DNA of 64,000 nt from positions 1,989 to 65,988 of the forward strand of contig JANXZG010000048.1 in the NCBI GenBank assembly GCA_025355645.1, in the 5' to 3' direction. This document shows, piece by piece, positions 1 through 64,000 of the stretch. A program made the position numbers and the translations under genes. Under the pieces are notes generated by a model, which saw nothing but the letters and a program-made list of their open reading frames with translations, was not told where the DNA came from and did no database searches. The DNA is from Gammaproteobacteria bacterium (GTDB lineage: Bacteria > Pseudomonadota > Gammaproteobacteria > Steroidobacterales > Steroidobacteraceae). Position 1 is the stretch's first letter. Each line of letters begins with the position of its first letter.

Positions 1-1166
1 GATGACATAACGCCAGCGAAAGCGCTGAACGCAACACAGACAATCGCCGCAGTGATGACGGGAACGTAGGAGCGGGCGCCGTTGCCGATAAGTGCGGCAG
101 CCAAGAGGGGCCCACTGGCGATGCCTAACTTTGAAAACAGGCCGGCCAGCGCCGCCGCGCGGCCGCTTCGATCAAAGTGCGCGCAAAGCCCAAGCAGATA
201 GGGGATAACAAAAAACACGGTAATGGCGGCAACGATGCAAGCCGCCACGAAGATGTCGGGAACGGCGCTCCAGTAAAACGCCACGTTTGCGAGCAAAAAT
301 ACCAATGTTCCGGCCACAATTGGTGCGATGCGTCCCCAGCGAGTGCCGATGATGACGACCAGTAAAGCCCCCACGGTTGCAAGCCAGTGCGCTATGCCGA
401 TTGTTGATGTTATGAAATTAAGCGAAAAGCCGTTCGCGCGGCCGAGTTCTATTAGGTAGGCATTAACTGCCATGTTGCCGGTCTGGAAAAGAAACACCGC
501 GCCCAGTGCGAGCCCGAGCGAGCGCCATGCACGCGTAGAACTCGTTGGATCTGGACTACCCGCCGGCGATGGCAGGGCGGGATAGGCGGGCAGGAACGGC
601 AACACCATCAGCGCTGCAATACTGAACGCGGCGAAGGCCAGGAACAGCACAGGCGCGCCAAAATCTGGAACAAGGCGCGGAAGAAACATGCTGCCGAGTC
701 CGCCGAGGACGGACTGGACGATCATCAAGACGCCGAAACAGCGGTCCGGGGAAGCGGTTCGCGACATGATGCCATAGGTAATGCCGACCAGCAGCCCGCC
801 AGTCAGTCCATGCAAAAAGCGCAGACAGGCGAGTACAACGGGCGCACGTACCTGCGTCGAAACAAGGTCAAATAGCAGCAGCGTACACAGCAACAGCAGC
901 GCTGCATGGCGCCAGGCGACGCGGCGCACCAGGAGGACCGCGCAAAAGGCCCCCGCTGCGGCTCCGTAGATATTGCAGGACGCGATGCGGCCGGCGACTT
1001 GCGGCGAAAACTTCAGGCCCGTGACCAAGCCGGAAACAAGCGCGGGCAGGATCGAGACATAAAAAAATCCGGCGGTCGCCAGCACCGAAAGCATCACCGC
1101 CGCGGCCATGCCATCAGGGTCAACGCGCGCCCGCGTGAATACCGGGAAGTTCTGGGCTGTGGCCAT
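1..1166 (-). CDS. MFS-type transporter, partial (3' end lies outside the window)
   Basis: Absent from the ORF track because no stop codon falls inside the window. Hand translation of the minus strand from the ATG at 1166 (alternative ATG at 1109) gives an uninterrupted multi-TM hydrophobic protein (MAAAVMLSVLATAGFFYVSILPAL...LRFLHGLTGGLLVGITYG...GPLLAAALIGNG...VITAAIVCVAF) that runs off position 1. An in-frame stop lies just upstream at 1176-1178. Confidence 0.6.
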   Translation of the reverse strand, partial: MATAQNFPVFTRARVDPDGMAAAVMLSVLATAGFFYVSILPALVSGLVTGLKFSPQVAGRIASCNIYGAAAGAFCAVLLVRRVAWRHAALLLLCTLLLFDLVSTQVRAPVVLACLRFLHGLTGGLLVGITYGIMSRTASPDRCFGVLMIVQSVLGGLGSMFLPRLVPDFGAPVLFLAFAAFSIAALMVLPFLPAYPALPSPAGSPDPTSSTRAWRSLGLALGAVFLFQTGNMAVNAYLIELGRANGFSLNFITSTIGIAHWLATVGALLVVIIGTRWGRIAPIVAGTLVFLLANVAFYWSAVPDIFVAACIVAAITVFFVIPYLLGLCAHFDRSGRAAALAGLFSKLGIASGPLLAAALIGNGARSYVPVITAAIVCVAFSAFAGVMS

Positions 1167-1248
1167 GCCGAGGATTTATACCGGAAATCAATTGCCTTCG
1201 CCGCTGGCGTTGCGAGCCAAAGTTGCGGTCCGTATCATTCCCTCCGGC

Positions 1249-2343
1249 ATGAACAGCCGAAAAATAGCCCTCGTCGTTGACTCAATGTACGGCGGCGGCG
1301 CAGAAAAAGTTGCTCTGACCTTGCGCCGGGCGCTGGAGGGCTGTGGCCATGAGGCGCACGTGATCGCTCTCGAGAGCACCAGTCATTACGATGCGGGCGC
1401 CGAGCGCCAGTTGCACTTCCTGCGCACTTCGCCCAAGAGCGCAGGCGGCGGCCGCGCCTATGCCAAGCAGGCGCTGGAACTTCGAGAGTTGCTGACCGGC
1501 CTCGAACGCGCTGATGGACGGCCATTTGACCTCGTGGTTGCAAACCTGATTCATTCACAGCACGTGGTCGCGCGCGCCGGGCTTGGCAATGACTGGTATT
1601 GCGTACACGCCTCGATCAGCGCTACCTTGGCTCACACGCTACGGCGCAATCCCCTGCAGTACTGGCGCCAGCGGCGCCAGCAACTGATCCTGAATGGCAA
1701 ACGGGTCATCGCCGTGTCACTGGGGCTCGAGCGGGAGCTGAAAGAGAGCCGCTGGCTCAAGCCCGCAAGCGTACGCACTATCTACAACCCGTTCGAATTC
1801 GAGACGCTACGCCGCCTGGCCGCGTCGACCGGTGAGCGGCTGCCGACCGAGCCCTACCTGCTGCATGTCGGTCGGGCCGCCAATCAAAAGCGCATTGACA
1901 TTCTTCTCGAGGCACTGCGGCGGTCCGAAAACACACTGCCGCTTGTGATGCTGACCAATCACCCGGACAAGGTGGCCCGCCTGGCGAAAAAGTTCGGTGT
2001 CGCGCAGCGTGTGCGACCGGTCGCATTCCGGCAAAATCCATACCCCTGGATGGCCAGGGCCGAGCTTGTCATCCTCTCCTCGGACTATGAAGGATTCCCG
2101 CTCGTGCTGATTGAAGCGCTCGCAGTTGGTACGCCCGTTGTCAGCACGGATTGTCCACATGGGCCGGCGGAAATCCTAACCGGAGCGCTGGCGCGCTGGC
2201 TCGTGCCGGTTGGCGATGCGGGGGCACTTGGAATGAAAATCGACGAGGCGCTTGCCGCCAGCATCCGCCCACAGTCCGCCCCCATTCTGGCGCAACTCGA
2301 TGCGCCACTGATCGCGGCGCAGTACGCCGCATTGGCGATTTAG
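1249..2343 (+). CDS. Glycosyltransferase, GT4 / group 1 family
   Basis: Track ORF 1108..2343. The likely start is internal Met48 (MNSRKIALVVDSMYGGGAEKV). The C-terminus has the EX7E-type motif EGFPLVLIEALAVGTPVVSTD. Confidence 0.8.
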   Translation: MNSRKIALVVDSMYGGGAEKVALTLRRALEGCGHEAHVIALESTSHYDAGAERQLHFLRTSPKSAGGGRAYAKQALELRELLTGLERADGRPFDLVVANLIHSQHVVARAGLGNDWYCVHASISATLAHTLRRNPLQYWRQRRQQLILNGKRVIAVSLGLERELKESRWLKPASVRTIYNPFEFETLRRLAASTGERLPTEPYLLHVGRAANQKRIDILLEALRRSENTLPLVMLTNHPDKVARLAKKFGVAQRVRPVAFRQNPYPWMARAELVILSSDYEGFPLVLIEALAVGTPVVSTDCPHGPAEILTGALARWLVPVGDAGALGMKIDEALAASIRPQSAPILAQLDAPLIAAQYAALAI

Positions 2344-2777
2344 CGCGCCACACCCATGCCAAAATGATAGACGTTGAGTCCCCCGCGATAGGCGGTCACG
2401 ATCAGCGCGGTACTGGCGAGCCCAAGCGCGATCAGGAATAGGGTCGAGGGCCTCGCCTCCTGCCGCGCCACTGCGCTACGCCATACCGCCAGGATCAGCA
2501 CGCTGAAACTCGCGCAGGCTGCCCATTTGATATGCACGGCGAGCCCGCTGCGCGCCTGCGCGGAAAGCTCGAGATCGAGCGTCGCCGCAAGGCCGGTGGC
2601 AAATGCGAAGACCACGCCTGCGGCACCGAGACACAAATTCCATGTGCCCACCGTCGCTAGGATTGCTGCCAGTGGCTCCGGTCTCATCAGGCGAGAGGCG
2701 AAAAGCACGGCCGCCGCCGTGAGCACCAAAGCGAGCGGAAAATGCACGATCATCGGATGCCAGGGTGGCCAATTCAT
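2340..2777 (-). CDS. Small integral membrane protein (DUF2231-like)
   Basis: Track ORF 2340..2816. Start taken at MNWPPWHPMIVHFPLALVL, which makes an ATGA overlap with the stop of the upstream SDR gene (2774-2777). About 4 TM segments. Confidence 0.6.
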   Translation of the reverse strand: MNWPPWHPMIVHFPLALVLTAAAVLFASRLMRPEPLAAILATVGTWNLCLGAAGVVFAFATGLAATLDLELSAQARSGLAVHIKWAACASFSVLILAVWRSAVARQEARPSTLFLIALGLASTALIVTAYRGGLNVYHFGMGVAR

Positions 2778-3730
2778 GACAGCACTTGCCCGCCGCTGCC
2801 CTGCCCCCGCCACCACGCAATCGTATCGGCGATCGCCTCATCGAGGTTGAGACGCGGCTGCCAGCCGACCTCCTTCCGCAGGCGTGTTATGTCGGGCACA
2901 AGCAAGGCAGGTTCGCCCGCGGGCAACGGCTTCGCGCCGAAGCGCACAAGATCGATACGGCCGATCTTCGCGGCAATGGCGTCGATCAGCGTGGCAACTG
3001 CCATAGGCTCGCCCGATCCAATGTTTACGGCCCCATGAACCTCGCTGTCCAACAATGCCGCAAAGGCTTCGGCAACGTCGGCCACGTGCAGGAAACTTCG
3101 CACCTGCGTGCCCGCCGTGCACAGCGCCGCGCGGCCTATCAACAGGCTGCGCACAACGGTTGGCACCAGACGTGTGACATGCTCGCCAGGTCCGAACTGA
3201 AAAAATATGCGTCCCCAGGCAGTGGAAGCTCCAGATTGCCGGCCAAGATCGGCCAGTCGGCGATGCATGTCGAGCTTTGCCTGCGCGTACGGGGTTGGCG
3301 CCAGTGCCCCGGTATCCGCCAGCGGACTCGACGCCTCCTGGCACACGGTCGTGCGCGACCAGTCGTATTCGGCACAGCTGCCGGCCATAACGGCGCGTTG
3401 CCCTCCGCAGGAAAAAAAGCGCTTTGCCAGATGGGTCCCCGCCTGGAGCCAGCGGCCGTTTTCTGCGCTTGTCCAGTAAACACCGGGTACCGCAATCCAG
3501 GCGAAATGCAGCAGGTGAGTCGGCCTTACCAGCGCAATCAGCGTATCAATTGCCTCCGGATCCAGGAGGTCCACCTGGTGCGCCGTGGCGCCTGCGAGCT
3601 GCACACCCGCTGCAGGTGGTCGCAGCGGTGCAAATACGGCGTGAACGTCGAAGTTCCGCGCCTGCAATGCCGCCAGGCTCCAGCGTCCGATGAATCCGCC
3701 TGCACCGGTGACAAGTACACGGCGCGGCAT
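2774..3730 (-). CDS. NAD-dependent sugar epimerase/reductase (extended SDR)
   Basis: Rossmann motif VLVTGAGGFIG at the N-terminus and a YxxxK catalytic motif (YAQAK). Sits in the nucleotide-sugar operon. Confidence 0.85.
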   Translation of the reverse strand: MPRRVLVTGAGGFIGRWSLAALQARNFDVHAVFAPLRPPAAGVQLAGATAHQVDLLDPEAIDTLIALVRPTHLLHFAWIAVPGVYWTSAENGRWLQAGTHLAKRFFSCGGQRAVMAGSCAEYDWSRTTVCQEASSPLADTGALAPTPYAQAKLDMHRRLADLGRQSGASTAWGRIFFQFGPGEHVTRLVPTVVRSLLIGRAALCTAGTQVRSFLHVADVAEAFAALLDSEVHGAVNIGSGEPMAVATLIDAIAAKIGRIDLVRFGAKPLPAGEPALLVPDITRLRKEVGWQPRLNLDEAIADTIAWWRGQGSGGQVLS

Positions 3731-3732
3731 TC

Positions 3733-4275
3733 TCAGCCCGTCGCTTCGGGCGCGAAGTCAGGATAACCCGCATCGCGTGCCGACAGGATCGCTGGCGTGA
3801 ACGGCCACCTGATGCCGAAGGCTGCATCATTCCAGCTGAAGCCCCGCGCCGCCTCCGCCACATAGTCAGCCGAGATCATGTAAAGCAATTCCGTGGCATC
3901 GTCGATACTCAAAAAGCCATGCGCCACCCCTTCCGGAATGTACAACGCACAGCCATTCGCGGCGCTGAGTTCGACGCCGTACCAGCCTCGGAAACTCGTC
4001 GAGGCAGGCCGGATATCAACTATGACGTCGTACGCGGCGCCCGCTGTGCAACGCACGAGCTTGGCTTCGGCATGCGGGCGCGCCTGATAGTGCATGCCGC
4101 GCAGTGTGCCGCGCTTCATGTTGTGCGAGACACTGGATTGGCGATAAATACTGCAGAGGCCGCGCGCGGCAAACTCTGCAGCGCAGTGCGTGCGCGCGAA
4201 AAAGCCACGCTCATCGGTCGATTTCTCCGCCTCGATGAGCCAGGCTCCCGCAATGGGGCAAGCGGTGAATATCAT
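3733..4275 (-). CDS. NDP-4-keto-6-deoxyhexose 3,5-epimerase family (RmlC-like cupin)
   Basis: Track ORF 3733..4617, trimmed to Met115 (MIFTACPIAGAWLIE), which overlaps the upstream stop as ATGA. RmlC hallmarks are present: RGMHYQ and YIPEGVAHGF. Length 180 aa. Confidence 0.85.
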   Translation of the reverse strand: MIFTACPIAGAWLIEAEKSTDERGFFARTHCAAEFAARGLCSIYRQSSVSHNMKRGTLRGMHYQARPHAEAKLVRCTAGAAYDVIVDIRPASTSFRGWYGVELSAANGCALYIPEGVAHGFLSIDDATELLYMISADYVAEAARGFSWNDAAFGIRWPFTPAILSARDAGYPDFAPEATG

Positions 4276-5513
4276 GGGTGAATCTTGATCTTTGGTACCG
4301 GGGTCACGAAGCGCCCACCCCAGGCGCGCACCCCATCTAGCTGCCGCATGATCTCCGTCTGCAGGTTCCACGGCAGGATCAGTACGTAGTCGGGCTGGCG
4401 GCGCGTCAATTCCTCGGGCGAGACGACCGGAATGACGCTGCCCGGCAGGAACTTGTCCTGCTTGTGTGGATTGCGATCGGCGACGAAAGCAATATCGGCG
4501 GACGTCAGGCCACAGAAGTTCAGCAGCGTATTCCCCTTCGCCGCGGCGCCATAACCCGCGACGGTCTTGCCGGCCGCCTTTGCGCCACGCAAAAATTCGC
4601 GCACCGAGGCGCGACAAGCCTCGACGCGCTCCGCGAATTGCCAGTAGGTATGCGAGTCGGCGACGCCGGCGGCGGCCTCATTGGCGCGCACCCTCGTGAG
4701 CGCGGCGCTATCGGAAAGCTCAGCGCGCGAGCTATGCGAAGCATAAATACGCAGCGAACCCCCGTGCGTCGGCAACTCATCCACATCGTAGATGCGCAGG
4801 CCGTAGCGCCCGAACACCTGCTCAATCGCGTATAGAGATATATAGGAGTAGTGCTCGTGGTAAATCGTGTCAAATTCAACATGCTCGAGCAGCTTAAGCA
4901 GATGCGGAAATTCGATCGTGACCGAGCCCCGCGGCTTCAAGATGATCGCGATACCGGCCACGAAGTCATTGATCGCCGGGACGTGCGCGAGCACGTTATT
5001 GCCAATAACAAGGTCTGCGTATCGGCCTTGGTTGGCCAATTCGCGCGCCTGAACCTCGCCAAAAAACTCGACCAGGGTCGGCACGCCGAGCTCGAGTGCG
5101 GCCCGCGCCACGGTCTCGGATGGGTCAATGCCGAGCACCGGAATGCCCATCTCGAGAAAGTTCTTCAACAGGTAGCCGTCATTGCTAGCAAGCTCCAGCA
5201 CCAGGCTTTCTGGCCCTAGATCAAAGCGCCGCTGCGCCATGCGGCAATACTCCTGCGCATGGGTCAACCAGTCATCGGAATAAGAGGAAAAGTAAACGTA
5301 ATTTCCGAACAGTTCGCGCGGGTCAACATCGTAGTCAAGCTGCACTAAGCGGCAGGTATCGCAGACCTTGGCGCGCAGCGGATACAATTTCTCGTCGGCC
5401 GCCGCCGCGACGGTTGGCAGAAATGCGTTGGACGGGGGCTGCTGCCCAAGATCGGCCATCGTGACCGACAGCATGCCGCCACAGGCGCGGCAGGCGTACA
5501 CAGGCCCTACCAA
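4272..5513 (-). CDS. SAM-dependent NDP-hexose C-methyltransferase (Zn-ribbon N-terminus + C-methyltransferase C-terminal domain, TylCIII-like)
   Basis: N-terminal CxxC (YACRACGG ... CDTC) is followed by LGQQPPSNAF. A class I methyltransferase core follows (LELASNDG). TTG start at 5513 is preceded by GAGGA. Confidence 0.8.
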   Translation of the reverse strand: MVGPVYACRACGGMLSVTMADLGQQPPSNAFLPTVAAAADEKLYPLRAKVCDTCRLVQLDYDVDPRELFGNYVYFSSYSDDWLTHAQEYCRMAQRRFDLGPESLVLELASNDGYLLKNFLEMGIPVLGIDPSETVARAALELGVPTLVEFFGEVQARELANQGRYADLVIGNNVLAHVPAINDFVAGIAIILKPRGSVTIEFPHLLKLLEHVEFDTIYHEHYSYISLYAIEQVFGRYGLRIYDVDELPTHGGSLRIYASHSSRAELSDSAALTRVRANEAAAGVADSHTYWQFAERVEACRASVREFLRGAKAAGKTVAGYGAAAKGNTLLNFCGLTSADIAFVADRNPHKQDKFLPGSVIPVVSPEELTRRQPDYVLILPWNLQTEIMRQLDGVRAWGGRFVTPVPKIKIHP

Positions 5514-5520
5514 GGGATCC

Positions 5521-6297
5521 TCATCCTTCCCATACTTTCCAGGGCGCCGCGCCTTGGTCCCATAATGCGTTCAGGTTCTGCTTATCGCGCAACGTGTCCA
5601 TTGGCTGCCAGAATCCCTGATGCACCCAGGCAGCGAGCTGTCCGCGCCGGGCGAGCTGCTCCATCGGCTCATTTTCCCACACCACGTTATGGCCTGAGAT
5701 CAGGTCAAGCACGCGCGGCTCCAGCACAAAAAATCCGCCGTTGATCAGGCCGCTCTCGCCCTGGGGCTTCTCCTCGAACGAGACTACCTTGTTGCCTTCC
5801 ATCACGATCCGACCAAAGCGCGCTGGCGGGCGCACGCAGGCAACCGTCGCCTGGCAGCCGTGCGAACGGTGAAAAGCAACCTCCTCGCCGATGTCAATGT
5901 CAGACAGGCCATCGCCATAGGTCATGCAGAATGTTTCGCCATCGCGAAGGTACTTACGCACCTGCAGCAGGCGTCCGCCGGTCATCGTCTCCTCACCGGT
6001 ATCGACCAGCGTGACTTTCCAGGGTTCGCTACGACAATCGTGATATTCAACCTGGTTGCTGGCCATGTCGAAAGTTACGTCTGCCTGGTGTAGAAAATAG
6101 TTCGCGAAATATTCCTTGACCATATAGCCCTTGTAGCCGAGGCACACGATGAACTCGTGCACGCCGTAGGAGGCGTAGAGCTTCATAATGTGCCAAAGGA
6201 TCGGATGAGCGCCGATTTCCACCATGGGCTTGGGCCTAGTATTCGACTCCTCGGCGATGCGGGTGCCCTTGCCGCCGGCGAGTATTACGCACTTCAT
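5521..6297 (-). CDS. rfbF: Glucose-1-phosphate cytidylyltransferase
   Basis: Trimmed to MKCVILAGGKGTRIAEESNTRPKPMVEIG, which is near-identical in pattern to RfbF/DdhA. ATGA overlap with the rfbG stop. 258 aa. Confidence 0.9.
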   Translation of the reverse strand: MKCVILAGGKGTRIAEESNTRPKPMVEIGAHPILWHIMKLYASYGVHEFIVCLGYKGYMVKEYFANYFLHQADVTFDMASNQVEYHDCRSEPWKVTLVDTGEETMTGGRLLQVRKYLRDGETFCMTYGDGLSDIDIGEEVAFHRSHGCQATVACVRPPARFGRIVMEGNKVVSFEEKPQGESGLINGGFFVLEPRVLDLISGHNVVWENEPMEQLARRGQLAAWVHQGFWQPMDTLRDKQNLNALWDQGAAPWKVWEG

Positions 6298-7346
6298 GCG
6301 AGCCGCCGGTATTCGGCCAACTGATTTTGCGAATAATGCAGCATGTTCTCTCCTGCCCGATGCGCCTGATACCAGTCCGCCGTCCATGACAGCGTCTGTG
6401 CAAATCCCAGCTTCGTCCGCCACTTCAGCGTGCGCTCAGCGAGCGCCGATGTCAGCGTCAGCGCAGGCGCTTCCGGAGGATGTAGTCCGCCGTCCGGGAC
6501 CCAGCCCGGTCTGCCGCCAAAGCTTGCGCTCAGCGCGTCGACCACGGCACTGACCGTGCAAAAGGATGCAGGGTTCGGGCCGAAATTGACAGCGCGCGGT
6601 GCGCTGACCGGCGAATTCACCAGCGCCTCGGCCAGCGCGAGATAACCGGAGAGCGGCTCGAGGACGTGCTGCCAGGGACGTACCGCGTCGGGATAACGCA
6701 AGCTGACCGGTGCACCTGCGTCTATTGCCCGAATGCAATCCGGAACCAGCCGGTCCTGCGACCAGTCGCCGCCACCGATCACATTTCCGGCACGCACGGT
6801 TGCGACGGGCGGGCCAGGGCTGAAAAAACTGTCCCGGAAGCTTGCGGTCAGCAGCTCTGCGCAGGCCTTGCTGTTGCTATAAGGATCATGGCCGCCCAGT
6901 CGATCTTGCTCGCAGAAGGGATGCCCCCGGCCATCGTTCTCGTAAACCTTGTCGCTGGTGACGACGAGGATGCACTCCAGGTGCCGAAGCGCGCGGCAAG
7001 CCTGCAGCAGGTTGGCCGTGCCGATGACGTTGGTGGCGAACGTGCCCACCGGGTCCTGATAGGATTCGCGCACCAGCGCCTGGGCCGCCATGTGAATCAC
7101 AACCTGCGGATCGGACGCGCTCACCGAATGTTGCAGCAATTCGGCATTGCGGATATCGCCAATGATCGAGCGTGAACCTTCATCGAGCAATGACACCAAG
7201 TTCGGCCGGGTGTCAGGGGCGAGCGCGAATCCGGTGACATCTGCATCAAGGCTGCGCAGCATCAGTCCAAGCCATGCGCCCTTGAAGCCGGTGTGCCCGG
7301 TCACCAGCACGCGGCGATTTTGCCAGAATGACTCAGCCGCGCTCAT
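6294..7346 (-). CDS. rfbG: CDP-glucose 4,6-dehydratase
   Basis: Trimmed to MSAAESFWQNRRVLVTGHTGFKGAWL. YSNSKACAE catalytic motif. About 350 aa. Confidence 0.9.
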   Translation of the reverse strand: MSAAESFWQNRRVLVTGHTGFKGAWLGLMLRSLDADVTGFALAPDTRPNLVSLLDEGSRSIIGDIRNAELLQHSVSASDPQVVIHMAAQALVRESYQDPVGTFATNVIGTANLLQACRALRHLECILVVTSDKVYENDGRGHPFCEQDRLGGHDPYSNSKACAELLTASFRDSFFSPGPPVATVRAGNVIGGGDWSQDRLVPDCIRAIDAGAPVSLRYPDAVRPWQHVLEPLSGYLALAEALVNSPVSAPRAVNFGPNPASFCTVSAVVDALSASFGGRPGWVPDGGLHPPEAPALTLTSALAERTLKWRTKLGFAQTLSWTADWYQAHRAGENMLHYSQNQLAEYRRLA

Positions 7347-8226
7347 CGCGATTCCAATAGGCCGCCAGACGCTTGAGGCACTGCCTGACCGGTGCATAAC
7401 CTGACAAGGCAGACAGACGCACATGCATGGTGATGCCGCGCCGCATCGTCTGGACCAAGTGAAATAAGTCCAGGTACTGACCGCGGCGCTGCGTTGCGTG
7501 GGCGATTTTCAATGCATCGCACACGACCGCTACTGGCGTGCGATGGATTTTTGACGCCGCCGCGAACGGGTCGCATACGCTCGCACGAAAATTCGCGTCG
7601 CTGTTCAATATCCAGGTTGCCATGCGCTCGATGATGAAGATCTTCATCGGCGCCGATGCGCGCGCCCGATAGGGCACGGCTGCGCGCAGCTTCTCGCCAA
7701 GCGCGTCCCCCGGTTCTTCGGCGATCGCGAATAACGCCTCGTTGACCCTGAGCCACTCGCGCCAGAAACGCGGCCGGGCGACAAAGTAATTCGAGAACAC
7801 TTCTGTCCTCGAATCCGTCACCAGCTTGCCAAGGTCCACGGGAGCGCCAAGGCGCTGCAGGAATTCCTGCGCAACACCCAGAAGTCCCGGGTGCTTGGCC
7901 TCGCCATGCAAGAACACATTAGTATAGTAAGCGCTGTTGTGAATGCTCGGCGTCAGCGAGATGACATCGATCGAGGCATCGGCATCCCGAATCAGTGCCT
8001 CGACCTGGGCAGCTTCAAGGTTTGTCTTCTGCTTGAACTTCGGTGATAGAAAACCATAGAAGGCCTGCTCATCCAGGGACTCATTCAGCAGGAAATTGCG
8101 GATGGGCCAGTATTCGTACCAGTCGGGGCGCTGATTCGCCGTGTTATCGAGGACACGAAACCCAGGGTCCAGCGCCTGCCGCAGCGTGTAGAAATTCAGT
8201 ATCTGGTAGACAAATGCCTGCGGCAT
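7333..8226 (-). CDS. Hypothetical protein embedded in the polysaccharide operon
   Basis: Track ORF 7333..8322, trimmed to MPQAFVYQILNFY. Soluble, with no motif I recognise (..RPDWYEYWPIRNFLL..YGFLSPKFKQKT..). Coding-like composition. Confidence 0.55.
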   Translation of the reverse strand: MPQAFVYQILNFYTLRQALDPGFRVLDNTANQRPDWYEYWPIRNFLLNESLDEQAFYGFLSPKFKQKTNLEAAQVEALIRDADASIDVISLTPSIHNSAYYTNVFLHGEAKHPGLLGVAQEFLQRLGAPVDLGKLVTDSRTEVFSNYFVARPRFWREWLRVNEALFAIAEEPGDALGEKLRAAVPYRARASAPMKIFIIERMATWILNSDANFRASVCDPFAAASKIHRTPVAVVCDALKIAHATQRRGQYLDLFHLVQTMRRGITMHVRLSALSGYAPVRQCLKRLAAYWNRDERG

Positions 8227-8264
8227 GGCCAGAGAATACCCAAATACGCCGCAGCGCGCATTGG

Positions 8265-9314
8265 CTAAAACTTGCGCAGGCAGGCGCAGATCCCCTGAAG
8301 CGCAATCTCGATACCGTCGCACAGCTTCAGGTCAGCCGCGTGGCGCGCGAGGGCCTCGCGTCTGGGCTCATCGAGCCACAGCGAAAGCGCGGTATCCGCA
8401 ATCGCATCGGCCTCAAGCGGCGCATCGATCGTCACGCCCGACCTGAGGCAGCGGCGGATGCGTTCACGCTGGTCATTGGCGATTGCGACGGCCACACAAG
8501 CGCGCCCGCATGAGATTGCCTGTAGCAGCGTCGATCCACCGTTGACGACGATGAGTCGTGCGCTCCTAATCAGGGCGGCGAGTTGCGCCTGTGGCAGCGT
8601 TCCGAACGCCTGCAGATTCGCGAGCACGACGCCCTTGGCGTGCGGACCCACGTACATCGTTTGGACACCCTGGGATGCGAGGCGCGTCGCCGCCGCAAAA
8701 AACCTGGTTGCCGCATCCGCAGCACCCGGATGGCCCGTCCCACCGCCCGGCACCACCAGCGCGAACGGCGCCGCGTCGGTGGCTTGCGCGAGTGTTCCCG
8801 GAGTTAGAATGACGTCGAGGAAGCGCAGTCGCGGGCCGCCCCGCAGGGCGAGCTTTAGCTTCTCGATCGGCCCCAGAGCGCCTGCGATAAATTCGGGGTA
8901 GGCGATCCAGTGCTCATCGAGCATCCCCATCCAGCGCCAGCGAAATCCGCGGTTGCGCTGGCGGCGGCGCGAACTAATGTAAATCACGGCGGCACCCGAG
9001 GAGCGCGCTGCGCGCAGTTGCGCAGTGCGCCCCGCATTATCGAATATGACGATATCCGGGTGGAACTGGTGAATGCACGCAATGACCTCGGCGCTGTGAA
9101 ATGTCGGCGATGATGGCACGAAGGTATGTCCGAAGGGCGTCGTTGCCGAATAGGGGGCTTGCGCACTGAGGACGAAATGCACCTGCGCGTCGGGCCAGCG
9201 ATCCACGACCGCGTGCGCAATCGCGAGCGAGCGCGCGTATTCGCCCATGCCGTAGGCGCCTGATACGGGCACGAACAGCAGCCGCAGTTGACGGCGGGGC
9301 GCCTCGTCAGCCAA
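8265..9314 (-). CDS. Putative GT-B glycosyltransferase (MurG/GT28-like)
   Basis: N-terminal LRLLFVPVSGAYGMGEY and C-terminal VVNGGSTLLQAISCGRACVAV resemble GT28/GT1 nucleotide-sugar-binding halves. The start is uncertain; the proposed TTG at 9314 overlaps the asnB-like stop. Confidence 0.55.
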   Translation of the reverse strand: MADEAPRRQLRLLFVPVSGAYGMGEYARSLAIAHAVVDRWPDAQVHFVLSAQAPYSATTPFGHTFVPSSPTFHSAEVIACIHQFHPDIVIFDNAGRTAQLRAARSSGAAVIYISSRRRQRNRGFRWRWMGMLDEHWIAYPEFIAGALGPIEKLKLALRGGPRLRFLDVILTPGTLAQATDAAPFALVVPGGGTGHPGAADAATRFFAAATRLASQGVQTMYVGPHAKGVVLANLQAFGTLPQAQLAALIRSARLIVVNGGSTLLQAISCGRACVAVAIANDQRERIRRCLRSGVTIDAPLEADAIADTALSLWLDEPRREALARHAADLKLCDGIEIALQGICACLRKF

Positions 9315-11043
9315 AGGCGGTAAACCACCGGTCCAGCACAAGCAAGGACCAGGCCCGGCGAAAATCCGTACCGACGCCGCGCCGCAACACGCCACGCTCC
9401 CGCAGGCGACATACCGCATCGTTCAGGATCTGCGGATGACGGCGGATCCAAGCCCGCACGGGCAAACCGAAACCGGATTTCGCGCGATCCATGTGTCCGG
9501 ACGGCAGGCGCGGCGCAGCAAGTTCGCGGACCAGGACCTTGCCACGATGTCGCTGCCGATCGACCAGCAAACCTGGATCCACGCTCAGCATGAACTCGAC
9601 CAGGCGGTGATCAAGGAGCGGCGGACGCACCTCGAGTGAATGTGCCATGCTGGTGCGATCCACCTTGGTCAGCAGCCCCTCGGCCAAATCCGTGTTCAGG
9701 TCAAGCCAACGCAGCTGCACGAGCGGCGTCAGGTCCGCACGCCAAAACCTGCGGTAGAACCACAGGTAGTCGTAACCTGGCTCTTGCCACTCAGAGGCGA
9801 GCAGCGCGTCGACCTGCATGGCGTTCAAGCCCCCGAGCGACGCTGCAAATGCGGGCAGGCCGGAGTAGGCGCGGCTGCGCATCGACTGGCCGAGGCGCGA
9901 CAAGGGCGGCAGGAGCCCGGCCAGCGTGCGGTTGAACCAGGTGGAGCGCGCGCCGACATCGGACCAGTAGCGAGGATAGCCGCAGAATATTTCATCGCCG
10001 CCCTCGCCGCTCAGCGCCACCGTCACTTGCTGGCGCGCAAATTGCGCGACCAGGTAATTTGACCACGCCGCGCTGTCGCCAAAAGGTTCGTCGAACAGCT
10101 GCACAATCGCAGCGAGTGCTCCCTCGAAATCCGCCGCCTGCGCCATCATCTGCGTATGGCGGGTATGCAGGTGCACGGCGACCGCGCGGGCCGCGGCCGC
10201 TTCGGAGCGTTCGCGCGCTTCGAATCCCAGCGTAAAGGTTCGCGGCTGCTTCAGGTATGAAGCGGTCAGCGCCGAGTCAACGCCGCCGCTCAGGAACACG
10301 CCGACCGGAACATCCGCCAACGTCGTCTCCGGAATCACCCTGCCGAGGAGCTCATCGAGCGTCTCGCGCGTTGCATCCGCGTCGCGCGCGATAATTGCAG
10401 TGGCTGGATCCCAATAACGTTGCACGCGTACGCGCCCGTCCTGCCATATCAGCGTGTGTCCTGCCGGCAATTTCTCGATGCCGTGGTACATCGACTTGGG
10501 CGCAGGTATGTAGCCGTGGAACAGAAAATCGCGCACCGCGCTGTGATTGATCCGCGGCGCACCGAGCAGCAGCAACGCCTTCAGTTCCGAGGCAAATGCG
10601 ATTCCATCGGGCAGGATTTGGTAATAAAGTGGCTTGATACCAACCCGGTCGCGGGCCAGCAGCAGGCTACGCTCCCGATCGTTCCAGAGGGCAAACGCGA
10701 ACATGCCGATGAGCTGATTGATGCCCGCGATGCCATCGCGCGCAATCAGGCGCAATAGGACTTCGGTATCGCTGCTGGATCGCCAAGGACCGGGCAGCGT
10801 CGCGCGCAGCGCTTCATGGTTGTAGAGCTCGCCGTTATAGGTAAGGGCATACTCCCCCTGGAGCATCGGCTGGCGCGCGTTGTCCGAGAGGTCGATGATC
10901 GCGAGGCGCCGGTGCCCGAGCACCGCACCGCGCCCGCTCCATAGGCCCTCGCCGTCCGGTCCGCGATGGCGCAGCCGATCGGCCATCGCCCTGGCGAGCT
11001 CGGGGCTCGCCCTTGAACCGATGATGCCCACTATCCCGCACAT
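9307..11043 (-). CDS. Asparagine synthase (glutamine-hydrolysing) family amidotransferase
   Basis: Trimmed to MCGIVGIIG (N-terminal Cys nucleophile). PP-loop motif FLSGGVDSAL. Confidence 0.9.
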   Translation of the reverse strand: MCGIVGIIGSRASPELARAMADRLRHRGPDGEGLWSGRGAVLGHRRLAIIDLSDNARQPMLQGEYALTYNGELYNHEALRATLPGPWRSSSDTEVLLRLIARDGIAGINQLIGMFAFALWNDRERSLLLARDRVGIKPLYYQILPDGIAFASELKALLLLGAPRINHSAVRDFLFHGYIPAPKSMYHGIEKLPAGHTLIWQDGRVRVQRYWDPATAIIARDADATRETLDELLGRVIPETTLADVPVGVFLSGGVDSALTASYLKQPRTFTLGFEARERSEAAAARAVAVHLHTRHTQMMAQAADFEGALAAIVQLFDEPFGDSAAWSNYLVAQFARQQVTVALSGEGGDEIFCGYPRYWSDVGARSTWFNRTLAGLLPPLSRLGQSMRSRAYSGLPAFAASLGGLNAMQVDALLASEWQEPGYDYLWFYRRFWRADLTPLVQLRWLDLNTDLAEGLLTKVDRTSMAHSLEVRPPLLDHRLVEFMLSVDPGLLVDRQRHRGKVLVRELAAPRLPSGHMDRAKSGFGLPVRAWIRRHPQILNDAVCRLRERGVLRRGVGTDFRRAWSLLVLDRWFTAFG

Positions 11044-11144
11044 GGCGCGCAGTCTAGCGCGCCGCGACCTCTGTTGGTGATCCCAAAGGGCGACGCTAGC
11101 CATCGGGCGGCGGTTCGTTTAGGGTGTGCGCCGGAGCTCTGCAC

Positions 11145-11987
11145 ATGGCCACTACCCCTGCCGATCAACGTCTGACGGAACTGCTAGACCGCTGGCTGAC
11201 GAGCCTAGAGTTGCATCTTAAATATTCATCGCTGGACGAGGACACCTATTGGAAGGTGCAACCTTGGGTCGAACACCAGCGCCCCAGCCGCTGGATTGTC
11301 GACTTGGCCAAGCAAAAGACCGCGGCGCTCAAGGCGCAGGTCCAAGCGCGGGTCAAGGCGGGCGACGACGAGTTTTCGGACGCACTCGAACAGATGATGT
11401 TCCTTGCCAATCTCGTCGGCCTGCAGCACATCGAACGCTTCATTCCCGTGGCCGAGCCGAGTGCCGAGCTTGGCCGTGGCGACGCTGGCACATCTCTATC
11501 GGCAACCGCCAACCGCGAAATGCCAAGCTCTTCCACCTCCGCCAGCGGCACGCGTGAGATGCCGCGACCGTCCGTCGCGGCGACTGGTACGCGCGAGATG
11601 CCAAGGCTGTCCACTGGGACGAGTGGCACACGCGAGATGCCAAAGCCGCCGGCGCGCGCCGAACGCAAGAAAGCGCCCGCCAAGCTAGCGGCAAAAAAGC
11701 GTATTGAGCCTGTAACGCCTGCCCGAGCTGCCCCTGCGCGTACGGCGCCCGGACGCGTCGCGCCACCCGCCGCGCTGCCCGTCCCGCCACCGCCGGCAGC
11801 CGACGCCCAGCGCAAGCTGGTCATCGCAGATGCCGTACGTCTGCTGCAATGGGGCCGGCGCTGGTTCGAGCTGGCAGAGTTGATCGCCAGAATGGCCGAC
11901 CGACCGCCGGTGCGCACTGTCAGCCGCCTGCTGAATGAAAACCGGACACTGATCGAAACAAGCTTGGCGGAGTCAAAGTCCCGGTAG
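11145..11987 (+). CDS. Hypothetical protein with internal GTREMP tandem repeats and a Lys/Ala/Pro-rich segment
   Basis: Track ORF 11124..11987, with the first ATG at 11145. Structured N- and C-terminal parts flank a low-complexity core. Confidence 0.6.
   Translation: MATTPADQRLTELLDRWLTSLELHLKYSSLDEDTYWKVQPWVEHQRPSRWIVDLAKQKTAALKAQVQARVKAGDDEFSDALEQMMFLANLVGLQHIERFIPVAEPSAELGRGDAGTSLSATANREMPSSSTSASGTREMPRPSVAATGTREMPRLSTGTSGTREMPKPPARAERKKAPAKLAAKKRIEPVTPARAAPARTAPGRVAPPAALPVPPPPAADAQRKLVIADAVRLLQWGRRWFELAELIARMADRPPVRTVSRLLNENRTLIETSLAESKSR
11511..11648 (+). repeat. In-frame tandem repeat, 4 units of 36-39 bp encoding (N/G)(R/T)REMP(S/R/K)
   Basis: Units aaccgcgaaatgcc.. / ggcacgcgtgagatgcc.. 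/ ggtacgcgcgagatgcc.. / ggcacacgcgagatgcc.. read directly from the sequence. Confidence 0.85.
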
Positions 11988-12034
11988 CCGACACTCCGGG
12001 AACTTTGCCCGGCGCCTAACGCTCCAACGCGCGC

Positions 12035-12979
12035 ATGATCACCACCTCGCACCTATCCAAGAACTATGGCGGCAAGCTCGCGGTCAACGACCTGAGTTTT
12101 TCCGTCGCGCCTGGGGAGGTGCTGGGATTCCTGGGCGCCAATGGCGCGGGAAAATCGACGACGATGCGCATGATCGCAGGCTTCCTGTCGCCCTCGGCCG
12201 GCTCCGTGACGGTCTGTGGGCACGACGTCGAGCGCGCCCCGGTTGCCGCAAAATCCCGTATGGGATACCTGCCCGAGGGCGCGCCGAGTTACGGCGAGAT
12301 GACTGTCACCGAGTTCATTGATTTTGTATCGGACATTCGCGCACTGCGTGGCGCGCGGCGCCGCGAGCGGCGCGTGTTTGTGATCGAGCGGTTGGAGCTC
12401 GGTCCCGTGCAGGGCCAGGTCATAGAGACCTTGTCGAAGGGATTTCGCCGCCGTGTGGGTCTCGCGCAGGCGCTGATCCATGACCCGGAGGTGCTTATCC
12501 TGGATGAGCCCACCGACGGCCTTGACCCCAATCAGAAGCATGAGGTACGCCGGCTGATCAATGAGCTGAGCCGGGAAAAACTCGTGATCGTCTCGACGCA
12601 CATCCTCGAGGAGGTGCATGAGGTCTGCACGCGCGCGATCATCATTGCGGCAGGTCGCATAGTCGCCGATGAGAGTCCGGCTCAGCTCGAGGCGCGTTCG
12701 CGTTACCACAGGGCTGTCAGCATGCGCTTCCTGCATGCAACAGAGCTTGCTGTGGCGGCCGCACAGCTCGCCATGCTGGACGTAATTGACTCCGTTGAGA
12801 CCGACCCGCGCACGATGCGCCTGACCGCATTTCCAAAAGCCGGTGCGGCCGCTTTACCAGCAGTCGGCGCGATGGTCGTCAAGGCGGACTGGGACGTGCC
12901 GGAGCTGCATCTTGAATCCGGACGGCTCGATGAAGTGTTTCGCGCATTGACGCAGGGCGCGGGCCCCGTGCCGCCATGA
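12035..12979 (+). CDS. ABC transporter ATP-binding protein (ABC-2 / GldA-like)
   Basis: Walker A GANGAGKST, signature LSKGFRRRV, Walker B LILDEPT. Confidence 0.9.
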   Translation: MITTSHLSKNYGGKLAVNDLSFSVAPGEVLGFLGANGAGKSTTMRMIAGFLSPSAGSVTVCGHDVERAPVAAKSRMGYLPEGAPSYGEMTVTEFIDFVSDIRALRGARRRERRVFVIERLELGPVQGQVIETLSKGFRRRVGLAQALIHDPEVLILDEPTDGLDPNQKHEVRRLINELSREKLVIVSTHILEEVHEVCTRAIIIAAGRIVADESPAQLEARSRYHRAVSMRFLHATELAVAAAQLAMLDVIDSVETDPRTMRLTAFPKAGAAALPAVGAMVVKADWDVPELHLESGRLDEVFRALTQGAGPVPP

Positions 12980-13710
12980 ACAAAGTCGCGGTGATTTTCC
13001 GGCGCGAGCTCACAAGCTACTTCGCGACACCGCTCGCCTATGTGTTTATTGTGATCTTCCTGCTGCTGACGGCGGTATTTACCTTCCAGATCGGGGGATT
13101 CCTGGAGCGGGGTCAGGCCGACCTGCAGGCCTTCTTCCGCTGGCATCCGTGGATTTACCTCGTGCTGATCCCGGCGATCTCGATGCGACTGTGGGCCGAG
13201 GAGCGCAACAGCGGCAGCATCGAGCTGCTGATGACGCTGCCCATCGAACTATGGCAGGCGGTGGCCGGTAAGTTCCTGGCCGCCTGGGTCTTCGCCGGCA
13301 TTGCGCTCGCGCTGACCTTCCCAGTTTGGGTGACCGTGAACTATTTGGGCCACCCCGACAATGGCGTGATCATCGCTGCCTATCTCGGTAGCTGGATGAT
13401 GGCGGGCGGGTTTCTCGCGATCGGCATGTGCCTCTCCGCTGCGACGCGCAATCAGGTCATTGCTTTCATCACCGCGGCCCTCGTCGGCTTCGTGTTCCTG
13501 CTGGCCGGGTTTCCGCTGGTGCTTGACCTCGTGCGCGGCGTGTTGCCTGAGCAGATCGTCGAAGCCATCGCTTCTTTGAGTTTCCTGACGCACTTCGAGG
13601 CCATCTCAAAGGGTGTAATTGACCTTCGCGATGTCGTGTACTTCATCGCGCTGACCGCCTTCTGGCTGATGGCCACCGCGCTCGTTCTCGACATGAAGAA
13701 GGCGCAGTGA
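12976..13710 (+). CDS. ABC-2 type transporter permease (GldF-like)
   Basis: Six-TM hydrophobic protein. ATGA overlap with the ATPase gene. Confidence 0.8.
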   Translation: MNKVAVIFRRELTSYFATPLAYVFIVIFLLLTAVFTFQIGGFLERGQADLQAFFRWHPWIYLVLIPAISMRLWAEERNSGSIELLMTLPIELWQAVAGKFLAAWVFAGIALALTFPVWVTVNYLGHPDNGVIIAAYLGSWMMAGGFLAIGMCLSAATRNQVIAFITAALVGFVFLLAGFPLVLDLVRGVLPEQIVEAIASLSFLTHFEAISKGVIDLRDVVYFIALTAFWLMATALVLDMKKAQ

Positions 13711-15602
13711 GCATGCCGGGACCGCGCTGGCAGAAATTCACGTTTGGCGCCGGCGGACTGATCGCCCTGGCGGTATTGTTCCTCGGAATCGTCATGCTCT
13801 CGGGCCTGTTGCTGCGTGGCGTGCGCCTCGACCTCACCCAGAACCGTCTATACACCTTGAGCTCTGGGACCAAGCAGGTACTCGCTGATCTCAAGGATAA
13901 GGAGCCGATCAACCTGTATTTTTACTTCTCGCGCGAAAGCGCGGGCATTCATGCTCCCCTGCTGCTGCCGTATGCGACACATGTGCGCGAATTTCTCGAG
14001 GAGCTCGCCGCGCGCTCGCGCGGGCGCGTGCGCCTGCACGTGGTCGACCCGCAGCCCTTCAGTGATGAGGAGGATCGTGCGGCGACCCTCGGCCTGCAGG
14101 CCCTGCCATCGGGCGCCGGCGGCGAGTCGCTGTACTTTGGCCTGGCCGGCACCAACTCGACCGATGGCCGTGCGGCGATTCCATCGTTGCAGCCGGAACG
14201 CGAGCAATTCCTGGAGTACGACGTAGCCAAGCTCATCCAGGAGCTCGGCACGCCGAAGCGCCCGGTGGTCGGCTTGATGACTGCGCTGCACATGCAGGGT
14301 GAGATGGATCCGATGACGGGCCAGCCGGGCGAGCCATGGCCGATTGTCGGGCAGCTGGGCGAGCTCTTCACGCTGCGCTCGGTGGGCACCGAAGTGGACC
14401 GCATTGATACCGATGTCGACGTGCTGATGCTGGTGCACCCGAAGAACCTGCCCTCGCAGACTCTTTATGCAATCGATCAGTTCATCCTGCGGGGGGGCAG
14501 GATGCTGCTGCTGCTGGACCCTGCCTCGGGCGCGGAGTCGAACGGATCAGGCCCGGGCGGTGCCTCGGACCTGCAGCCGCTGCTGCAGGCCTGGGGCGTC
14601 GATTACGATTCGCACCTGGTCATCGGCGACCTGGAGCGGGGGCTCGAGGTGCGCACCAGCATGGACGCGCCGCCGATCCGTCACATTGGGATTCTCGGGC
14701 TGCACCGCGAGGACATCGATACCGCCGATGTCGTCACCTCATCGCTCGAGAGTATCAACCTTGCGACCGCGGGGTTCGTCGCACCGCATCCCGGGGCGAA
14801 GACGAGCTTCCGCCCGCTATTATCGAGTTCGGCCGCGGCCGCGCCGATCCCGGCGCAGCGCTTTGCAAGCTTGCTGGACCTTGCGACCCTTCGGGATGGT
14901 TTCAAGCCCACCGGAAAACGCTATGCGCTGGCCGCACGCGTGACCGGCCCCGTCGAGTCCGCCTACCCTTTGGGACCGCCCGCTGGCGCCAAGCCGCCGG
15001 CCGGCCCCCCTGCGGCGCATCTGGCCAGATCGGCCGGATCGATCAACATCGTGATTTTGGCTGATACCGACATGTTGCTGGACTACATGTGGGTACAGAC
15101 CCGAGAGTTATTTGGCCAGCGGGTATCGCAGGCGTTCGCGGGCAACGGGGATCTGATCGCCAACGTGCTCGATAATCTTTCCGGCAGCCCCGCTCTGATT
15201 GCAATTCGCGGGCGTGCGAGTTTTTCGCGGCCGTTCGAGCGTATCGAGGCATTGAAACGGCGCGCCGATGACCGGCTGCGCGCCAAGGCGCAGGAGCTGG
15301 AGACCGAGCTGCGCCAAACGGAAGGGAAACTGGCCGAATTGCAGACGCAGCGGGCGGACCAGAACTCGGTGGCGCTCTCTGCCGACCAGGAGCGTGAACT
15401 GCAGCGCTTCACGGCCGAGAAGCTGCGCGTACGCCGCGAACTGCGCGAGACCGAGCACGGCCTCAATGTCGACATTGATCGCCTCGATGCCTGGCTCAAG
15501 TTCCTGAATATGGCCCTCGCGCCAATTCTGGTCAGCGTCGCCGGCACCCTCATGCTGATCTGGCGGCGTCGCCGGCGCCAGTCGCCGCCGCGCCCGACGT
15601 GA
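13707..15602 (+). CDS. ABC transporter auxiliary component (GldG-like, COG3225-type)
   Basis: N-terminal and C-terminal TM anchors flank a large periplasmic domain, with a coiled-coil near the C-terminus. GTGA overlap with the permease gene (alternative ATG at 13713). Confidence 0.7.
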   Translation: MSMPGPRWQKFTFGAGGLIALAVLFLGIVMLSGLLLRGVRLDLTQNRLYTLSSGTKQVLADLKDKEPINLYFYFSRESAGIHAPLLLPYATHVREFLEELAARSRGRVRLHVVDPQPFSDEEDRAATLGLQALPSGAGGESLYFGLAGTNSTDGRAAIPSLQPEREQFLEYDVAKLIQELGTPKRPVVGLMTALHMQGEMDPMTGQPGEPWPIVGQLGELFTLRSVGTEVDRIDTDVDVLMLVHPKNLPSQTLYAIDQFILRGGRMLLLLDPASGAESNGSGPGGASDLQPLLQAWGVDYDSHLVIGDLERGLEVRTSMDAPPIRHIGILGLHREDIDTADVVTSSLESINLATAGFVAPHPGAKTSFRPLLSSSAAAAPIPAQRFASLLDLATLRDGFKPTGKRYALAARVTGPVESAYPLGPPAGAKPPAGPPAAHLARSAGSINIVILADTDMLLDYMWVQTRELFGQRVSQAFAGNGDLIANVLDNLSGSPALIAIRGRASFSRPFERIEALKRRADDRLRAKAQELETELRQTEGKLAELQTQRADQNSVALSADQERELQRFTAEKLRVRRELRETEHGLNVDIDRLDAWLKFLNMALAPILVSVAGTLMLIWRRRRRQSPPRPT

Positions 15603-15612
15603 GCGGCTCATC

Positions 15613-16476
15613 ATGACTGCGCGCCGGTTAATGGGGGTTCTGACGGTCGCGATCCTCGTGCTTGGCGCCGCGCTAATCGTAAGCCACTGGCGCGGAACCT
15701 CGGAACCCGAGGGCGGGCTGCTGTTGCCGCATTTATCCGCACAACTTGCCACGGTGACCAGCGTGACGATACGCAAAGGGGCGGCGCTGCCGGCGGTGAT
15801 GCTGCACAAGCAGGCCGATCGATGGACGGTCGCGCAGCGCGCGGACTACCCCGCGGATATCGCCAAGCTGCGCAAATTACTGCAAGTGCTTGCGAGCGCA
15901 CGCATCATCGAAGAGAAGACCTCAGATCCAGCCAAGTATCATGCACTCGGCGTCGAGAGTCCCGATTCCCCCGATGCGGTGGGGACCGAGATCAAGATCG
16001 TGGCGCCGGAAGCAACGTACTCGATTGTGATCGGCAAGGCCTCGGCGGGCGGCAACTTCGTGCGTTCCTCGCAGCAGGCGCGTGGCCTGCTGGTAAGCCC
16101 GGGCATCGCCACGGATGCGGAGCCTAGGGACTGGATCGATGCGCGCGTGCTCGACATAAAGGCGGCGCAGGTCAAGCAGATCGAGGTCAAACCGGCCAAG
16201 GGCCCTAGTGTGCTGCGCACGGAAACGGAGTTCGGCGTGCTCGCGGACCTGACTGCGCTTGACGTGGCAGCTGCAGATAGCGTGGATTTCAAGGGAGGGA
16301 CGAACGCGGTATTTACGCTGTCCGATGGTCCACTGATCACGCTGACCGGCGTGACCGTGCAGGACAGGCACTGGATCAGCGTCACCGCGAGCCCAGGCGG
16401 CGCGCTTGCGGCGCGCGTGCAAGGCCGCGCCTACGAGCTCAGTGCATCGCGGTTTGACTCGATTTTCAAGCTGTGA
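15613..16476 (+). CDS. DUF4340-like protein (usual partner of GldG-type components)
   Basis: N-terminal TM anchor. Position immediately after the GldG-like gene. Family recalled from memory. Confidence 0.55.
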   Translation: MTARRLMGVLTVAILVLGAALIVSHWRGTSEPEGGLLLPHLSAQLATVTSVTIRKGAALPAVMLHKQADRWTVAQRADYPADIAKLRKLLQVLASARIIEEKTSDPAKYHALGVESPDSPDAVGTEIKIVAPEATYSIVIGKASAGGNFVRSSQQARGLLVSPGIATDAEPRDWIDARVLDIKAAQVKQIEVKPAKGPSVLRTETEFGVLADLTALDVAAADSVDFKGGTNAVFTLSDGPLITLTGVTVQDRHWISVTASPGGALAARVQGRAYELSASRFDSIFKL

Positions 16477-16910
16477 CCAGCGGCAGCAGTGCGGGATTCG
16501 GGCGGCGCTTCGCTGCCCTGCTGTACGACTCGTTGCTGATCGCGGCGTTGCTGATGGTGTATACGGCCTTGGCAATGCTGTTCACGCGGGGCCATGCGTT
16601 GTTGACCGACACGGTCGGCGCATGGGCCTACCTGTACCAGGCGGGACTTGTTATGGTCATCGGCGCCTACTTCGTCTGCAACTGGGTGCACAGCGGGCAA
16701 ACGCTTGGCATGCGGGCTTGGCGGTTGCATGCCGTCGACCGGCATGGCAAGCGCCTGACCGTGAGAAGCGCAGCCCGGCGCTTCATCTTCGCGATGTTCG
16801 CCTGGATACCGGCGGCGCTGGGGGTTCTGTGGCTATACGTCGACCGTGAGCGCCTCGCGCTGCATGACCGGCTCTCGGGCACCCGCATCCTGCACGTGCC
16901 GCGCAGCTGA
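16473..16910 (+). CDS. RDD family membrane protein
   Basis: RRFAALLYDSLL start plus GQTLGMRAWRL and a final ALHDRLSGT motif. GTGA overlap with the preceding gene. Confidence 0.7.
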   Translation: MTSGSSAGFGRRFAALLYDSLLIAALLMVYTALAMLFTRGHALLTDTVGAWAYLYQAGLVMVIGAYFVCNWVHSGQTLGMRAWRLHAVDRHGKRLTVRSAARRFIFAMFAWIPAALGVLWLYVDRERLALHDRLSGTRILHVPRS

Positions 16911-16923
16911 CAGTACTCAAGGC

Positions 16924-17991
16924 CTAGCGCGTGCGCGCTATCGCTGCCACGGTGCACAGGCCGATCACGGCGGTGGGCAGCCAGCCAACGAGAGCAGGAT
17001 TCATGCCGAACAGCTGGCCGCCATTCTCGATAGTGCGGGTGATCAAGAAAAAAACCACGCCGAGCAGGATGCCGACCACGGTGCGCGCCCCTGCGCCGGT
17101 CGTGCGCAACGGACCGAACACGAATGGCAGCGCGAGCAGCGTGACAATCACGACCGCAAAGATGCGTGCGATGCGCGACCAGAACCCGATCTCGTAGGAG
17201 GCGGTTTCAAGATTATTTCGGCGCAGGTGATCGATGTAGCTCGCAAGCCCGCGCAGCGTCAGTAGATCGGGGTCGTTGGCGGCCAGGCCCAGGAAATCCG
17301 CGTTTACAGTCGAGCCGATGATATCCTCGGCCTGGAAGCCCGCCTGCACGTGGCCCTTTTCGAACCGTGATGAGGACAGGTTGTGCAATCGCCACTGCCG
17401 GGGTTGCGCTACCGAGATGCGCTCGGCGCGCTGGATCGAGGCGAGCGCCGCGACCCCGTCGAGCTCGAACAGGGTAACCCCGCCGAACATCTGGTCCACC
17501 TCCCCCGTCTGCACCCGCAGGATGCGATTGCCATCCTTGATCCACGCACTGCTCTTGCCGGCAAAACTGACATCGGCCAGCTCATGCACCGTCTTGTCAC
17601 GCTTGGCGAACTGCGCAAGCGGCGCAGCGGCAAATTCGCCGATGCCATACATCGCGATCGACAGAGTCGCGCCGGCAAGTCCTACTGGCCAGGCGACGCG
17701 CCAGATGGACACTCCCGAGGCGCGCGTCACCACAAGTTCACTGCCAGCTGCCAGGTTTCCAAGGCCCATCAGCGCACCGATCATCGCGCCGATCGGGAGC
17801 AGCTCGAACGCCTGCTGCGGCAGGTTTAGCAGCGTAAACAGGAACGCCTCGAAGGCCGTGTAATTGCCAGTGCCGATATCGCCCTGCTCGGTGATGAACA
17901 GGAACAGGCCGCCCAGCGTCAGCAGCACCGCCATCGCCATCAGGGCGTAACCGATTACCGTCCGGTATAGATAACGATCGAGCGTGTTCAT
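16924..17991 (-). CDS. lptG: LPS export ABC permease LptG
   Basis: Trimmed to MNTLDRYLYRTVIGY (YjgP/YjgQ family). ATGA overlap with the lptF stop. Confidence 0.9.
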   Translation of the reverse strand: MNTLDRYLYRTVIGYALMAMAVLLTLGGLFLFITEQGDIGTGNYTAFEAFLFTLLNLPQQAFELLPIGAMIGALMGLGNLAAGSELVVTRASGVSIWRVAWPVGLAGATLSIAMYGIGEFAAAPLAQFAKRDKTVHELADVSFAGKSSAWIKDGNRILRVQTGEVDQMFGGVTLFELDGVAALASIQRAERISVAQPRQWRLHNLSSSRFEKGHVQAGFQAEDIIGSTVNADFLGLAANDPDLLTLRGLASYIDHLRRNNLETASYEIGFWSRIARIFAVVIVTLLALPFVFGPLRTTGAGARTVVGILLGVVFFLITRTIENGGQLFGMNPALVGWLPTAVIGLCTVAAIARTR

Positions 17992-19049
17992 GCCGACGCC
18001 TCGCGCCGCAACAGATAAAGGCCGACCCCGAGTGCCAGCAGGTGCACCCACCAGACGCCGACCAGCGGCGGCAGATCCCCCTTCTCCAGCCAGGCCTTGG
18101 CGACGGATAGCAGGTTCGAATATAGGAAATAGGCCACGATGGCGGCGCCGACACGGGCATAGCGACCCTGGCGTGGGTGCAGGCGGGACAGCGGGACTGC
18201 GATCAGCGTCAACAGGATCGCCATGATCGGCGCGGAAGCGCGGATCTGCAGCTGCGCGATGTCAGCCGGCGCGAACGACCCGAGCAGTTCCTGCGTGGGC
18301 TTGGTGTCCGGGTCCTGTGTACCCCCGCTCGTCGTTGGCGTCGCAATCGGGATCCCGTGCTCGCGAAACTCGATCACGCGAAAATCCGCGTGGCCTGGTA
18401 TGCCCTCATAGCGGCGTCCGTCGAACAGGGTCACGAGGTGCGAGCCGTCCTCGGCACCGCGCGAGTACGTGGCGGAATTTGCGAGCGCAACCTCGATGCG
18501 ATCGGCGATCTGGCGCTGCACGAATACATTGTGCAGCACCCCGTCCGCACCCACGTGTTCGGCATAGAAGACAATGTCCCCGCCGCTGAAGGAGCGGAAG
18601 CGCCCGGCATCAAGCTGGCCGAACTGCGCCTCCTTGATTGCGGCTTGGCGCAGCAGCTGAACCTCGCGATCGGCCCGCGGCACCTGCACGAATGTCAGCC
18701 AGGCGAGCCCCACGGCGATCACGGCGGCGAACGCGAACAGTGGCATGAGCAGGCGCCTCGGGCCATAGCCGCACGCCTGCAGCGCTGCGATCTCGCTGTC
18801 GTGATACATCCGGCCAAGGGTCAGGACCACGGAAAGCAAAAGACCTACCGGCACGATGACCGACAGGTTCATGACGGCGCCCAACGCAATGAGGTTGATC
18901 ACCACATGGCGACCATACTGGTTATCCGCCGCCTGGCCCAGTACCCGGGACAGCTGGTTGGCCAGCAGGATCGCCACCAGTACGCCCGTGACCGCCAGCC
19001 AGGTCTGGACCACCTCGCGCAGCACATATCGTTCAACAGTCCATTTCAT
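17988..19049 (-). CDS. lptF: LPS export ABC permease LptF
   Basis: Trimmed to MKWTVERYVLREVVQTWL. Divergent from pepA, as in E. coli. Confidence 0.9.
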   Translation of the reverse strand: MKWTVERYVLREVVQTWLAVTGVLVAILLANQLSRVLGQAADNQYGRHVVINLIALGAVMNLSVIVPVGLLLSVVLTLGRMYHDSEIAALQACGYGPRRLLMPLFAFAAVIAVGLAWLTFVQVPRADREVQLLRQAAIKEAQFGQLDAGRFRSFSGGDIVFYAEHVGADGVLHNVFVQRQIADRIEVALANSATYSRGAEDGSHLVTLFDGRRYEGIPGHADFRVIEFREHGIPIATPTTSGGTQDPDTKPTQELLGSFAPADIAQLQIRASAPIMAILLTLIAVPLSRLHPRQGRYARVGAAIVAYFLYSNLLSVAKAWLEKGDLPPLVGVWWVHLLALGVGLYLLRREASA

Positions 19050-19133
19050 GGTGTCGAGCTTAGAGCCTTGGGGATTATCGAGTAAACTATTAGCTGAAAC
19101 TGCATTCACCCGGCTAACCGCAAGGACAGTGGC

Positions 19134-20627
19134 ATGGATTTCAAGGCAATCGTCGACCCCCGATCACGTGGCCCGAGCGGATGCGCGGTATTTGGCGTAT
19201 TCGAAGGGGGCACGCTGGGGGAGTCTGGCAGGCTCAACGGGAAGATCGGCGGCGTGGTCAGTAAGCTGCACGCGGCGGGGGATTTTGCGGGCAAGGCGGG
19301 AGACTCGCTGTTGGTGACAAGGACGGCCGGATCGCGCGCCGCGCGCACCCTGTTGGTCGGTCTTGGACCCAAATCCGCCTTTGCGCGCAAGCAATATCGC
19401 AAGTCGATTGCGACAGCCGCTCACGCACTGGCGAAAACCGGTGCTGTGGATGCCACCTTCTATCTTGCCGCCGATGCGCACCCGGATCTGGACATGCAGT
19501 ACCGGGCCCGCATCGTGGCCGAGGTGATGCGCGGCCAGCTCTACAAGATCCCCGATCTCAAGACCAGCAAGAAACCGAAGGCGCCCCGGCTCAAGTTGAT
19601 TCGCGTCGCGGTGGCCGATGCGGCGTCGGCCAAGGCCGCGCAACGCGGGCTCGACCTTGGCGAAGCAATCGGCAATGGCGTGCAGTTGGCGCGCGACCTG
19701 GCGAACCTGCCACCCAATATCTGCACGCCGACCTACCTCGCCACGCGTGCCCAGCAATTAAGCCAGGAGTTCTCTTCGATCAAGGCGAACATCCTCGATG
19801 AGCGCCAGATCAAGGCGCTGAAGATGGGCGCATTCCTCGCAGTCACCGCCGGCTCCGCGCAACCGCCGCGCCTGATCGTATGCGAGTACATGGGCGGCGG
19901 CGCCAAGAAGTCGGTGATCTGCCTGATTGGCAAGGGCATCACCTTTGACTCCGGCGGCATATCACTGAAGGACCCGCTGGCCATGGACGAAATGAAGTTC
20001 GACATGTCGGGAGGCGCCACCGTGCTGGGCGCATTGCGCGCGGCTGCGGAGCTGCACCTGCCGCTGAATATCGTCGTGATCGTTGCGGCCTGCGAGAACC
20101 TGCCAAGCAGCACGGCGGTGAAGCCCTCCGATATCGTCACCTCGATGTCCGGGCAGACCATTGAGATCCTCAATACCGACGCCGAAGGCCGGCTGGTACT
20201 GTGCGACGCCATTACCTACAGCCGTCGCTACAAGCCTTCCACCGTGATCGACGTGGCCACGCTGACGGGTGCCTGTGTGGTCGCGCTTGGCCATCATTTA
20301 AGCGGCCTGATGAGTAATAACGAGGCGCTTGCCGACGAACTCGAAGCCGCGGGCACTCGTGCCGATGATCGCGCGTGGCGCATGCCGATCGGCGACGAAT
20401 ACGTCGACCAGCTGAAGAGCAATTTTGCCGATCTTGCCAATATCGGCGGGCGCGAAGGCGGCGCCTGCACGGCAGCCTCCTTCTTATGGAAATTCGCGAA
20501 GGATTTGAACTGGGCACATCTGGATGTGGCCGGCACCGCTTGGCAGGGCGGCGCGCAAAAAGGCAGCACGGGCCGGCCCGTACCGTTGCTGGTTGATTTC
20601 CTGATCAACCGCGCCCGGGGCCTATGA
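19134..20627 (+). CDS. pepA: Leucyl aminopeptidase (M17)
   Basis: GKGITFDSGGISLK, DMSGGA and NTDAEGRLVLCDA metal-site motifs. Conserved lptFG/pepA synteny. Confidence 0.95.
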   Translation: MDFKAIVDPRSRGPSGCAVFGVFEGGTLGESGRLNGKIGGVVSKLHAAGDFAGKAGDSLLVTRTAGSRAARTLLVGLGPKSAFARKQYRKSIATAAHALAKTGAVDATFYLAADAHPDLDMQYRARIVAEVMRGQLYKIPDLKTSKKPKAPRLKLIRVAVADAASAKAAQRGLDLGEAIGNGVQLARDLANLPPNICTPTYLATRAQQLSQEFSSIKANILDERQIKALKMGAFLAVTAGSAQPPRLIVCEYMGGGAKKSVICLIGKGITFDSGGISLKDPLAMDEMKFDMSGGATVLGALRAAAELHLPLNIVVIVAACENLPSSTAVKPSDIVTSMSGQTIEILNTDAEGRLVLCDAITYSRRYKPSTVIDVATLTGACVVALGHHLSGLMSNNEALADELEAAGTRADDRAWRMPIGDEYVDQLKSNFADLANIGGREGGACTAASFLWKFAKDLNWAHLDVAGTAWQGGAQKGSTGRPVPLLVDFLINRARGL

Positions 20628-20731
20628 CCGGCCAGGTCGATTTTTATGTGCTCGATAGCACAGCGCTGCCGAAGCTCGCACTGAAGAGGCACGAGGTCAG
20701 TGCGTCTGCCGATGCATTAGTGTCGCCTTGA
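20624..20731 (+). pseudogene. holC: 35-codon remnant of the DNA polymerase III chi subunit gene
   Basis: Hand-translated as [35 protein letters not shown]. It starts with an ATGA overlap on the pepA stop, in the holC position between pepA and valS. It carries the chi N-terminal VDFYVL signature but stops after 35 aa (chi is about 140 aa). Confidence 0.45.
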
Positions 20732-21087
20732 GTTCTTATACCTACGACGTGCGCGATATCCCGGTCCTGACCGACGCGGTTGATGTGACGGCGAGCGTCC
20801 CGGCAATCCCATGCATGCCTGCCGAGCCTTTGCCGGTGGTGCCTGACGACGAGGCGAAAGCAGCACCGATTGACGCCGCCGCGCTGCAGACGGCCATCAT
20901 CGAGGGCGCGCTACAGCTCGCCGATACGCTCACTAACCAGGCGGCCAAGGAAATCGAGACCCTGCTGTACGAGCGGGTGTTCGAACAGCTGCGCGCGCAG
21001 TTGCCGGCGCTCGTCGAGCGATCGGTTCGAATGCACCTGCCTGGCGACTCCGGCGACGCGGAAGAACCGGGCCAGCCGGATGGATAA
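20728..21087 (+). CDS. Hypothetical acidic protein upstream of valS
   Basis: Track ORF of 119 aa with a TTG start. Overlaps the valS start by 8 nt. No recognised motif. Confidence 0.45.
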
Positions 21088-23848
21088 GGCCTACTCCCCA
21101 GCCGACATCGAGTCGCGTATCTACCGGCGCTGGGAAGAGCTGGGCTGCTTCATGCCCAGCGGCAAGGGGCAGACGTACTCGATCGTCATTCCGCCGCCGA
21201 ACGTGACCGGCACGCTGCATATGGGCCATGCGTTCCAGGATACGATCATGGACGCGCTGATACGCTACCACCGCATGCGCGGCTTCGACACGCTATGGCA
21301 ACCCGGGACTGATCATGCCGGCATCGCGACTCAGATGGTCGTCGAGCGGCAGCTGCATGCGGAAGGCAAGAGCCGCGCCGCGCTCGGACGCGACGCCTTC
21401 GTTGCGCGCGTGTGGCAATGGAAGACCCAGTCCGGCGGACTGATCGCCCACCAGCTGCGACGCCTGGGCGCATCGGTCGACTGGACGCGCGATCGCTTCA
21501 CGATGGATCCAGGACTGTCGGGCGCGGTCACCGAGGTCTTTGTACGATTGCATGCGGAAGGGCTGATCTACCGCGGCAAGCGCCTGGTGAACTGGGATCC
21601 CGTGCTGAAGACCGCGCTCTCCGACCTTGAAGTCGCCGCCGAGGAGGAACAGGGGAGCCTGTGGCACCTGCGCTACCCACTGGTCGACGGGACAGGCTAC
21701 CTCGTGGTCGCGACCACTCGCCCAGAGACGATGCTGGGGGACACCGCGGTCGCTGTGCACCCCGATGACGAACGCTACCGTCACCTGATCGGCAGGCAAG
21801 TGCGCCTGCCGCTTGCCGGGCGGGCCATCCCGATCATTGGCGATAGCTACGTCGACCCTGCATTCGGCAGCGGCTGCGTGAAGATCACGCCCGCCCATGA
21901 CTTCAACGACTATGAAGTTGGCTTGCGCCATGGCCTGCCAATGCTCAATATTATGACCCCGTCGGCGGCGCTGAATGATGAAGTGCCGGCGGCCTACCGA
22001 GGTCTAGATCGCGTCCTCGCCCGCGAGCGCGTCGTGGCCGATATGCAGTCGGTCGGGCTCGTCGAGCGCATCGAACCGCACCGCCTTACGGTGCCGCGCG
22101 GCGATCGCAGCCACGCCATCCTCGAGCCGCTGCTGACCGATCAGTGGTTCGTGAAGATCGCGCCGCTCGCCGCGCCTGCGCTGGCGGCTGTCGAGCAGGG
22201 CCTTATTAAATTCGTGCCCGAGAACTGGAGCGCGGTCTATTACGAATGGATGCGCAACATCAAAGACTGGTGCATCAGTCGCCAGCTGTGGTGGGGCCAT
22301 CGCATCCCGGCCTGGTACGACCCGGACGGGCGGCCCTACGTCGGCCGCAACGAGGCCGAAGTGCGCGAGGTACATGGCCTTGGCGCCTCCCTGCCGCTGC
22401 GCCAGGATGAGGATGTGCTCGACACGTGGTTCTCCTCCGCACTGTGGCCTTTCTCGACTCAGGGCTGGCCCGAGGCGACCCGCGACCTGTCGACCTATTA
22501 TCCGACCTCGGTACTGGTCACGGGCTTTGACATCATTTTTTTCTGGGTCGCCCGCATGATCATGATGGGCTTGAAGTTCACCGGCAAGGTGCCGTTCCAC
22601 CAGGTTTACGTGCATGGCCTGATCCGCGATCACGACGGCCAGAAGATGTCGAAATCCAAGGGCAACGTGATCGATCCGCTGGATATCGTGGACGGCATAT
22701 CCCTCGCCGATCTACTCGCGAAACGCACGACTGGCCTCATGCAGCCACAGATGCAGCCGGCAATCGAAAAGGCCACGCGGCGGCAGTATCCGCAGGGCAT
22801 CGCGCCCTACGGCACGGATGCACTACGCCTGAGCTTCGCCTCGCTGGCGACGCAAAGCCGCGACCTGCGTTTTGACATGGCACGCGTGCAGAACTATCGC
22901 AACTTTTGCAACAAGCTGTGGAACGGCGCGCGTTATGTACTGATGAATGTAGAGGGCCAGGACCTCAAGCGCGATGATGCGCAGTTCAGCCTGCCGGACC
23001 GCTGGATCCGCGCGCGACTGCGTGCCACGATCGAGCGGGTGCAGGCGGGCTTCGCGGAGTACCGGCTCGATGTCGCGGCGGCGGCGCTGTATGAGTTCAC
23101 GTGGAACGATTTCTGCGATTGGTACCTGGAGCTTTCGAAGGCGGTGCTGCAGTCGGAAAAATCCAGCGAGGCGCACAGGCGCGGGGCGCGCCTGACCCTG
23201 ATTGACACCCTCGAGCAGTTGCTGCGCACGCTGCACCCGCTCGCGCCGTTCATCACCGATGAGATCTGGATGCGGGTACGCGATCACGCCGGTGTCACTG
23301 GCGAGACCGTGATGCGAGCGCCGTTTCCAAAGGCAGAAGAAGTGCCCGCGGATGCGGACGCCGAGCGCGAGATGAGCTGGGTGCGCACGTTCATCCTGGG
23401 CTTGCGCCAGATCCGTGGGGAGATGGACATAGCGCCCACGCGCCGCATTGATGTGCTGCTGCGCGGGCCCGGTGCACTCGATCATCGGTACCTGGAGCGC
23501 AACCGCGGGCTGCTCGAGCGCCTCGCCGGCATCGGCACGCTGGGGATGCTGGAACCGGGGCAAGCCGGTCCGATAGCCGCGGTTGCGCTGCTCGGCACGC
23601 TGGAGATTCTCGTGCCGATGGCAGGATTGATCGATCCGCAGGCGGAAATGGAGCGCCTTTCGAGACGCCAGCGCAAGATTGACAACGATATCGACAAGCT
23701 TCAGGCAAAACTTTCGGATCAGAAGTTCGCGGCCAATGCGCCGCCGGAAGTCGTCGCCAAAGACACGCAGCGCCTGGCCGAACTGCAGCTCGAAACCGGC
23801 CAGCTCGCCGCGCAGGCCGCGCGCGTCCGTGCGTTGCTTACCAAGTGA
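21080..23848 (+). CDS. valS: Valine--tRNA ligase
   Basis: Trimmed to [24 protein letters not shown]-type motif [14 protein letters not shown] and KMSKSKGN. C-terminal coiled coil. Confidence 0.97.
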
Positions 23849-24756
23849 GCGATTCGCCGGCCAAAGTTGCTGCGGTCCTCGCACAACTCGATCGGGTCAT
23901 ACTCGGCAAGGGGCAGCAGCTGCGCCTGTGCCTCGCGTGCCTGCTGGCAAGGGGTCACCTGCTGATCGAAGATATCCCCGGCGTCGGCAAGACCATGCTC
24001 GCCCATGCACTCGCGAAAACCCTGGGGCTATCGCTGCAGCGAATTCAGTTCACCAGCGACCTGCTGCCGTCCGATGTGCTGGGCGTGTCCGTGTTTGACC
24101 GCAATTCCGGCGAGTTCCGCTTTCAGCATGGACCGATCTTCTCGCAGCTGGTCCTCGCCGACGAGATCAACCGCGCTTCGCCGAAATCGCAGAGCGCGCT
24201 GCTCGAGGCAATGGAGGAACATCAGGTCACGCTCGATGGCAAGACGATGGCGCTGCCGGATCCTTTCTTTGTAATCGCCACGCAAAATCCTCTGGACCAG
24301 GCGGGCACCTTCCCGTTGCCGGAATCGCAGCTGGATCGCTTCCTGATGCGCGTGCACCTGGGCTACCCAGCGGCGGCCGAAGAGCGCGAGCTTTTGCATG
24401 GGACCGACCGACGGGAACTGGTCGCAACGCTCGGCGCGGTGCTGGACCAGCACAGCCTGCGCGAGCTTCAACGCCAGGTGCTCGCAATGCACATCTCCCC
24501 AGCGCTGCTCGACTACGTCCAGGCGCTGGTTGCGCACACGCGCAACCGCCTCGATGTGCGCCATGGCCTCTCGCCGCGCGCGGCGATCGGCCTGGTGCGA
24601 GCCGCCCGCGCCTGGACCTTGATCGAGGGCCGCAGCGCGGTAACCCCTGAGCATGTGCAGGCGGTATTCGCTGCGGTCGTCGAACACAGGATTCGGCACG
24701 ACGCAGCCTCCACCGGACTTGCCACGCGCCTGCTCGAGGCCGTGCCCATCCCGTGA
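23845..24756 (+). CDS. MoxR-family AAA+ ATPase
   Basis: Walker A DIPGVGKT and Walker [13 protein letters not shown] start overlaps the valS stop (GTGA). Confidence 0.9.
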
Positions 24757-25745
24757 ACCGGCTGCGCATCGCGGCAGCGACGCGCCTGCGCACCTGGGCG
24801 GCCCGCAAACATGGCCAAGATCTCCTGCCGCACCGGATCGGCGTGCGGCGCATCTACATTCTGCCGACCGGCCGGGGCCTGCTGTTCGCCGCGCTGGTCC
24901 TCGCCATGCTATTGGCCGGGCTTAACTACAATAGCAACTTGGGCCTTGCCTTCGGATTCCTCATGGCTAGTATGGCCATGGTTGCCATGCATCACTGCCA
25001 CCGCAACCTGCTAGGCCTTGCAGTGGATTTCAGTGCGCAGAGCGATGGATTCGCGGGCGCCTCGTCAGCCCTCGAATTCCTACTGCAGAACGATTCCGGC
25101 GCGGACCGCTATGACATCGACATCCGTTGCGCATCCGGAGCGCCAGGGGCGGTGGTGGCCGACATAGCCATTTCGGTTGGGGCGGGGGCAAGCCGGATTG
25201 CGCGCCTTATGCTGCCAACTCCGGTGCGTGGGCTGCTGACCCTGAATGCCTGCGAACTGCGCACGAGATACCCGCTCGGCTGGTTTCGCGCTTGGACCTA
25301 TGTGCATGCACCGCTGGCGGTGTATGTAGCGCCCCGACCGCAGGGCCGCAAGTCAGTGCCGCCGCTGCCGGGCGAACTGGGCACCGCCGCGGCCATGAGC
25401 CGGCGCCGCGGAGAGGACGATTTCGCGGGCCTTGGGCCGTACACGCCCGGCATGCCGCTGAAGCACATGGCCTGGAAGACGCTGGCGCGCGGCGGGGAGG
25501 CTGCGGTGCGCAATTACCTGGATGCGGCAGGCAGCCCACAATGGCTCGACTGGGACATGCTCGCCGACTACTCCCCGGAAGCGCGGCTATCGCAGTTGTG
25601 CCGCTGGGTGCTGGACCACGAGGCAGCCGGCAGGCCCTATGGACTTCGACTGCCGCAGCTTGAACTTGCCCCTGACATCGGCGATGAGCATCGCCTCGCC
25701 TGCCTGCGAGCGCTCGCAATCTGCCCCGCGCAGGCTTCTGCTTGA
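24753..25745 (+). CDS. DUF58 domain protein (MoxR partner)
   Basis: Two N-terminal TM segments and the DUF58-type motif GEDDFAGLGPYTPGMPLKHMAWKTLAR. GTGA overlap with moxR. Confidence 0.8.
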   Translation: MNRLRIAAATRLRTWAARKHGQDLLPHRIGVRRIYILPTGRGLLFAALVLAMLLAGLNYNSNLGLAFGFLMASMAMVAMHHCHRNLLGLAVDFSAQSDGFAGASSALEFLLQNDSGADRYDIDIRCASGAPGAVVADIAISVGAGASRIARLMLPTPVRGLLTLNACELRTRYPLGWFRAWTYVHAPLAVYVAPRPQGRKSVPPLPGELGTAAAMSRRRGEDDFAGLGPYTPGMPLKHMAWKTLARGGEAAVRNYLDAAGSPQWLDWDMLADYSPEARLSQLCRWVLDHEAAGRPYGLRLPQLELAPDIGDEHRLACLRALAICPAQASA

Positions 25746-27730
25746 GTGCCACGATTCACGACGGCCGCGGGCAGGCTATGCCGATGCAGGCTCTGTTGTG
25801 GGCGGCCGCGTGCTGCGTGCTGGCCGCCGGCGCCAACCTGCGGGCGGTGCCCATCTGGGTGCTCGCTACGGCCTTCGCCGCGGGGGGCGCCCGGCTCCTG
25901 CTCGCCAGGCGCGGCTCGGGTCCGCCGCCGCCGATGGTACTGGTGCCGGTGGCGGCCCTTGCCATCTTCGCGCTGCTGCTCAAGTTTCGTACCTTCAATG
26001 GGGTCACCGCTGGAACTGCGCTGCTGTGCTTGATGGCGGGCCTGAAGCTGCTCGAGACGCGCGCGCCGCGCGATTTGCACGTGATCGTCCTGATCATTTA
26101 TTTTCTTTGCCTTGCTGCCCTGCTTCACAGCGAGTCATTCTGGCTGCTGGTCTATGTCATCGGCGTGTGCTGGCTGGCCACGGCCATGCTGTTGCAGCAG
26201 ACCGTCACGCGGCCTGGCCCTACCTGGCGCATGGGTCTGCGCCATGCGTCGCGCATACTCGCGCACGCGCTACCGCTCGCCTTCTTTTTATGGCTGCTGT
26301 TTCCGAGACTCGCGGAACCGCTGTGGCAAGTTCGCGACGAAGGCAGCACCGCCACCACGGGCTTGTCAGACACAATGGACCCGGGCGACATATCCAACCT
26401 CGTGCTATCCGACGACATCGCCTTTCGCGCGCACTTCGCCGGCGCAGTGCCGATGGTGCGAAACCGCTACTGGCGCGGACCCGTGCTGGAGGAATTTGAC
26501 GGGCGCACGTGGCGCCGCAACGACCGGCCGGCCTATGCCAGCGCGGCCACTGCACCGCCGCCGTCGGGCTCCCTTGTCTATGCCTATTCGATCGGCCTCG
26601 AGCCCTATCCGCACAACTGGATCTACGCGCTCGACCGGCCAGTGCGCTGGGACCTCGAACATGCGCGGCTGAGCGACAGTGGCGTGCTCGAGCGGCGCGA
26701 TCCGGTCTCCCAGCCCATCGATGTGGTGATGACGTCGGTCGCCGGTGCGACAACCGCCGGCGCCCTGGCGCACTATCAACGCGCCCGCGATCTTGCGCTG
26801 CCGCCCGGGCGTAACCCGCGCACTGCGGAGCTCGCGCGCCAAATGCGCGCCACGCACCCGGATGAGCGCGACTACGCGCGAAGCGTGCTGGGCATGCTGC
26901 ATGACCAGGCGTTTTACTATGTGCTGACCCCGCCGCGCCTTGGTCAGAACTCGGTCGATGATTTCATGTTTGAATCCCGACGTGGGTTTTGCGGCCATTA
27001 TGCATCGGCATTCGCGGTTATGATGCGTGCTGCCGGCATTCCCGCCCGCGTGGTCACCGGGTACCTCGGTGGCCAGGAAAACCCCTACGGTGGCTACTGG
27101 ATCGTGCGCCAGAGTGATGCCCACGCCTGGGTTGAGATCTGGGTCGAGGGCAGCGGCTGGCTGCGCATCGATCCGACTGCCGCCATCGCGAGTGCGCGCG
27201 TGGAGCAGCAGGGGTCGGTGGACAATGTGAACGCCCTGCTCGGCATCGACCTGCACCTGCGCGGATCATGGCTTGCGGATATCGGCTTGCGCGTCGATGC
27301 GTTGCGCCAGATCTGGCGCGAACGAATCCTGCAATTCGACCAGAGCGCACAGCAATCACTGCTCCAGCAACTATCAGTTCCGCTGCCGGACACGGGCAAG
27401 TTCGCACTGCTGCTGGCAATATGCGTCGGTAGTGCGTTCGCTTGGATGAGCTGGCAGGCGCGCCGGGAATTCAGTGCGCCATCGCGCGACCGGGCGGTGC
27501 GCGCATTTGAGCGCCTGTGCGAGCGCCTCGCCAAAGTTGGGCTGCGACGCGATGCGCATGAGGGAGCCGAGGCATTTGCCGCGCGCATCGGTCTGGCTCG
27601 ACCGGAGCTTGGGCCCGCGCTACGCGAACTGATGCGCCAGTATTCCGAGCTGCGCTATGGCGAGGATGCGCGGGACCGCGCGGCGGTCAAGCGCCTGGCG
27701 CGCTCGATGCGCGCCTTGCGTTTGAGTTAA
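25742..27730 (+). CDS. tgpA: Transglutaminase-domain membrane protein (TgpA-like)
   Basis: N-terminal polytopic region followed by the transglutaminase core: FCGHYASAFAVMMRAAGIPARVVTGY, DAHAWVEIW, WLRIDPT. The start is uncertain (TTG at 25742, or ATG at 25778 / 25784). Confidence 0.85.
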   Translation: MSATIHDGRGQAMPMQALLWAAACCVLAAGANLRAVPIWVLATAFAAGGARLLLARRGSGPPPPMVLVPVAALAIFALLLKFRTFNGVTAGTALLCLMAGLKLLETRAPRDLHVIVLIIYFLCLAALLHSESFWLLVYVIGVCWLATAMLLQQTVTRPGPTWRMGLRHASRILAHALPLAFFLWLLFPRLAEPLWQVRDEGSTATTGLSDTMDPGDISNLVLSDDIAFRAHFAGAVPMVRNRYWRGPVLEEFDGRTWRRNDRPAYASAATAPPPSGSLVYAYSIGLEPYPHNWIYALDRPVRWDLEHARLSDSGVLERRDPVSQPIDVVMTSVAGATTAGALAHYQRARDLALPPGRNPRTAELARQMRATHPDERDYARSVLGMLHDQAFYYVLTPPRLGQNSVDDFMFESRRGFCGHYASAFAVMMRAAGIPARVVTGYLGGQENPYGGYWIVRQSDAHAWVEIWVEGSGWLRIDPTAAIASARVEQQGSVDNVNALLGIDLHLRGSWLADIGLRVDALRQIWRERILQFDQSAQQSLLQQLSVPLPDTGKFALLLAICVGSAFAWMSWQARREFSAPSRDRAVRAFERLCERLAKVGLRRDAHEGAEAFAARIGLARPELGPALRELMRQYSELRYGEDARDRAAVKRLARSMRALRLS

Positions 27731-27756
27731 AGTGCCTACAGTCCGGAGTCGCTCAT

Positions 27757-28236
27757 ATGGCTGTTATGAAACGAGTATGGTCACCGCTCATCGTCTCACT
27801 GGCGCTCGCGTTCGCCTCAGCGCCCTTCGCTGCCGTGCCCGATATTTATCCTGCGCCGCAGCTGGCCGCGTCCGACCTCGCGGCTGCACTGCGGAGCGCT
27901 GCAAGCACGCATCGGCGCGTGATCCTTGATTTTGGCGGCAACTGGTGCCCCGATTGCCATGTACTGGACGGCTATTTTCACGATGCCGTGAACGGGCCGA
28001 TCCTTGCGGCGCATTTCCTGGTCGTCCACATCAATGTTGGCGACTATAACCAAAATCTTGACCTGGCCCAGCGCTACGCCGTGCCCCTGAAAAAAGGCGT
28101 GCCGGCGCTCGCCGTGCTGGATGGCGCGGGCAGGCTGCTATATACCCAACAGGACGGCGAATTCCAGGCTATGCGCCGCATGCAATCGGGCGCAGTCACG
28201 CAATTCCTGCAGCAGTGGATGGCTCCGGCGTCCTAG
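27757..28236 (+). CDS. Secreted thioredoxin-fold protein (CPDC active site)
   Basis: Signal peptide [22 protein letters not shown] and the motif [14 protein letters not shown]. Confidence 0.75.
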
Positions 28237-29834
28237 GGCGCCAGATTCTCGCGGGTATTGCGAAACTCGATCTCCGGCCACCGTTCCTCGGTCAGGCCCA
28301 GGTTCACGCGCGTCGGCGCGAGGTAGACGAGCTCGCCACCATGGTCGAGCGCGAGGTTCTCGTACGCCTTGGTGCGAAACTCCCCTAGGCGCTTCTCGTC
28401 GCCGCATAGGACCCAGCGGGCGATCACGACGTTGACGGGTTCGAAGACGCACTGCACGCCATATTCATCCTGCAACCTGAATGCCACGACCTCGAACTGC
28501 AGCTGCCCGATCGCGCCCAGGATCATGTCGTTGTTGCGCAATGGCTTGAATAGCTGCGTGGCGCCCTCCTCGCATAACTGCGACAGGCCTTTTTGAAGTG
28601 CCTTCATGCGCAGCGGGTCTTTCAGCTGCGCGCGGCGAAACAGTTCCGGCGCGAAATTCGGCACTCCGGTGAAATTCAGCTGCTCGCCTTCCGTGAAGGT
28701 GTCGCCGATATTGATCGTGCCGTGATTATGCAGGCCAATGATATCCCCGGCGTAGGCCTCCTCAGTCTGGCTGCGGTCGGCGGCAAGAAAGGTCAGCGCG
28801 TCTGCCACGCGGATATCCTTGCCCAGGCGCACATGGCGCATCCTCATGCCCCGGGCATAGCGGCCGGAACACAGGCGCATGAATGCGATGCGGTCGCGAT
28901 GGCCGGGGTCCATATTGGCCTGAATCTTGAACACGAAGCCGGAAAGCTTGGGCTCATCGGCGCGGACCTCGCGCTGCAGCGTCGGGCGCGTTTGCGGACC
29001 GGGGGAGTGACGGACAAAGGCCGACAGCAATTCGCGCACGCCGAAATTATTGACCGCGGAGCCGAAGAACACCGGCGTCTGGTTCGCATCCCGGTATTTT
29101 TGCAGGTCGAACGCAGGGCTGGCGCCTCGGACAAGATCGACCTCCTCGACGAAGGCGCCATAGCGCTCGCCCAGGAACTCGCGCGCCGCATCGCTCTCGA
29201 GCGCCTCGATCGCCTCGTGGCTGCCGGCTCGGCCTTTCGCGGCCGGCAGGTATACATAAATCCGGTCGTCGAGCAGATGATAGACGCCCAGCAGGTCACG
29301 GCCCATGCCTATCGGCCAGGTCACCGGCGTGCACTGGATCTTCAGCACCGATTCGACTTCGTCGAGCAGCTCGATCGGCGGCCGCCCGTCCCGATCGAGC
29401 TTGTTGATGAACGTCATGATCGGCGTATCGCGCAGGCGGCATACGTCCATCAACTTGATCGTGCGTTCCTCGACACCCTTGGCGCAATCGATGACCATCA
29501 GCGCCGAGTCAACTGCGGTCAGTGTCCGATAGGTGTCCTCAGAAAAATCCTCATGACCCGGGGTGTCGAGCAGGTTCACGATGCACTCGTCGAACGGGAA
29601 CTGCATGACCGAGGAGGTAACCGAGATACCGCGCTGCTGTTCGAGGCGCATCCAGTCGGAGGTTGCATGGCGCGTCGCCTTGCGGCCCTTGACGGTGCCC
29701 GCCATCTGGATGGCACCGCCAAACAGGAGCAGCTTCTCCGTTAGCGTGGTCTTCCCGGCGTCCGGATGCGAAATGATCGCAAAGGTGCGGCGGCGCGCAA
29801 TCTCGCGCCTGATATCAGCCGTCGGGTCGCTCAC
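28233..29834 (-). CDS. prfC: Peptide chain release factor 3
   Basis: The track ORF (658 aa) is over-extended. The real start is the GTG at 29834 ([30 protein letters not shown]), overlapping the rimI stop as GTGA. G-motifs [12 protein letters not shown] and NKLD. 533 aa. Confidence 0.93.
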
Positions 29835-30319
29835 TCGGGGATCGCCGCCAGCGCACAGCGAAGCACCGAGGCGTCTTCGCGCCCCGCGGGAGCCTGGTAG
29901 TATCCGCGTCGCACGCCGATCTGCTCGAAGCCCAAGGCGTGATACAGCCGGCTCGCGGTCAGGTTCGATGGGCGCACCTCGAGAAAGGCCTCTTGCATGC
30001 CGAGCGCGCGCGCGCGCCGCATCAGGTACAACATCAGCGTGCGCCCCAGCCCGCGGCAGCGGAAATCGACCGCGACGCAGACGTTCAGTATGTGGGCTTC
30101 GCCCGCACCCACCGACATGATGCCGTAGCCGGCAAGCAGGCCGCCGACAGCGACCACTCGGCAGGTATAACCCACGCGCAGGCAGTCGCGAAAGATCCCT
30201 TCGCTCCACGGGAATTGGTAACCCAGGCGCTCGATCTCGATGACCGCAGGCACATCGAGGTCATGCATCGCGCGGATCTCGTCCGCCGGGAACAACTCTT
30301 CTCGCTTGACACTAGACAC
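29831..30319 (-). CDS. rimI: Ribosomal-protein-alanine N-acetyltransferase
   Basis: GNAT fold with RimI-like [17 protein letters not shown] and [10 protein letters not shown] motifs. The start is uncertain (GTG at 30319 or TTG at 30340). Confidence 0.8.
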
Positions 30320-30968
30320 GACTCGATACCTCACGGGCAAACTTGAGGTCCTCCCAGGCCTTGCGCTTCTCGCTCGGGTCGCGCAGCAAATAGGCCGGAT
30401 GGTAGGTCACGACCACTGGAATACGGGCCTCCCCGAAATAGTGTACCTGCTGGCGCAGACGCGACAGCGAAAGTTCGGTGGACAACAGGTTTTGTGCGGC
30501 GATGCGCCCGACGACCAGGATAATCTTAGGTCGCAGCAGGGCGATCTGCTCACTGAGATAGGGCAGGCATTGGGCAGCCTCTGCGGGGCTTGGATCCCGA
30601 TTTCCGGGCGGCCGGCATTTCAGGATATTGGCAATATAGACATCGGCTCGTGCAAGGCCGATTGCGCGCAGCATACTGTTCAGAAGCTGGCCCGCGCGCC
30701 CCACGAAGGGTTCGCCTTGACGGTCCTCCTCCGCACCCGGGGCTTCCCCGATGATCAGCCACTCTGCGCACTGATTGCCGACCCCGAACACGGTCTGGGT
30801 GCGCGTCGCGCAAAGCGCGCAGCGAGTGCAGGCAGCCACGCGATCGCGCAGTTCGGACCAATCGGATACCGCAGGCCTCGCAAGCGCCACCGGCGCGATG
30901 CTCGTGCGTAGCACCCAGGAGTCGAGTCCGAGCGCCTCAAGATACGCATGGCGCGCCTGTGGGTTCAT
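30312..30968 (-). CDS. Uracil-DNA glycosylase, family 4 (Fe-S)
   Basis: CTRCALC, GEAPGAEED and FVGRAGQLL motifs. Start at MNPQARH makes an ATGA overlap with the pssA stop. Confidence 0.85.
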   Translation of the reverse strand: MNPQARHAYLEALGLDSWVLRTSIAPVALARPAVSDWSELRDRVAACTRCALCATRTQTVFGVGNQCAEWLIIGEAPGAEEDRQGEPFVGRAGQLLNSMLRAIGLARADVYIANILKCRPPGNRDPSPAEAAQCLPYLSEQIALLRPKIILVVGRIAAQNLLSTELSLSRLRQQVHYFGEARIPVVVTYHPAYLLRDPSEKRKAWEDLKFAREVSSRV

Positions 30969-31738
30969 GCGCGCGGGACGCCCGTGCGCGAGCGCCGCCG
31001 CAGTTTTCGCCAAGCCCATTGCAACGGCGCGGAGGCGGCGTATGTCCCGAACAGCAGCAGGAATGCAATCGGCGGGTTGGAGGCGATTAACACAAAGATC
31101 AGCGGCACCAGCAGTATGTGCGTGAAGCGCACGCGCGCGCTCAGGTTGACTTGCTTGAAACTATTGAATGCAAAGCGACTAATCATCAGCGCGCCGGCGA
31201 TCGCCGTGACCACGAACGCCAGCACAAGTCCCGGCAGGCCGATATCGGTTTGCGCACTGGCTACCCAGACGAATGCAGCGACAATGCCGGCGGCGGACGG
31301 GCTCGGGAGCCCTTCGAAGTAGTGCTTGTCCTGGGTCGCGGCACGTGAGTTGAATCGCGCGAGGCGCAGCGCTGCCGCCGCCGCGTAGAAAAAGCACACC
31401 AGCCAGCCGATCCGGCGCCACAAAGGACCATATTCGGAGATGCGCGCGACCCCCCACTGGTAGGTGACGATCGCGGGCGCGAGTCCGAAGGACACCATGT
31501 CCGAGAGGCTGTCGTATTCCTTGCCAAAGGCGCTGTCCGTATGAGTCCAGCGCGCGACACGCCCGTCAAGTCCATCGAAAATCATGGCAACGAATACGGC
31601 GATGCCTGCGTTCTCGAATTTCCAGTCGATCGCGGCGACGACCGCGTAGAAGCCGGCAAACAGTGCTCCTGTGGTGAGCAGGTTGGGCAGCCAATACACC
31701 CGCCGGTGTCGCGGTCGATCAATGTCTGCTTCGTTCAT
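30965..31738 (-). CDS. pssA: CDP-diacylglycerol--serine O-phosphatidyltransferase
   Basis: CDP-alcohol phosphatidyltransferase motif DGLDGRVARWTHTDSAFGKEYDSLSDMV. Polytopic. Confidence 0.9.
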   Translation of the reverse strand: MNEADIDRPRHRRVYWLPNLLTTGALFAGFYAVVAAIDWKFENAGIAVFVAMIFDGLDGRVARWTHTDSAFGKEYDSLSDMVSFGLAPAIVTYQWGVARISEYGPLWRRIGWLVCFFYAAAAALRLARFNSRAATQDKHYFEGLPSPSAAGIVAAFVWVASAQTDIGLPGLVLAFVVTAIAGALMISRFAFNSFKQVNLSARVRFTHILLVPLIFVLIASNPPIAFLLLFGTYAASAPLQWAWRKLRRRSRTGVPRA

Positions 31739-31746
31739 GAGTGCCC

Positions 31747-31752
31747 ATAATA
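31747..31752 (-). promoter_or_regulatory. -10-like hexamer TATTAT, 8 nt upstream of the pssA ATG
   Basis: The minus strand reads TATTAT-GGGCACTC-ATG. No purine-rich SD lies between. Confidence 0.3.
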
Positions 31753-31767
31753 GCAGGGGGCCTGATG

Positions 31768-31773
31768 TAAGAT
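31768..31773 (+). promoter_or_regulatory. -10-like hexamer TAAGAT, 9 nt upstream of the proS ATG
   Basis: The plus strand reads TAAGAT-ATTGCCCCT-ATG. No SD is present. Confidence 0.3.
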
Positions 31774-31782
31774 ATTGCCCCT

Positions 31783-33489
31783 ATGCGCCTATCCAGATAC
31801 CCCATTTCGACGCTTAAAGAGGTGCCCGCCGATGCGGAGGTCATCAGTCACCGCCTGATGCTGCGCGCCGGCATGATTCGCCGCCTCGCGGCGGGACTTT
31901 ATTCCTGGTTGCCGATGGGACTGCGGGCGCTTAAGAAAGTCGAGCACATCATCCGCGAGGAGATGGACCGGGCCGGCGCCTTGGAATTGTGCATGCCCAC
32001 GATCCAGCCGGCGGAGTTATGGAAGGAATCCACCCGCTGGAACAAATACGGACCCGAATTGTTGCGCTTCAAGGATCGGCACGAACGCGAGTTCGCCTAT
32101 GGCCCAACCCATGAAGAGGTCATTACCGACATCGCGCGCAGGGAACTGCGCAGCTACCGGCAGCTGCCGGTTAACTTCTACCAGATCCAGACCAAGTTCC
32201 GTGATGAAATCCGGCCGCGCTTTGGTGTGATGCGCGCGCGCGAATTCCTGATGAAGGACGCCTATTCGTTCCATGTGGACGAGGCGAGCCTGAACCAGGG
32301 CTACTTGGCGATGTACGACGCGTACGTACGGATTTTCACGCGCATGGGGCTTAAGTTCAGGGCAGTCCAGGCGGACGGCGGCAGCATCGGCGGCAATGTC
32401 TCGCAGGAATTTCATGTGCTGGCGGACTCCGGCGAGGACGCGATCGCATTCTCCGATGGTGACAGCTATGCCGCCAACCTTGAGCTCGCAGCGACTGCAC
32501 CTGCCTCCCCACGACCCGCCGCGAGCCGCGCGCTCGAGCGCGTCTCGACCCCGAACGTGCGCAGCATCGATGATCTATGCGCCTTCCTGAAGGTCAACGC
32601 GGCCCAGTGCGTCAAGACACTTCTAGTCGATGGCAGCAACAACGATGTCGTCGCGCTGATCATCCGCGGCGACCACGAACTGAATGCCGTGAAATCGCAA
32701 AAGCTGCCGGGAGTCGCCAATCCGCTGCGAATGGCCTCGGCCGATCGCGTGCGCGCGGCTACCGGCGCCGATGCGGGTTCGCTCGGGCCGATCGGCTTTG
32801 CGGGCAAGGTATACGCCGATCATGCGGCGGCCGCGGTCGCAGACTTCATCTGCGGCGCTAACGAGCGCGAGGTGCACTACACCGGTGCCAACTGGGGTCG
32901 CGACCTGCCGGATGTCATCAGCGTCGATATGCGCAACGCCATCGAAGGCGATCCGAGCCCAGGCGGAAGCGGCTCGCTGCAGATCGCGCGCGGCATCGAG
33001 GTCGGTCATATCTTTCAGCTCGGACAGCTCTACAGCGCCGCCATGCAGGCCACCGTGCTTGACGAACAAAGCAAGGCGGTGACGATGTACATGGGCTGCT
33101 ATGGGATCGGCGTCACGCGCGTGGTGGCCGCCGCGATCGAGCAGAACAATGACGCCAACGGCATTATCTGGCCCGAGGCGATCGCGCCCTTCCGGATCGT
33201 GTTGGTGCCGCTGGCCTACCAGAAGTCCGCACTAGTGAAGGAAGTCGCCGATCGGCTGTATGAAGAGTTCAGTGCCGCCGGCATTGATGTGCTGCTCGAT
33301 GACCGGGATGCGCGGCCGGGCGTGAAGTTCGCCGACTCGGAGCTCTTGGGCATTCCCCACCGGATCGTGATCGGCGAGCGCGGCCTAGGCACAGGCCAAC
33401 TCGAATACCGTCACCGCCGGGATAGTGCTGCCACGGAGATTCCAGTGGCCTCCGCCGTGGATCACGTGCTGCAGAACTCGAATCGTTGA
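31783..33489 (+). CDS. proS: Proline--tRNA ligase
   Basis: [44 protein letters not shown] is colinear with E. coli ProS from residue 1. 568 aa. Confidence 0.97.
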
Positions 33490-34088
33490 TGTTTGCCGTG
33501 GCGCATCGCCGGCGCCGCCACGCCCTGGCCGGGCTTGCACTGCTGGCGTCGTGTTGCGCGCTGCCCGGGGCAGTGTTGGCCGAGGAGCAGCGCGAGCCTG
33601 AACTGAAAGCATTGCTGCAGCAGATCGTGCGCCGCGATGATTGTTTCACGGATCGGTATGACGCCGAGGTCTGGCACAAGGCGATGGAGCCCCGCCTGCA
33701 GCGCTTCATCGTCTCGCACGAAGAGCGCCTGGAGATCCTGGATCGCGTTTACTGCGAGGCCAAGCGCGATCCGCAGATGCAGATACCTCCGGACCTCGTG
33801 CTCGCCCTGATCGAGGTCGAGAGTCGCTTTAACCGCTGGGCGGTGTCGCGCGTGGGGGCGGTGGGCCTGATGCAGGTCATGCCGTTCTGGCCCACCGAAC
33901 TCGGCGTGCAAAATGAGCTGGTGCGAACCGCGCCTAACATCCGCATTGGCTGCGAGATCCTACGCTACTACCTAAAAGCCGAGCATCATGACTGGACGCG
34001 CGCGCTGGCGCGCTACAACGGCAGCGCAGGTCGTCGCGAGTATCCGGAACTGATCATGAAGCGCTGGCGCCTGGCCTGGCGCTTCTAA
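33489..34088 (+). CDS. Lytic transglycosylase (SLT domain)
   Basis: Signal peptide and the catalytic region LIEVESRFNRWAVSRVGAVGLMQV. TGATG overlap with proS. Confidence 0.85.
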   Translation: MFAVAHRRRRHALAGLALLASCCALPGAVLAEEQREPELKALLQQIVRRDDCFTDRYDAEVWHKAMEPRLQRFIVSHEERLEILDRVYCEAKRDPQMQIPPDLVLALIEVESRFNRWAVSRVGAVGLMQVMPFWPTELGVQNELVRTAPNIRIGCEILRYYLKAEHHDWTRALARYNGSAGRREYPELIMKRWRLAWRF

Positions 34089-34091
34089 CGG

Positions 34092-34388
34092 CTAGGGCTT
34101 GGGATCGTTGCCCGCTGCGCCCTGTGAGTGTGCAAGCGCCGCGCTCGCATCATGCTTGGCCTCGACCGCGGCTATTCGGGCCCGTGTGTACTCATGCAGT
34201 TGCAGGTGCGATTCGGCGCGCTCAATGGCGGCCTGGGCTGCTGAGAAATCATCCGCTGCGCGGCTCGGTGCGCCGGCCGCACGCGCCGCCTGGATTGCCT
34301 GGCGCGCATCACTCATTTCCTGGACCGGCGGCCCTTTGCAGGCCATCAGGCATCCCACGAGTGAAAGTACGGTAAAAATGCGTAGCAT
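34092..34388 (-). CDS. Small lipoprotein (DUF4398-like)
   Basis: Trimmed to MLRIFTVLSLVGCLMAC (lipobox), followed by an Ala-rich helical repeat. Confidence 0.6.
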   Translation of the reverse strand: MLRIFTVLSLVGCLMACKGPPVQEMSDARQAIQAARAAGAPSRAADDFSAAQAAIERAESHLQLHEYTRARIAAVEAKHDASAALAHSQGAAGNDPKP

Positions 34389-34455
34389 AGGCGGCCTGAC
34401 ACTAACAATAGCGGCCCGAGACGTCAAACGTGGGATCGGCGAGAATTGCACGTGA

Positions 34456-35438
<983 letters not shown>

Positions 35439-36081
35439 ATGGGATCGTCAGGCGACGCTGCGCGGCGAGAGAGGCCTCGTCAAGGTCATCGAGCAGGCCC
35501 AGCAACGAGGCAAGGTCACGCGGCATGCGTCGCAATAAATAGTCCGCGGTCTCTGCAGGCAGCTGCAAGCCGCGCTGCAGCGCCCGCAAGCGTAATGCCT
35601 CGATACGGCCCTCATCGTCCAGTTCACGCAGTTGGTAGACGATGCAGGCGGTCGCGCGCGATCGCCAGTCCTCGAGCGTCCAGGGCAACGCGGTAGGCGG
35701 CGCAGAAGCGGCGAACACCAGCCGGCTGCGCAGTTCAAGCGCCTCATTGAAGAGCTCAAACAGCGCCCGTTCCCAGCGCAAGTCGCCCGCGACCGCCTCC
35801 ATGTCATCGATACAAAGTACGCCGAGGGAGGCAAATCCCTGCAGCGCCTCGGGCGGAAGATGCGGGGTTCCCATCGGAAAATAGGCCGCTGCCGCAGTTC
35901 CCGCGGCAGCACAGGCGCCCTGCAATAGGTGGGTTTTGCCACTGCCGGGCGCGCCCCAGAGCCACAGCGGTGCGGGATCGGCGCCGCGCAGCGCCGCGAT
36001 CAGTTCCCCATTCGGTCCAGGGGCAAAGCTGTCGAAGACCGCCTCGGCGCGCAGCCGCACTGGCAGTGCAAGCTGCTTCAT

Positions 36082-37089
36082 TTATTGGCGCAGGTGAAAG
36101 CGCAGGAACGAGGTGTCGGTTGCGGGCAGCGCCTCCAGCGAGGCATTGAGGCTGAGCGCGCGCTGCAGGGCGCGCGCACCCCCACGCACCGTCACGCGAA
36201 ACTGCGCGCGATCTGCGTTCAACGAGCGCACGCTGACGTGCGAGACAAACGCCAAGGATTCGAGCAAGCTCTGTACTTTCGCATATGCGGTAACGTCGTT
36301 CAGGCCCGCGATTTCGATGTCCACCGGGGTCGGCGCGCCGCTGGCGGCAAATAATCCGGCATACAGGTCCGCGGCACCATCGATGCCCTCGATCGTGCCT
36401 GAAAACTCACTGCTGCGATCCTGGAACTGATGCGACCAGCGCCAGCTCACGACGCCGTTGGCCGTCACCGGACGGCCGATCAGAACCGCCTCAGCGCCTA
36501 AACGCAGGCCGAGGTCAACAAGCGTGCCGGTGGGTCCGTTCAGGATCGCGGCGTAATCGATGCGGCGGGGCTGGAGTTCCGCAGCAGTCGGCCAGCGCAC
36601 CGGGACGCCGCGCACCTGCGCCTCGGCCTCGATCTCGCTCTTGAGTGCGGAGGTATCGTCGCTCTTGGCCACGCTGGCGCCCGCGGATCCTGCGGCGGGC
36701 ATCGCGAGCCATATGAAGGTCGTCGGGCGGTCGCGGCCCCAGATCGGCTGGCCGTTTTGCGCAAGCCAGCGGTCGATGGCATTACCATCGAAGGAAATCC
36801 ACAACAGGTTGTCTGAAGCCACGCGATATTGTTGGACGTAGCGCCGCGCGTCGCTCATGAGCGGCGCGAACACGGCCTCCTCGCCGGCGCTACGGCGCCC
36901 GGTGACTCGCACCATCACAATCTTCAAACCGGCGACAAAGGCGCTGTCCTGGCCCGCCTCGGACCGGTCGGCCCGCGGCACCGTGGCTTGGTACAGCTCG
37001 GCGCGCGTCACCGCGCCCGCCAGGGGCGCGACCAGCACGCATGCAGCCAGGAATAGTCGGACGAAGTGGGGGTTTGCGGTCTTGCTCAT
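36082..37089 (-). CDS. Secreted protein, DUF2066-like
   Basis: Trimmed to [26 protein letters not shown] (signal peptide). Conserved position between hda and purM. Confidence 0.6.
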
Positions 37090-37160
37090 GGACGGATCGC
37101 GCGGCGCTCGGGTGTACCTTGTGTAAAATACCACAGCTTGCCGAAACGCCAAGGAACCCG

Positions 37161-38192
37161 ATGACTGAAATTGCGCCTGTTACCTATCGCGAGGCCGGCG
37201 TCGATATCGATGCGGGCGAGGATCTGGTCGAGCGTATCAAGCCCCTGGTCCGCCGGACCATGCGCCGGGAGGTGCTGGGCGGACTCGGTGGGTTCGGCGC
37301 ACTCGTGGAAGTGCCGCTCGACAGGTATCGTCGGCCGGTACTGGTGTCCGGCACGGATGGTGTTGGCACGAAGCTGCGCCTCGCGATCGATGCGCAGCGG
37401 CACGACACGGTCGGCATCGACCTGGTGGCTATGTGCGCAAACGACGTCGTCGTGCAAGGTGCCGAGCCGCTGTTTTTTCTGGATTACTTCGCAACTGGAA
37501 AACTCGACGTCGCGATCGGCGCACGCCTGATCGCGGGTATCGCGGAGGGCTGCGTGCAGGCGGGGTGCGCGCTGGTGGGAGGCGAGACGGCGGAGATGCC
37601 CGGCATGTACCACGGCGAGGATTATGACCTTGCCGGATTTTGCGTTGGAATCGTGGAGAAGGATCGCATCCTCGATGGGCGGGCGACGCAGCCGGGCGAT
37701 GTCGTGATCGGACTTGCTTCCTCCGGCCCCCATTCCAATGGATTTTCGATGATACGCAGGATCCTGAAAGTCAGCGGCGCAGATTTATCCATGGACATTG
37801 GTGGCCTGCCGCTGCTTGAACGCCTGATGGCGCCGACGCGTATTTACGTCAAGCCACTGCTGGAATTGATCGGCCGAATACCGGTACGCGGGCTTGCACA
37901 TATCACCGGCGGCGGTCTTCTCGAGAATATCCCGCGCGTGATCCCTGAACATCTGGAAGTGGTGCTCGAGCGCAAGGCCTGGCCACGAATCCCAATCTTC
38001 GACTGGCTGCAGACGAGCGGCAAGGTCAGCGACGCCGAGATGTACCGGGTATTTAACTGCGGCATTGGCATGACCGTGCAGGTCGCGCCCGCCGATGTGC
38101 CAGCCGCGTTGTCAGTGCTGCATGGCGCCGGTCAGGAAGCGGTCGTGATCGGCGAGGTGCGCCAGGGCACCCGCGGGGTCGTGATCGAGTGA
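37161..38192 (+). CDS. purM: Phosphoribosylformylglycinamidine cyclo-ligase
   Basis: Trimmed to [23 protein letters not shown] synthase motifs. SD AAGGA. Confidence 0.95.
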
Positions 38193-38857
38193 TGTCGAAA
38201 CACGCCAGCTGCCCCATTGTCGTGTTGATATCGGGCCGCGGAACGAATATGCGCGTGCTGATCGAGGACTCCCGCCGCGTCCCCTCGTCCTATGCTGTAG
38301 CGGCTGTCTACTCCGATAAGCCGGGCGTCGCCGGGCTCGCCACCGCTGCTGCCCTCGGCGTGCCAGCGCGCGCGCTTGATGCAAGCAAAATTGCCGACCG
38401 CGCTGTGTATGATGAACTTCTCGGCGATGCGATTGCCCAATATTCGCCGTCGCTCGTGGTGCTCGCAGGTTTCATGCGCATTCTGTCGCCGGCGTTCGTG
38501 CGACGATTTGAGGGGCGCATTCTGAACATCCACCCGGCGCTGCTGCCGCGCTACCCCGGCCTGCACACGCACCGGCGAGTGCTAGCAGCGGGAGAGCGGG
38601 AGCATGGAGTAACGGTTCACTATGTCACGGCGGAACTGGACGGCGGCCCACGAATCCTGCAGGCGGCGCTTGCGATCGAGCCAGAGGACAATGAATCGCG
38701 GCTGGCGGCACGCGTGCAGGGGCTCGAGCACCAGGTCTACCCCGTCGCGGTCCGCTGGCACTGCGAGGGGCGTCTGCGCTATGAAGCCGGCGCAGCGTGG
38801 TTGGATTCAGCGCCCCTAAAGGAACCGCTGCAACTGGCGGACTTAAATCTGACGTGA
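38192..38857 (+). CDS. purN: Phosphoribosylglycinamide formyltransferase
   Basis: VVLISGRGTNM and NIHPALLPRYPGLHTH motifs. TGATG overlap with purM. Confidence 0.93.
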   Translation: MSKHASCPIVVLISGRGTNMRVLIEDSRRVPSSYAVAAVYSDKPGVAGLATAAALGVPARALDASKIADRAVYDELLGDAIAQYSPSLVVLAGFMRILSPAFVRRFEGRILNIHPALLPRYPGLHTHRRVLAAGEREHGVTVHYVTAELDGGPRILQAALAIEPEDNESRLAARVQGLEHQVYPVAVRWHCEGRLRYEAGAAWLDSAPLKEPLQLADLNLT

Positions 38858-38866
38858 GCAAGTTCC

Positions 38867-39577
38867 ATGAATAAAGCGGTATTGGCGGCGCTCGCGCTCG
38901 CCGCCTCGCCCTACGCGAGCGGCGAGCCGGCGCCTGACGCCGCGTTGCAGCCCTTCAAGGCGCACTTTGTGGCCGAATGGAAAGGCATTGGTGTTGCCAC
39001 CAGCGACCTGGTGCTGACGCGCGATACGGCGCCCGACCAGTGGGTATATACCTGGCGCATCACGGCGCGCGGCATTTTCCGGATGGCCTATAGCGATGAT
39101 GTTGTGCAGACCAGCTGGTTTTCGCTGAATTCCGGGCACGTACGTACTGCCAAGTACATAGCGAGCGAGGGCTCGAAGCAGGTCAAGCTGGATTTTGACT
39201 GGGATGCCCATCGCGCCAAGGGCGCATCGCAGGACAAGCCGCTCGATCTCGTCCTAACCGACAATACCCAGGATGTCCTCTCGATCCAGATCGAGGTCAT
39301 GCAGGATCTGCGCAATGGCACGCTGCCGGCGAAATTCTCCATCGTGGACCAGGATGAGGTCAAAGTATTCAACTACACACGCGAAGGCACGGAGGGCTTG
39401 CGAACATCCCTGGGCGTCCTCGATACCGTTAAGATCGCGAGCCAGCGCGAGGGTAACAACCGGATTTTGCACATGTGGTTCGCGCCCGCCCTGGGGTACG
39501 CGCCAGTCCAGGCCGAGAGGACCCGGGACGGTAAATCAGAATTCGCGATGCGCATCAAGACGCTCGATCGGCAATGA
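38867..39577 (+). CDS. Secreted protein, DUF3108-like
   Basis: Signal peptide MNKAVLAALALAASPYASG. Beta-rich. Conserved position after purN. Confidence 0.6.
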   Translation: MNKAVLAALALAASPYASGEPAPDAALQPFKAHFVAEWKGIGVATSDLVLTRDTAPDQWVYTWRITARGIFRMAYSDDVVQTSWFSLNSGHVRTAKYIASEGSKQVKLDFDWDAHRAKGASQDKPLDLVLTDNTQDVLSIQIEVMQDLRNGTLPAKFSIVDQDEVKVFNYTREGTEGLRTSLGVLDTVKIASQREGNNRILHMWFAPALGYAPVQAERTRDGKSEFAMRIKTLDRQ

Positions 39578-40744
39578 TCAGGCCTTGGGCAGCGTGACTC
39601 CCAGCTGTCCCTGATATTTGCCGCCGCGATCCTTATAAGAGGTCTCGCAGACCTCGTCCGATTCGAAAAACAGCATCTGTGCGACGCCTTCATTCGCATA
39701 GATTCGCGCCGGCAGCGTCGTCGTGTTGGAAAATTCCAGCGTGACGTGCCCTTCCCACTCCGGTTCCAGCGGCGTTACGTTGACTATAATTCCGCAGTTC
39801 TTTACGAAGATGCCGGCCTGCAAAGCGAAGTTGCCGGCTTCGGGCACCGTAAGGCAATAAACATCATGATGGCCTGGCACCTCGCGCACTGCTGCGACCT
39901 TGTGATTGCGATACGCGGGCGCACTTCCAGCCGGTGGGTTATATCGGCGCTCCGAAACCCCATGGTGGACGTGCATCCCGGCAGCATCGTCTGAAATTTT
40001 ATGGTTTGTATTCCATTCACCAGCCAGGCGACGCGTGGGATATAAATCCCCGTCGTGCGGCTGATATACCGATTCGTACCCCTCGATTAGTTCCCGGTAT
40101 AACGGCATCAGAGCATCGCGCGGACGAAGCGTGTGCGCTGCCGACATGCACCCATCGCGCCTCATGAATAAGTGGTCGGAGGTTGCGTGGATGCGCTGGC
40201 CGTCGTCAAGCTCGATCTCCAATAGGGCGTCCCGTCCGATGAGCCGTGGCTGATCCAGCAAGCTAACAATTACGCGGCCGTTTTGACCGATGCTATAGCC
40301 CCAAAACGACTCACCGGAATCATGCCGCCGCGCCATTTGCTCGAGAGTCGGTGCGGTCCCATCGACCAAGGCGACGCGAGTGTCGCCACGGAAGCAACGT
40401 GCATAAGTTGATTTTCCGAGGCAAACCGTCAGCACACTGCGTGGAATGCGAAAGAATTCCACGGTCCTCGCAAGCGCGAACGAATTCGGCGGGATGATGC
40501 ACATCGGGCCCTTGAAATCGACGAATGACTTTTCATCGAAGTTCTTCGGATCGACGATCGTCGAATTGATGTTCGTGAAGATCTTGAACTCCTCGGCGCA
40601 CCTGACATCGTAGCCGTAGCTCGACGTGCCGTAGGAGACGATCTTGTGGCCGCCGGCCGTGCGGACCTGCGTCGGGGAAAATGGCTCGATCATGCGCTGC
40701 TCGTTGGCCATGCGACGGATCCAGCGGTCGCTCTTGATGCTCAT
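39578..40744 (-). CDS. dcd: dCTP deaminase interrupted by an in-frame intein (precursor 388 aa, predicted mature Dcd 188 aa)
   Basis: N-extein is residues 1-116 ([13 protein letters not shown]...CLGKSTYAR) and C-extein is residues 317-388 ([43 protein letters not shown]...[12 protein letters not shown]). Joined together they reproduce a full-length Pseudomonas/Xanthomonas-type Dcd. Confidence 0.93.
39797..40396 (-). mobile_element. Intein (200 aa, Cys1 ... Asn200, Cys+1) within dcd
   Basis: Block [14 protein letters not shown], block [11 protein letters not shown] (TxxH), block [27 protein letters not shown], followed by Cys+1. The boundary codons were checked on the sequence: tgc at 40396-40394, aac at 39799-39797, tgc at 39796-39794. 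Confidence 0.85.
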
Positions 40745-41844
40745 CAGGTGGATTCCACGGTGATCTTAGGAAACATCCGGCTGTAATCCTTGTTCAACGT
40801 TGCGAGCCGCGCGGCCGTGCGTCTGGCCATCGCAAAATACGCCCGCGCGCGCGCGCTCTTTGGGTCTGCGACGACGGTCGGCGTACCGCCGTCAGCCTCC
40901 TCGCGAATCCGGATGTCGAGCGGTAGCTGGCCGAGCAGTTGCACGCCGTACTGCTCCGCCATGCGCGCCCCGCCGCCGCTGCCGAAGACATGTTCGGCAT
41001 GCCCGCAATTCGTGCAGATGTGCACGCTCATGTTCTCAACGATGCCGAGTACCCTGACCTCAACCTTTTCGAACATCTTGAGGCCCCTGCGCGCATCCAG
41101 GAGCGCGATGTCCTGCGGCGTCGTGACGATCACGGCGCCACTGACCGGCACACGCTGGGACAGCGTCAGCTGAATATCGCCGGTGCCCGGCGGCATATCG
41201 ATGACCAGATAGTCAAGCTCGCCCCAGTCGGTGTCAGAGAGAAGCTGGGTTAGTGCCTGTGTGGCCATTGGCCCGCGCCACACCATCGGTTGTTCCTGAT
41301 CAACCAGAAACCCGATGGAATTGACGGCGACGCCATGAGCGCGCAGCGGCGTGATGCGTTTGCCGTCGATCGACGTTGGTTTCTTGCCGGTCAGTCCCAT
41401 CAGCAGCGGCTGGCTCGGTCCGTAGATATCTGCGTCGAGCAATCCGACCCTCGCACCCTGCGCCGCCCACGCCAAAGCGAGGTTGGCGGCGGTGGTCGAC
41501 TTGCCGACCCCGCCCTTGCCGGAAGCGACGGCCACGATGTTCTTTACGTTGTCGAGCGGCTTCAGTGCCCTTTGCACGGCATGCGCCGCTATTTCTGTGC
41601 GCAATATCACACTCAATACGACGTTATTGAGTGCCGGCGCAAGGTAGGCCTGTAGGGCCGGCAGCAGCTCCTCGTTATAATCCGAGCAAGGAAAACCGTA
41701 GGTCAGTTCCACGGTCAGGACACCCTCGCGCCGGGCAATGGCGCCGATGGCCCGGGCCTCGCCAAGCGTCTGGCCAAGGTAGGGATCGTGGTAGTCACTC
41801 AATCTTGCGCGGGCGATAGCCGGCGCATCGATAATGTTGCTCAT
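40744..41844 (-). CDS. apbC: Fe-S cluster carrier ATPase ApbC/Mrp
   Basis: Trimmed to [10 protein letters not shown]. Deviant Walker [19 protein letters not shown] and the CTNCGH cluster-ligand motif. The stop overlaps the dcd ATG by 1 nt. Confidence 0.93.
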
Positions 41845-41889
41845 GGTTACGCATATTGTAGCGCAGCAGACGGATGGGCGCGCACCGTG

Positions 41890-41898
41890 TGGCATAAT
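41890..41898 (+). promoter_or_regulatory. Extended -10-like element TGGCATAAT upstream of the kinase gene
   Basis: Matches TGnTATAAT at 8 of 9 positions. Lies 29 nt upstream of the ATG at 41927. The identical decamer TGGCATAATT recurs at 46569. Confidence 0.35.
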
Positions 41899-41926
41899 TA
41901 AGAGTCCATTTCGAGCAGGGCGCCGA

Positions 41927-44314
41927 ATGAGTTTTATTTCGAATTTCCGGGCAGATCGGCTGATCGCTGAAATTAAATCGGGCGGCAACCCGACGGGCCC
42001 GGTCGCGCAAAAAGCACTGACACGCCTGGCCGCGATCGGCCCAAGCGCGATCGCACCGATTGTCGATGCCCTGCAGAGCGCGGACAAGCACGAGATGATG
42101 GCTTACGTCGAAGTGCTCGCTAAGTTAGTGGACGCCAAGAGCGTGCCGCTTCTACTTACGATGCTGGCTCAGCATAAGGGCCGCGCGGCCGCGGGTATCT
42201 CCTGGGCGCTGTCCTCGAGCAATGGCTATCCACCGACCCTGCTTCTCGAAGCTCTCGGCCGGCCCGGCAGCCCTAAACCAGCCATCCTCGACATCATCCT
42301 GGCGCAAAAAGCCCGCTACAACGTGCGCGACCTGTTGAACAGCGCCTTCAATGCGGAGGCCAGCGAACGCATCGGCTTGTTCCGGATCATCGGCGAAGTC
42401 GCCGACGACTCCTCGATCGATGATTTGCTACTGCGCGTCGACACCCACGATCCAATCGCCCGAGTGCAGATCATCAACCTGCTGGCACGATTCAACACCC
42501 CGCGGGTCACCCAGGCACTGCAAAAGCAACTGGCCGACAAGAGCAAGTTTGTGCGCGCCGCGAGCCTGCTTGCGCTTGGCAAGATGGATGGCCCGTTCGA
42601 CATTAAAATGCTCTGCGGCATGCTGCGCGACCCCGAATTCGACGTGCAGAACAAGGTGGTTGACCTGGTCGTGAAGGTCAACGATCCGGAAACGGTCAAG
42701 TACCTCGTCGATGTGCTGAAGGACGAAAATGAATACGCCCGGCGCGCCGCTGTCGAGGTCCTGAACCATGTGGGTGATTCGAAATCGGTCAAGTACCTGC
42801 TCGAGGTCATCGCCGACAGCGACTGGTGGGTCAGGACCCGTGCGGCCGACGCGCTCGGCAAGATCGGCGGACCGCGCGTCGTCGAGGCGGTCCTTGAGCT
42901 GATCCGGGACGAGAACCAGGACGTGCGCCGCGCCGCGATCGAGATACTGAACCAGACCAAGGATGACCGCGCGGTCGCGCAGCTGATCGAAGCCACCAAG
43001 GATTCGGACTGGTGGGTCAGCGAGCGCGCGGTGGATGCGCTAGCGGAGATCGGCAGCGACAAAGCCGTGCCGCGCCTGAAAGCGATGCTCGGCACGAGCG
43101 AGGCGAAGTCCCTGCCCACCGTCATCCGCGCGCTCGGCAAGATCGGCAATTACGAACTGATCGACAACCTGCTGGTCATGCTGCAGCGGCCGGAAAGCGC
43201 CATTCGCGTAGAGGCGATCCAGGCGCTTGCCAAGATCACCGATGAGAGGCGTGCCGATACGGTGCGCATGCGCTTTCAGTCCATACCGAGCGCGAACGAC
43301 ACCGCGGTCAGTCTTGCAATCCGCAGCGCCAATGAAGCGATGGACAACCGCTTCTCGACACAGCAGATCGCCGCCAACAAGCTTGCGCAAAAGATGCAGG
43401 AGCCCTCCCATACACTGCTTGCCGACAGCGCCAATGTGGCGGAAGTCGTCAAGCAGCAGGAAGAGCAGGTCGCGAAGCTCGACATTGGCACGATGCAGCC
43501 GGGCGATATCCTCGAGGGTCGCTATAAGTTCATCGAGAAAATCGGCAAGGGCGCCTTCGGCACCGTGCTGCTGATGGAGGATACGATCGTCGATGAGCGC
43601 CTGATTCTGAAATTTTTGAACCCGAACGTCTCGACCGACGAGGAGATGATGAAGCGCTTCGTGCATGAATTGCGCTACAGCCGCAAGATTACGCACAAGA
43701 ACGTCATCCGCATCTATGACTTCCTGTACATTCGTGGCAACTACGCGATCTCGATGGAGTATTTCCCCTCGCATACGCTCGGTGCGGAGATCGTCAACGA
43801 GAAGCCGGTCGACATCAAGAAGGCGGTCCGCTTCGGCATGGACATCGCGACCGGTATGGCCGTCGCCCACCAGGTAGGGATCGTGCATCGCGACCTGAAG
43901 CCCGCGAACGTGCTGATCGACAACGGCGGCCTGCTGAAGATCGTGGACTTCGGCGTTGCGGCCGCACATACCCAGGGCGACACGCAGCTGACCAAGACCG
44001 GCTACGTCATTGGCTCGCCCAAATACATGGCGCCCGAGCAGATCCTTGGCAAGAAAGTCGACGAGCGGGCCGACATCTATAGCCTCGGAATCATCCTGTA
44101 TGAGCTTTTATGCGGCGTCCCCCCGTACCTGCGTGGCGATCATATGTCCGTCATGTACCAACACGTGCAGGGCAAGGCGCGACCGCCGATCGATCTCAAT
44201 AAGAACCTGCCGCAGGGCCTGAACGACCTGGTGGTCAAGTGCCTGTCCCTAGACAAGTCCAAGCGGGTCCAGACGATGGATGATCTGCGCCTGAAGCTCG
44301 AAGCGTTCCTTTAG
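41927..44314 (+). CDS. HEAT-repeat protein with a C-terminal Hanks-type Ser/Thr kinase domain (795 aa)
   Basis: Trimmed to MSFISNF. Repeated DSDWWVRxRAADALGKIG / DVRRAAIEIL HEAT (PBS-lyase type) units are followed by GKGAFGTVLL, LILKFL, HRDLKPANVLI, DFGVA and SPKYMAPEQ. Confidence 0.9.
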   Translation: MSFISNFRADRLIAEIKSGGNPTGPVAQKALTRLAAIGPSAIAPIVDALQSADKHEMMAYVEVLAKLVDAKSVPLLLTMLAQHKGRAAAGISWALSSSNGYPPTLLLEALGRPGSPKPAILDIILAQKARYNVRDLLNSAFNAEASERIGLFRIIGEVADDSSIDDLLLRVDTHDPIARVQIINLLARFNTPRVTQALQKQLADKSKFVRAASLLALGKMDGPFDIKMLCGMLRDPEFDVQNKVVDLVVKVNDPETVKYLVDVLKDENEYARRAAVEVLNHVGDSKSVKYLLEVIADSDWWVRTRAADALGKIGGPRVVEAVLELIRDENQDVRRAAIEILNQTKDDRAVAQLIEATKDSDWWVSERAVDALAEIGSDKAVPRLKAMLGTSEAKSLPTVIRALGKIGNYELIDNLLVMLQRPESAIRVEAIQALAKITDERRADTVRMRFQSIPSANDTAVSLAIRSANEAMDNRFSTQQIAANKLAQKMQEPSHTLLADSANVAEVVKQQEEQVAKLDIGTMQPGDILEGRYKFIEKIGKGAFGTVLLMEDTIVDERLILKFLNPNVSTDEEMMKRFVHELRYSRKITHKNVIRIYDFLYIRGNYAISMEYFPSHTLGAEIVNEKPVDIKKAVRFGMDIATGMAVAHQVGIVHRDLKPANVLIDNGGLLKIVDFGVAAAHTQGDTQLTKTGYVIGSPKYMAPEQILGKKVDERADIYSLGIILYELLCGVPPYLRGDHMSVMYQHVQGKARPPIDLNKNLPQGLNDLVVKCLSLDKSKRVQTMDDLRLKLEAFL
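42011..43243 (+). other. HEAT/PBS-lyase-like repeat region of the kinase protein
   Basis: About 8-10 helical repeats. Boundaries are approximate, taken from the translation. Confidence 0.6.
43520..44299 (+). other. Protein kinase catalytic domain
   Basis: All Hanks subdomain signatures are present: G-loop, catalytic Lys, HRDLKPxN, DFG, APE. Confidence 0.85.
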
Positions 44315-44395
44315 ATGCGACTCCCATCACGATTATCCGAATAGGACCGGAAAAAAGCTCGAAAAACCGGCAGCTTGCAGGTAGCCTTGCGCATT

Positions 44396-45487
44396 ATGGC
44401 AAGAATCGACTCGTTCCTTAAGCTGGGTCTGGCACAGGGTTGTTCTGACATGCACCTCGCGGTCGGCATACCGCCCATGCTGCGTATGCAGGGGGACCTG
44501 GTGCCGATCAAATTTCGCGACTTGGCGCAGAGTGAGCTCGAGTCCTACATCACTGAAGTGCTGAGCCCGGCCCAGATCAAGATCCTCGAATCCGGCAACG
44601 ACCTCGATTTCTCCTATGTCTCCTCGGAAGGCGGCCGCTTTCGCGTCAACGTGTTCCGAAAAGAGACGGGCATCGGGGCGGCGTTTCGCGCGATCCCGAG
44701 CAAGATGCCGAGCCTCGATGAACTCGCGCTGCCGCCGATTGTAAAAAAGCTCTGCGACTACCACCAGGGCATGATCCTCGTAACCGGCTCGACCGGAACG
44801 GGCAAGTCGACGACGCTCGCGGCGATGATTGATCATCTGAATACCACCCGTTCGCTGAATATCATCAGCCTCGAGGATCCGATCGAGTTCGTTCACCGCA
44901 GCAAATCCAGCCAGGTGATCCAGCGCGAACTTCATACCCACCTGCCCTCCTTCGCCGAAGGCGTGCGTGCGGCGATGCGCGAAGACCCGGACGTGATTCT
45001 GGTGGGCGAAATGCGCGATGCCGCGACGATTTCCATGGCGATGACGGCAGCCGAGACTGGACACCTGGTGCTAGGCACGCTGCATACGACCAGCGCCAAC
45101 AAGACCATCGACCGCCTGATCGACGCGCTGCCGACCGAGGAGCGCGAACAGACCAAGAGCTTCATGGCACAGAGCCTGCTTGCCGTGATCACCCAGGTGC
45201 TGGTCAAGACTCCGGATTTGCGGGCAAGGCGCGCGGTATGCGAGGTCCTCGTTGTCAGCAAGGCAGTCGCCAAGTTGATCCAGACAGACCAGACGCACCA
45301 GATTCCAAGCCAAATGCTGATGGGCAAGGACTATGGCATGCAATTGATGGATGCCGCGCTGATGCAAGCGGTGACCGACAAGCAGATCGACCCCGAGGAC
45401 GCCTATGGCTACGCGCTCGACAAGCGCCCGTTCGAGCGCCTGACCACCCACGCATCGGGCGCCTCCAGCTCTTCCTCCGGTACATGA
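44396..45487 (+). CDS. PilT-family (type IV pilus retraction-type) ATPase, divergent paralog
   Basis: Trimmed to MARIDSFLKLGLAQGCSDMHL. Walker A GSTGTGKSTT, LEDPIEF, Walker B ILVGEMRD, and His box GHLVLGTLHT. The AIRNLIRE region has diverged to AVAKLIQT. Ser-rich C-terminal tail. Confidence 0.85.
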   Translation: MARIDSFLKLGLAQGCSDMHLAVGIPPMLRMQGDLVPIKFRDLAQSELESYITEVLSPAQIKILESGNDLDFSYVSSEGGRFRVNVFRKETGIGAAFRAIPSKMPSLDELALPPIVKKLCDYHQGMILVTGSTGTGKSTTLAAMIDHLNTTRSLNIISLEDPIEFVHRSKSSQVIQRELHTHLPSFAEGVRAAMREDPDVILVGEMRDAATISMAMTAAETGHLVLGTLHTTSANKTIDRLIDALPTEEREQTKSFMAQSLLAVITQVLVKTPDLRARRAVCEVLVVSKAVAKLIQTDQTHQIPSQMLMGKDYGMQLMDAALMQAVTDKQIDPEDAYGYALDKRPFERLTTHASGASSSSSGT

Positions 45488-45494
45488 GCGCACG

Positions 45495-46556
45495 ATGGCG
45501 GCAATCGACAAGTACCTGACCGACGTGTTCGAGCGCAAAGGCTCGGACCTGCATTTCCTGGCCGGGGATCCGGCGCGCATCAGGCTGTACGGGGAGATCA
45601 AGCCGCTCAGCGCCGAAGTTCTAGCGGCCGATAGTGTCAAGACGGCGCTTTACGAGATCATGCCCAAGATCGCCTTGGAACGCTTCGAGGCCAAGGACGG
45701 GACCGATTTTGCCTACAACCTGGCGGGCGTTGCCCGCTTTCGGGTCAACGTCATGCGCCACCTGAACGGCATGGGCGCTGTATTCCGGACCATCCCGTCA
45801 AAGGCACAGTCGATGGACGAACTTGACCTTCCATCGGCTGTGCGCAGCCTGACCGACGTGAACAGTGGACTGATACTTGTGACGGGCAAGACCGGTTCCG
45901 GCAAGTCGACGACGCTTGCTGCCCTGATCGACGATCTGAACACAAGGCTCAAGGGCCACATCCTGACCATCGAGGATCCGATCGAGTTCGTGCACGTACG
46001 CAAAAGTTGCCTGATCAGCCAGCGCGAAATTGGCGTCCATGCACCGAATTTTTCCTCCGCCCTGCTCTCCGCCCTGCGCGAGGACCCCGATGTGATCTTG
46101 GTCGGCGAGTTGCGCGACCTCGAGACCATGAGCATCGCGGTCACCGCAGCGGAAATGGGCATCCTGGTGCTGGGAACGCTGCATACCAATGGCGCTGCGG
46201 CCACGGTTGATCGCATGGTCAATGCGTTCCCCGCGGACAAGCAGGGCCCGGTGCGCACCATGCTCTCGACCAGCCTGCGAGGGGTCGTCAGCCAGCAGCT
46301 GATCCCGACCGCGGGCAAGGCCGGCCGCGTTGCCGCCATGGAAATCCTGGTCAATACCCCGGCGGTCGCCAATCTGATCCGCCAGGGAAAAATGGACCAG
46401 CTGGAAAATGCCATGATGACGGGGTCCGCCGTCGGCATGCGCACGATGGACACCGCCATAGGAGCGCTGCTCGACCGGCGCATCATCAGCGGCAAGAGCG
46501 CATTCCAGAAGGCCATCAACAAGGCCAAGTTCGAGCAGTACCGCAACGACACTTGA
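45495..46556 (+). CDS. PilT-family twitching-motility ATPase
   Basis: Colinear with P. aeruginosa PilT as I remember it (FRTIPSK.., GKTGSGKSTT, TIEDPIEFVH, ILVGELRD, TPAVANLIRQGK). 353 aa. Confidence 0.88.
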   Translation: MAAIDKYLTDVFERKGSDLHFLAGDPARIRLYGEIKPLSAEVLAADSVKTALYEIMPKIALERFEAKDGTDFAYNLAGVARFRVNVMRHLNGMGAVFRTIPSKAQSMDELDLPSAVRSLTDVNSGLILVTGKTGSGKSTTLAALIDDLNTRLKGHILTIEDPIEFVHVRKSCLISQREIGVHAPNFSSALLSALREDPDVILVGELRDLETMSIAVTAAEMGILVLGTLHTNGAAATVDRMVNAFPADKQGPVRTMLSTSLRGVVSQQLIPTAGKAGRVAAMEILVNTPAVANLIRQGKMDQLENAMMTGSAVGMRTMDTAIGALLDRRIISGKSAFQKAINKAKFEQYRNDT

Positions 46557-46568
46557 AGGCGGGTCGCA

Positions 46569-46577
46569 TGGCATAAT
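46569..46577 (+). promoter_or_regulatory. Extended -10-like element TGGCATAAT, 8 nt upstream of the metG ATG
   Basis: The sequence reads TGGCATAAT-TTGCGGCT-ATG. No SD is present, and an in-frame TAA (46574-46576) excludes any upstream start. Confidence 0.35.
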
Positions 46578-46585
46578 TTGCGGCT

Positions 46586-48631
46586 ATGAAGCCGCACCGC
46601 CGAATCCTGGTCACCAGCGCCCTGCCCTACGCCAACGGGCCGATTCACCTTGGCTACCTGCTCGAGGCCATACAGACTGACATCTGGGTGCGGTTCCAGA
46701 GACTGCGCGGCAACGAATGCCTGTATGTCTGCGCCGACGACACGCACGGCACGCCGATCATGTTGAAGGCCCAGGCGGAGGGCATCAGCCCCGAGCAACT
46801 GATCGAACAGGTCAACGTCGAACACCGGCGCGATCTGGCCGACATGCTGATATCGCTCGACAATTTCGGCTCGACCCATTCCGCGGAGAACAAGGTGCTG
46901 TGCGAGCGCCTGTACATCGCGCTGCGCGAGGCCGGGCATATCGAGCGACGCACGATCCGCCAAGCCTATGACGCGGTCGCGAACATGTTCCTGCCTGATC
47001 GCTACGTCAAGGGAACCTGCCCGAATTGCGCAACACCGGGCCAGTACGGGGATTCCTGTGAGGCCTGCGGAGCGACCTACACGCCGGCGGACCTCAAGGA
47101 TCCAATATCCGTGGTCAGTGGTACGAGGCCCATCGAGCGAGAGTCCGAGCATTATTTCTTCCGCCTGAGCAAGTTCGATGCGGACCTGCGCAGCTGGATT
47201 ACCGAGGGCGCGGTCCAGGAAAGCGTCGCTCGCAAACTTGAGGAGTGGTTCTCGCAGGGCTTGCGCGACTGGGATATCTCGCGCGATGCGCCCTACTTTG
47301 GTTTCGAGATTCCGGGCGCCCCGGGCAAGTATTTCTACGTCTGGTTCGATGCGCCGATTGGATACCTTGCGAGCTTCACGCAGCTTTGCGAACGGATCGG
47401 TGTCAGGTTCGACGATTTCTTCGCCGCCGGCGCGAGCACCGAGCTTCATCACTTCATCGGCAAGGACATCCTGTATTTTCACACGTTATTCTGGCCTGCC
47501 GTGTTGCAAGGCGCCGGCTTGCGCCGCCCTACCGCGGTTCATGCGCACGGCTTCGTGACGATAAACGGACAAAAGATGTCCAAATCGCGCGGCACCTTCA
47601 TCACTGCGCGCCGCTACCTCGACAGCTTTTCGCCCGAGTACCTGCGCTATTATTTCGCCGCGAAGCTCGGTCCCGGCATCGAGGATCTCGACATGAACCT
47701 CGAGGAGTTCACGGCACGCCTGAACTCGGACATCGTCGGCAAGCTCGTGAACATCGCGAGCCGCTGCGCCGGATTCATCAGCAAAAGTTCCGGAGGCAAG
47801 CTAGCCGCGAGCCTTGCGGATCGCGATCTTTTTGCCGCGTTCACGGCACGCGCGGAGCAAATTGGCGCCGCCTATGAGTCGCTCGATTACGCCGGCGCTA
47901 TCCGGGAAATCATGGCGCTCGCTGATCGCGCCAATCAGTACATAGACCAGCGCAAGCCATGGATGCTTGCGAAGAACTCCGAAAACGCGGCCGAGGTACA
48001 GGCGATATGTACGCAGGGACTCAACTTCTTTCGCACGCTGATGATTTACCTCTCGCCCGTGCTGCCCGTCATGGCGGCCAAGTCCGCGCTGTTTTTTGGC
48101 GAGGCGCCGTGGTGTTGGAGCACGGCCGGCACGCCGCTGCTCGGGACGACCATCCAACCGTACGAAGCGCTGGCGAGTCGCCTCGATATGAAGGCCGTGG
48201 CGGGCCTCATTGAGCCGGCCGCAGCGGAGATTGCGGCACCTGTGACGGCGGCGCCTAGGGCGGCGGCGCCTGGGGCGGTGGCGCCAGGGGCAGCGGCGCC
48301 TGCGATGATCTCGATCGAGGATTTCGCCCGTATCGACTTACGCGTGGCCAAAATCCTATCGGCGGAACTGATTCCCGGTGCAGACAAGCTCCTGAAATTG
48401 CGCGTCGACCTCGGTGAGCAGGGCGAGCGAGATCTGTTTGCCGGCATTCGGGCTGCTTACGATCCTGCGAACCTGGTCGGACGTCTAACGGTCGTGGTCG
48501 CGAACTTGCAGCCGCGCAAGATGCGTTTCGGCACCTCGGCCGGCATGGTGCTCGCGGCGGGCCCCGGTGGAAAGGATATTTTCCTGCTGTCGCCGGATTC
48601 GGGCGCGGCACCCGGGATGCGCGTGAAGTGA
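46586..48631 (+). CDS. metG: Methionine--tRNA ligase with a C-terminal tRNA-binding (Trbp111/EMAP-like) domain
   Basis: [13 protein letters not shown] (HIGH), zinc knuckle [27 protein letters not shown]-terminal [27 protein letters not shown]. Confidence 0.97.
48248..48304 (+). repeat. 15-bp in-frame tandem repeat (about 3.8 units) encoding [19 protein letters not shown] in the metG interdomain linker
   Basis: gcggcgcctagggcg / gcggcgcctggggcg / gtggcgccaggggca / gcggcgcctgcg read directly from the sequence. Confidence 0.85.
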
Positions 48632-48632
48632 C

Positions 48633-49196
48633 ATGAACGCGCAGGCGCAGCGCCCTACCGCCGGATCGATCGACGCGCTGCTTCCGCAGACGCAATGCAC
48701 CCGCTGTGGGTACGAAGGTTGCCTGCCCTATGCCGAGGCCATTGCGGCGGGTACTGCGCCTATCAACCAATGCCCGCCCGGCGGCGCCGCTACGATTGCG
48801 GCGCTGGCAACCTTGTTGGATCGCGCAGTACAGCCGCTGAACCCGGTGAATGGCAATGAGCGTGCGCCGCTGGTCGCGTGGATCGATGAGGCGCGCTGCA
48901 TCGGCTGCGCCCGTTGCCTGCCGCCCTGCCCGGTTGATGCCATTGTCGGTGCAGCGAAGTTCTTGCACACCGTTCTTGCTGACCGTTGCACGGGCTGCGA
49001 GCTGTGCATCGCACCCTGCCCCGTTGATTGCATCGAGCTTCGGCCAGCCTCGGCCGACCCGGCGCTCAAAGCACCCCTGCATCGCCAGCGCTATGTTGCA
49101 CATAAGGCACGGCTTGCTTCGCGCGCCGCAGAACGGCAGCGGCAGATAGACGTGCAAAAGGCTGTGGTACGCGCCGGGTCGGCGCCCTCCCAATGA
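48633..49196 (+). CDS. RnfB-related ferredoxin (4Fe-4S dicluster plus an N-terminal Cys-rich domain)
   Basis: [21 protein letters not shown].., [16 protein letters not shown] and [16 protein letters not shown]. Stand-alone, directly upstream of nth. Confidence 0.8.
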
Positions 49197-49837
49197 ATGC
49201 CACCAAGCGAAAGGAAATATTTACGCGCCTGCGCGCGGCAAATCCGGAACCGCGCACCGAACTTATCTATCGATCGCCCTTTGAGCTGCTGGTCGCGGTG
49301 ATCCTGTCCGCGCAGGCCACTGACAAGAGCGTCAATAAGGCGACCCGGGTGTTATATAAAGTCGCCAATACTCCCGCGGCGATCAAGGCGCTCGGCATCA
49401 AGGGGCTGTCGCGTTACATCCAGTCAATCGGGCTATTCAATGCGAAGGCGAAGAACATCATCGCGACCTGTGCGCTGTTGCTGGAGCGCCACGGTGGCGC
49501 GGTGCCTGAGGCACGTGAAGCGCTCGAGGCGCTGCCAGGCGTCGGCCGGAAAACCGCGAACGTCGTCATGAACACGGCTTTCGGCGCCTCGACCATTGCA
49601 GTTGATACGCATATTTTTCGCGTTGCAAACCGCACGGGCATCGCACCGGGCAAGACCGCTCGCGCGGTTGAGGACAAGCTCGAGAAATCCGTGCCCGCGG
49701 AATTCCGGCGCAATGCCCATCATTGGCTGATTCTGCACGGACGCTATGTGTGCCGCGCCAGGATTCCCGCCTGTCCCACCTGCCTGATCGCTGATCTGTG
49801 TGAGTATCGTGCCAGGACGCGTGCGCCAGTGACATGA
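49193..49837 (+). CDS. nth: Endonuclease III
   Basis: HhH motif [12 protein letters not shown] and Fe-S motif [16 protein letters not shown] overlap with the preceding gene. Confidence 0.95.
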
Positions 49838-50268
49838 GCATCGCCTCTAGTTTTTCGCGGGATCAACTGCGTCGGACCTATTCCGATGCCTGGCGCAAGC
49901 ACCAGGATCTGGCGCCGATGTCAGTGCAGGAAGCATCCATTGCCGAGATCATCGAGCTGCACCCGGAATACCAGGCACTGATCGCCGATGCCGCAAACGC
50001 CCTGGCGTTCGAGCCGGGCGCGCAAACCGGTAAACAAAATCCCTTCTTACATATGGGGCTGCACTTGGCAATCCGCGACCAGCTTGCCGTGGATCGACCG
50101 CCCGGCGTGCGCACGCTGCACGAGCAACTTCAGAGATCTCTTGGGGATGCTCACGCAGCGGAGCATGCGCTGATGGAAGCGCTTGGAGAAGTGCTTTGGC
50201 TGGCTAACCGCGACGGTCGAGCACCCGATGAGCAACAGTATATGGTGCTGGCCCGACGGCGGCTTTAG
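49834..50268 (+). CDS. DUF1841-like protein
   Basis: ELHPEYQALI .. NPFLHMGLHLAIRDQL pattern. ATGA overlap with nth. Confidence 0.6.
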   Translation: MSIASSFSRDQLRRTYSDAWRKHQDLAPMSVQEASIAEIIELHPEYQALIADAANALAFEPGAQTGKQNPFLHMGLHLAIRDQLAVDRPPGVRTLHEQLQRSLGDAHAAEHALMEALGEVLWLANRDGRAPDEQQYMVLARRRL

Positions 50269-50525
50269 GAATCTCCGTGGCGAATTGGCCAAATTCCGCA
50301 ATCCGCAAGCCAACCTGAATGGCCGTTCCGCTTTACAGCAGTGCAATGCGGCGCGATTTAGCATCAGGCTGAGCTACGATGCGACGGCGATGATCCGAAC
50401 CCTGAATAGCCGTGCGGCTCCGAATTGCCGCCCTACTAAGCTACCGGCGTTTTTCATCGCATGCGGAGGGCCTTGTGACCCGACATCGTGAATAGATCCT
50501 GACCGGGATATTTTCGATCGCGTCG

Positions 50526-51299
50526 GTGGCGGTAGGAATTTTGGTCGGATCAATGTGTCTCGCGCACAACCAGTCGAGCGATACAGCCGCCACGGCTTCT
50601 AATCTGGGACGAATGCCCGAAAACCTGGAAACGCGCTTCGCTCTGAGCGCCATCCCGCCACATCTGCGGGACGGCGCAACTGTACTTCTGTTGGACCCGG
50701 CCAAGGGTTATACCGTCGGCCGCAAGGGAACCAATGGCACTAGCTGCCTGGTCATCCGCTCCGATTGGCGATTTCCGAGGCGCCCCTTTCGCAACGATAT
50801 CTACTGGGCTGTCGGCTTCGACGCCGAAGGAGCGAAGACGCTGATGCAGATTTACCTGGCGACCGCTGAGTTGCGGGCGCGCGGGATGGACAGCAAGCGA
50901 GTCCACCGCGAGGTCACGAAAAAATTCGGCTCAGCGGCTTATGCAAATCCCACCCGCGCGGGGATCGCCTACATGATCGCGCCCATCATGCGCGGCGTCG
51001 ATGACAAGAACGTGCCGGAGCCGAAGACAATGAATATGCCGCATTACATGATTTATGCGCCGGGTGTCAGCAATGCGGACATCGGCGGGAAGCCCCTGAG
51101 CCTGTACCCTTTCATGTTGAGTATGAGCCCCGGCCGCGATGATTTCATCATCATGCTAGTTGGTGCGACGGAAAAAGCCGGAATCCTTACCGAGTTCAAG
51201 GGCCTGCTGACAGACCTAAGTGCCTACCGAAACTACCTGTGCACGAACGCCAGGACCCGCGTGGAACTTCCAACCAAAACTGGCACCCAAGGGCTCTGA
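50526..51299 (+). CDS. Hypothetical (probably exported) protein, orphan
   Basis: Track ORF with a GTG start. The frame is already open and hydrophobic from 50496 (ILTGIFSIASVAVGILVGSMCLA), directly after a TAG. No recognisable domain. Visibly lower GC than its neighbours. Confidence 0.5.
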   Translation: MAVGILVGSMCLAHNQSSDTAATASNLGRMPENLETRFALSAIPPHLRDGATVLLLDPAKGYTVGRKGTNGTSCLVIRSDWRFPRRPFRNDIYWAVGFDAEGAKTLMQIYLATAELRARGMDSKRVHREVTKKFGSAAYANPTRAGIAYMIAPIMRGVDDKNVPEPKTMNMPHYMIYAPGVSNADIGGKPLSLYPFMLSMSPGRDDFIIMLVGATEKAGILTEFKGLLTDLSAYRNYLCTNARTRVELPTKTGTQGL

Positions 51300-51409
51300 C
51301 AGGAACGCGGTCGCGAATCTCGAGGAGCTGCGCGGCAAATTGAAATTGATGGCGCTTTACTTGCCGCAATAGACCCGACTTGCGCGATGTGCAGCGTCGG
51401 CTCGCTCGC

Positions 51410-53242
51410 TCAGGTCCGCGGGGCTTTTTTTGGGATGTATAAATCCGTCAGAGTGCCCTCGAACGCCTCAGCGGCAAATGCGACGGTTTCTGACAAGGTC
51501 GGGTGGGCATGGATTGTGAGGCCAATATCAGCCGCATCGGCGCCCATCTCGATCGCGAGCCCGACCTCGGCGATCAGGTCCCCGGCATTCGGGCCGACGA
51601 TGCCTGCACCGATCACGCGATGGGTTTTTGCATCGAAAAGCAACTTGGTGATGCCATCCTCGCGATTCAGCGCGAGAGATCTCCCGCTCGCTGCCCACGG
51701 GAATGTGCCCTTGCCGAAATCCATGCCCTGCGCTTTTGCTTCAGATTCGGTGACGCCGACCCAGGCAATCTCCGGATCCGTATAGGCGACCGCAGGAATG
51801 CAGCGCGCATCGAATGCGGCCTTGAGCCCCGAAGCGACTTCGGCTGCGACCTTGGCTTCGTGCGTCGCTTTATGCGCAAGCATCGGCGCGCCCACGATAT
51901 CTCCAACGGCAAAAATATGCGGCATGTTCGTGCGCATCTGCTTGTCCACCGCAATGATGCCGCGATCGCTGACCTTCACGCCCGCGGCGGTGGCTCCGAC
52001 CGCCCGGCCGTTGGCGCTGCGGCCGACCGCCACCAATACGCGGTCAAAATCCATTGCCGCGGGCTCGCCGAGGCCCTCGAAGTTAACGTGCAGGCCATCC
52101 TTGCCGGCATCGATGGCCTGCGCCCTCGTGCCCAGCATGATCTTCTCGTAGCGCTTCTCAATGCGCTTCTGCAGCGGTCGCACAAGATCCGGGTCACAGC
52201 CGGTCATCAGCGTGTTGCTGAGCTCCATGACGCTGACTTTCACGCCCAGCGCATCGTAGACGCAAGCCATCTCGAGGCCGATGATCCCGCCGCCGATGAC
52301 CAGCAGCCGGCGGCAATCGGCGGGTAGTTCCAGCGCTCCGGAAGAATCGAATATCCGGGGATCATCTGGGAGGCCCGGCAGGCGAACCGATTCGGAGCCT
52401 GCGGCAATGATGCATTGCCTGAAATGCACGAGCCTTGTCTCCGCACCCGATTTCAGCTCGAGCGAGTACGGCCCGATCAGCTTCGCCTCGCCGCTCAGGA
52501 CTTCAACCTTGCGTTGCTTGGCGAGCGTCGCCAGGCCACCGGTCAGGCGGGAGACGACGCGGCTTTTCCACGCGCGCAATTTATTCAGATCGATCCGGGG
52601 CTCGCCAAACTCGATGCCGCAGGCTGCCATCGACTCAGCGTCCTCGATGACCTTTGCCGCATGCAGCAAGGCCTTCGATGGGATGCAGCCAACATTCAAG
52701 CACACCCCGCCCAGCACCGGCCAGCGCTCGATCAGCGTGACCTTCATGCCGAGATCCGCCGCCCGGAAGGCTGCGGTGTAACCGCCGGGTCCTGCACCGA
52801 TCACGACCAGATCCAAGGCGCCTTCCGGCACATCAGCGGCTAAAGGGGTCGCGTCGATGGGCGCCTCAGACGGCGACGCGGGCCCCGGCGCTACCACGGT
52901 GGCTTCATTCTGGGCCGGTTCAACTGACCCCGCTTTCACAGGCCCTCGTGGTGCCACAGGTGGCGCGGGTGCCGCAGTGGCCACGGGTGCCGCGGATGGC
53001 GCTGCTTCGACCTCGACCGTCGCAACCAGGGCACCGGCGGAGACCTGGTCGCCGGTCTTGATCGACACCGATATGACCACGCCTGCAACTGGCGAGGGAA
53101 CATCCATTGAAGCCTTGTCCGTTTCCAGCGTGACGACCGGATCTTCTTTCGCGATGGTCGCGCCGTTCTTGATCTGCACCTCGACGACGCTGACGTCCTT
53201 TGCATCGCCCATATCCGGAATCCTGACCTCGACCCGGCTCAC
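51410..53242 (-). CDS. lpd: Dihydrolipoyl dehydrogenase (E3) with an N-terminal lipoyl domain
   Basis: Lipoyl motif LETDKASMDVPSP, Ala/Pro linker, FAD motif VIGAGPGGYTAA, and redox disulfide GGVCLNVGCIPSK. Confidence 0.93.
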   Translation of the reverse strand: MSRVEVRIPDMGDAKDVSVVEVQIKNGATIAKEDPVVTLETDKASMDVPSPVAGVVISVSIKTGDQVSAGALVATVEVEAAPSAAPVATAAPAPPVAPRGPVKAGSVEPAQNEATVVAPGPASPSEAPIDATPLAADVPEGALDLVVIGAGPGGYTAAFRAADLGMKVTLIERWPVLGGVCLNVGCIPSKALLHAAKVIEDAESMAACGIEFGEPRIDLNKLRAWKSRVVSRLTGGLATLAKQRKVEVLSGEAKLIGPYSLELKSGAETRLVHFRQCIIAAGSESVRLPGLPDDPRIFDSSGALELPADCRRLLVIGGGIIGLEMACVYDALGVKVSVMELSNTLMTGCDPDLVRPLQKRIEKRYEKIMLGTRAQAIDAGKDGLHVNFEGLGEPAAMDFDRVLVAVGRSANGRAVGATAAGVKVSDRGIIAVDKQMRTNMPHIFAVGDIVGAPMLAHKATHEAKVAAEVASGLKAAFDARCIPAVAYTDPEIAWVGVTESEAKAQGMDFGKGTFPWAASGRSLALNREDGITKLLFDAKTHRVIGAGIVGPNAGDLIAEVGLAIEMGADAADIGLTIHAHPTLSETVAFAAEAFEGTLTDLYIPKKAPRT

Positions 53243-54531
53243 GACAGGGCCTTCGGGTCAGCGAGTAATTTCGCCAGGTGCACGACAAAGCGCGCGCCCT
53301 CGGCGCCGTCGATTACGCGATGATCGTAGGAGAGGCTCAGCGGCAAAATCAGGCGGGGCACGAAGCCCCCGGCCAGGAATACCGGCTTTTGCGCCGAGCG
53401 CGCAACCCCCAGTATCGCCACCTCCGGTGCATTGATGATCGGCGTGAAGGAAGTGCCGCCGATGCTGCCTAGGCTCGATACCGTGAAACAACCGCCCTGC
53501 ATGTCGAGCGCGCTCAGCTTGCCCGCGCGGGCTTTTTCGGACAACTGCGCAAGCGCGCGGGCGAGCGCGAACACATCGCTCTTGTCGGCATCGCGGATCA
53601 CCGGCACAACCAGTCCATCCTTGGTATCGACCGCAAATCCGATGTGGCAATACTGCTTGTAAACGATGTTCTCACCGGATGCGTCGAGCGAGGCGTTGAA
53701 GCGCGGAAACTGGCGTAGCGCGAGGGCGCAGGCCCGGATAATGTAGGCGAGTGGGGTCAGCCGCACGCCCTCCTTCGCCGCCTTGTCTTTCTGCGCGGCG
53801 CGCAGCGCCTCAAGCTCCGTGATGTCCGCATCTTCATGCTGCGTCACGTGTGGCAGGTTGATCCAGCTCGCCTGCAGCCTCGCTCCCGAGATGCGCTGGA
53901 TGCGCGAGAGCGGCTCGACCTCTACCGGGCCGAAACGGCTGAAATCGACATCGGGGACCTTCGGCAATGCCGAGACCGTTGCTCCGGGCGATGTCAGCAG
54001 CTTCTTGACGTACGCCTTGACATCGTCCGTTGTGATGCGCGCCTTCGGGCCACTGCCCGCCACCCTGGCAAGGTCAACACCGAGTTCGCGCGCGAACTTG
54101 CGCACCGAGGGGCTCGCATGGGCCTTGGAGAAACCAATCTCGTCAATCGACACTGGCCCCTGGGGCGCCGGCGGGGCGGGTGCGGGCGCCGGTGGCGCGG
54201 CAGTCACCGGCGTTGCAGACGGTGCGGCCTTTGGCGCCGGCTCGGGCTTCTGCGCAGGCGCTGCGGCGCCCGCCGCAGGCGGGGCACTTTCATCCGCCTC
54301 GAGTACCAGGATGACTGAGCCCTGCGACACCTTGTCGCCTTTTGTGACGCTGATTTTCCGCACCACGCCGGCGATCGGTGCCGGCACATCCATCGCCGCC
54401 TTGTCCGTCTCGATCGTGATCAGTGGCGCGTCAACCTCAATCTTCTGGCCGACCTCGATCATGACGTCAATGACGCTGACGTCCGTGAAGCTGCCAATAT
54501 CCGGGACCTTGATTTCCGTGGAGCTTGTCAT
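53239..54531 (-). CDS. aceF: Dihydrolipoyllysine-residue acetyltransferase (E2), single lipoyl domain
   Basis: IETDKAAMDVPAP, an E3-binding segment, and the catalytic motif SYDHRVIDGA. ATGA overlap with lpd. Confidence 0.93.
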   Translation of the reverse strand: MTSSTEIKVPDIGSFTDVSVIDVMIEVGQKIEVDAPLITIETDKAAMDVPAPIAGVVRKISVTKGDKVSQGSVILVLEADESAPPAAGAAAPAQKPEPAPKAAPSATPVTAAPPAPAPAPPAPQGPVSIDEIGFSKAHASPSVRKFARELGVDLARVAGSGPKARITTDDVKAYVKKLLTSPGATVSALPKVPDVDFSRFGPVEVEPLSRIQRISGARLQASWINLPHVTQHEDADITELEALRAAQKDKAAKEGVRLTPLAYIIRACALALRQFPRFNASLDASGENIVYKQYCHIGFAVDTKDGLVVPVIRDADKSDVFALARALAQLSEKARAGKLSALDMQGGCFTVSSLGSIGGTSFTPIINAPEVAILGVARSAQKPVFLAGGFVPRLILPLSLSYDHRVIDGAEGARFVVHLAKLLADPKALS

Positions 54532-54540
54532 GATGTGCGC

Positions 54541-57204
54541 CTAGACCGACAGAGGGTTGGGCTTGGCCGGATCTATTCCGTAGGTTTTCATTGCCGCAGA
54601 GACGAGCTTCGCATCGATCTTTTTCTCGTCGGCCAGCGCCTTGAGCGCCGCGACGACTACGTAATTGCGGTCAACCTCGAAGAAGCGCCGCAGTTCGGCG
54701 CGCGAATCGCTGCGCCCAAAACCGTCCGTGCCGAGCACCGCGTAAGGTCCTGGTACCCACTGGCGGATCTGGTCGGCCACCGTCTTCATATAGTCGGTCG
54801 CTGCAATGAAGGGGCCCGCCCGCCCGGCAAGCTCTCGCTCGACGACGCTGATACGCGGCGGATCTCCTGCATGCAGCATGTTCCAGCGCTCGACATCCAG
54901 CGCGTTCCTGCGCAGCTCGCTGAAACTCGTGACCGAAAACACCTCGGCCGAGACGCCATGGTCCTTCTGGAGCATATCGGCGGCGGCGAGCACTTCACGC
55001 AGAATCGTACCGGCGCCGAACAGGGTTACCGTTAGCTTCCCCTTACCTGCGGCACGCAGGCGGTACATTCCCTCGAGGATGCCCGGCTCGGCTCCTTCCG
55101 GCATCGCCGGATGCAGGTAGTTCTCGTTCATACAGGTGATGTAGTAAAAGACGCTCTCCTGCTCCTGGTACATCCGGCGCATGCCATCGTGCACGATGAC
55201 TGCAAGTTCGTAGCCGAATGCCGGGTCATAGGCCACGCAATTCGGCACCGTCGTCGCCACCAGCTGGCTGTGGCCATCCTGGTGCTGCAGTCCCTCGCCC
55301 GCCAGGGTCGTCCTGCCCGCAGTCCCGCCAATGAGGAAGCCGCGGGAACGGCTGTCGCCAGCGCCCCAGATAAAGTCCCCGATTCGCTGGAAGCCAAACA
55401 TCGAGTAGTAGATGAAGAACGGAATCATGCTGACGCCATGATTTGAGTACGCGGTCGCCGCGGCGATCCAGGAACACATCGAGCCCGCTTCGTTAATGCC
55501 TTCCTCGAGGATCTGACCCTTGGTGTCCTCGCGGTAATACATCAGCTGGTCCGCGTCCTGCGGCGTATAGAGCTGCCCGACGGATGAGTAAATGCCGATC
55601 TGGCGGAACATGCCTTCCATGCCGAAGGTGCGCGCCTCATCGGGCACGATCGGCACGATGTGCTTGCCAATGTTCTTGTCCTTGACCAAGATCGTCAGCA
55701 TGCGCACGAGCGCCATCGTCGTCGACATCTCCCGATCGCCGCTGCCCTTTAGGAGTGCATCGAACACCGTGATCGGAGGCACCGCCAGTATAGGTGAATT
55801 GGAATAACGGGCGGGCAGGTAGCCGCCCAGCGTTGCGCGCTGACCCTGCAGGTAACGCGTTTCATCGCTGTCAGGCGCCGGCTTGCGGAACGAGAGTCCC
55901 TCGATTTCCTCATCCGAGACGGGGATGTTGAAGCGGTTGCGAAAATCGCGCAGCGAATCGACATCGAGCTTCTTCTGCTGGTGCGCAACGTTCAGGCCCT
56001 CGCCGGCCTTGCCCATGCCGAAGCCCTTGACGGTTTTGGCGAGGATCACCGTGGGCGCGCCCTTGTGCGCAACGGCCGCCGCGTAGGCCGCATAGACCTT
56101 GCGCGGATCATGGCCACCGCGGTTCAGGCGCCAGATCTCGTCATCCGACATGTTGGCAACCATGTCCTTGAGCTCCGGGTACTTACCGAAGAAATTCTCG
56201 CGCGTATAGGCGCCGCCCTTGGACTTGAAGTTCTGGTACTCGCCGTCGACACACTCTTCCATTACGCGCTTCAGCAGGCCCTGGCTGTCGCGTGCGAGCA
56301 GCGGATCCCAGCGCGAACCCCATAACACCTTGATGACGTTCCAGCCCGCGCCCAGGAAGGCCGCCTCAAGCTCCTGGATAATCTTGCCATTGCCGCGCAC
56401 CGGGCCGTCGAGGCGCTGTAGGTTGCAGTTGATCACGAAGATCAGGTTGTCGAGCTTCTCGCGCACCGGCATCGTCAGCGCGCCCATCGACTCCGGTTCG
56501 TCCATCTCGCCATCGCCCAGAAACGCCCAGACCTTGCGGTCCGAAGGCGGCACCATGCCGCGGCTCTCGAGATAGCGTGTGAAGCGGGCCTGGAAGATCG
56601 CAGTCATAGCACCCAAGCCCATAGACACTGTCGGGTACTGCCAGAAATCCGGCATCAGCCAGGGGTGCGGATAAGAGGGCAAGCCACCACCGGCGACCTC
56701 ATGGCGAAAGCGCCGCAGCTGGCTCTCATCGAGCCGCCCTTCCAGGTACGCGCGGGCGTAGATCCCGGGGCTCGAGTGACCCTGCACGTACAGCATGTCG
56801 CCAGGGTGAGTCTCGCTGCGCGCCCGCCAGAAATGGTTGAAGCCAACCTCATACAGCGTGGCGGCCGAGGCGTAGCTTGCGATGTGGCCACCGTATTCGG
56901 AGTTCTCGCGATTCGCGTTCACTACCATGGCCAACGCGTTCCAGCGCAGGAACGCCTCGTTGCGCCGCTCCAGCGCCCGATCACCCGGGTATTCCGGTTC
57001 CTGTGCCTTCGAAATTGTATTCAGGTAGGCCGTATTGGGCTTGAACGGCAGGTAGGCACCGGAGCGGCGCGTAAAATCGACCAGCTTTTCGAGAAGAAAA
57101 TGAGCGCGTTCCGGCCCCTGAGCCCGCATAACCGAATCAATCGACTCGAGCCATTCCTGGGTCTCGGTCGGGTCGATATCTTCGAAGGGCGATCGCTGCG
57201 TCAT
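54541..57204 (-). CDS. aceE: Pyruvate dehydrogenase E1 component (homodimeric type)
   Basis: Trimmed to [22 protein letters not shown]. ThDP motif [10 protein letters not shown]. 887 aa. Confidence 0.95.
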
Positions 57205-57357
57205 GAGGTGCCTTACTTGGAGTGCGCCGATGCGCACGCTCACTGGTCCTGTTAAGATGGCCGGGCACATTGCGGCACCGGTCCCTGATCCGGCGCTATA
57301 TTCAGGGTTTGGTTTTTCACGGTCAAGCCAAAGGACCGGCTCGCTGTCTTGAGACGT

Positions 57358-58872
57358 ATGCCGAATCTGCTTCCCCCCGCCGCCCTGTCCACTCCGGTAC
57401 GTGAAATCCGCGGCAAAATCACCGCTTCCAGACTTTCCGGCTACGCCGCAGCGGTTCTGCTGCTACCCCCTGCACCGGTCGAGGCGGATTGGGCCGCGCT
57501 GCCGCACGGCGCCGCCGTGCGCGGGGTATTTGCCCAGAAAAAACGCAAGGCTGGGGATTTTTTCGAACTTCGGTGCGGTAAGCGCGCCGAGACGGCGCTC
57601 GTCGTTGCGATCGTCGCGGCGAACGCCCCGACATTCGAGCGGCTGCAGTCGGGAGCCAAGTGGGCGCGCGCCGCCCTCGCAGGCGAGCCACGAACGCTTT
57701 TGCTGTGGCAGAACGGCGTGGGGACCGATGCGGCGCAGGCCGCGATGCGCGCCCTGATCGCCGCATTGCAGGCCGCCGCAATGCCCCTGCCCTCGTTTAA
57801 GAGCAAGCCGGCAAGCCGGGTACGCCTTGCCAGCATCGATCTTCTTTTGGGTGCAAAGCTTGCGGGGCTCAGCGAAGAATTGGCGATCGCGGCCGGCACC
57901 AACCTCGTGCGCTGGCTGACCGCGTTGCCGCCAAACCGACTTGACGCCGCGGCCTATCGCCGCTTTCTGCAGCAGCTCGCCCGAGGCCTGCACCTGGAGT
58001 ACCGGTTCTACAGCGAGCCGGAACTCAAACGTCTCGGCGCGGGTGCCTTCCTCGCAGTCTCGCAGGGCAATGCCAGGCGCGACGCCGGGATCGTGCGCTT
58101 GTCCTACCGGCCACGCCGTGGCGGCGGCTCGCCCCTGTGCCTGGTCGGTAAAGGCATCTGCTTTGACACCGGCGGCACGAACCTAAAGCCTCACAAGAGC
58201 ATGCTGGACATGCATACCGACATGTCCGGCAGCGCCGTCGCCGTCGGCAGCCTGCACGCCCTGCATGCGCTTAAATCCCCGCTCGCCGTCGATTGCTGGC
58301 TTGCGATCACGGAGAACCTGATCGGCCCTACCGCCTACAAGCCCCAGGATATCGTGCGCGCGTACAACGGCACAACGATCCAGGTTATACACACTGATGC
58401 CGAAGGGCGCATGGTGCTTGCCGATACGCTCGCGATCGCTGCCGCCCGAAAACCGCGTGCGATCATTGATTACGCGACGCTGACCGGCGCCTGCGTCTAC
58501 GCATTGACGGAGCGCTATGCCGGCGCATTCACCAACCGACCGCAACTGCGCGACATGGTTGAGGCGGCCGGGACTTCGAGCGGCGAGCGGGTATGGTGTT
58601 TCCCGATGGACGCGGACTTCGATACCGATATCGAGAGCCAGGTGGCGGATGTCATGCAATGCGCCAGCGATGGCAAGGGTGATCATATCCTTGCGGCGCG
58701 ATTCCTGGGCCGCTTTGTGCCGCCGGAGATCCCCTGGCTGCACCTTGATCTGTCCTCGGCGACGCGTGCCGGCGGACTTGCACATGTCGCTACGGAGATC
58801 ACTGGATTCGGGGTGCGCTATACGCTTGATCTGATTAACCGCGGCTGGCCTGCCGGCGCCGCGCGCGCATGA
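57358..58872 (+). CDS. M17 family aminopeptidase, second paralog
   Basis: GKGICFDTGGTNLKP, DMSGSA and HTDAEGRMVLADTL metal-site motifs. First ATG at 57358 (the track ORF begins at the TTG at 57349). The stop overlaps the pyrC ATG (ATGA). Confidence 0.85.
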   Translation: MPNLLPPAALSTPVREIRGKITASRLSGYAAAVLLLPPAPVEADWAALPHGAAVRGVFAQKKRKAGDFFELRCGKRAETALVVAIVAANAPTFERLQSGAKWARAALAGEPRTLLLWQNGVGTDAAQAAMRALIAALQAAAMPLPSFKSKPASRVRLASIDLLLGAKLAGLSEELAIAAGTNLVRWLTALPPNRLDAAAYRRFLQQLARGLHLEYRFYSEPELKRLGAGAFLAVSQGNARRDAGIVRLSYRPRRGGGSPLCLVGKGICFDTGGTNLKPHKSMLDMHTDMSGSAVAVGSLHALHALKSPLAVDCWLAITENLIGPTAYKPQDIVRAYNGTTIQVIHTDAEGRMVLADTLAIAAARKPRAIIDYATLTGACVYALTERYAGAFTNRPQLRDMVEAAGTSSGERVWCFPMDADFDTDIESQVADVMQCASDGKGDHILAARFLGRFVPPEIPWLHLDLSSATRAGGLAHVATEITGFGVRYTLDLINRGWPAGAARA

Positions 58873-59915
58873 CGAGCCTGACGCTCAGGCGTCCCGACGA
58901 CTGGCATGTGCACCTGCGCGATGGCGCGGCACTTGCCGCGGTCTTGCCATTCACCGCAGCGCAGTTTGGCCGCGCCATCGTCATGCCGAACCTCAGTGTG
59001 CCGATCACCACGACCGCGCTCGCCGAGGGGTATCGGAGCCGGATCCGGGCGGCCCTGCCGAAGGGCGCCCATTTTGAGCCGCTGATGACGCTGTACCTGA
59101 CCGACTCGACCACCGCCCAGGAAATCGATCGGGCGAAGGCGGCCGGGTTCGTGCATGGTGTAAAGCTCTATCCTGCGGGGGCGACCACGCATTCGAATGC
59201 CGGGGTTACGGATCTCGGGCGGCTGAGCGGGGTCTTCGCGGCGATGGAATCAGCTGGCATGCCACTTCTTGTGCATGGTGAGTCAACGGCCGCAGGCGTC
59301 GATGTGTTTGACCGGGAGCAGGTCTTTCTCGACCAGGAACTCGCACCGTTATGCACACGCTTCCCGGGCCTCAAGGTTGTGGTCGAGCACATCACCACCG
59401 CCCATGCTGTCGACTTTGTCAGGGGGGCACGAGCGGGAATTGCGGGCACGATCACGCCACAGCATCTTTTGCATAATCGCAACGCGCTCTTCACTGGCGG
59501 CATTCGGCCCCACTACTATTGCCTGCCAATCCTTAAGCGTGAGCGCGACCGGCAGGCCTTGCTTGCCGCAGCGATCAGCGGCAATCCGCGCTTTTTCCTG
59601 GGGACCGACAGTGCCCCGCACGAGCGCGGCGCCAAGGAAAGCGCGTGCGGCTGCGCCGGCATGTTTACCGCTCATGCGGCGCTCGAGCTTTATGCCGAAG
59701 CGTTCGAATCCGCCGCACACCTTGACCGCTTGGAAGGTTTCGCCAGTCACTTCGGCGCAGACTTCTACGCTCTGCCGCGCCACGCCGACCAGGTGACCCT
59801 GGTGAAGCAGAACTGGACGGCACCGGCGACGTACGGGTTTGGCGCAGGGCGGCTCGTGCCCTACCGTGCCGGCGAGAACATCAGCTGGCGCCTCGCCAAG
59901 GGCGCGGGACCCTGA
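58869..59915 (+). CDS. pyrC: Dihydroorotase (homodimeric type)
   Basis: MTSLTLRRPDDWHVHLRDG and KLYPAGATT (carboxylated Lys region). 348 aa. Confidence 0.93.
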   Translation: MTSLTLRRPDDWHVHLRDGAALAAVLPFTAAQFGRAIVMPNLSVPITTTALAEGYRSRIRAALPKGAHFEPLMTLYLTDSTTAQEIDRAKAAGFVHGVKLYPAGATTHSNAGVTDLGRLSGVFAAMESAGMPLLVHGESTAAGVDVFDREQVFLDQELAPLCTRFPGLKVVVEHITTAHAVDFVRGARAGIAGTITPQHLLHNRNALFTGGIRPHYYCLPILKRERDRQALLAAAISGNPRFFLGTDSAPHERGAKESACGCAGMFTAHAALELYAEAFESAAHLDRLEGFASHFGADFYALPRHADQVTLVKQNWTAPATYGFGAGRLVPYRAGENISWRLAKGAGP

Positions 59916-60616
59916 TGCAAGTGGCGCCGGTCACATTCGCCACGCGCTTTCGCGGGTTTCTTCCCGTAGTCATCGATGTGGAGACCGGCGGGTTTAATTC
60001 TCAAACTGATGCGCTGCTGGAGATCGCCGCGGTGCTTCTGGAGATGCGCTCCGATGGTACGCTCACGCGCGGCGAGACCTACCGGCATCACGTCGCTCCA
60101 TTTCCCGGTGCAAACCTCGAGACTGCTTCCCTCGCCGTCAACGGCATTGATCCGCATCATCCGCTGCGCCCGGCGATTCCTGAGGCCGACGCGCTGCAAC
60201 GAATTTTTCGCGAAGTGCGCACCGCCATACGGTTGGCCGATTGCACGCGCGCGGTGCTGGTCGGGCACAACGCATTCTTTGACCTGAATTTCGTGAACGC
60301 CGCCGTGCTGCGCACGGCGACCAAGCGCAATCCCTTTCACCCGTTCACGAGTTTCGATACGGCAACGCTAGGCGGCGTTGCGTTCGGCCAGACCGTGCTA
60401 ATGCGCGCCTCGCTCGCAGCCGGGTTTGACTGGGATACGGGATCGGCGCACTCGGCGGCGTACGACGCCGAGCGCACGGCTGACCTGTTCTGTGCCGTCT
60501 GCAACCAGTTCCAGGGCGTATTCGATGCAAGCCGGCGCCGCCTCGCCGCGATGGGTCCGCTGCAGATGGAAATGGACGACAGTGCCGATCCGCCCGAGTC
60601 GGATCTTCCGACCTGA
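59915..60616 (+). CDS. rnt: Ribonuclease T
   Basis: DEDD exonuclease motifs: FLPVVIDVETGG, LVGHNAFFDLNF, HSAAYDAE. Confidence 0.9.
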   Translation: MQVAPVTFATRFRGFLPVVIDVETGGFNSQTDALLEIAAVLLEMRSDGTLTRGETYRHHVAPFPGANLETASLAVNGIDPHHPLRPAIPEADALQRIFREVRTAIRLADCTRAVLVGHNAFFDLNFVNAAVLRTATKRNPFHPFTSFDTATLGGVAFGQTVLMRASLAAGFDWDTGSAHSAAYDAERTADLFCAVCNQFQGVFDASRRRLAAMGPLQMEMDDSADPPESDLPT

Positions 60617-60623
60617 AGCGCGC

Positions 60624-60947
60624 TCAGGCAGCGACGGCGCCCGCGTCGGCAAGCAATTGCTTCAGCTCGCCGCTGCGATACATCTCAAGCGCGATATCAC
60701 AGCCGCCAACCAGCTCGCCGTTGACATAGAGCTGTGGAAAAGTCGGCCAGTTCGAGTAAGTCTTCAGTGCATCGCGCACTTCCGGATCCTCGAAGATGTT
60801 GAAATGTGCAAACTTCGCCTGGCAGGCGCGCAAAGCGCCTACCGTCTGTGCCGAAAATCCGCACTGCGGGAAATCCGGCGTCCCCTTCATGTAGAGCACC
60901 ACGGGCGCCGAGGCCAACTGGGTCTTGATTCGATCTATTGTAGTCAT
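60624..60947 (-). CDS. grxD: Monothiol glutaredoxin (Grx4 family)
   Basis: MTTIDRIKTQLASAPVVLYMKGTPDFPQCGFS with a CGFS active site. Confidence 0.93.
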   Translation of the reverse strand: MTTIDRIKTQLASAPVVLYMKGTPDFPQCGFSAQTVGALRACQAKFAHFNIFEDPEVRDALKTYSNWPTFPQLYVNGELVGGCDIALEMYRSGELKQLLADAGAVAA

Positions 60948-60948
60948 G

Positions 60949-61158
60949 TCACACATCTCCAGGTAATTTTACGGCCTTCGCGAGGCTCCGTTGCCGCGAG
61001 CGCGCGGCAAGCGATGCGATAATCAGCCGTTGCTCGGCCGCCGACAGGCGCGACCATGCCGTGATCTCGAGAATCGTACGATAGCAGCCAGTGCAATAGC
61101 CGTCATGGTCCAATACGCAGACTTTGATGCACGGGGACGGGGGTATAGGGTCTGGCAT
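60949..61158 (-). CDS. DUF1289-like small Cys-rich protein
   Basis: SPCIKVCVLDHDGYCTGCYRT pattern. 69 aa. Confidence 0.65.
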   Translation of the reverse strand: MPDPIPPSPCIKVCVLDHDGYCTGCYRTILEITAWSRLSAAEQRLIIASLAARSRQRSLAKAVKLPGDV

Positions 61159-61235
61159 CGTTGAATTATGGGGGCGAGTCCCCTATTCTTACAGGTTATC
61201 GCTGCGCTGCAACCAACTCGCTGGGGGGAACCGTT

Positions 61236-61847
61236 ATGAATCTCCTGATGACCATCAAATGGCCCATTATCATCGGTTTTATCGTTGCCCTGCTGATCGC
61301 GCTGATCCTCGGAGCCCCAGGGCATCATTTGCACCAGTTGGTACTGGCACGCTGGCTGCACATCCTGTCAGGCGTTACCTGGATCGGTCTGCTTTATTAT
61401 TTCAATGTGGTGCAAACGCCGGCGCTCGCCGCGGCCACCGCTGACAAGGGCGGCCCGGGCGGGGCAGGCATCACGAAATATGTCGCGCCGCGCGCCCTGA
61501 TGTGGTTTCGCTGGGGAGCGGTAGCGACCTTCCTGACCGGTTGCTGGCTGCTGTCATCGCTGCCGGGCCGCCTCCTCGAAACGTTCACGTTCGGCCTCGC
61601 GTCCGGCAATTCGAGTCCCATGACGGTCGTCATGGGCATTGGTGCCTGGCTTGGCACGATTATTCTGTTCAACGTCTGGGTGTTCATCTGGCCTAATCAG
61701 AAAAAAATCCTGGGGCTGGTGCCGGCGACGGATGAGCAGAAAGCCGCCGCGCGCAAGGTGGCGGGATACGCCTCCCGCGTGAATTTCCTGCTATCGATCC
61801 CGATGCTGATGTGCATGGTGGGCCCCTCGCACGGACTCCTGTTCTGA
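61236..61847 (+). CDS. Conserved integral membrane protein, function unknown
   Basis: Trimmed to MNLLMTIKWPIIIGF, preceded by GGGGGAA. About 5 TM segments. Confidence 0.6.
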   Translation: MNLLMTIKWPIIIGFIVALLIALILGAPGHHLHQLVLARWLHILSGVTWIGLLYYFNVVQTPALAAATADKGGPGGAGITKYVAPRALMWFRWGAVATFLTGCWLLSSLPGRLLETFTFGLASGNSSPMTVVMGIGAWLGTIILFNVWVFIWPNQKKILGLVPATDEQKAAARKVAGYASRVNFLLSIPMLMCMVGPSHGLLF

Positions 61848-62686
61848 AAACAGCGCCTCCCGCCGACCTGCCGCTGCAGGTCGAGCGGGCGCTTGCGGAG
61901 GACATTGGCGCGGGCGATGTGACCGCCGCGCTGATACCAGGCGACAGGCAGGGCCTCGCCTCGGTCATCACGCGCGAGCGCTCGGTGTTCTGCGGCCGCC
62001 CCTACGTCGATGCGGTATTCATGCAGCTCGATCGTGCGGTCCGCATTGACTGGTTCATCGCTGAAGGCGCCTGGGCCGAACCGAACCACACGCTGTTTAC
62101 GGTTTCAGGTGCCGCGCGCGCATTGCTCATGGGAGAGCGCACCGCGCTCAACTTCGTGCAGCTGCTCTCGGCTACCGCGACCATTGCACGCCGCTACGCG
62201 AACCTTGTCCAGGGGACCGGCTGCACAGTCCTTGACACCCGCAAGACGATCCCGGGACTGCGCACGGCGCAAAAGTACGCGGTACGCGTCGGCGGGGCTT
62301 CGAATCATCGGGTCGGCCTGTACGATGGCATCCTGATAAAGGAAAATCACATCGCCGCGGCAGGCTCGATCGCCGCGGCGGTCTCCAGCGCCCGGCGGCT
62401 GCAGCCTAGTATGCCGGTCGAGGTGGAAGTCGAGGATCTGGCGGAATTGCAGGAAGCCATTGATGCCCGCGCGGACATTGCACTGCTTGATAATTTTTCG
62501 CTTTCCCTGATGAAGGAAGGCGTCGCCTCCAACCGCAGCTCTGGCCATCCGATCAAGCTCGAGGCCTCGGGCGGCGTCTCCGAAGAGTCAATCCGCGAGA
62601 TCGCGATGACCGGGGTCGATTTCGTCTCGGTCGGCGCCATCACCAAGCATGTGCGGGCGATCGATCTGTCGATGCGCTTCGGATAG
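61811..62686 (+). CDS. nadC: Nicotinate-nucleotide diphosphorylase (carboxylating)
   Basis: ALAEDIGAGDVTA, ERTALNFVQ, DTRKT.PGLR and IKENHI motifs. The GTG start at 61811 is uncertain (37-nt overlap with the preceding gene). Confidence 0.88.
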   Translation: MHGGPLARTPVLKTAPPADLPLQVERALAEDIGAGDVTAALIPGDRQGLASVITRERSVFCGRPYVDAVFMQLDRAVRIDWFIAEGAWAEPNHTLFTVSGAARALLMGERTALNFVQLLSATATIARRYANLVQGTGCTVLDTRKTIPGLRTAQKYAVRVGGASNHRVGLYDGILIKENHIAAAGSIAAAVSSARRLQPSMPVEVEVEDLAELQEAIDARADIALLDNFSLSLMKEGVASNRSSGHPIKLEASGGVSEESIREIAMTGVDFVSVGAITKHVRAIDLSMRFG

Positions 62687-62836
62687 GCGATCTCGGCACG
62701 GTCCGTCGAGGGTCTACCCCAAGGTAACCACCACACCAGTGAAGGTCGCGCTGCCGCTGCGGAGCTAAGGGATCGGCAGATGGCTTGCCGTGTATCTACC
62801 AGCCCCGCGGGCCGCAGGCGGCTGATCCAGGCGAGC

Positions 62837-64000
62837 CTAGAGTCCGCTGACCGCCTTCAGGATGCGCTGCGGCTGGGATACGCCGTAGCCCTGCGCATAG
62901 TCGACGCCGATCGTGCGCAGCATGTTGATAATATCGGTGCTCTCGGCAAACTCCGCGATCGTCTGCTTGCCGGTCAGGTGCCCGATCTCATTGATCGAAC
63001 GGACCATTTCCCGATCGATCGGGTCGTGCAAAATGCCCTTAACGAACGACCCGTCGATCTTCAGGAAATCCACCGGAAAATGCTTCAGGTAACCGAACGA
63101 GGATAGGCCCGAACCGAAGTCATCGAGCGCGAACTTGCAGCCCTGCTCCTTCAGCGCCTGGATGAAGCGGTTGGCCTGCGAGAAGCTCGCGATCGCCGCG
63201 GTCTCCGTGATCTCAAAGCAGATCTTGGTAGCATCGAGGCCGCTTCGATCGAGTTGGTCGATCACGTAAGGCAGGAACTTGTCATCCCCGAGGGATAGGC
63301 CCGACAGGTTGATCGAACACAGCGCGAGCTTTTCGCGCTCATCGGCATCCGACACCAGCCAGCGGAACGCATTCTCGACCACCCACCGGTCGATGTTTGG
63401 CGTGATGCCGTAATGCTCAGCGGCGGTCATGAACTGGTCCGGCGTGACGATCTTGCCCGACTCATCACGCATGCGCAGCAGCAGTTCGTAATGCGCGCCG
63501 GTCTCGGTCTGGCGAAGCGGCAGGATCGACTGGCGGAACAGCTCAAACCGGTTCTCCTCCAGCGCGGTATTGATGCGTGCGGCCCACTGCATTTCGCGCC
63601 GACGGCGCATCAGGTCAATATCATTTTCCTCGAAGCTATGCACGCGGTTGCGGCCCGCCTGCTTCGCCGCCTGGCAGGCACTGTCCGCCGCACTGAGGAC
63701 CGAGGCGACATCCGCATTGTCCGCCGAGATTGGCACGACGCCGATGCTGGCCCCCAGGCGGAACGTGCGTTCTTCCCAAGTGAACTTGAAGTTGCCGACC
63801 GCCTCGCGCAGTGTCTCCGCCGTGCGCAGCGCCTCATCGAGCGTGCAGCTCTCCAGTAGGATCGCGAATTCATCGCCGCCCAGGCGCGCCAGCGTGTCGC
63901 GCCAGCGAACCTTTGATTTCAGCAGGGCGCCCACCTGCCCCAGCAGCGCGTCCCCGGCGCTATGGCCGCAGGTATCGTTGACGATCTTGAACTGGTCGAG
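62837..64000 (-). CDS. GGDEF-EAL domain protein, partial (5' end outside the window)
   Basis: The frame stays open to position 64000 (..LDQFKIVNDTCGHSAGDALLGQVGALL..). RLGGDEFAILL, then EAL-type motifs (ELFRQSILPL, LDDFGSGLSSF, LKIDGSFV). Confidence 0.88.
   Translation of the reverse strand, partial: LDQFKIVNDTCGHSAGDALLGQVGALLKSKVRWRDTLARLGGDEFAILLESCTLDEALRTAETLREAVGNFKFTWEERTFRLGASIGVVPISADNADVASVLSAADSACQAAKQAGRNRVHSFEENDIDLMRRRREMQWAARINTALEENRFELFRQSILPLRQTETGAHYELLLRMRDESGKIVTPDQFMTAAEHYGITPNIDRWVVENAFRWLVSDADEREKLALCSINLSGLSLGDDKFLPYVIDQLDRSGLDATKICFEITETAAIASFSQANRFIQALKEQGCKFALDDFGSGLSSFGYLKHFPVDFLKIDGSFVKGILHDPIDREMVRSINEIGHLTGKQTIAEFAESTDIINMLRTIGVDYAQGYGVSQPQRILKAVSGL

What the first reader, a model, noticed from the sequence alone, without database searches (positions are those of the whole stretch)
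39797..40396. 200-aa intein inserted in the active-site loop of dCTP deaminase
The dcd ORF is 388 aa instead of about 188. Residues 1-116 end in ..CLGKSTYAR and residues 317-388 resume with [24 protein letters not shown]. In intein-free Dcd of the Pseudomonas/Xanthomonas type, as I recall it, these form one contiguous conserved motif ([21 protein letters not shown]). The intervening 200 aa has the full Hint signature. It starts with Cys ([13 protein letters not shown], block A). It has TxxH (IHATSDHLF, block B). It ends with a block F/G region that aligns closely with the Ssp DnaB intein, as recalled ([22 protein letters not shown] against VFDLTVPGPHNFVANDIIVHN), followed by Cys+1. The insertion lies right after the Arg that corresponds to the phosphate-binding Arg of the GRSSLAR loop in E. 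coli Dcd. An unspliced protein should therefore be inactive, which is the classic location for an intein. By eye the insert is AT-richer than both exteins and the surrounding genome, which suggests foreign origin. Bacterial inteins are usually found in dnaB, dnaE, recA, gyrA/B and nrd genes. I do not recall a characterised dcd intein in a proteobacterium.
Basis: partly seen in the sequence, partly recalled or inferred. Interest (0 to 1): 0.85.

Follow-up and report, generated by a model that had tools for sequence, protein, structure and literature searches.

The report
Decayed mini-intein splitting dCTP deaminase
The dCTP deaminase gene in this window is interrupted by a genuine 200-residue self-splicing intein, but it belongs to an already described family of dCTP-deaminase inteins and has lost the DNA-cutting domain that once made it mobile.

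Summary
The ORF at 39578..40744 (-) encodes a 388-aa dCTP deaminase precursor, and residues 117-316 (39797..40396) form an intein. Three curated intein HMMs pass their cut-offs. The joined exteins align without a gap to Burkholderia Dcd 4DHK. A confident AlphaFold model (pLDDT 91.6) matches only solved inteins and other Hint domains.

It is not a new kind of element. The cyanophage CL131 Dcd carries a homologous intein at the same YAR|C site, and that intein was shown to excise in E. coli in 2018. A 2017 classification of HNH endonucleases already lists a 'dCTP deaminase intein'. All 120 best database matches to the precursor are intein-bearing Dcd proteins.

The window copy is a deletion derivative of a 376-aa HNH homing-endonuclease intein. 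It lacks 176 residues, including the metal-binding half of the HNH motif, so it should splice but no longer home. Selection fits this reading: dN/dS is 0.02 in the exteins, 0.09 in the splicing domain and 0.40 in the remnant.

Only GC3 is lower.

Seen outside the window: dozens of different endonuclease deletions in relatives, and a second, LAGLIDADG intein site five residues upstream. Both sites are often occupied at once.

The parts
39578..40744 (-). dcd precursor ORF, 388 aa plus stop. It overlaps the stop codon of the upstream apbC/mrp gene by 1 nt.
   Evidence: ORF. DCD PF22769 and TIGR02274 (136.9 bits against a cut-off of 92.8), each in two stretches.
40397..40744 (-). N-extein, Dcd residues 1-116, ending ..CLGKSTYAR.
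   Evidence: It aligns to 4DHK residues 3-119.
39797..40396 (-). Intein, 200 aa (precursor residues 117-316), running from Cys1 to Asn200.
   Evidence: HMMs above their cut-offs. AlphaFold pLDDT 91.6. Foldseek finds only inteins and other Hint domains.
40358..40396 (-). Block [14 protein letters not shown], with the nucleophile Cys117 (intein Cys1).
   Evidence: Sequence. Cys117 is invariant. TIGR01445 match.
40166..40192 (-). Block [10 protein letters not shown], with the T-x-x-H motif (T188, H191). Position B:12 is Phe, not Trp.
   Evidence: T188 and H191 are invariant. Aligned to the Npu and Ssp DnaE block B.
39911..40000 (-). Remnant of the HNH endonuclease insert (intein residues 133-162). 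It keeps only a degraded first half of the motif ([16 protein letters not shown]). The 176-aa deletion scar lies between intein A156 and G157, at 39928|39929.
   Evidence: Alignments to the 376-aa alleles. pLDDT 56-73. dN/dS 0.40 and 30% amino-acid identity to L002. GC3 0.54.
39821..39865 (-). Block [16 protein letters not shown]. Position F:4 is an invariant Cys (C297) where most inteins have Asp.
   Evidence: Aligned to Npu DnaE VYDIGVERDHNFAL. Invariant. Wider relatives have Asp in 70 and Cys in 39 of 115 aligned copies.
39794..39814 (-). Block G, GIFVKN|C: terminal Asn316 and the +1 Cys317. The penultimate residue is Lys, not His.
   Evidence: TIGR01443 match. Last four residues across 120 homologues are FV[KQHRS]N.
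39578..39796 (-). C-extein, Dcd residues 317-388 ([17 protein letters not shown]...) plus stop.
40744..41844 (-). Upstream apbC/mrp-type P-loop NTPase, 366 aa from MSNIID. It forms an operon with dcd, and the arrangement is conserved in relatives.
   Evidence: Pfam ParA/NUBPL 340.7 bits. Same arrangement in L002, L003, L012-L014, L164 and L165.

Best explanation
The window encodes a dCTP deaminase made as a 388-aa precursor that carries a 200-aa class-1-type mini-intein between Arg116 and Cys317.

Inferred mechanism, following canonical intein chemistry:
1. The Hint domain folds.
2. Cys117 makes an N-S acyl shift at the Arg116-Cys117 bond.
3. The N-extein is passed to Cys317.
4. Asn316 cyclises and releases the intein.
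5. An S-N shift restores the native [14 protein letters not shown] loop.
The products are a 188-aa active Dcd and a free 200-aa intein. Because the insert sits inside the nucleotide-binding loop, the unspliced protein should be inactive.

The element descends from a 376-aa intein that carries an HNH (His-Me finger) homing endonuclease and a C-terminal DNA-binding-like module. One in-frame deletion of 176 residues removed the metal-binding helix of the HNH motif and everything downstream of it up to block F. The copy can therefore no longer home. It persists as an immobile passenger, because only a precise excision would leave dcd functional.
For: What is shown:
- Intein HMMs pass their curated cut-offs and the Dcd model is split in two.
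- The joined exteins align without a gap to intein-free Dcd 4DHK and to the empty alleles L013-L015.
- All splice-site residues are present and invariant.
- The AlphaFold model has pLDDT 91.6 and pTM 0.86. The 50 Foldseek matches listed are all inteins or other Hint domains, with TM-scores of 0.76-0.85 to Ssp and Npu DnaE and Mtu RecA mini-inteins.
- The window copy is collinear with 376-aa alleles whose HNH motif, THRHH.DF.RRNN.P.N..R..AS.HIRLHN, is at least 90% conserved among 33 full-length copies. The window lacks reference positions 158-333. P0002 and L002 share the same breakpoints.
- The remnant has low confidence in the model (pLDDT 56-73).

What supports splicing competence indirectly:
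- dN/dS between the window and L002 is 0.022 in the exteins, 0.094 in the splicing domain and 0.40 in the remnant.
- In 120 homologues every deletion falls inside reference positions 133-335 and none touches the splicing blocks.
- The homologous intein at the same site in phage CL131 Dcd yielded a product of spliced size in E. coli (PMC6293099).
Against: Splicing of this particular protein has not been observed.

Two residues that are usually conserved in inteins are non-canonical here. The penultimate residue is Lys rather than His, and block F position 4 is Cys rather than Asp. Both features are shared by the CL131 intein, which does splice.

Synonymous divergence in the dN/dS comparisons is high (dS 0.6-1.5), and the remnant has only 30 codons, so the ratios are rough.

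The first structure model, of the whole precursor, failed with pLDDT 38.
Confidence: 0.88

Rival explanations
1. The insert is a domesticated conditional switch rather than a mere relic. The invariant trio of Cys1, Cys at block F position 4 and Cys+1 would let splicing, and therefore Dcd activity and dUTP/dTTP supply, respond to redox state or to thiols.
For: Cys at F:4 is invariant in this Dcd lineage, whereas wider relatives mostly have Asp. The splicing domain stays under strong purifying selection long after the endonuclease was lost. Redox-controlled inteins are known elsewhere, for example the mycobacterial DnaB intein paper listed (PMC6195587). That precedent is cited from its title and abstract only.
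Against: Purifying selection on the splicing domain is expected for any intein in a needed gene, because imprecise loss or failed splicing destroys the host protein. Close syntenic relatives do well with empty alleles (L013, L014). No experiment or structural distance measurement supports a disulfide.
Confidence: 0.08
2. The insert no longer splices. The gene would be a disrupted dcd, or a Dcd that tolerates a permanent 200-aa domain.
For: The penultimate His and the block F Asp are absent. No direct evidence of splicing exists for this protein.
Against: The exteins are under very strong constraint (dN/dS 0.022; 97-100% identical to L002 and P0002). This is not expected for a dead gene. The insertion splits the nucleotide-binding loop. 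All nucleophiles are retained in 120 of 120 homologues, and the deletions never enter the splicing blocks. The CL131 homologue has the same non-canonical residues and splices.
Confidence: 0.03
3. The intein is still mobile, that is, an active homing element.
For: Full-length relatives with an intact HNH motif coexist with empty alleles in the same syntenic lineage. Homologous dcd inteins occur on viral contigs.
Against: In the window copy the second half of the HNH motif (..SEHIRLHN) and the TGSIRGAA...DRSVFRRFP module are deleted. What remains is diverging fast. No other intein-like or endonuclease ORF related to it was found in the window.
Confidence: 0.01

Closest known systems
dCTP deaminase intein of cyanophage vB_AphaS-CL131 (gp069; PMC6293099)
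   Same: The host protein and the exact insertion site are the same (GKSTYAR|CF... ...FVKN|CGII). The two inteins are homologous over the whole splicing domain, with 34% identity over 97% of the window intein. They share Cys at F:4 and Lys as the penultimate residue. Excision of the CL131 intein in E. coli was reported.
   Different: The CL131 intein is about 351 aa and has an intact HNH_3 domain (PF13392, 38.7 bits). The window copy is 200 aa and has lost that domain. The host is a phage rather than a proteobacterial chromosome.
376-aa HNH homing-endonuclease inteins in Dcd of uncultured Steroidobacteraceae-like Pseudomonadota and Halochromatium roseum DSM 18859 (e.g. P0010/L003, P0066, L008, L009)
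   Same: Same site and same gene neighbourhood (HEAT-kinase, mrp, dcd, DUF3108, purN, purM). The splicing domain is 81-89% identical.
   Different: These copies keep the HNH motif and the C-terminal DNA-binding-like module. The window copy carries a 176-aa deletion.
Class-1 mini-inteins of DnaE (Npu, Ssp) with solved structures (4KL5, 1ZD7, 2KEQ)
   Same: They are the best sequence and fold matches among solved structures (E = 4e-8 with the family profile; TM-score 0.78-0.85). Like the window intein they have Cys1 and Cys+1 and lack the penultimate His.
   Different: The host protein and the site differ. The DnaE inteins are naturally split. They have Asp at F:4 where the Dcd intein has Cys.
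Class 3 inteins (WCT triplet; MP-Be DnaB; PMC2807308)
   Same: A Cys at block F position 4.
   Different: Class 3 inteins lack an N-terminal nucleophile and have Trp at B:12 and Thr at G:5. The window intein has Cys1, Phe at B:12 and Lys at G:5.

Membership tests
Intein (Hint superfamily, class 1) | In-frame insertion in a conserved host protein whose flanks rejoin into a contiguous homologue | tested here: met
   The joined exteins align without a gap to 4DHK (E = 3e-109) and to the empty alleles L013-L015.
Intein (Hint superfamily, class 1) | Curated intein HMMs above their thresholds | tested here: met
   PF14890 42.2 against 35.8; TIGR01445 25.7 against 24.5; TIGR01443 21.3 against 15.6.
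Intein (Hint superfamily, class 1) | N-terminal Cys/Ser nucleophile, block B T-x-x-H, C-terminal Asn, +1 Cys/Ser/Thr | tested here: met
   C117, T188/H191, N316 and C317 are present and invariant in the family alignments.
Intein (Hint superfamily, class 1) | Penultimate His (G:5) and block F Asp (F:4). These are common but not obligatory. | tested here: not met
   G:5 is Lys, and is K/Q/H/R/S across homologues. F:4 is an invariant Cys. DnaE inteins also lack the penultimate His. The CL131 homologue shares both features and splices.
Intein (Hint superfamily, class 1) | Hint (horseshoe beta) fold | tested here: met
   AlphaFold pLDDT 91.6 and pTM 0.86. The 50 Foldseek PDB matches listed are all inteins or other Hint domains, with target-normalised TM-scores up to 0.85.
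Intein (Hint superfamily, class 1) | Autocatalytic protein splicing of this precursor | not testable with these tools
   The only support is by homology, from splicing of the CL131 intein at the same site (PMC6293099), and by selection.
HNH (His-Me finger, PF13392) homing-endonuclease intein of dCTP deaminase | Homology and same insertion site as the described dCTP deaminase HNH inteins | tested here: met
   Alignment A1 with CL131 and the 376-aa alleles. Best phage hit of the intein alone is the CL131 dcd gene. The group is listed in PMC5714182.
HNH (His-Me finger, PF13392) homing-endonuclease intein of dCTP deaminase | Intact beta-beta-alpha-metal HNH motif | tested here: not met
   Only a degraded [16 protein letters not shown] remains. 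The ..SEHIRLHN half is deleted. There is no HNH hit in Pfam at E <= 1. The motif is intact in relatives.
Class 3 intein (WCT) | No N-terminal nucleophile; Trp at B:12, Cys at F:4, Thr at G:5 | tested here: not met
   Cys1 is present, B:12 is Phe (F193 invariant) and G:5 is Lys. Only the Cys at F:4 matches.
dCTP deaminase (TIGR02274 equivalog) | The host protein scores above the equivalog cut-off and the spliced product is a full-length Dcd | tested here: met
   136.9 bits against a cut-off of 92.8. The 188-aa spliced sequence covers 4DHK residues 3-190.
Bacterial intein-like (BIL) domain | A Hint domain outside conserved sites of housekeeping proteins, usually without the combination of a C-terminal Asn and a +1 nucleophile | tested here: not met
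   The insert sits in the conserved GKSTYAR|C loop and has both Asn316 and Cys317. BIL structures rank below true inteins in Foldseek.

The most novel reading that the evidence does not exclude
The endonuclease-free intein may be kept not just because it cannot be removed cleanly, but because it works as a thiol- or redox-sensitive gate on Dcd maturation. The gate would use the lineage-specific invariant Cys at block F position 4 together with Cys1 and Cys+1, either as a disulfide trap or as an alternative branch nucleophile, a hybrid between the class 1 and class 3 mechanisms. dUTP/dTTP synthesis would then be tuned post-translationally.
Probability: 0.07. Interest if true: 0.6.

Novelty: new member of a known kind. 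Interest (0 to 1): 0.3.

Why it matters
For the window itself the result mainly corrects the annotation. The 388-aa product is an ordinary Dcd plus an immobile mini-intein, and intein-bearing Dcd proteins of this kind are abundant in public data.

The wider value lies in the family. One conserved loop of one small enzyme shows every stage of the homing cycle within a single syntenic bacterial lineage:
- empty alleles;
- full HNH inteins;
- dozens of different endonuclease deletions;
- a second, LAGLIDADG intein five residues upstream;
- alleles with both sites occupied.

This is a compact natural data set for two questions: how homing endonucleases decay while splicing is preserved, and how two inteins separated by only five extein residues fold and splice. 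Small splicing-competent derivatives with Cys+1, which are expected to leave no scar, could also interest protein engineers.

Tried and rejected
- Whole-precursor AlphaFold model. The model built from 70 close homologues was unusable (pLDDT 38). I replaced it with an intein-only model built on a more diverse alignment.
- Exact look-up of the window protein. Its cluster has one unnamed NCBI member, and no contig with exactly this product is on record, so the source organism could not be named. The lineage is therefore inferred only from synteny with Steroidobacteraceae-labelled MAGs.
- AT-richness as evidence of foreign origin. Rejected for total GC; only GC3 is lower.
- Class 3 (WCT) intein. 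Considered because of the Cys at F:4, and rejected.
- Second intein or free-standing endonuclease in the window. A family HMM run against all six-frame ORFs found only the dcd copy.
- Rfam and tRNA scans of the window. Nothing was found.
- Novikova et al. 2016 (PMC4760082). The main text does not mention dCTP deaminase explicitly.
- MacGregor et al. 2013, which PMC6293099 cites for proteobacterial and Chloroflexi dcd inteins. The paper is not held in the library, so I could not read it.
- Extein versus intein distance correlation. It is weak (Mantel r = 0.28, p = 0.001), because the exteins are too conserved. It does not separate vertical from horizontal inheritance.

Full report
**1. Observation**

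The ORF listing finds one ORF at 39578..40744 on the minus strand. It is 388 aa long and starts MSIKSD. Residues 117-316 map exactly to the reported 39797..40396.

The Pfam DCD model and the NCBIfam dCTP deaminase equivalog TIGR02274 (136.9 bits against a cut-off of 92.8) each match in two stretches that flank the insert. Inside the insert three curated intein models pass their thresholds:
- PF14890 Intein_splicing, 42.2 bits against 35.8.
- TIGR01445, intein N-terminal region, 25.7 against 24.5.
- TIGR01443, intein C-terminal region, 21.3 against 15.6.

When residues 1-116 and 317-388 are joined, the 188-aa product aligns from end to end with intein-free Burkholderia thailandensis Dcd (4DHK, E = 3e-109). 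There is no gap at the junction, and [19 protein letters not shown] is contiguous in that protein. The same stretch corresponds to GKSSLGRLGLL in the M. tuberculosis enzyme. This is the conserved nucleotide-binding loop. So the observation and its coordinates are confirmed.

**2. What the insert is**

The element starts with Cys. It has the block B T-x-x-H motif (T188 and H191 of the precursor), ends in Asn316 and is followed by Cys317. All of these residues are invariant in alignments of 11 and 70 family members.

A first AlphaFold run on the whole precursor failed, with pLDDT 38. The intein alone, modelled with a more diverse alignment, gave pLDDT 91.6 and pTM 0.86. Only residues ~131-165 had low confidence.

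Foldseek against the PDB listed 50 matches, all inteins or other Hint domains. The best were the Ssp and Npu DnaE, Ssp DnaB and Mtu RecA mini-inteins, with target-normalised TM-scores of 0.76-0.85. By sequence, too, the nearest solved proteins are DnaE inteins: E = 4e-5 for the single sequence and 4e-8 for a family profile.

Two positions are non-canonical. The penultimate residue is Lys, and is K/Q/H/R/S across homologues. Block F position 4 is an invariant Cys where DnaE inteins have Asp. Among wider relatives this position is Asp in 70 and Cys in 39 of 115 aligned copies. The class 3 'WCT' signature is not met: Cys1 is present, B:12 is Phe and G:5 is not Thr (definition from PMC2807308).

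**3. Origin: a decayed HNH homing intein**

All 120 best database matches to the precursor are Dcd proteins carrying an intein at this site. The intein lengths take 53 different values between 175 and 376 aa, and 31 copies are exactly 376 aa.

The 376-aa alleles carry an HNH motif, GTHRHHLDFDRRNNRPTNIVRMEASEHIRLHN, and a C-terminal TGSIRGAA..DRSVFRRFP module. Both are at least 90% conserved at their key positions among 33 full-length copies. Pfam HNH_3 is weak in these alleles (15.2 bits) but significant in the phage homologue (38.7 bits).

Against this reference the window copy lacks positions 158-333, which is 176 residues. It keeps only a degraded first half of the motif ([16 protein letters not shown]), fused to [11 protein letters not shown]. 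The breakpoints are shared with P0002, whose exteins are 100% identical to the window's, and with L002/P0003. The deletion therefore predates the divergence of these three.

Across the 120 homologues I count about 74 different deletion patterns. All lie inside reference positions 133-335, and none enters the splicing blocks.

**4. Is it still a working intein?**

The indirect evidence is as follows.

| Region (window against L002) | dN/dS |
|---|---|
| Exteins | 0.022 |
| Splicing domain | 0.094 |
| HNH remnant (30 codons, 30% amino-acid identity) | 0.40 |

- dS is high (0.6-1.5), so these values are rough.
- The remnant is also the only low-confidence part of the model and has the lowest GC3, 0.54.
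- A host gene under such strong constraint, split inside its nucleotide-binding loop, requires splicing.
- The intein of cyanophage vB_AphaS-CL131 Dcd sits at the identical site ([16 protein letters not shown] ... [15 protein letters not shown]). It is homologous over its whole length and shares the Cys at F:4 and the penultimate Lys. Its authors reported a product of spliced size after expression in E. coli (PMC6293099).

I therefore conclude that the window intein splices but cannot home.

**5. Distribution**

In one genome per species, 8 of the best 80 dcd loci carry the site-a intein. They include Casimicrobiaceae and Steroidobacteraceae MAGs and the cultured Halochromatium roseum DSM 18859, which has a 386-aa intein with an intact HNH motif.

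The empty alleles L013 and L014 have exteins 91% identical to the window's and share its gene order: HEAT-repeat kinase, mrp, dcd, DUF3108, purN. L002 (mini) and L003 (full length) are the closest syntenic relatives, with Mrp 89-91% identical.

Viral contigs hold 177 relatives of the intein in many host genes. They include further dcd copies at the same site (L084, L085, L148). An exhaustive search of 1.84 billion representatives found 3010 relatives at E <= 1e-3. Their hosts include T4-type portal proteins and ThyX, and many carry HNH_3 domains.

**6. Comparison with what is known, and novelty**

dCTP deaminase inteins with HNH endonucleases are already in the literature:
- PMC5714182 lists a 'Deoxycytidine triphosphate deaminase intein' together with a GyrB intein in its HNH_3 group.
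- PMC6293099 characterises the CL131 example and cites earlier reports in a proteobacterium and a Chloroflexi bacterium.
- JGI annotation already labels many relatives 'deoxycytidine triphosphate deaminase/intein/homing endonuclease'.

The window element is therefore a new, degenerate member of a known kind. In the searched library I found no biochemical characterisation of a proteobacterial copy.

**7.

The insert is not AT-richer than the exteins. Its GC is 58.5%, against 56.4% for the exteins. The whole gene is below the window mean of 62.9%, and only GC3 is lower in the intein, 0.64 against 0.75. The closest solved relatives are DnaE inteins, not Ssp DnaB.

**8. Seen outside the window**

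L012, a syntenic Gammaproteobacteria MAG, has an unrelated 410-aa LAGLIDADG intein inserted at GK|STYAR, five residues upstream. PF14528 scores 69.8 bits, and the intein ends ..NFVANDLIVHN.

P0125 and 111 others among its 120 best matches carry both inteins, separated only by the pentapeptide STYAR. Both inteins show length series. Two such loci, L164 and L165, have the same gene order as the window. A search for phrases such as 'neighboring inteins' and 'adjacent inteins' returned two papers. One is a study of neighbouring inteins in haloarchaeal MCM and the other concerns a phage methylase insertion element. Neither appears, from title and abstract, to describe this arrangement. The window allele has site b empty.

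**9. Verdict**

It is a new member of a known kind and its interest is modest. The family-wide patterns, repeated endonuclease loss and near-adjacent double inteins, are the more interesting leads.

Noticed in passing
L012:3001-4797 (CAVSVK010000007.1, uncultured Gammaproteobacteria MAG). The corresponding window site is between K111 and S112 of dcd, about 40409-40414.: A second, unrelated intein site in Dcd. A 410-aa LAGLIDADG intein (PF14528, 69.8 bits; it ends ..NFVANDLIVHN|STYAR) is inserted at GK|STYAR, five residues upstream of the window's site. The window allele has this site empty.
   Followed up: partly
P0125, P0271-P0389; loci L164:3001-5373 and L165:3001-5925: 112 of the 120 best matches to P0125 are Dcd precursors of up to 976 aa with both inteins, separated only by the 5-residue extein STYAR. 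Both inteins show series of endonuclease deletions. The two loci fetched have the same gene order as the window. A phrase search of the paper library returned two papers, neither of which appears (from title and abstract) to describe this arrangement.
   Followed up: partly
P0001-P0120 (alignment): Among 120 site-a Dcd inteins there are 53 different lengths (175-376 aa) and about 74 different deletion patterns. All are confined to the endonuclease insert (reference positions 133-335). This is an unusually rich record of repeated homing-endonuclease decay with the splicing domain preserved.
   Followed up: partly
window 39854-39856 (Cys297 of the precursor, block F position 4): An invariant Cys replaces the usual block F Asp in the Dcd intein lineage, alongside Cys1 and Cys+1. 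The penultimate His is also lost. The pattern does not fit the class 3 WCT signature, and its role is unexplained.
   Followed up: partly
P0122, P0128 and other hits: Relatives of this intein occur as 3-4 copies within single very large proteins, for example T4-type portal proteins of 1321 and 2039 aa, many with HNH_3 domains.
   Followed up: no
window 40744 and 39577/39578: The dcd start codon overlaps the apbC/mrp stop codon by 1 nt, which suggests translational coupling. The dcd stop codon directly abuts the stop of the convergent DUF3108 gene. The ORF list over-extends mrp to 447 aa from a TTG; relatives indicate 366 aa starting at MSNIID (41844).
   Followed up: partly
window 41834-44314 (+): An 826-aa protein with five HEAT_2 repeats followed by a Ser/Thr protein kinase domain lies divergent from mrp-dcd. 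It is conserved in this position in all close syntenic relatives.
   Followed up: no
window 1-64000: No tRNA genes and no Rfam family at gathering threshold were found anywhere in the 64-kb window.
   Followed up: yes

Follow-up and report, generated by a model that had tools for sequence, protein, structure and literature searches.

The window analyzed here, a stretch of 64,000 nucleotides of gammaproteobacterial DNA, raised the question of whether a Ser/Thr kinase gene and two PilT-family ATPase genes found side by side between apbC and metG belong to one functional unit, and whether such a unit serves the type IV pilus.

Results

The kinase, T1, and T2 genes lie between apbC and metG

The source genome is Steroidobacterales-like. 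The open reading frames read from the sequence placed three genes between apbC and metG, encoding a HEAT-repeat kinase and two PilT-family ATPases, hereafter T1 and T2, with intergenic gaps of 81 nt (kinase-T1), 7 nt (T1-T2), and 29 nt (T2-metG). Reading frames and coordinates agreed with the preliminary description of this locus, which had reported a three-gene block co-oriented with metG, and the apbC boundary given there also holds, with the true ATG at 41844. The features are as follows:

40744..41844, minus strand: apbC/mrp, Fe-S carrier P-loop NTPase (Pfam ParA/NUBPL, 5.9e-102; start ATG at 41844 from the sequence)
41890..41899, plus strand: TGGCATAATT box, extended -10-like, 27 nt 5' of the kinase ATG; candidate trio promoter
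41927..44314, plus strand: kinase gene, whole, 795 aa
41927..43354, plus strand: kinase N-terminal HEAT/PBS-lyase-type alpha-solenoid, aa 1-476, about 15 helical hairpins (Pfam HEAT_2, 2.3e-57)
43355..43516, plus strand: kinase linker, aa 477-530 (14% identity to orthologues from other orders; AF2 pLDDT below 50 for aa 480-515)
43517..44314, plus strand: kinase C-terminal Hanks-type Ser/Thr domain, aa 531-795 (Pfam Pkinase, 1.2e-52; all catalytic signatures)
44396..45487, plus strand: T1, first PilT-family ATPase, 363 aa (TIGR01420, 409 bits; clan support 100/100)
45495..46556, plus strand: T2, second PilT-family ATPase, 353 aa (TIGR01420, 423 bits; clan support 100/99)
46569..46578, plus strand: second TGGCATAATT box, exact copy, 7 nt 5' of the metG ATG
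46586..48631, plus strand: metG, methionyl-tRNA synthetase (Pfam tRNA-synt_1g, 1.1e-148)

The apbC gene is the divergent flank upstream of the trio and metG is the downstream flank; both are outside the module. Nothing unusual was observed in the base composition of the trio region. The TGGCATAATT box at 41890-41899 is a candidate promoter of the trio, and its second copy probably gives metG a promoter of its own, from which the metG transcript may be leaderless. The genome-wide count of the box was 14 copies versus about 12 expected, i.e., no enrichment. The pair of boxes was also considered as a target-site duplication, and this was discarded because many relatives within the order carry this -10-like box 5' of metG, the kinase gene, or both. 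Two public runs with a strain about 96% identical consist of contigs whose library kind is unstated; these are probably DNA, because the records reach up to 88 kb, and are silent on co-transcription.

The three genes are inherited together

In a sample of 400 class-level Gammaproteobacteria genomes, T1 was found in 50, the kinase in 51, and both in 50, and the genes were adjacent in 46 of the 50 carriers. The conserved co-occurrence on which the preliminary description had staked its proposal was thus observed. The carriers, about 1 in 8 of the genomes sampled, belong to 41 genera, among them Steroidobacterales from soil and, in culture, Acidihalobacter prosperus, Acidihalobacter yilgarnensis, and Inmirania thermothiophila. 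The sole genome with the kinase only (G435) contained a decayed remnant of the HEAT part, had lost T1 and T2, and kept pilB, pilT, and pilU; as judged from this remnant, it is a case of co-decay of the kinase and the two ATPases.

The order apbC-kinase-T1-T2-metG was observed in 5/5 same-genus loci and, for other families of the order, in 10/10 loci on contigs that continue beyond the kinase gene. Among the 19 loci from other orders, 17 retained the kinase, T1, and T2 in this succession and co-oriented, between other flanking genes; the apbC and metG flanks are, on this comparison, peculiar to the order. Wherever the contig permitted a reading, each genome of the order that was inspected had this arrangement, and the trio is not a recent insertion. 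It is a single-copy, vertically inherited locus. A search with the HEAT arm in a 400-genome draw across the phylum gave no match besides this genome. The co-occurrence of the trio with pilB was also considered as a test of a pilus role and turned out to be uninformative, because pilB passed the cut-off in 269 of the 400 sampled genomes; the carriers with no strong pilB match were either fragmented or had a truncated match at a contig end.

The kinase combines a HEAT arm with a Hanks-type domain

The HEAT arm was all helical in the AF2 model, with pLDDT values of 84-92 across most of aa 10-460, and its Foldseek matches were alphaRep HEAT-like repeat proteins. The linker that follows, aa 477-530, is probably disordered, and its conservation is poor. 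In the C-terminal domain, all the features of Hanks-type membership were present (G-loop, catalytic Lys, HRD loop, DFG, and APE), and the GKGAFG G-loop, the Lys of LILKF, HRDLKPAN, DFG, and SPKYMAPE were invariant across 13 kinase orthologues. The nearest solved fold to the predicted domain was the kinase domain of Mycobacterium tuberculosis PknB, with 32% identity, and the PknB_PASTA model gave 268 bits versus a cut-off of 450. No transmembrane segments were detected in the kinase, T1, or T2. The kinase is therefore predicted to be soluble, and its sole other domain is the HEAT solenoid of about 476 aa, a putative protein-binding scaffold.

T1 and T2 are PilT-family ATPases apart from the canonical PilT and PilU

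Both ATPases scored above the curated TIGR01420 pilT_fam cut-off of 319.1 bits (409.1 bits for T1 and 422.8 for T2), and P. aeruginosa PilT (3JVU) was the closest solved structure for the two proteins. The T1 start is an ATG that agrees with the N-termini of its orthologues (MARID...). The phylogeny against bona fide PilT and PilU that the preliminary description had called for placed T1 and T2 in clans of their own in the maximum likelihood tree, supported at 100/100 and 100/99, respectively, and as sisters at 97/85, with PilT, PilU, and a third, PilU-like clan each apart from them. The canonical PilT clan, which contains the genes beside yggS, was recovered at 100/100 without T1 and T2, placing both outside the PilT grouping. 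The PilU clan likewise excluded them (100/97), and the sequence of the T1 extension is unlike that of PilU, so neither is a PilU member. By their position in this tree, T1 and T2 are the products of an old duplication, distinct from the PilT and PilU of the cell.

The Walker A motif was GKTGSGKST in T2 and a GxTGTGKST variant in T1. The Walker A Lys, the Asp box, the Walker B Glu, and the second His of the His box were conserved across both clans; the first His of this box is replaced by Ile throughout the T2 clan, and the H229 equivalent is retained. In P. aeruginosa PilT, E204 and H229 are essential (bioRxiv 10.1101/672212). The AIRNLIRE region is partly kept in T2 (AVANLIRQGK) and lost in T1 (AVAKLIQTDQ). 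Moreover, the T1 clan has a C-terminal tail motif, F(Q/E)RFVTDxxLLP, that neither PilT nor T2 has; of 30 T1 sequences, 29 carry Thr or Ser where the motif reads T. In this genome, the motif is altered to LTTH, with a Ser-rich end; a frameshift was rejected as the origin of this odd tail because the DNA alignment gives in-frame substitutions.

A complete set of ordinary type IVa pilus genes is encoded elsewhere in the genome. A search covering pilus genes other than those for pilins returned pilBC, pilM-Q, and pilT-pilU plus a paralogue, distributed as pilB and pilC on contig C150, pilM and pilQ on C10, and canonical pilT-pilU with the third paralogue beside yggS-proC on C156. The contig of the window had no further pilus gene besides T1 and T2. 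Several points of the preliminary description were confirmed by this search: it had noted that the 64 kb hold no other type IV pilus gene and that the usual yggS/proC context is missing at the trio, and it had asked whether canonical pilT and pilU exist elsewhere, which they do, in precisely that context. T1 and T2 are thus not the only pilT/pilU genes of this genome, and canonical pilT-pilU was also present in 11/11 trio carriers checked.

Phospho-signalling genes accompany the trio in other orders

In other orders, the gene directly 3' of T2 encoded an FHA protein in 13 of 17 loci, and genes adjoining the trio encoded a PP2C phosphatase (5/17 loci), an FHA-GAF-HD protein (5/17 loci), or a cyclase-FHA protein (5 loci). 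A small tandem-barrel protein is usually encoded upstream of the trio in these orders. None of the FHA or PP2C genes was found beside the trio in the window. This genome has a PP2C gene and FHA242 with a second kinase on contig C145, and a cyclase-FHA gene on C56; the small protein was found neither here nor in 60 of the 61 genomes of the order. The preliminary description of a self-contained module was therefore correct in part: the trio is conserved as a unit, but outside the order the FHA and small proteins are usually linked to it, and PP2C in 5/17 loci.

The small upstream protein of other orders was modelled by AF2 with a pLDDT of 91 as tandem Sm/SH3-like barrels. It had no PDB match (best E value 0.07), and the Atlas gave a lead only, to DUF6982, a domain seen fused to PilZ, MshEN, or PatA_N in GspE-type ATPases. 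A search of the Atlas with the FHA protein's C-terminal half returned unnamed clusters only.

Discussion

By its conservation and domain content, the trio is one conserved, predicted cytoplasmic module, made of a soluble kinase and two specialised PilT-family hexameric ATPases. Since it is co-inherited in about one-eighth of the sampled Gammaproteobacteria, it looks like an undescribed phosphorylation-coupled motor module, and our literature search turned up no publication that describes a kinase together with a pair of PilT proteins. Our main reading, to which we assign a probability of about 0.5, is that T1 and T2 act as a phosphothreonine-coupled accessory motor pair for the type IVa pilus machine encoded elsewhere in this genome. 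We infer the contacts between the proteins, the phosphorylation target, the action on the pilus, and the direction of control, i.e., whether the kinase controls the ATPases or the reverse. In a stacked motor, the PilU C-terminus binds PilT (bioRxiv 10.1101/2025.10.30.685630). By analogy with stacked PilT-PilU, T2, with its AIRNLIRE-like motif kept, would form the machine-proximal ring, and T1, with its clan-specific C-terminal tail, the PilU-like distal ring. The HEAT arm would dock the kinase on the ATPases, and the kinase would write phosphothreonine marks, with the conserved Thr/Ser of the T1 tail as the foremost candidate; reading of these marks would fall to FHA-domain proteins and their removal to a PP2C phosphatase. 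For a part of T1 and T2 in pilus retraction, the complete pilus gene set elsewhere in the genome gives indirect support. The direct link of the two to the pilus is one of family membership only, and no pilus gene adjoined the trio in any locus examined. Against the motor reading also stand the changed T1 tail motif and the unlinked FHA, PP2C, and small-protein partners in this genome.

The FHA-cyclase and FHA-GAF-HD neighbors agree with motor control no better than with a signalling output, and this opens a reading with the signal reversed, which we hold to be possible, if on the unlikely side. T1 and T2 would report motor engagement or load at the pilus or another platform, the HEAT kinase would transmit this, and FHA effectors would answer; the kinase marks would recruit FHA-cyclase, FHA-GAF-HD, and FHA224 proteins, and therefore the output would be cyclic-nucleotide signalling, not retraction control. 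In agreement, the kinase has no sensor domain except the HEAT scaffold, the trio in other orders most often adjoins genes for FHA effectors that also bear a cyclase or a GAF-HD domain, and this genome itself retains a cyclase-FHA homologue. A precedent is P. aeruginosa, in which PilT is described as belonging to the surface sensing that raises cAMP (PMC10187167). However, the effectors are unlinked to the trio in this order, the direction of the signal is not readable from sequence, and the domains linked to FHA are putative enzymes.

T1 and T2 could also lie outside pilus biology, as a kinase-controlled hexameric ATPase with a different substrate or platform, such as another T2SSF-type platform or a cytoplasmic client, in the manner of DotB-type or other PilT-like traffic ATPases. 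The lack of adjacent pilus genes, the loss of AIRNLIRE in T1, the clan-wide His-to-Ile change in T2, and the vertical inheritance of the trio among housekeeping genes would all suit this proposal, as would G435, which has pilB, pilT, and pilU without the module. Moreover, canonical PilT and PilU were present in all the carriers checked, and hence T1 and T2 do not replace them. Nevertheless, both proteins scored well above the PilT/PilU family cut-off, P. aeruginosa PilT is their closest solved structure, and no alternative partner machine was linked to the trio in the loci examined; we consider a role of this kind rather improbable.

A motor that doubles as a sensor is a further option, which we regard as doubtful and speculative. 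The trio would be a phospho-switchable two-ring motor that links pilus-motor activity to cyclic-nucleotide levels: the kinase would be anchored by its HEAT arm to a double hexamer of stacked T2 and T1, motor engagement would set the phosphorylation of the conserved T1-tail Thr, and FHA-cyclase, FHA-GAF-HD, and FHA224 would dock on the phosphorylated tail.

Two further explanations are very improbable. A chance neighborhood of ordinary pilT/pilU-type genes and an unrelated kinase would fit the public annotation of T1 and T2 as PilT or PilT/PilU family ATPases, but is already contradicted by the 50/50 co-occurrence and 46/50 adjacency over 41 genera with changing flanks, by the lineage with kinase decay and T1/T2 loss, and by the separation of both clans from PilT and PilU. 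An anti-phage system with a Hanks kinase at its core, such as PD-T4-6, MADS Mad6, or BREX PglW, was suggested by PADLOC matches of the PD-T4-6 and mad6 models, yet these cover the generic kinase domain only, the NCBIfam scores are far under the cut-offs (MAD6, 155 bits versus 460; PglW, 97 versus 990), the ATPases had no meaningful defence-model match, no system partner genes were found, and the trio is a single-copy vertical core locus of ordinary base composition among housekeeping genes, not an island.

Among known systems, PilT-PilU of P. aeruginosa, V. cholerae, and A. baylyi resembles T1/T2 in being encoded by two adjoining, co-oriented genes for PilT-family hexameric ATPases, one of which keeps the AIRNLIRE region, as T2 does in part, while the other, like T1, does not and has its own C-terminal extension. 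The T1/T2 pair differs in forming separate clans that coexist with canonical pilT-pilU outside the yggS-proC context, in its reversed order with the PilU-like copy first, in its strict coupling to a Hanks kinase gene, and in the missing first His of the T2 His box. The threonine phosphorylation pathway of the T6SS, made of the PpkA kinase, the PP2C phosphatase PppA, and Fha1 (PMC5995506), likewise links Hanks kinase, PP2C, and FHA genes to a hexameric-ATPase machine, with a post-translational on/off logic. Kinase, PP2C, and FHA genes stand together in a single locus at some of the sites from other orders and not in the window; moreover, the trio has no T6SS genes, its ATPases are of the PilT family and not ClpV, and its kinase is soluble with a HEAT arm, whereas that of the T6SS is a membrane receptor kinase. 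PknB, whose kinase domain is the nearest solved fold, acts via an FHA-domain substrate, GarA, with which it has been crystallised (6I2P); however, PknB sits in the membrane and has extracellular PASTA sensors, whereas in the trio kinase a cytoplasmic HEAT solenoid precedes the kinase domain.

The Myxococcus proteins MXAN_6705 and MXAN_6706 are tandem PilT paralogues beside canonical PilT, and their deletion leads to partial motility defects (J Bacteriol 2026, PMC13584747). The pair is conserved and additional to the canonical gene, shares only 38-48% identity with T1/T2, and in one Myxococcaceae genome is followed by a 1001-aa TPR protein, another alpha-solenoid. Only one member groups with T2, weakly (92/60) and on a long branch. 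This tree affinity, together with the finding of no HEAT kinase within 9 kb in the Myxococcaceae genome, led us to discard the pair as the same module.

The switching and coordination of retraction ATPases is a standing problem in the study of type IV pili, and little is known of what additional PilT paralogues do. T1 and T2 form a distinct, strictly conserved paralogue pair with a dedicated Ser/Thr kinase, alongside which FHA readers are encoded in many lineages and a PP2C eraser in some. If the link to the pilus is true, a Hanks kinase would for the first time be seen to control, or read out, bacterial pilus motors; if it is false, the module would be a PilT-type motor recruited to a new task. 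Should the motor also act as a sensor, many environmental Gammaproteobacteria would have a Hanks-kinase counterpart of Pil-Chp surface sensing.

Organization of the kinase and ATPase genes between apbC and metG

The preliminary description had placed three genes between apbC and metG: a HEAT-repeat Hanks Ser/Thr kinase gene and two PilT-family ATPase genes, here T1 and T2 (together, the trio). The coordinates it gave for this block matched both the ORF list and the sequence, and the features are as follows:

40744-41844, - strand, apbC
41890-41899, + strand, TGGCATAATT box, 27 nt before the kinase ATG
41927-44314, + strand, kinase gene (795 aa)
44396-45487, + strand, T1
45495-46556, + strand, T2
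46569-46578, + strand, second, identical TGGCATAATT box, 7 nt before the metG ATG
46586-48631, + strand, metG, followed by rnfB and nth

The gaps were 81 nt between the kinase gene and T1, 7 nt between T1 and T2, and 29 nt between T2 and metG. No terminator-like sites were seen on the + strand between the genes, and no promoter-like sites were found in the gaps by consensus scan. The box resembles an extended -10 element in its sequence, and it recurred before the kinase gene, metG or both in many genomes of Steroidobacterales, with no genome-wide enrichment. Because the second copy is so close to the metG ATG, a leaderless metG mRNA is possible. Separately, the dCTP deaminase gene (39578-40744, - strand) was interrupted by a roughly 200-aa intein (Pfam Intein_splicing, aa 133-316) that was absent from orthologues in other families of Steroidobacterales; the same-genus genes had variably sized insertions at this site.

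Sequence and structure of the encoded proteins

Pfam analysis of the kinase showed HEAT/PBS-lyase-type repeats over about 476 aa and, C-terminal to them, a Pkinase domain. The G-loop GKGAFG, the catalytic Lys, HRDLKPAN, DFG and SPKYMAPE were invariant in 13 kinase orthologues. In the AF2 model, aa 1-476 formed with confidence (pLDDT mostly 84-92) an all-helical solenoid with about 15 hairpins, which matched alphaRep HEAT-like repeat proteins; it was followed by a disordered linker (aa 480-515) and a kinase domain whose nearest solved fold was M. tuberculosis PknB (32% identity); the relative placement of solenoid and kinase domain was undefined in this model (pTM 0.48). Compared with orthologues from other orders, the kinase domain had 53% identity, the HEAT arm 38% and the linker 14%. 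The hydrophobic segments of the kinase, T1 and T2 were all too short to span a membrane. A distant 802-aa HEAT-kinase paralogue (22-28% identity) was observed in another genome directly downstream of clpB (L138, G192:C28, 8108-10516, - strand), with no PilT genes nearby; therefore, the HEAT-kinase architecture also occurs outside the trio.

Both ATPases scored above the curated cut-off of TIGR01420, the PilT/PilU family model (409 bits for T1 and 423 for T2; cut-off, 319 bits), and the closest solved structure for both was P. aeruginosa PilT (3JVU). The clan consensus sequences of both kept the Walker A Lys, the Asp box, the Walker B Glu and the second His-box His, the residue contacting the gamma-phosphate; in PaPilT, E204 and H229 are essential (bioRxiv 10.1101/672212). 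Walker A was GxTGTGKST in T1 and GKTGSGKST in T2. Both His-box histidines were retained in T1, and the first was replaced by Ile clan-wide in T2; the AIRNLIRE region was lost from T1 and was AIRNLIRE-like in T2 (AVANLIRQGK). Judged by these sequences, the kinase and both PilT-type motors are active-looking.

T1 also had a conserved QGCSD near the N-terminus and a clan-specific C-terminal tail, F(Q/E)RFVTDxxLLP, and T2 was without such an extension. Thr or Ser occupied the T position of this motif in 29 of 30 T1 sequences, and the motif was not found in PilT or T2 sequences. In the window, the T1 tail (45434-45487, + strand) had LTTH and a Ser-rich end instead of FVTD..LLP, which same-genus relatives retained. 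A frameshift was ruled out as its origin, the substitutions being in-frame; the change may reflect relaxed constraint or a lineage-specific alteration in the proposed phospho-tail.

T1 and T2 are paralogues distinct from PilT and PilU

The preliminary description had raised the question of whether canonical pilT and pilU lie elsewhere in the genome, and they do. The assembly of the window (3.88 Mb, 172 contigs, 99% complete) contained five genes of the PilT family, three of them in tandem on contig C156 beside yggS and proC, i.e., the classic pilT-pilU context plus an extra PilU-like third paralogue. These and other pilus and secretion genes were located as follows:

L140 (G000:C156:18000-34000) 6477-9765, - strand, canonical pilT-pilU and the third tandem paralogue
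Contig C150, pilB-pilC
Contig C10, pilM and pilQ
Contig C6, type II secretion genes

Therefore, T1 and T2 are extra paralogues and not the sole retraction ATPases of the cell. A maximum-likelihood tree of 80 PilT-family proteins from trio carriers and one Myxococcaceae genome bore on the second question raised beforehand, the position of the two ATPases relative to PilT and PilU. T1 and T2 formed clans of their own (support 100/100 and 100/99), sisters to each other (97/85) and separate from those of canonical PilT, PilU and the third tandem paralogue, the last being a PilU-like clan also present in genomes G032, G190 and G403. The branching within the T1 and T2 clans was broadly parallel, as expected if the pair was inherited together. 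Both are members of the broad PilT/PilU family that fall outside the PilT and PilU orthologue groups.

The closest known system to T1-T2 is the PilT-PilU pair. The tandem extra PilT paralogues of Myxococcus (PMC13584747) belong to a different module: the Myxococcaceae genome had a pair of extra paralogues without a nearby kinase, followed instead by a 1001-aa TPR protein. The locus, with its MXAN_6705/6706-like pair and TPR solenoid protein (L168, G439:C1:7496000-7515000, 8872-14789, + strand), loosely resembles the trio, in that an alpha-solenoid protein is the neighbour of a PilT pair.

The trio is conserved and co-inherited

The relatives of the window were metagenome-assembled genomes of Steroidobacterales/Steroidobacteraceae. 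Of 24 genomes sampled from the same genus, 22 had a kinase orthologue, either intact or truncated at a contig end, and the other two were 81% and 58% complete; an orthologue also occurred in 16 other families of Steroidobacterales, in one genome per family. The order dcd-apbC-kinase-T1-T2-metG-rnfB was kept within Steroidobacterales where contigs permitted. Among 400 gammaproteobacterial genomes, the HEAT arm had strong matches in 51 and a T1-specific threshold (E <= 1e-115) selected 50; the two sets overlapped in 50 genomes from 41 genera, counts that show co-inheritance and co-loss among related genomes and are not an independent statistical test. In agreement with the preliminary reading of the kinase and the PilT-like pair as a unit, co-occurrence was thus conserved across the class sample. 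In 46 of these 50 genomes, the kinase gene and T1 shared a contig and were no more than about 3 kb apart; three of the four non-adjacent cases were fragmented assemblies, and G235 was truly split, with the kinase gene beside rpsF and T1-T2 on another contig. The single kinase-only genome, G435 (one contig, 2.5 Mb), had kept the HEAT part and lost the kinase domain, T1 and T2:

L134 (G435:C1:1488000-1505000) 10165-11982, - strand, small protein and HEAT part

This genome retained pilB, pilT and pilU, and the module appears to be decaying there, as a co-decay. In other orders, the order kinase, T1, T2 was kept in 17 of 19 fetched loci and apbC and metG were absent; therefore, conservation applies to the trio as a unit, and its flanks are order-specific. 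No further carriers were found in a 400-genome draw across the phylum. Exact protein look-up identified Inmirania thermothiophila, Acidihalobacter prosperus and A. yilgarnensis as cultured carriers, whose ATPases carry no annotation beyond PilT or PilT/PilU family.

Partner genes in other orders

The flanking ORFs of the 19 loci from other orders were clustered and analyzed with Pfam and tblastn. Among the 17 trio-bearing loci, the recurrent neighbours were:

Directly upstream of the kinase gene, same strand, 150-200 aa protein, 15 of 17 loci
Directly after T2, FHA-domain gene, 13 of 17 loci (about 224 aa in eight, a class III cyclase-FHA fusion in five)
Adjacent, PP2C phosphatase, 5 of 17 loci
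Adjacent, FHA-GAF-HD protein, 5 of 17 loci

The small upstream protein (example L128:11204-11671, - strand) was confidently modelled by AF2 as two Sm/SH3-like barrels (pLDDT 91), and no solved relative was found. It gave a weak DUF6812 match and an Atlas lead to DUF6982, a domain that occurs in GspE-type ATPases as a fusion with PilZ, MshEN or PatA_N. An HMM search in all six frames did not find it in the genome of the window, and it was found in just 1 of 61 genomes of Steroidobacterales. The best homologues in the window's genome of the trio-flanking PP2C and FHA genes were on contig C145, with a second Hanks kinase, between radA and alr dnaB:

L139 (G000:C145:38000-56000) 7195-10117, + strand, Hanks kinase (443 aa), PP2C and 242-aa FHA protein

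A cyclase-FHA homologue was located on contig C56. The module of Steroidobacterales is therefore reduced to its core, and readers and eraser, if they serve the trio at all, are encoded elsewhere.

Proposed function

Collectively, we put the probability that the three genes function as a single unit at about 0.9. Two observations point to a phosphothreonine-coupled motor module: the active-looking kinase is strictly coupled to two active-looking PilT-type motors, and FHA readers and a PP2C eraser are recurrently linked to them. For a specific pilus-motor mechanism the chances seem to us roughly even. PilU binds PilT through its C-terminus in the stacked PilC-PilT-PilU motor (bioRxiv 10.1101/2025.10.30.685630). 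By analogy with this stack, T2, AIRNLIRE-like and without a tail, would be the machine-proximal ring, and T1, with a tail and no AIRNLIRE, would be the distal ring. With T1 in that position, the conserved Thr of its tail would be the obvious candidate phosphosite, and it could also be the docking point for FHA. An analogous kinase/FHA logic is found in PknB-GarA, and the T6SS threonine phosphorylation pathway arranges a kinase, FHA and PP2C around another machine (PMC5995506); the binding, the phosphorylation and the action on pili proposed here are all inferred.

Alternatively, the flow could be reversed, the motor state acting on the kinase and this on a cyclic-nucleotide output; the FHA-cyclase and FHA-GAF-HD neighbours fit this direction equally well. 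The trio may also have a non-pilus role. A chance neighbourhood is contradicted by the kinase/T1 overlap in 50 genomes and by the separate T1 and T2 clans, and an anti-phage defence system is likewise contradicted by the data. No paper on a Hanks kinase with linkage to PilT paralogues came up in a full-text literature search. The trio, unstudied as far as this search showed, is a real and widespread module in which known parts come together in a new combination.
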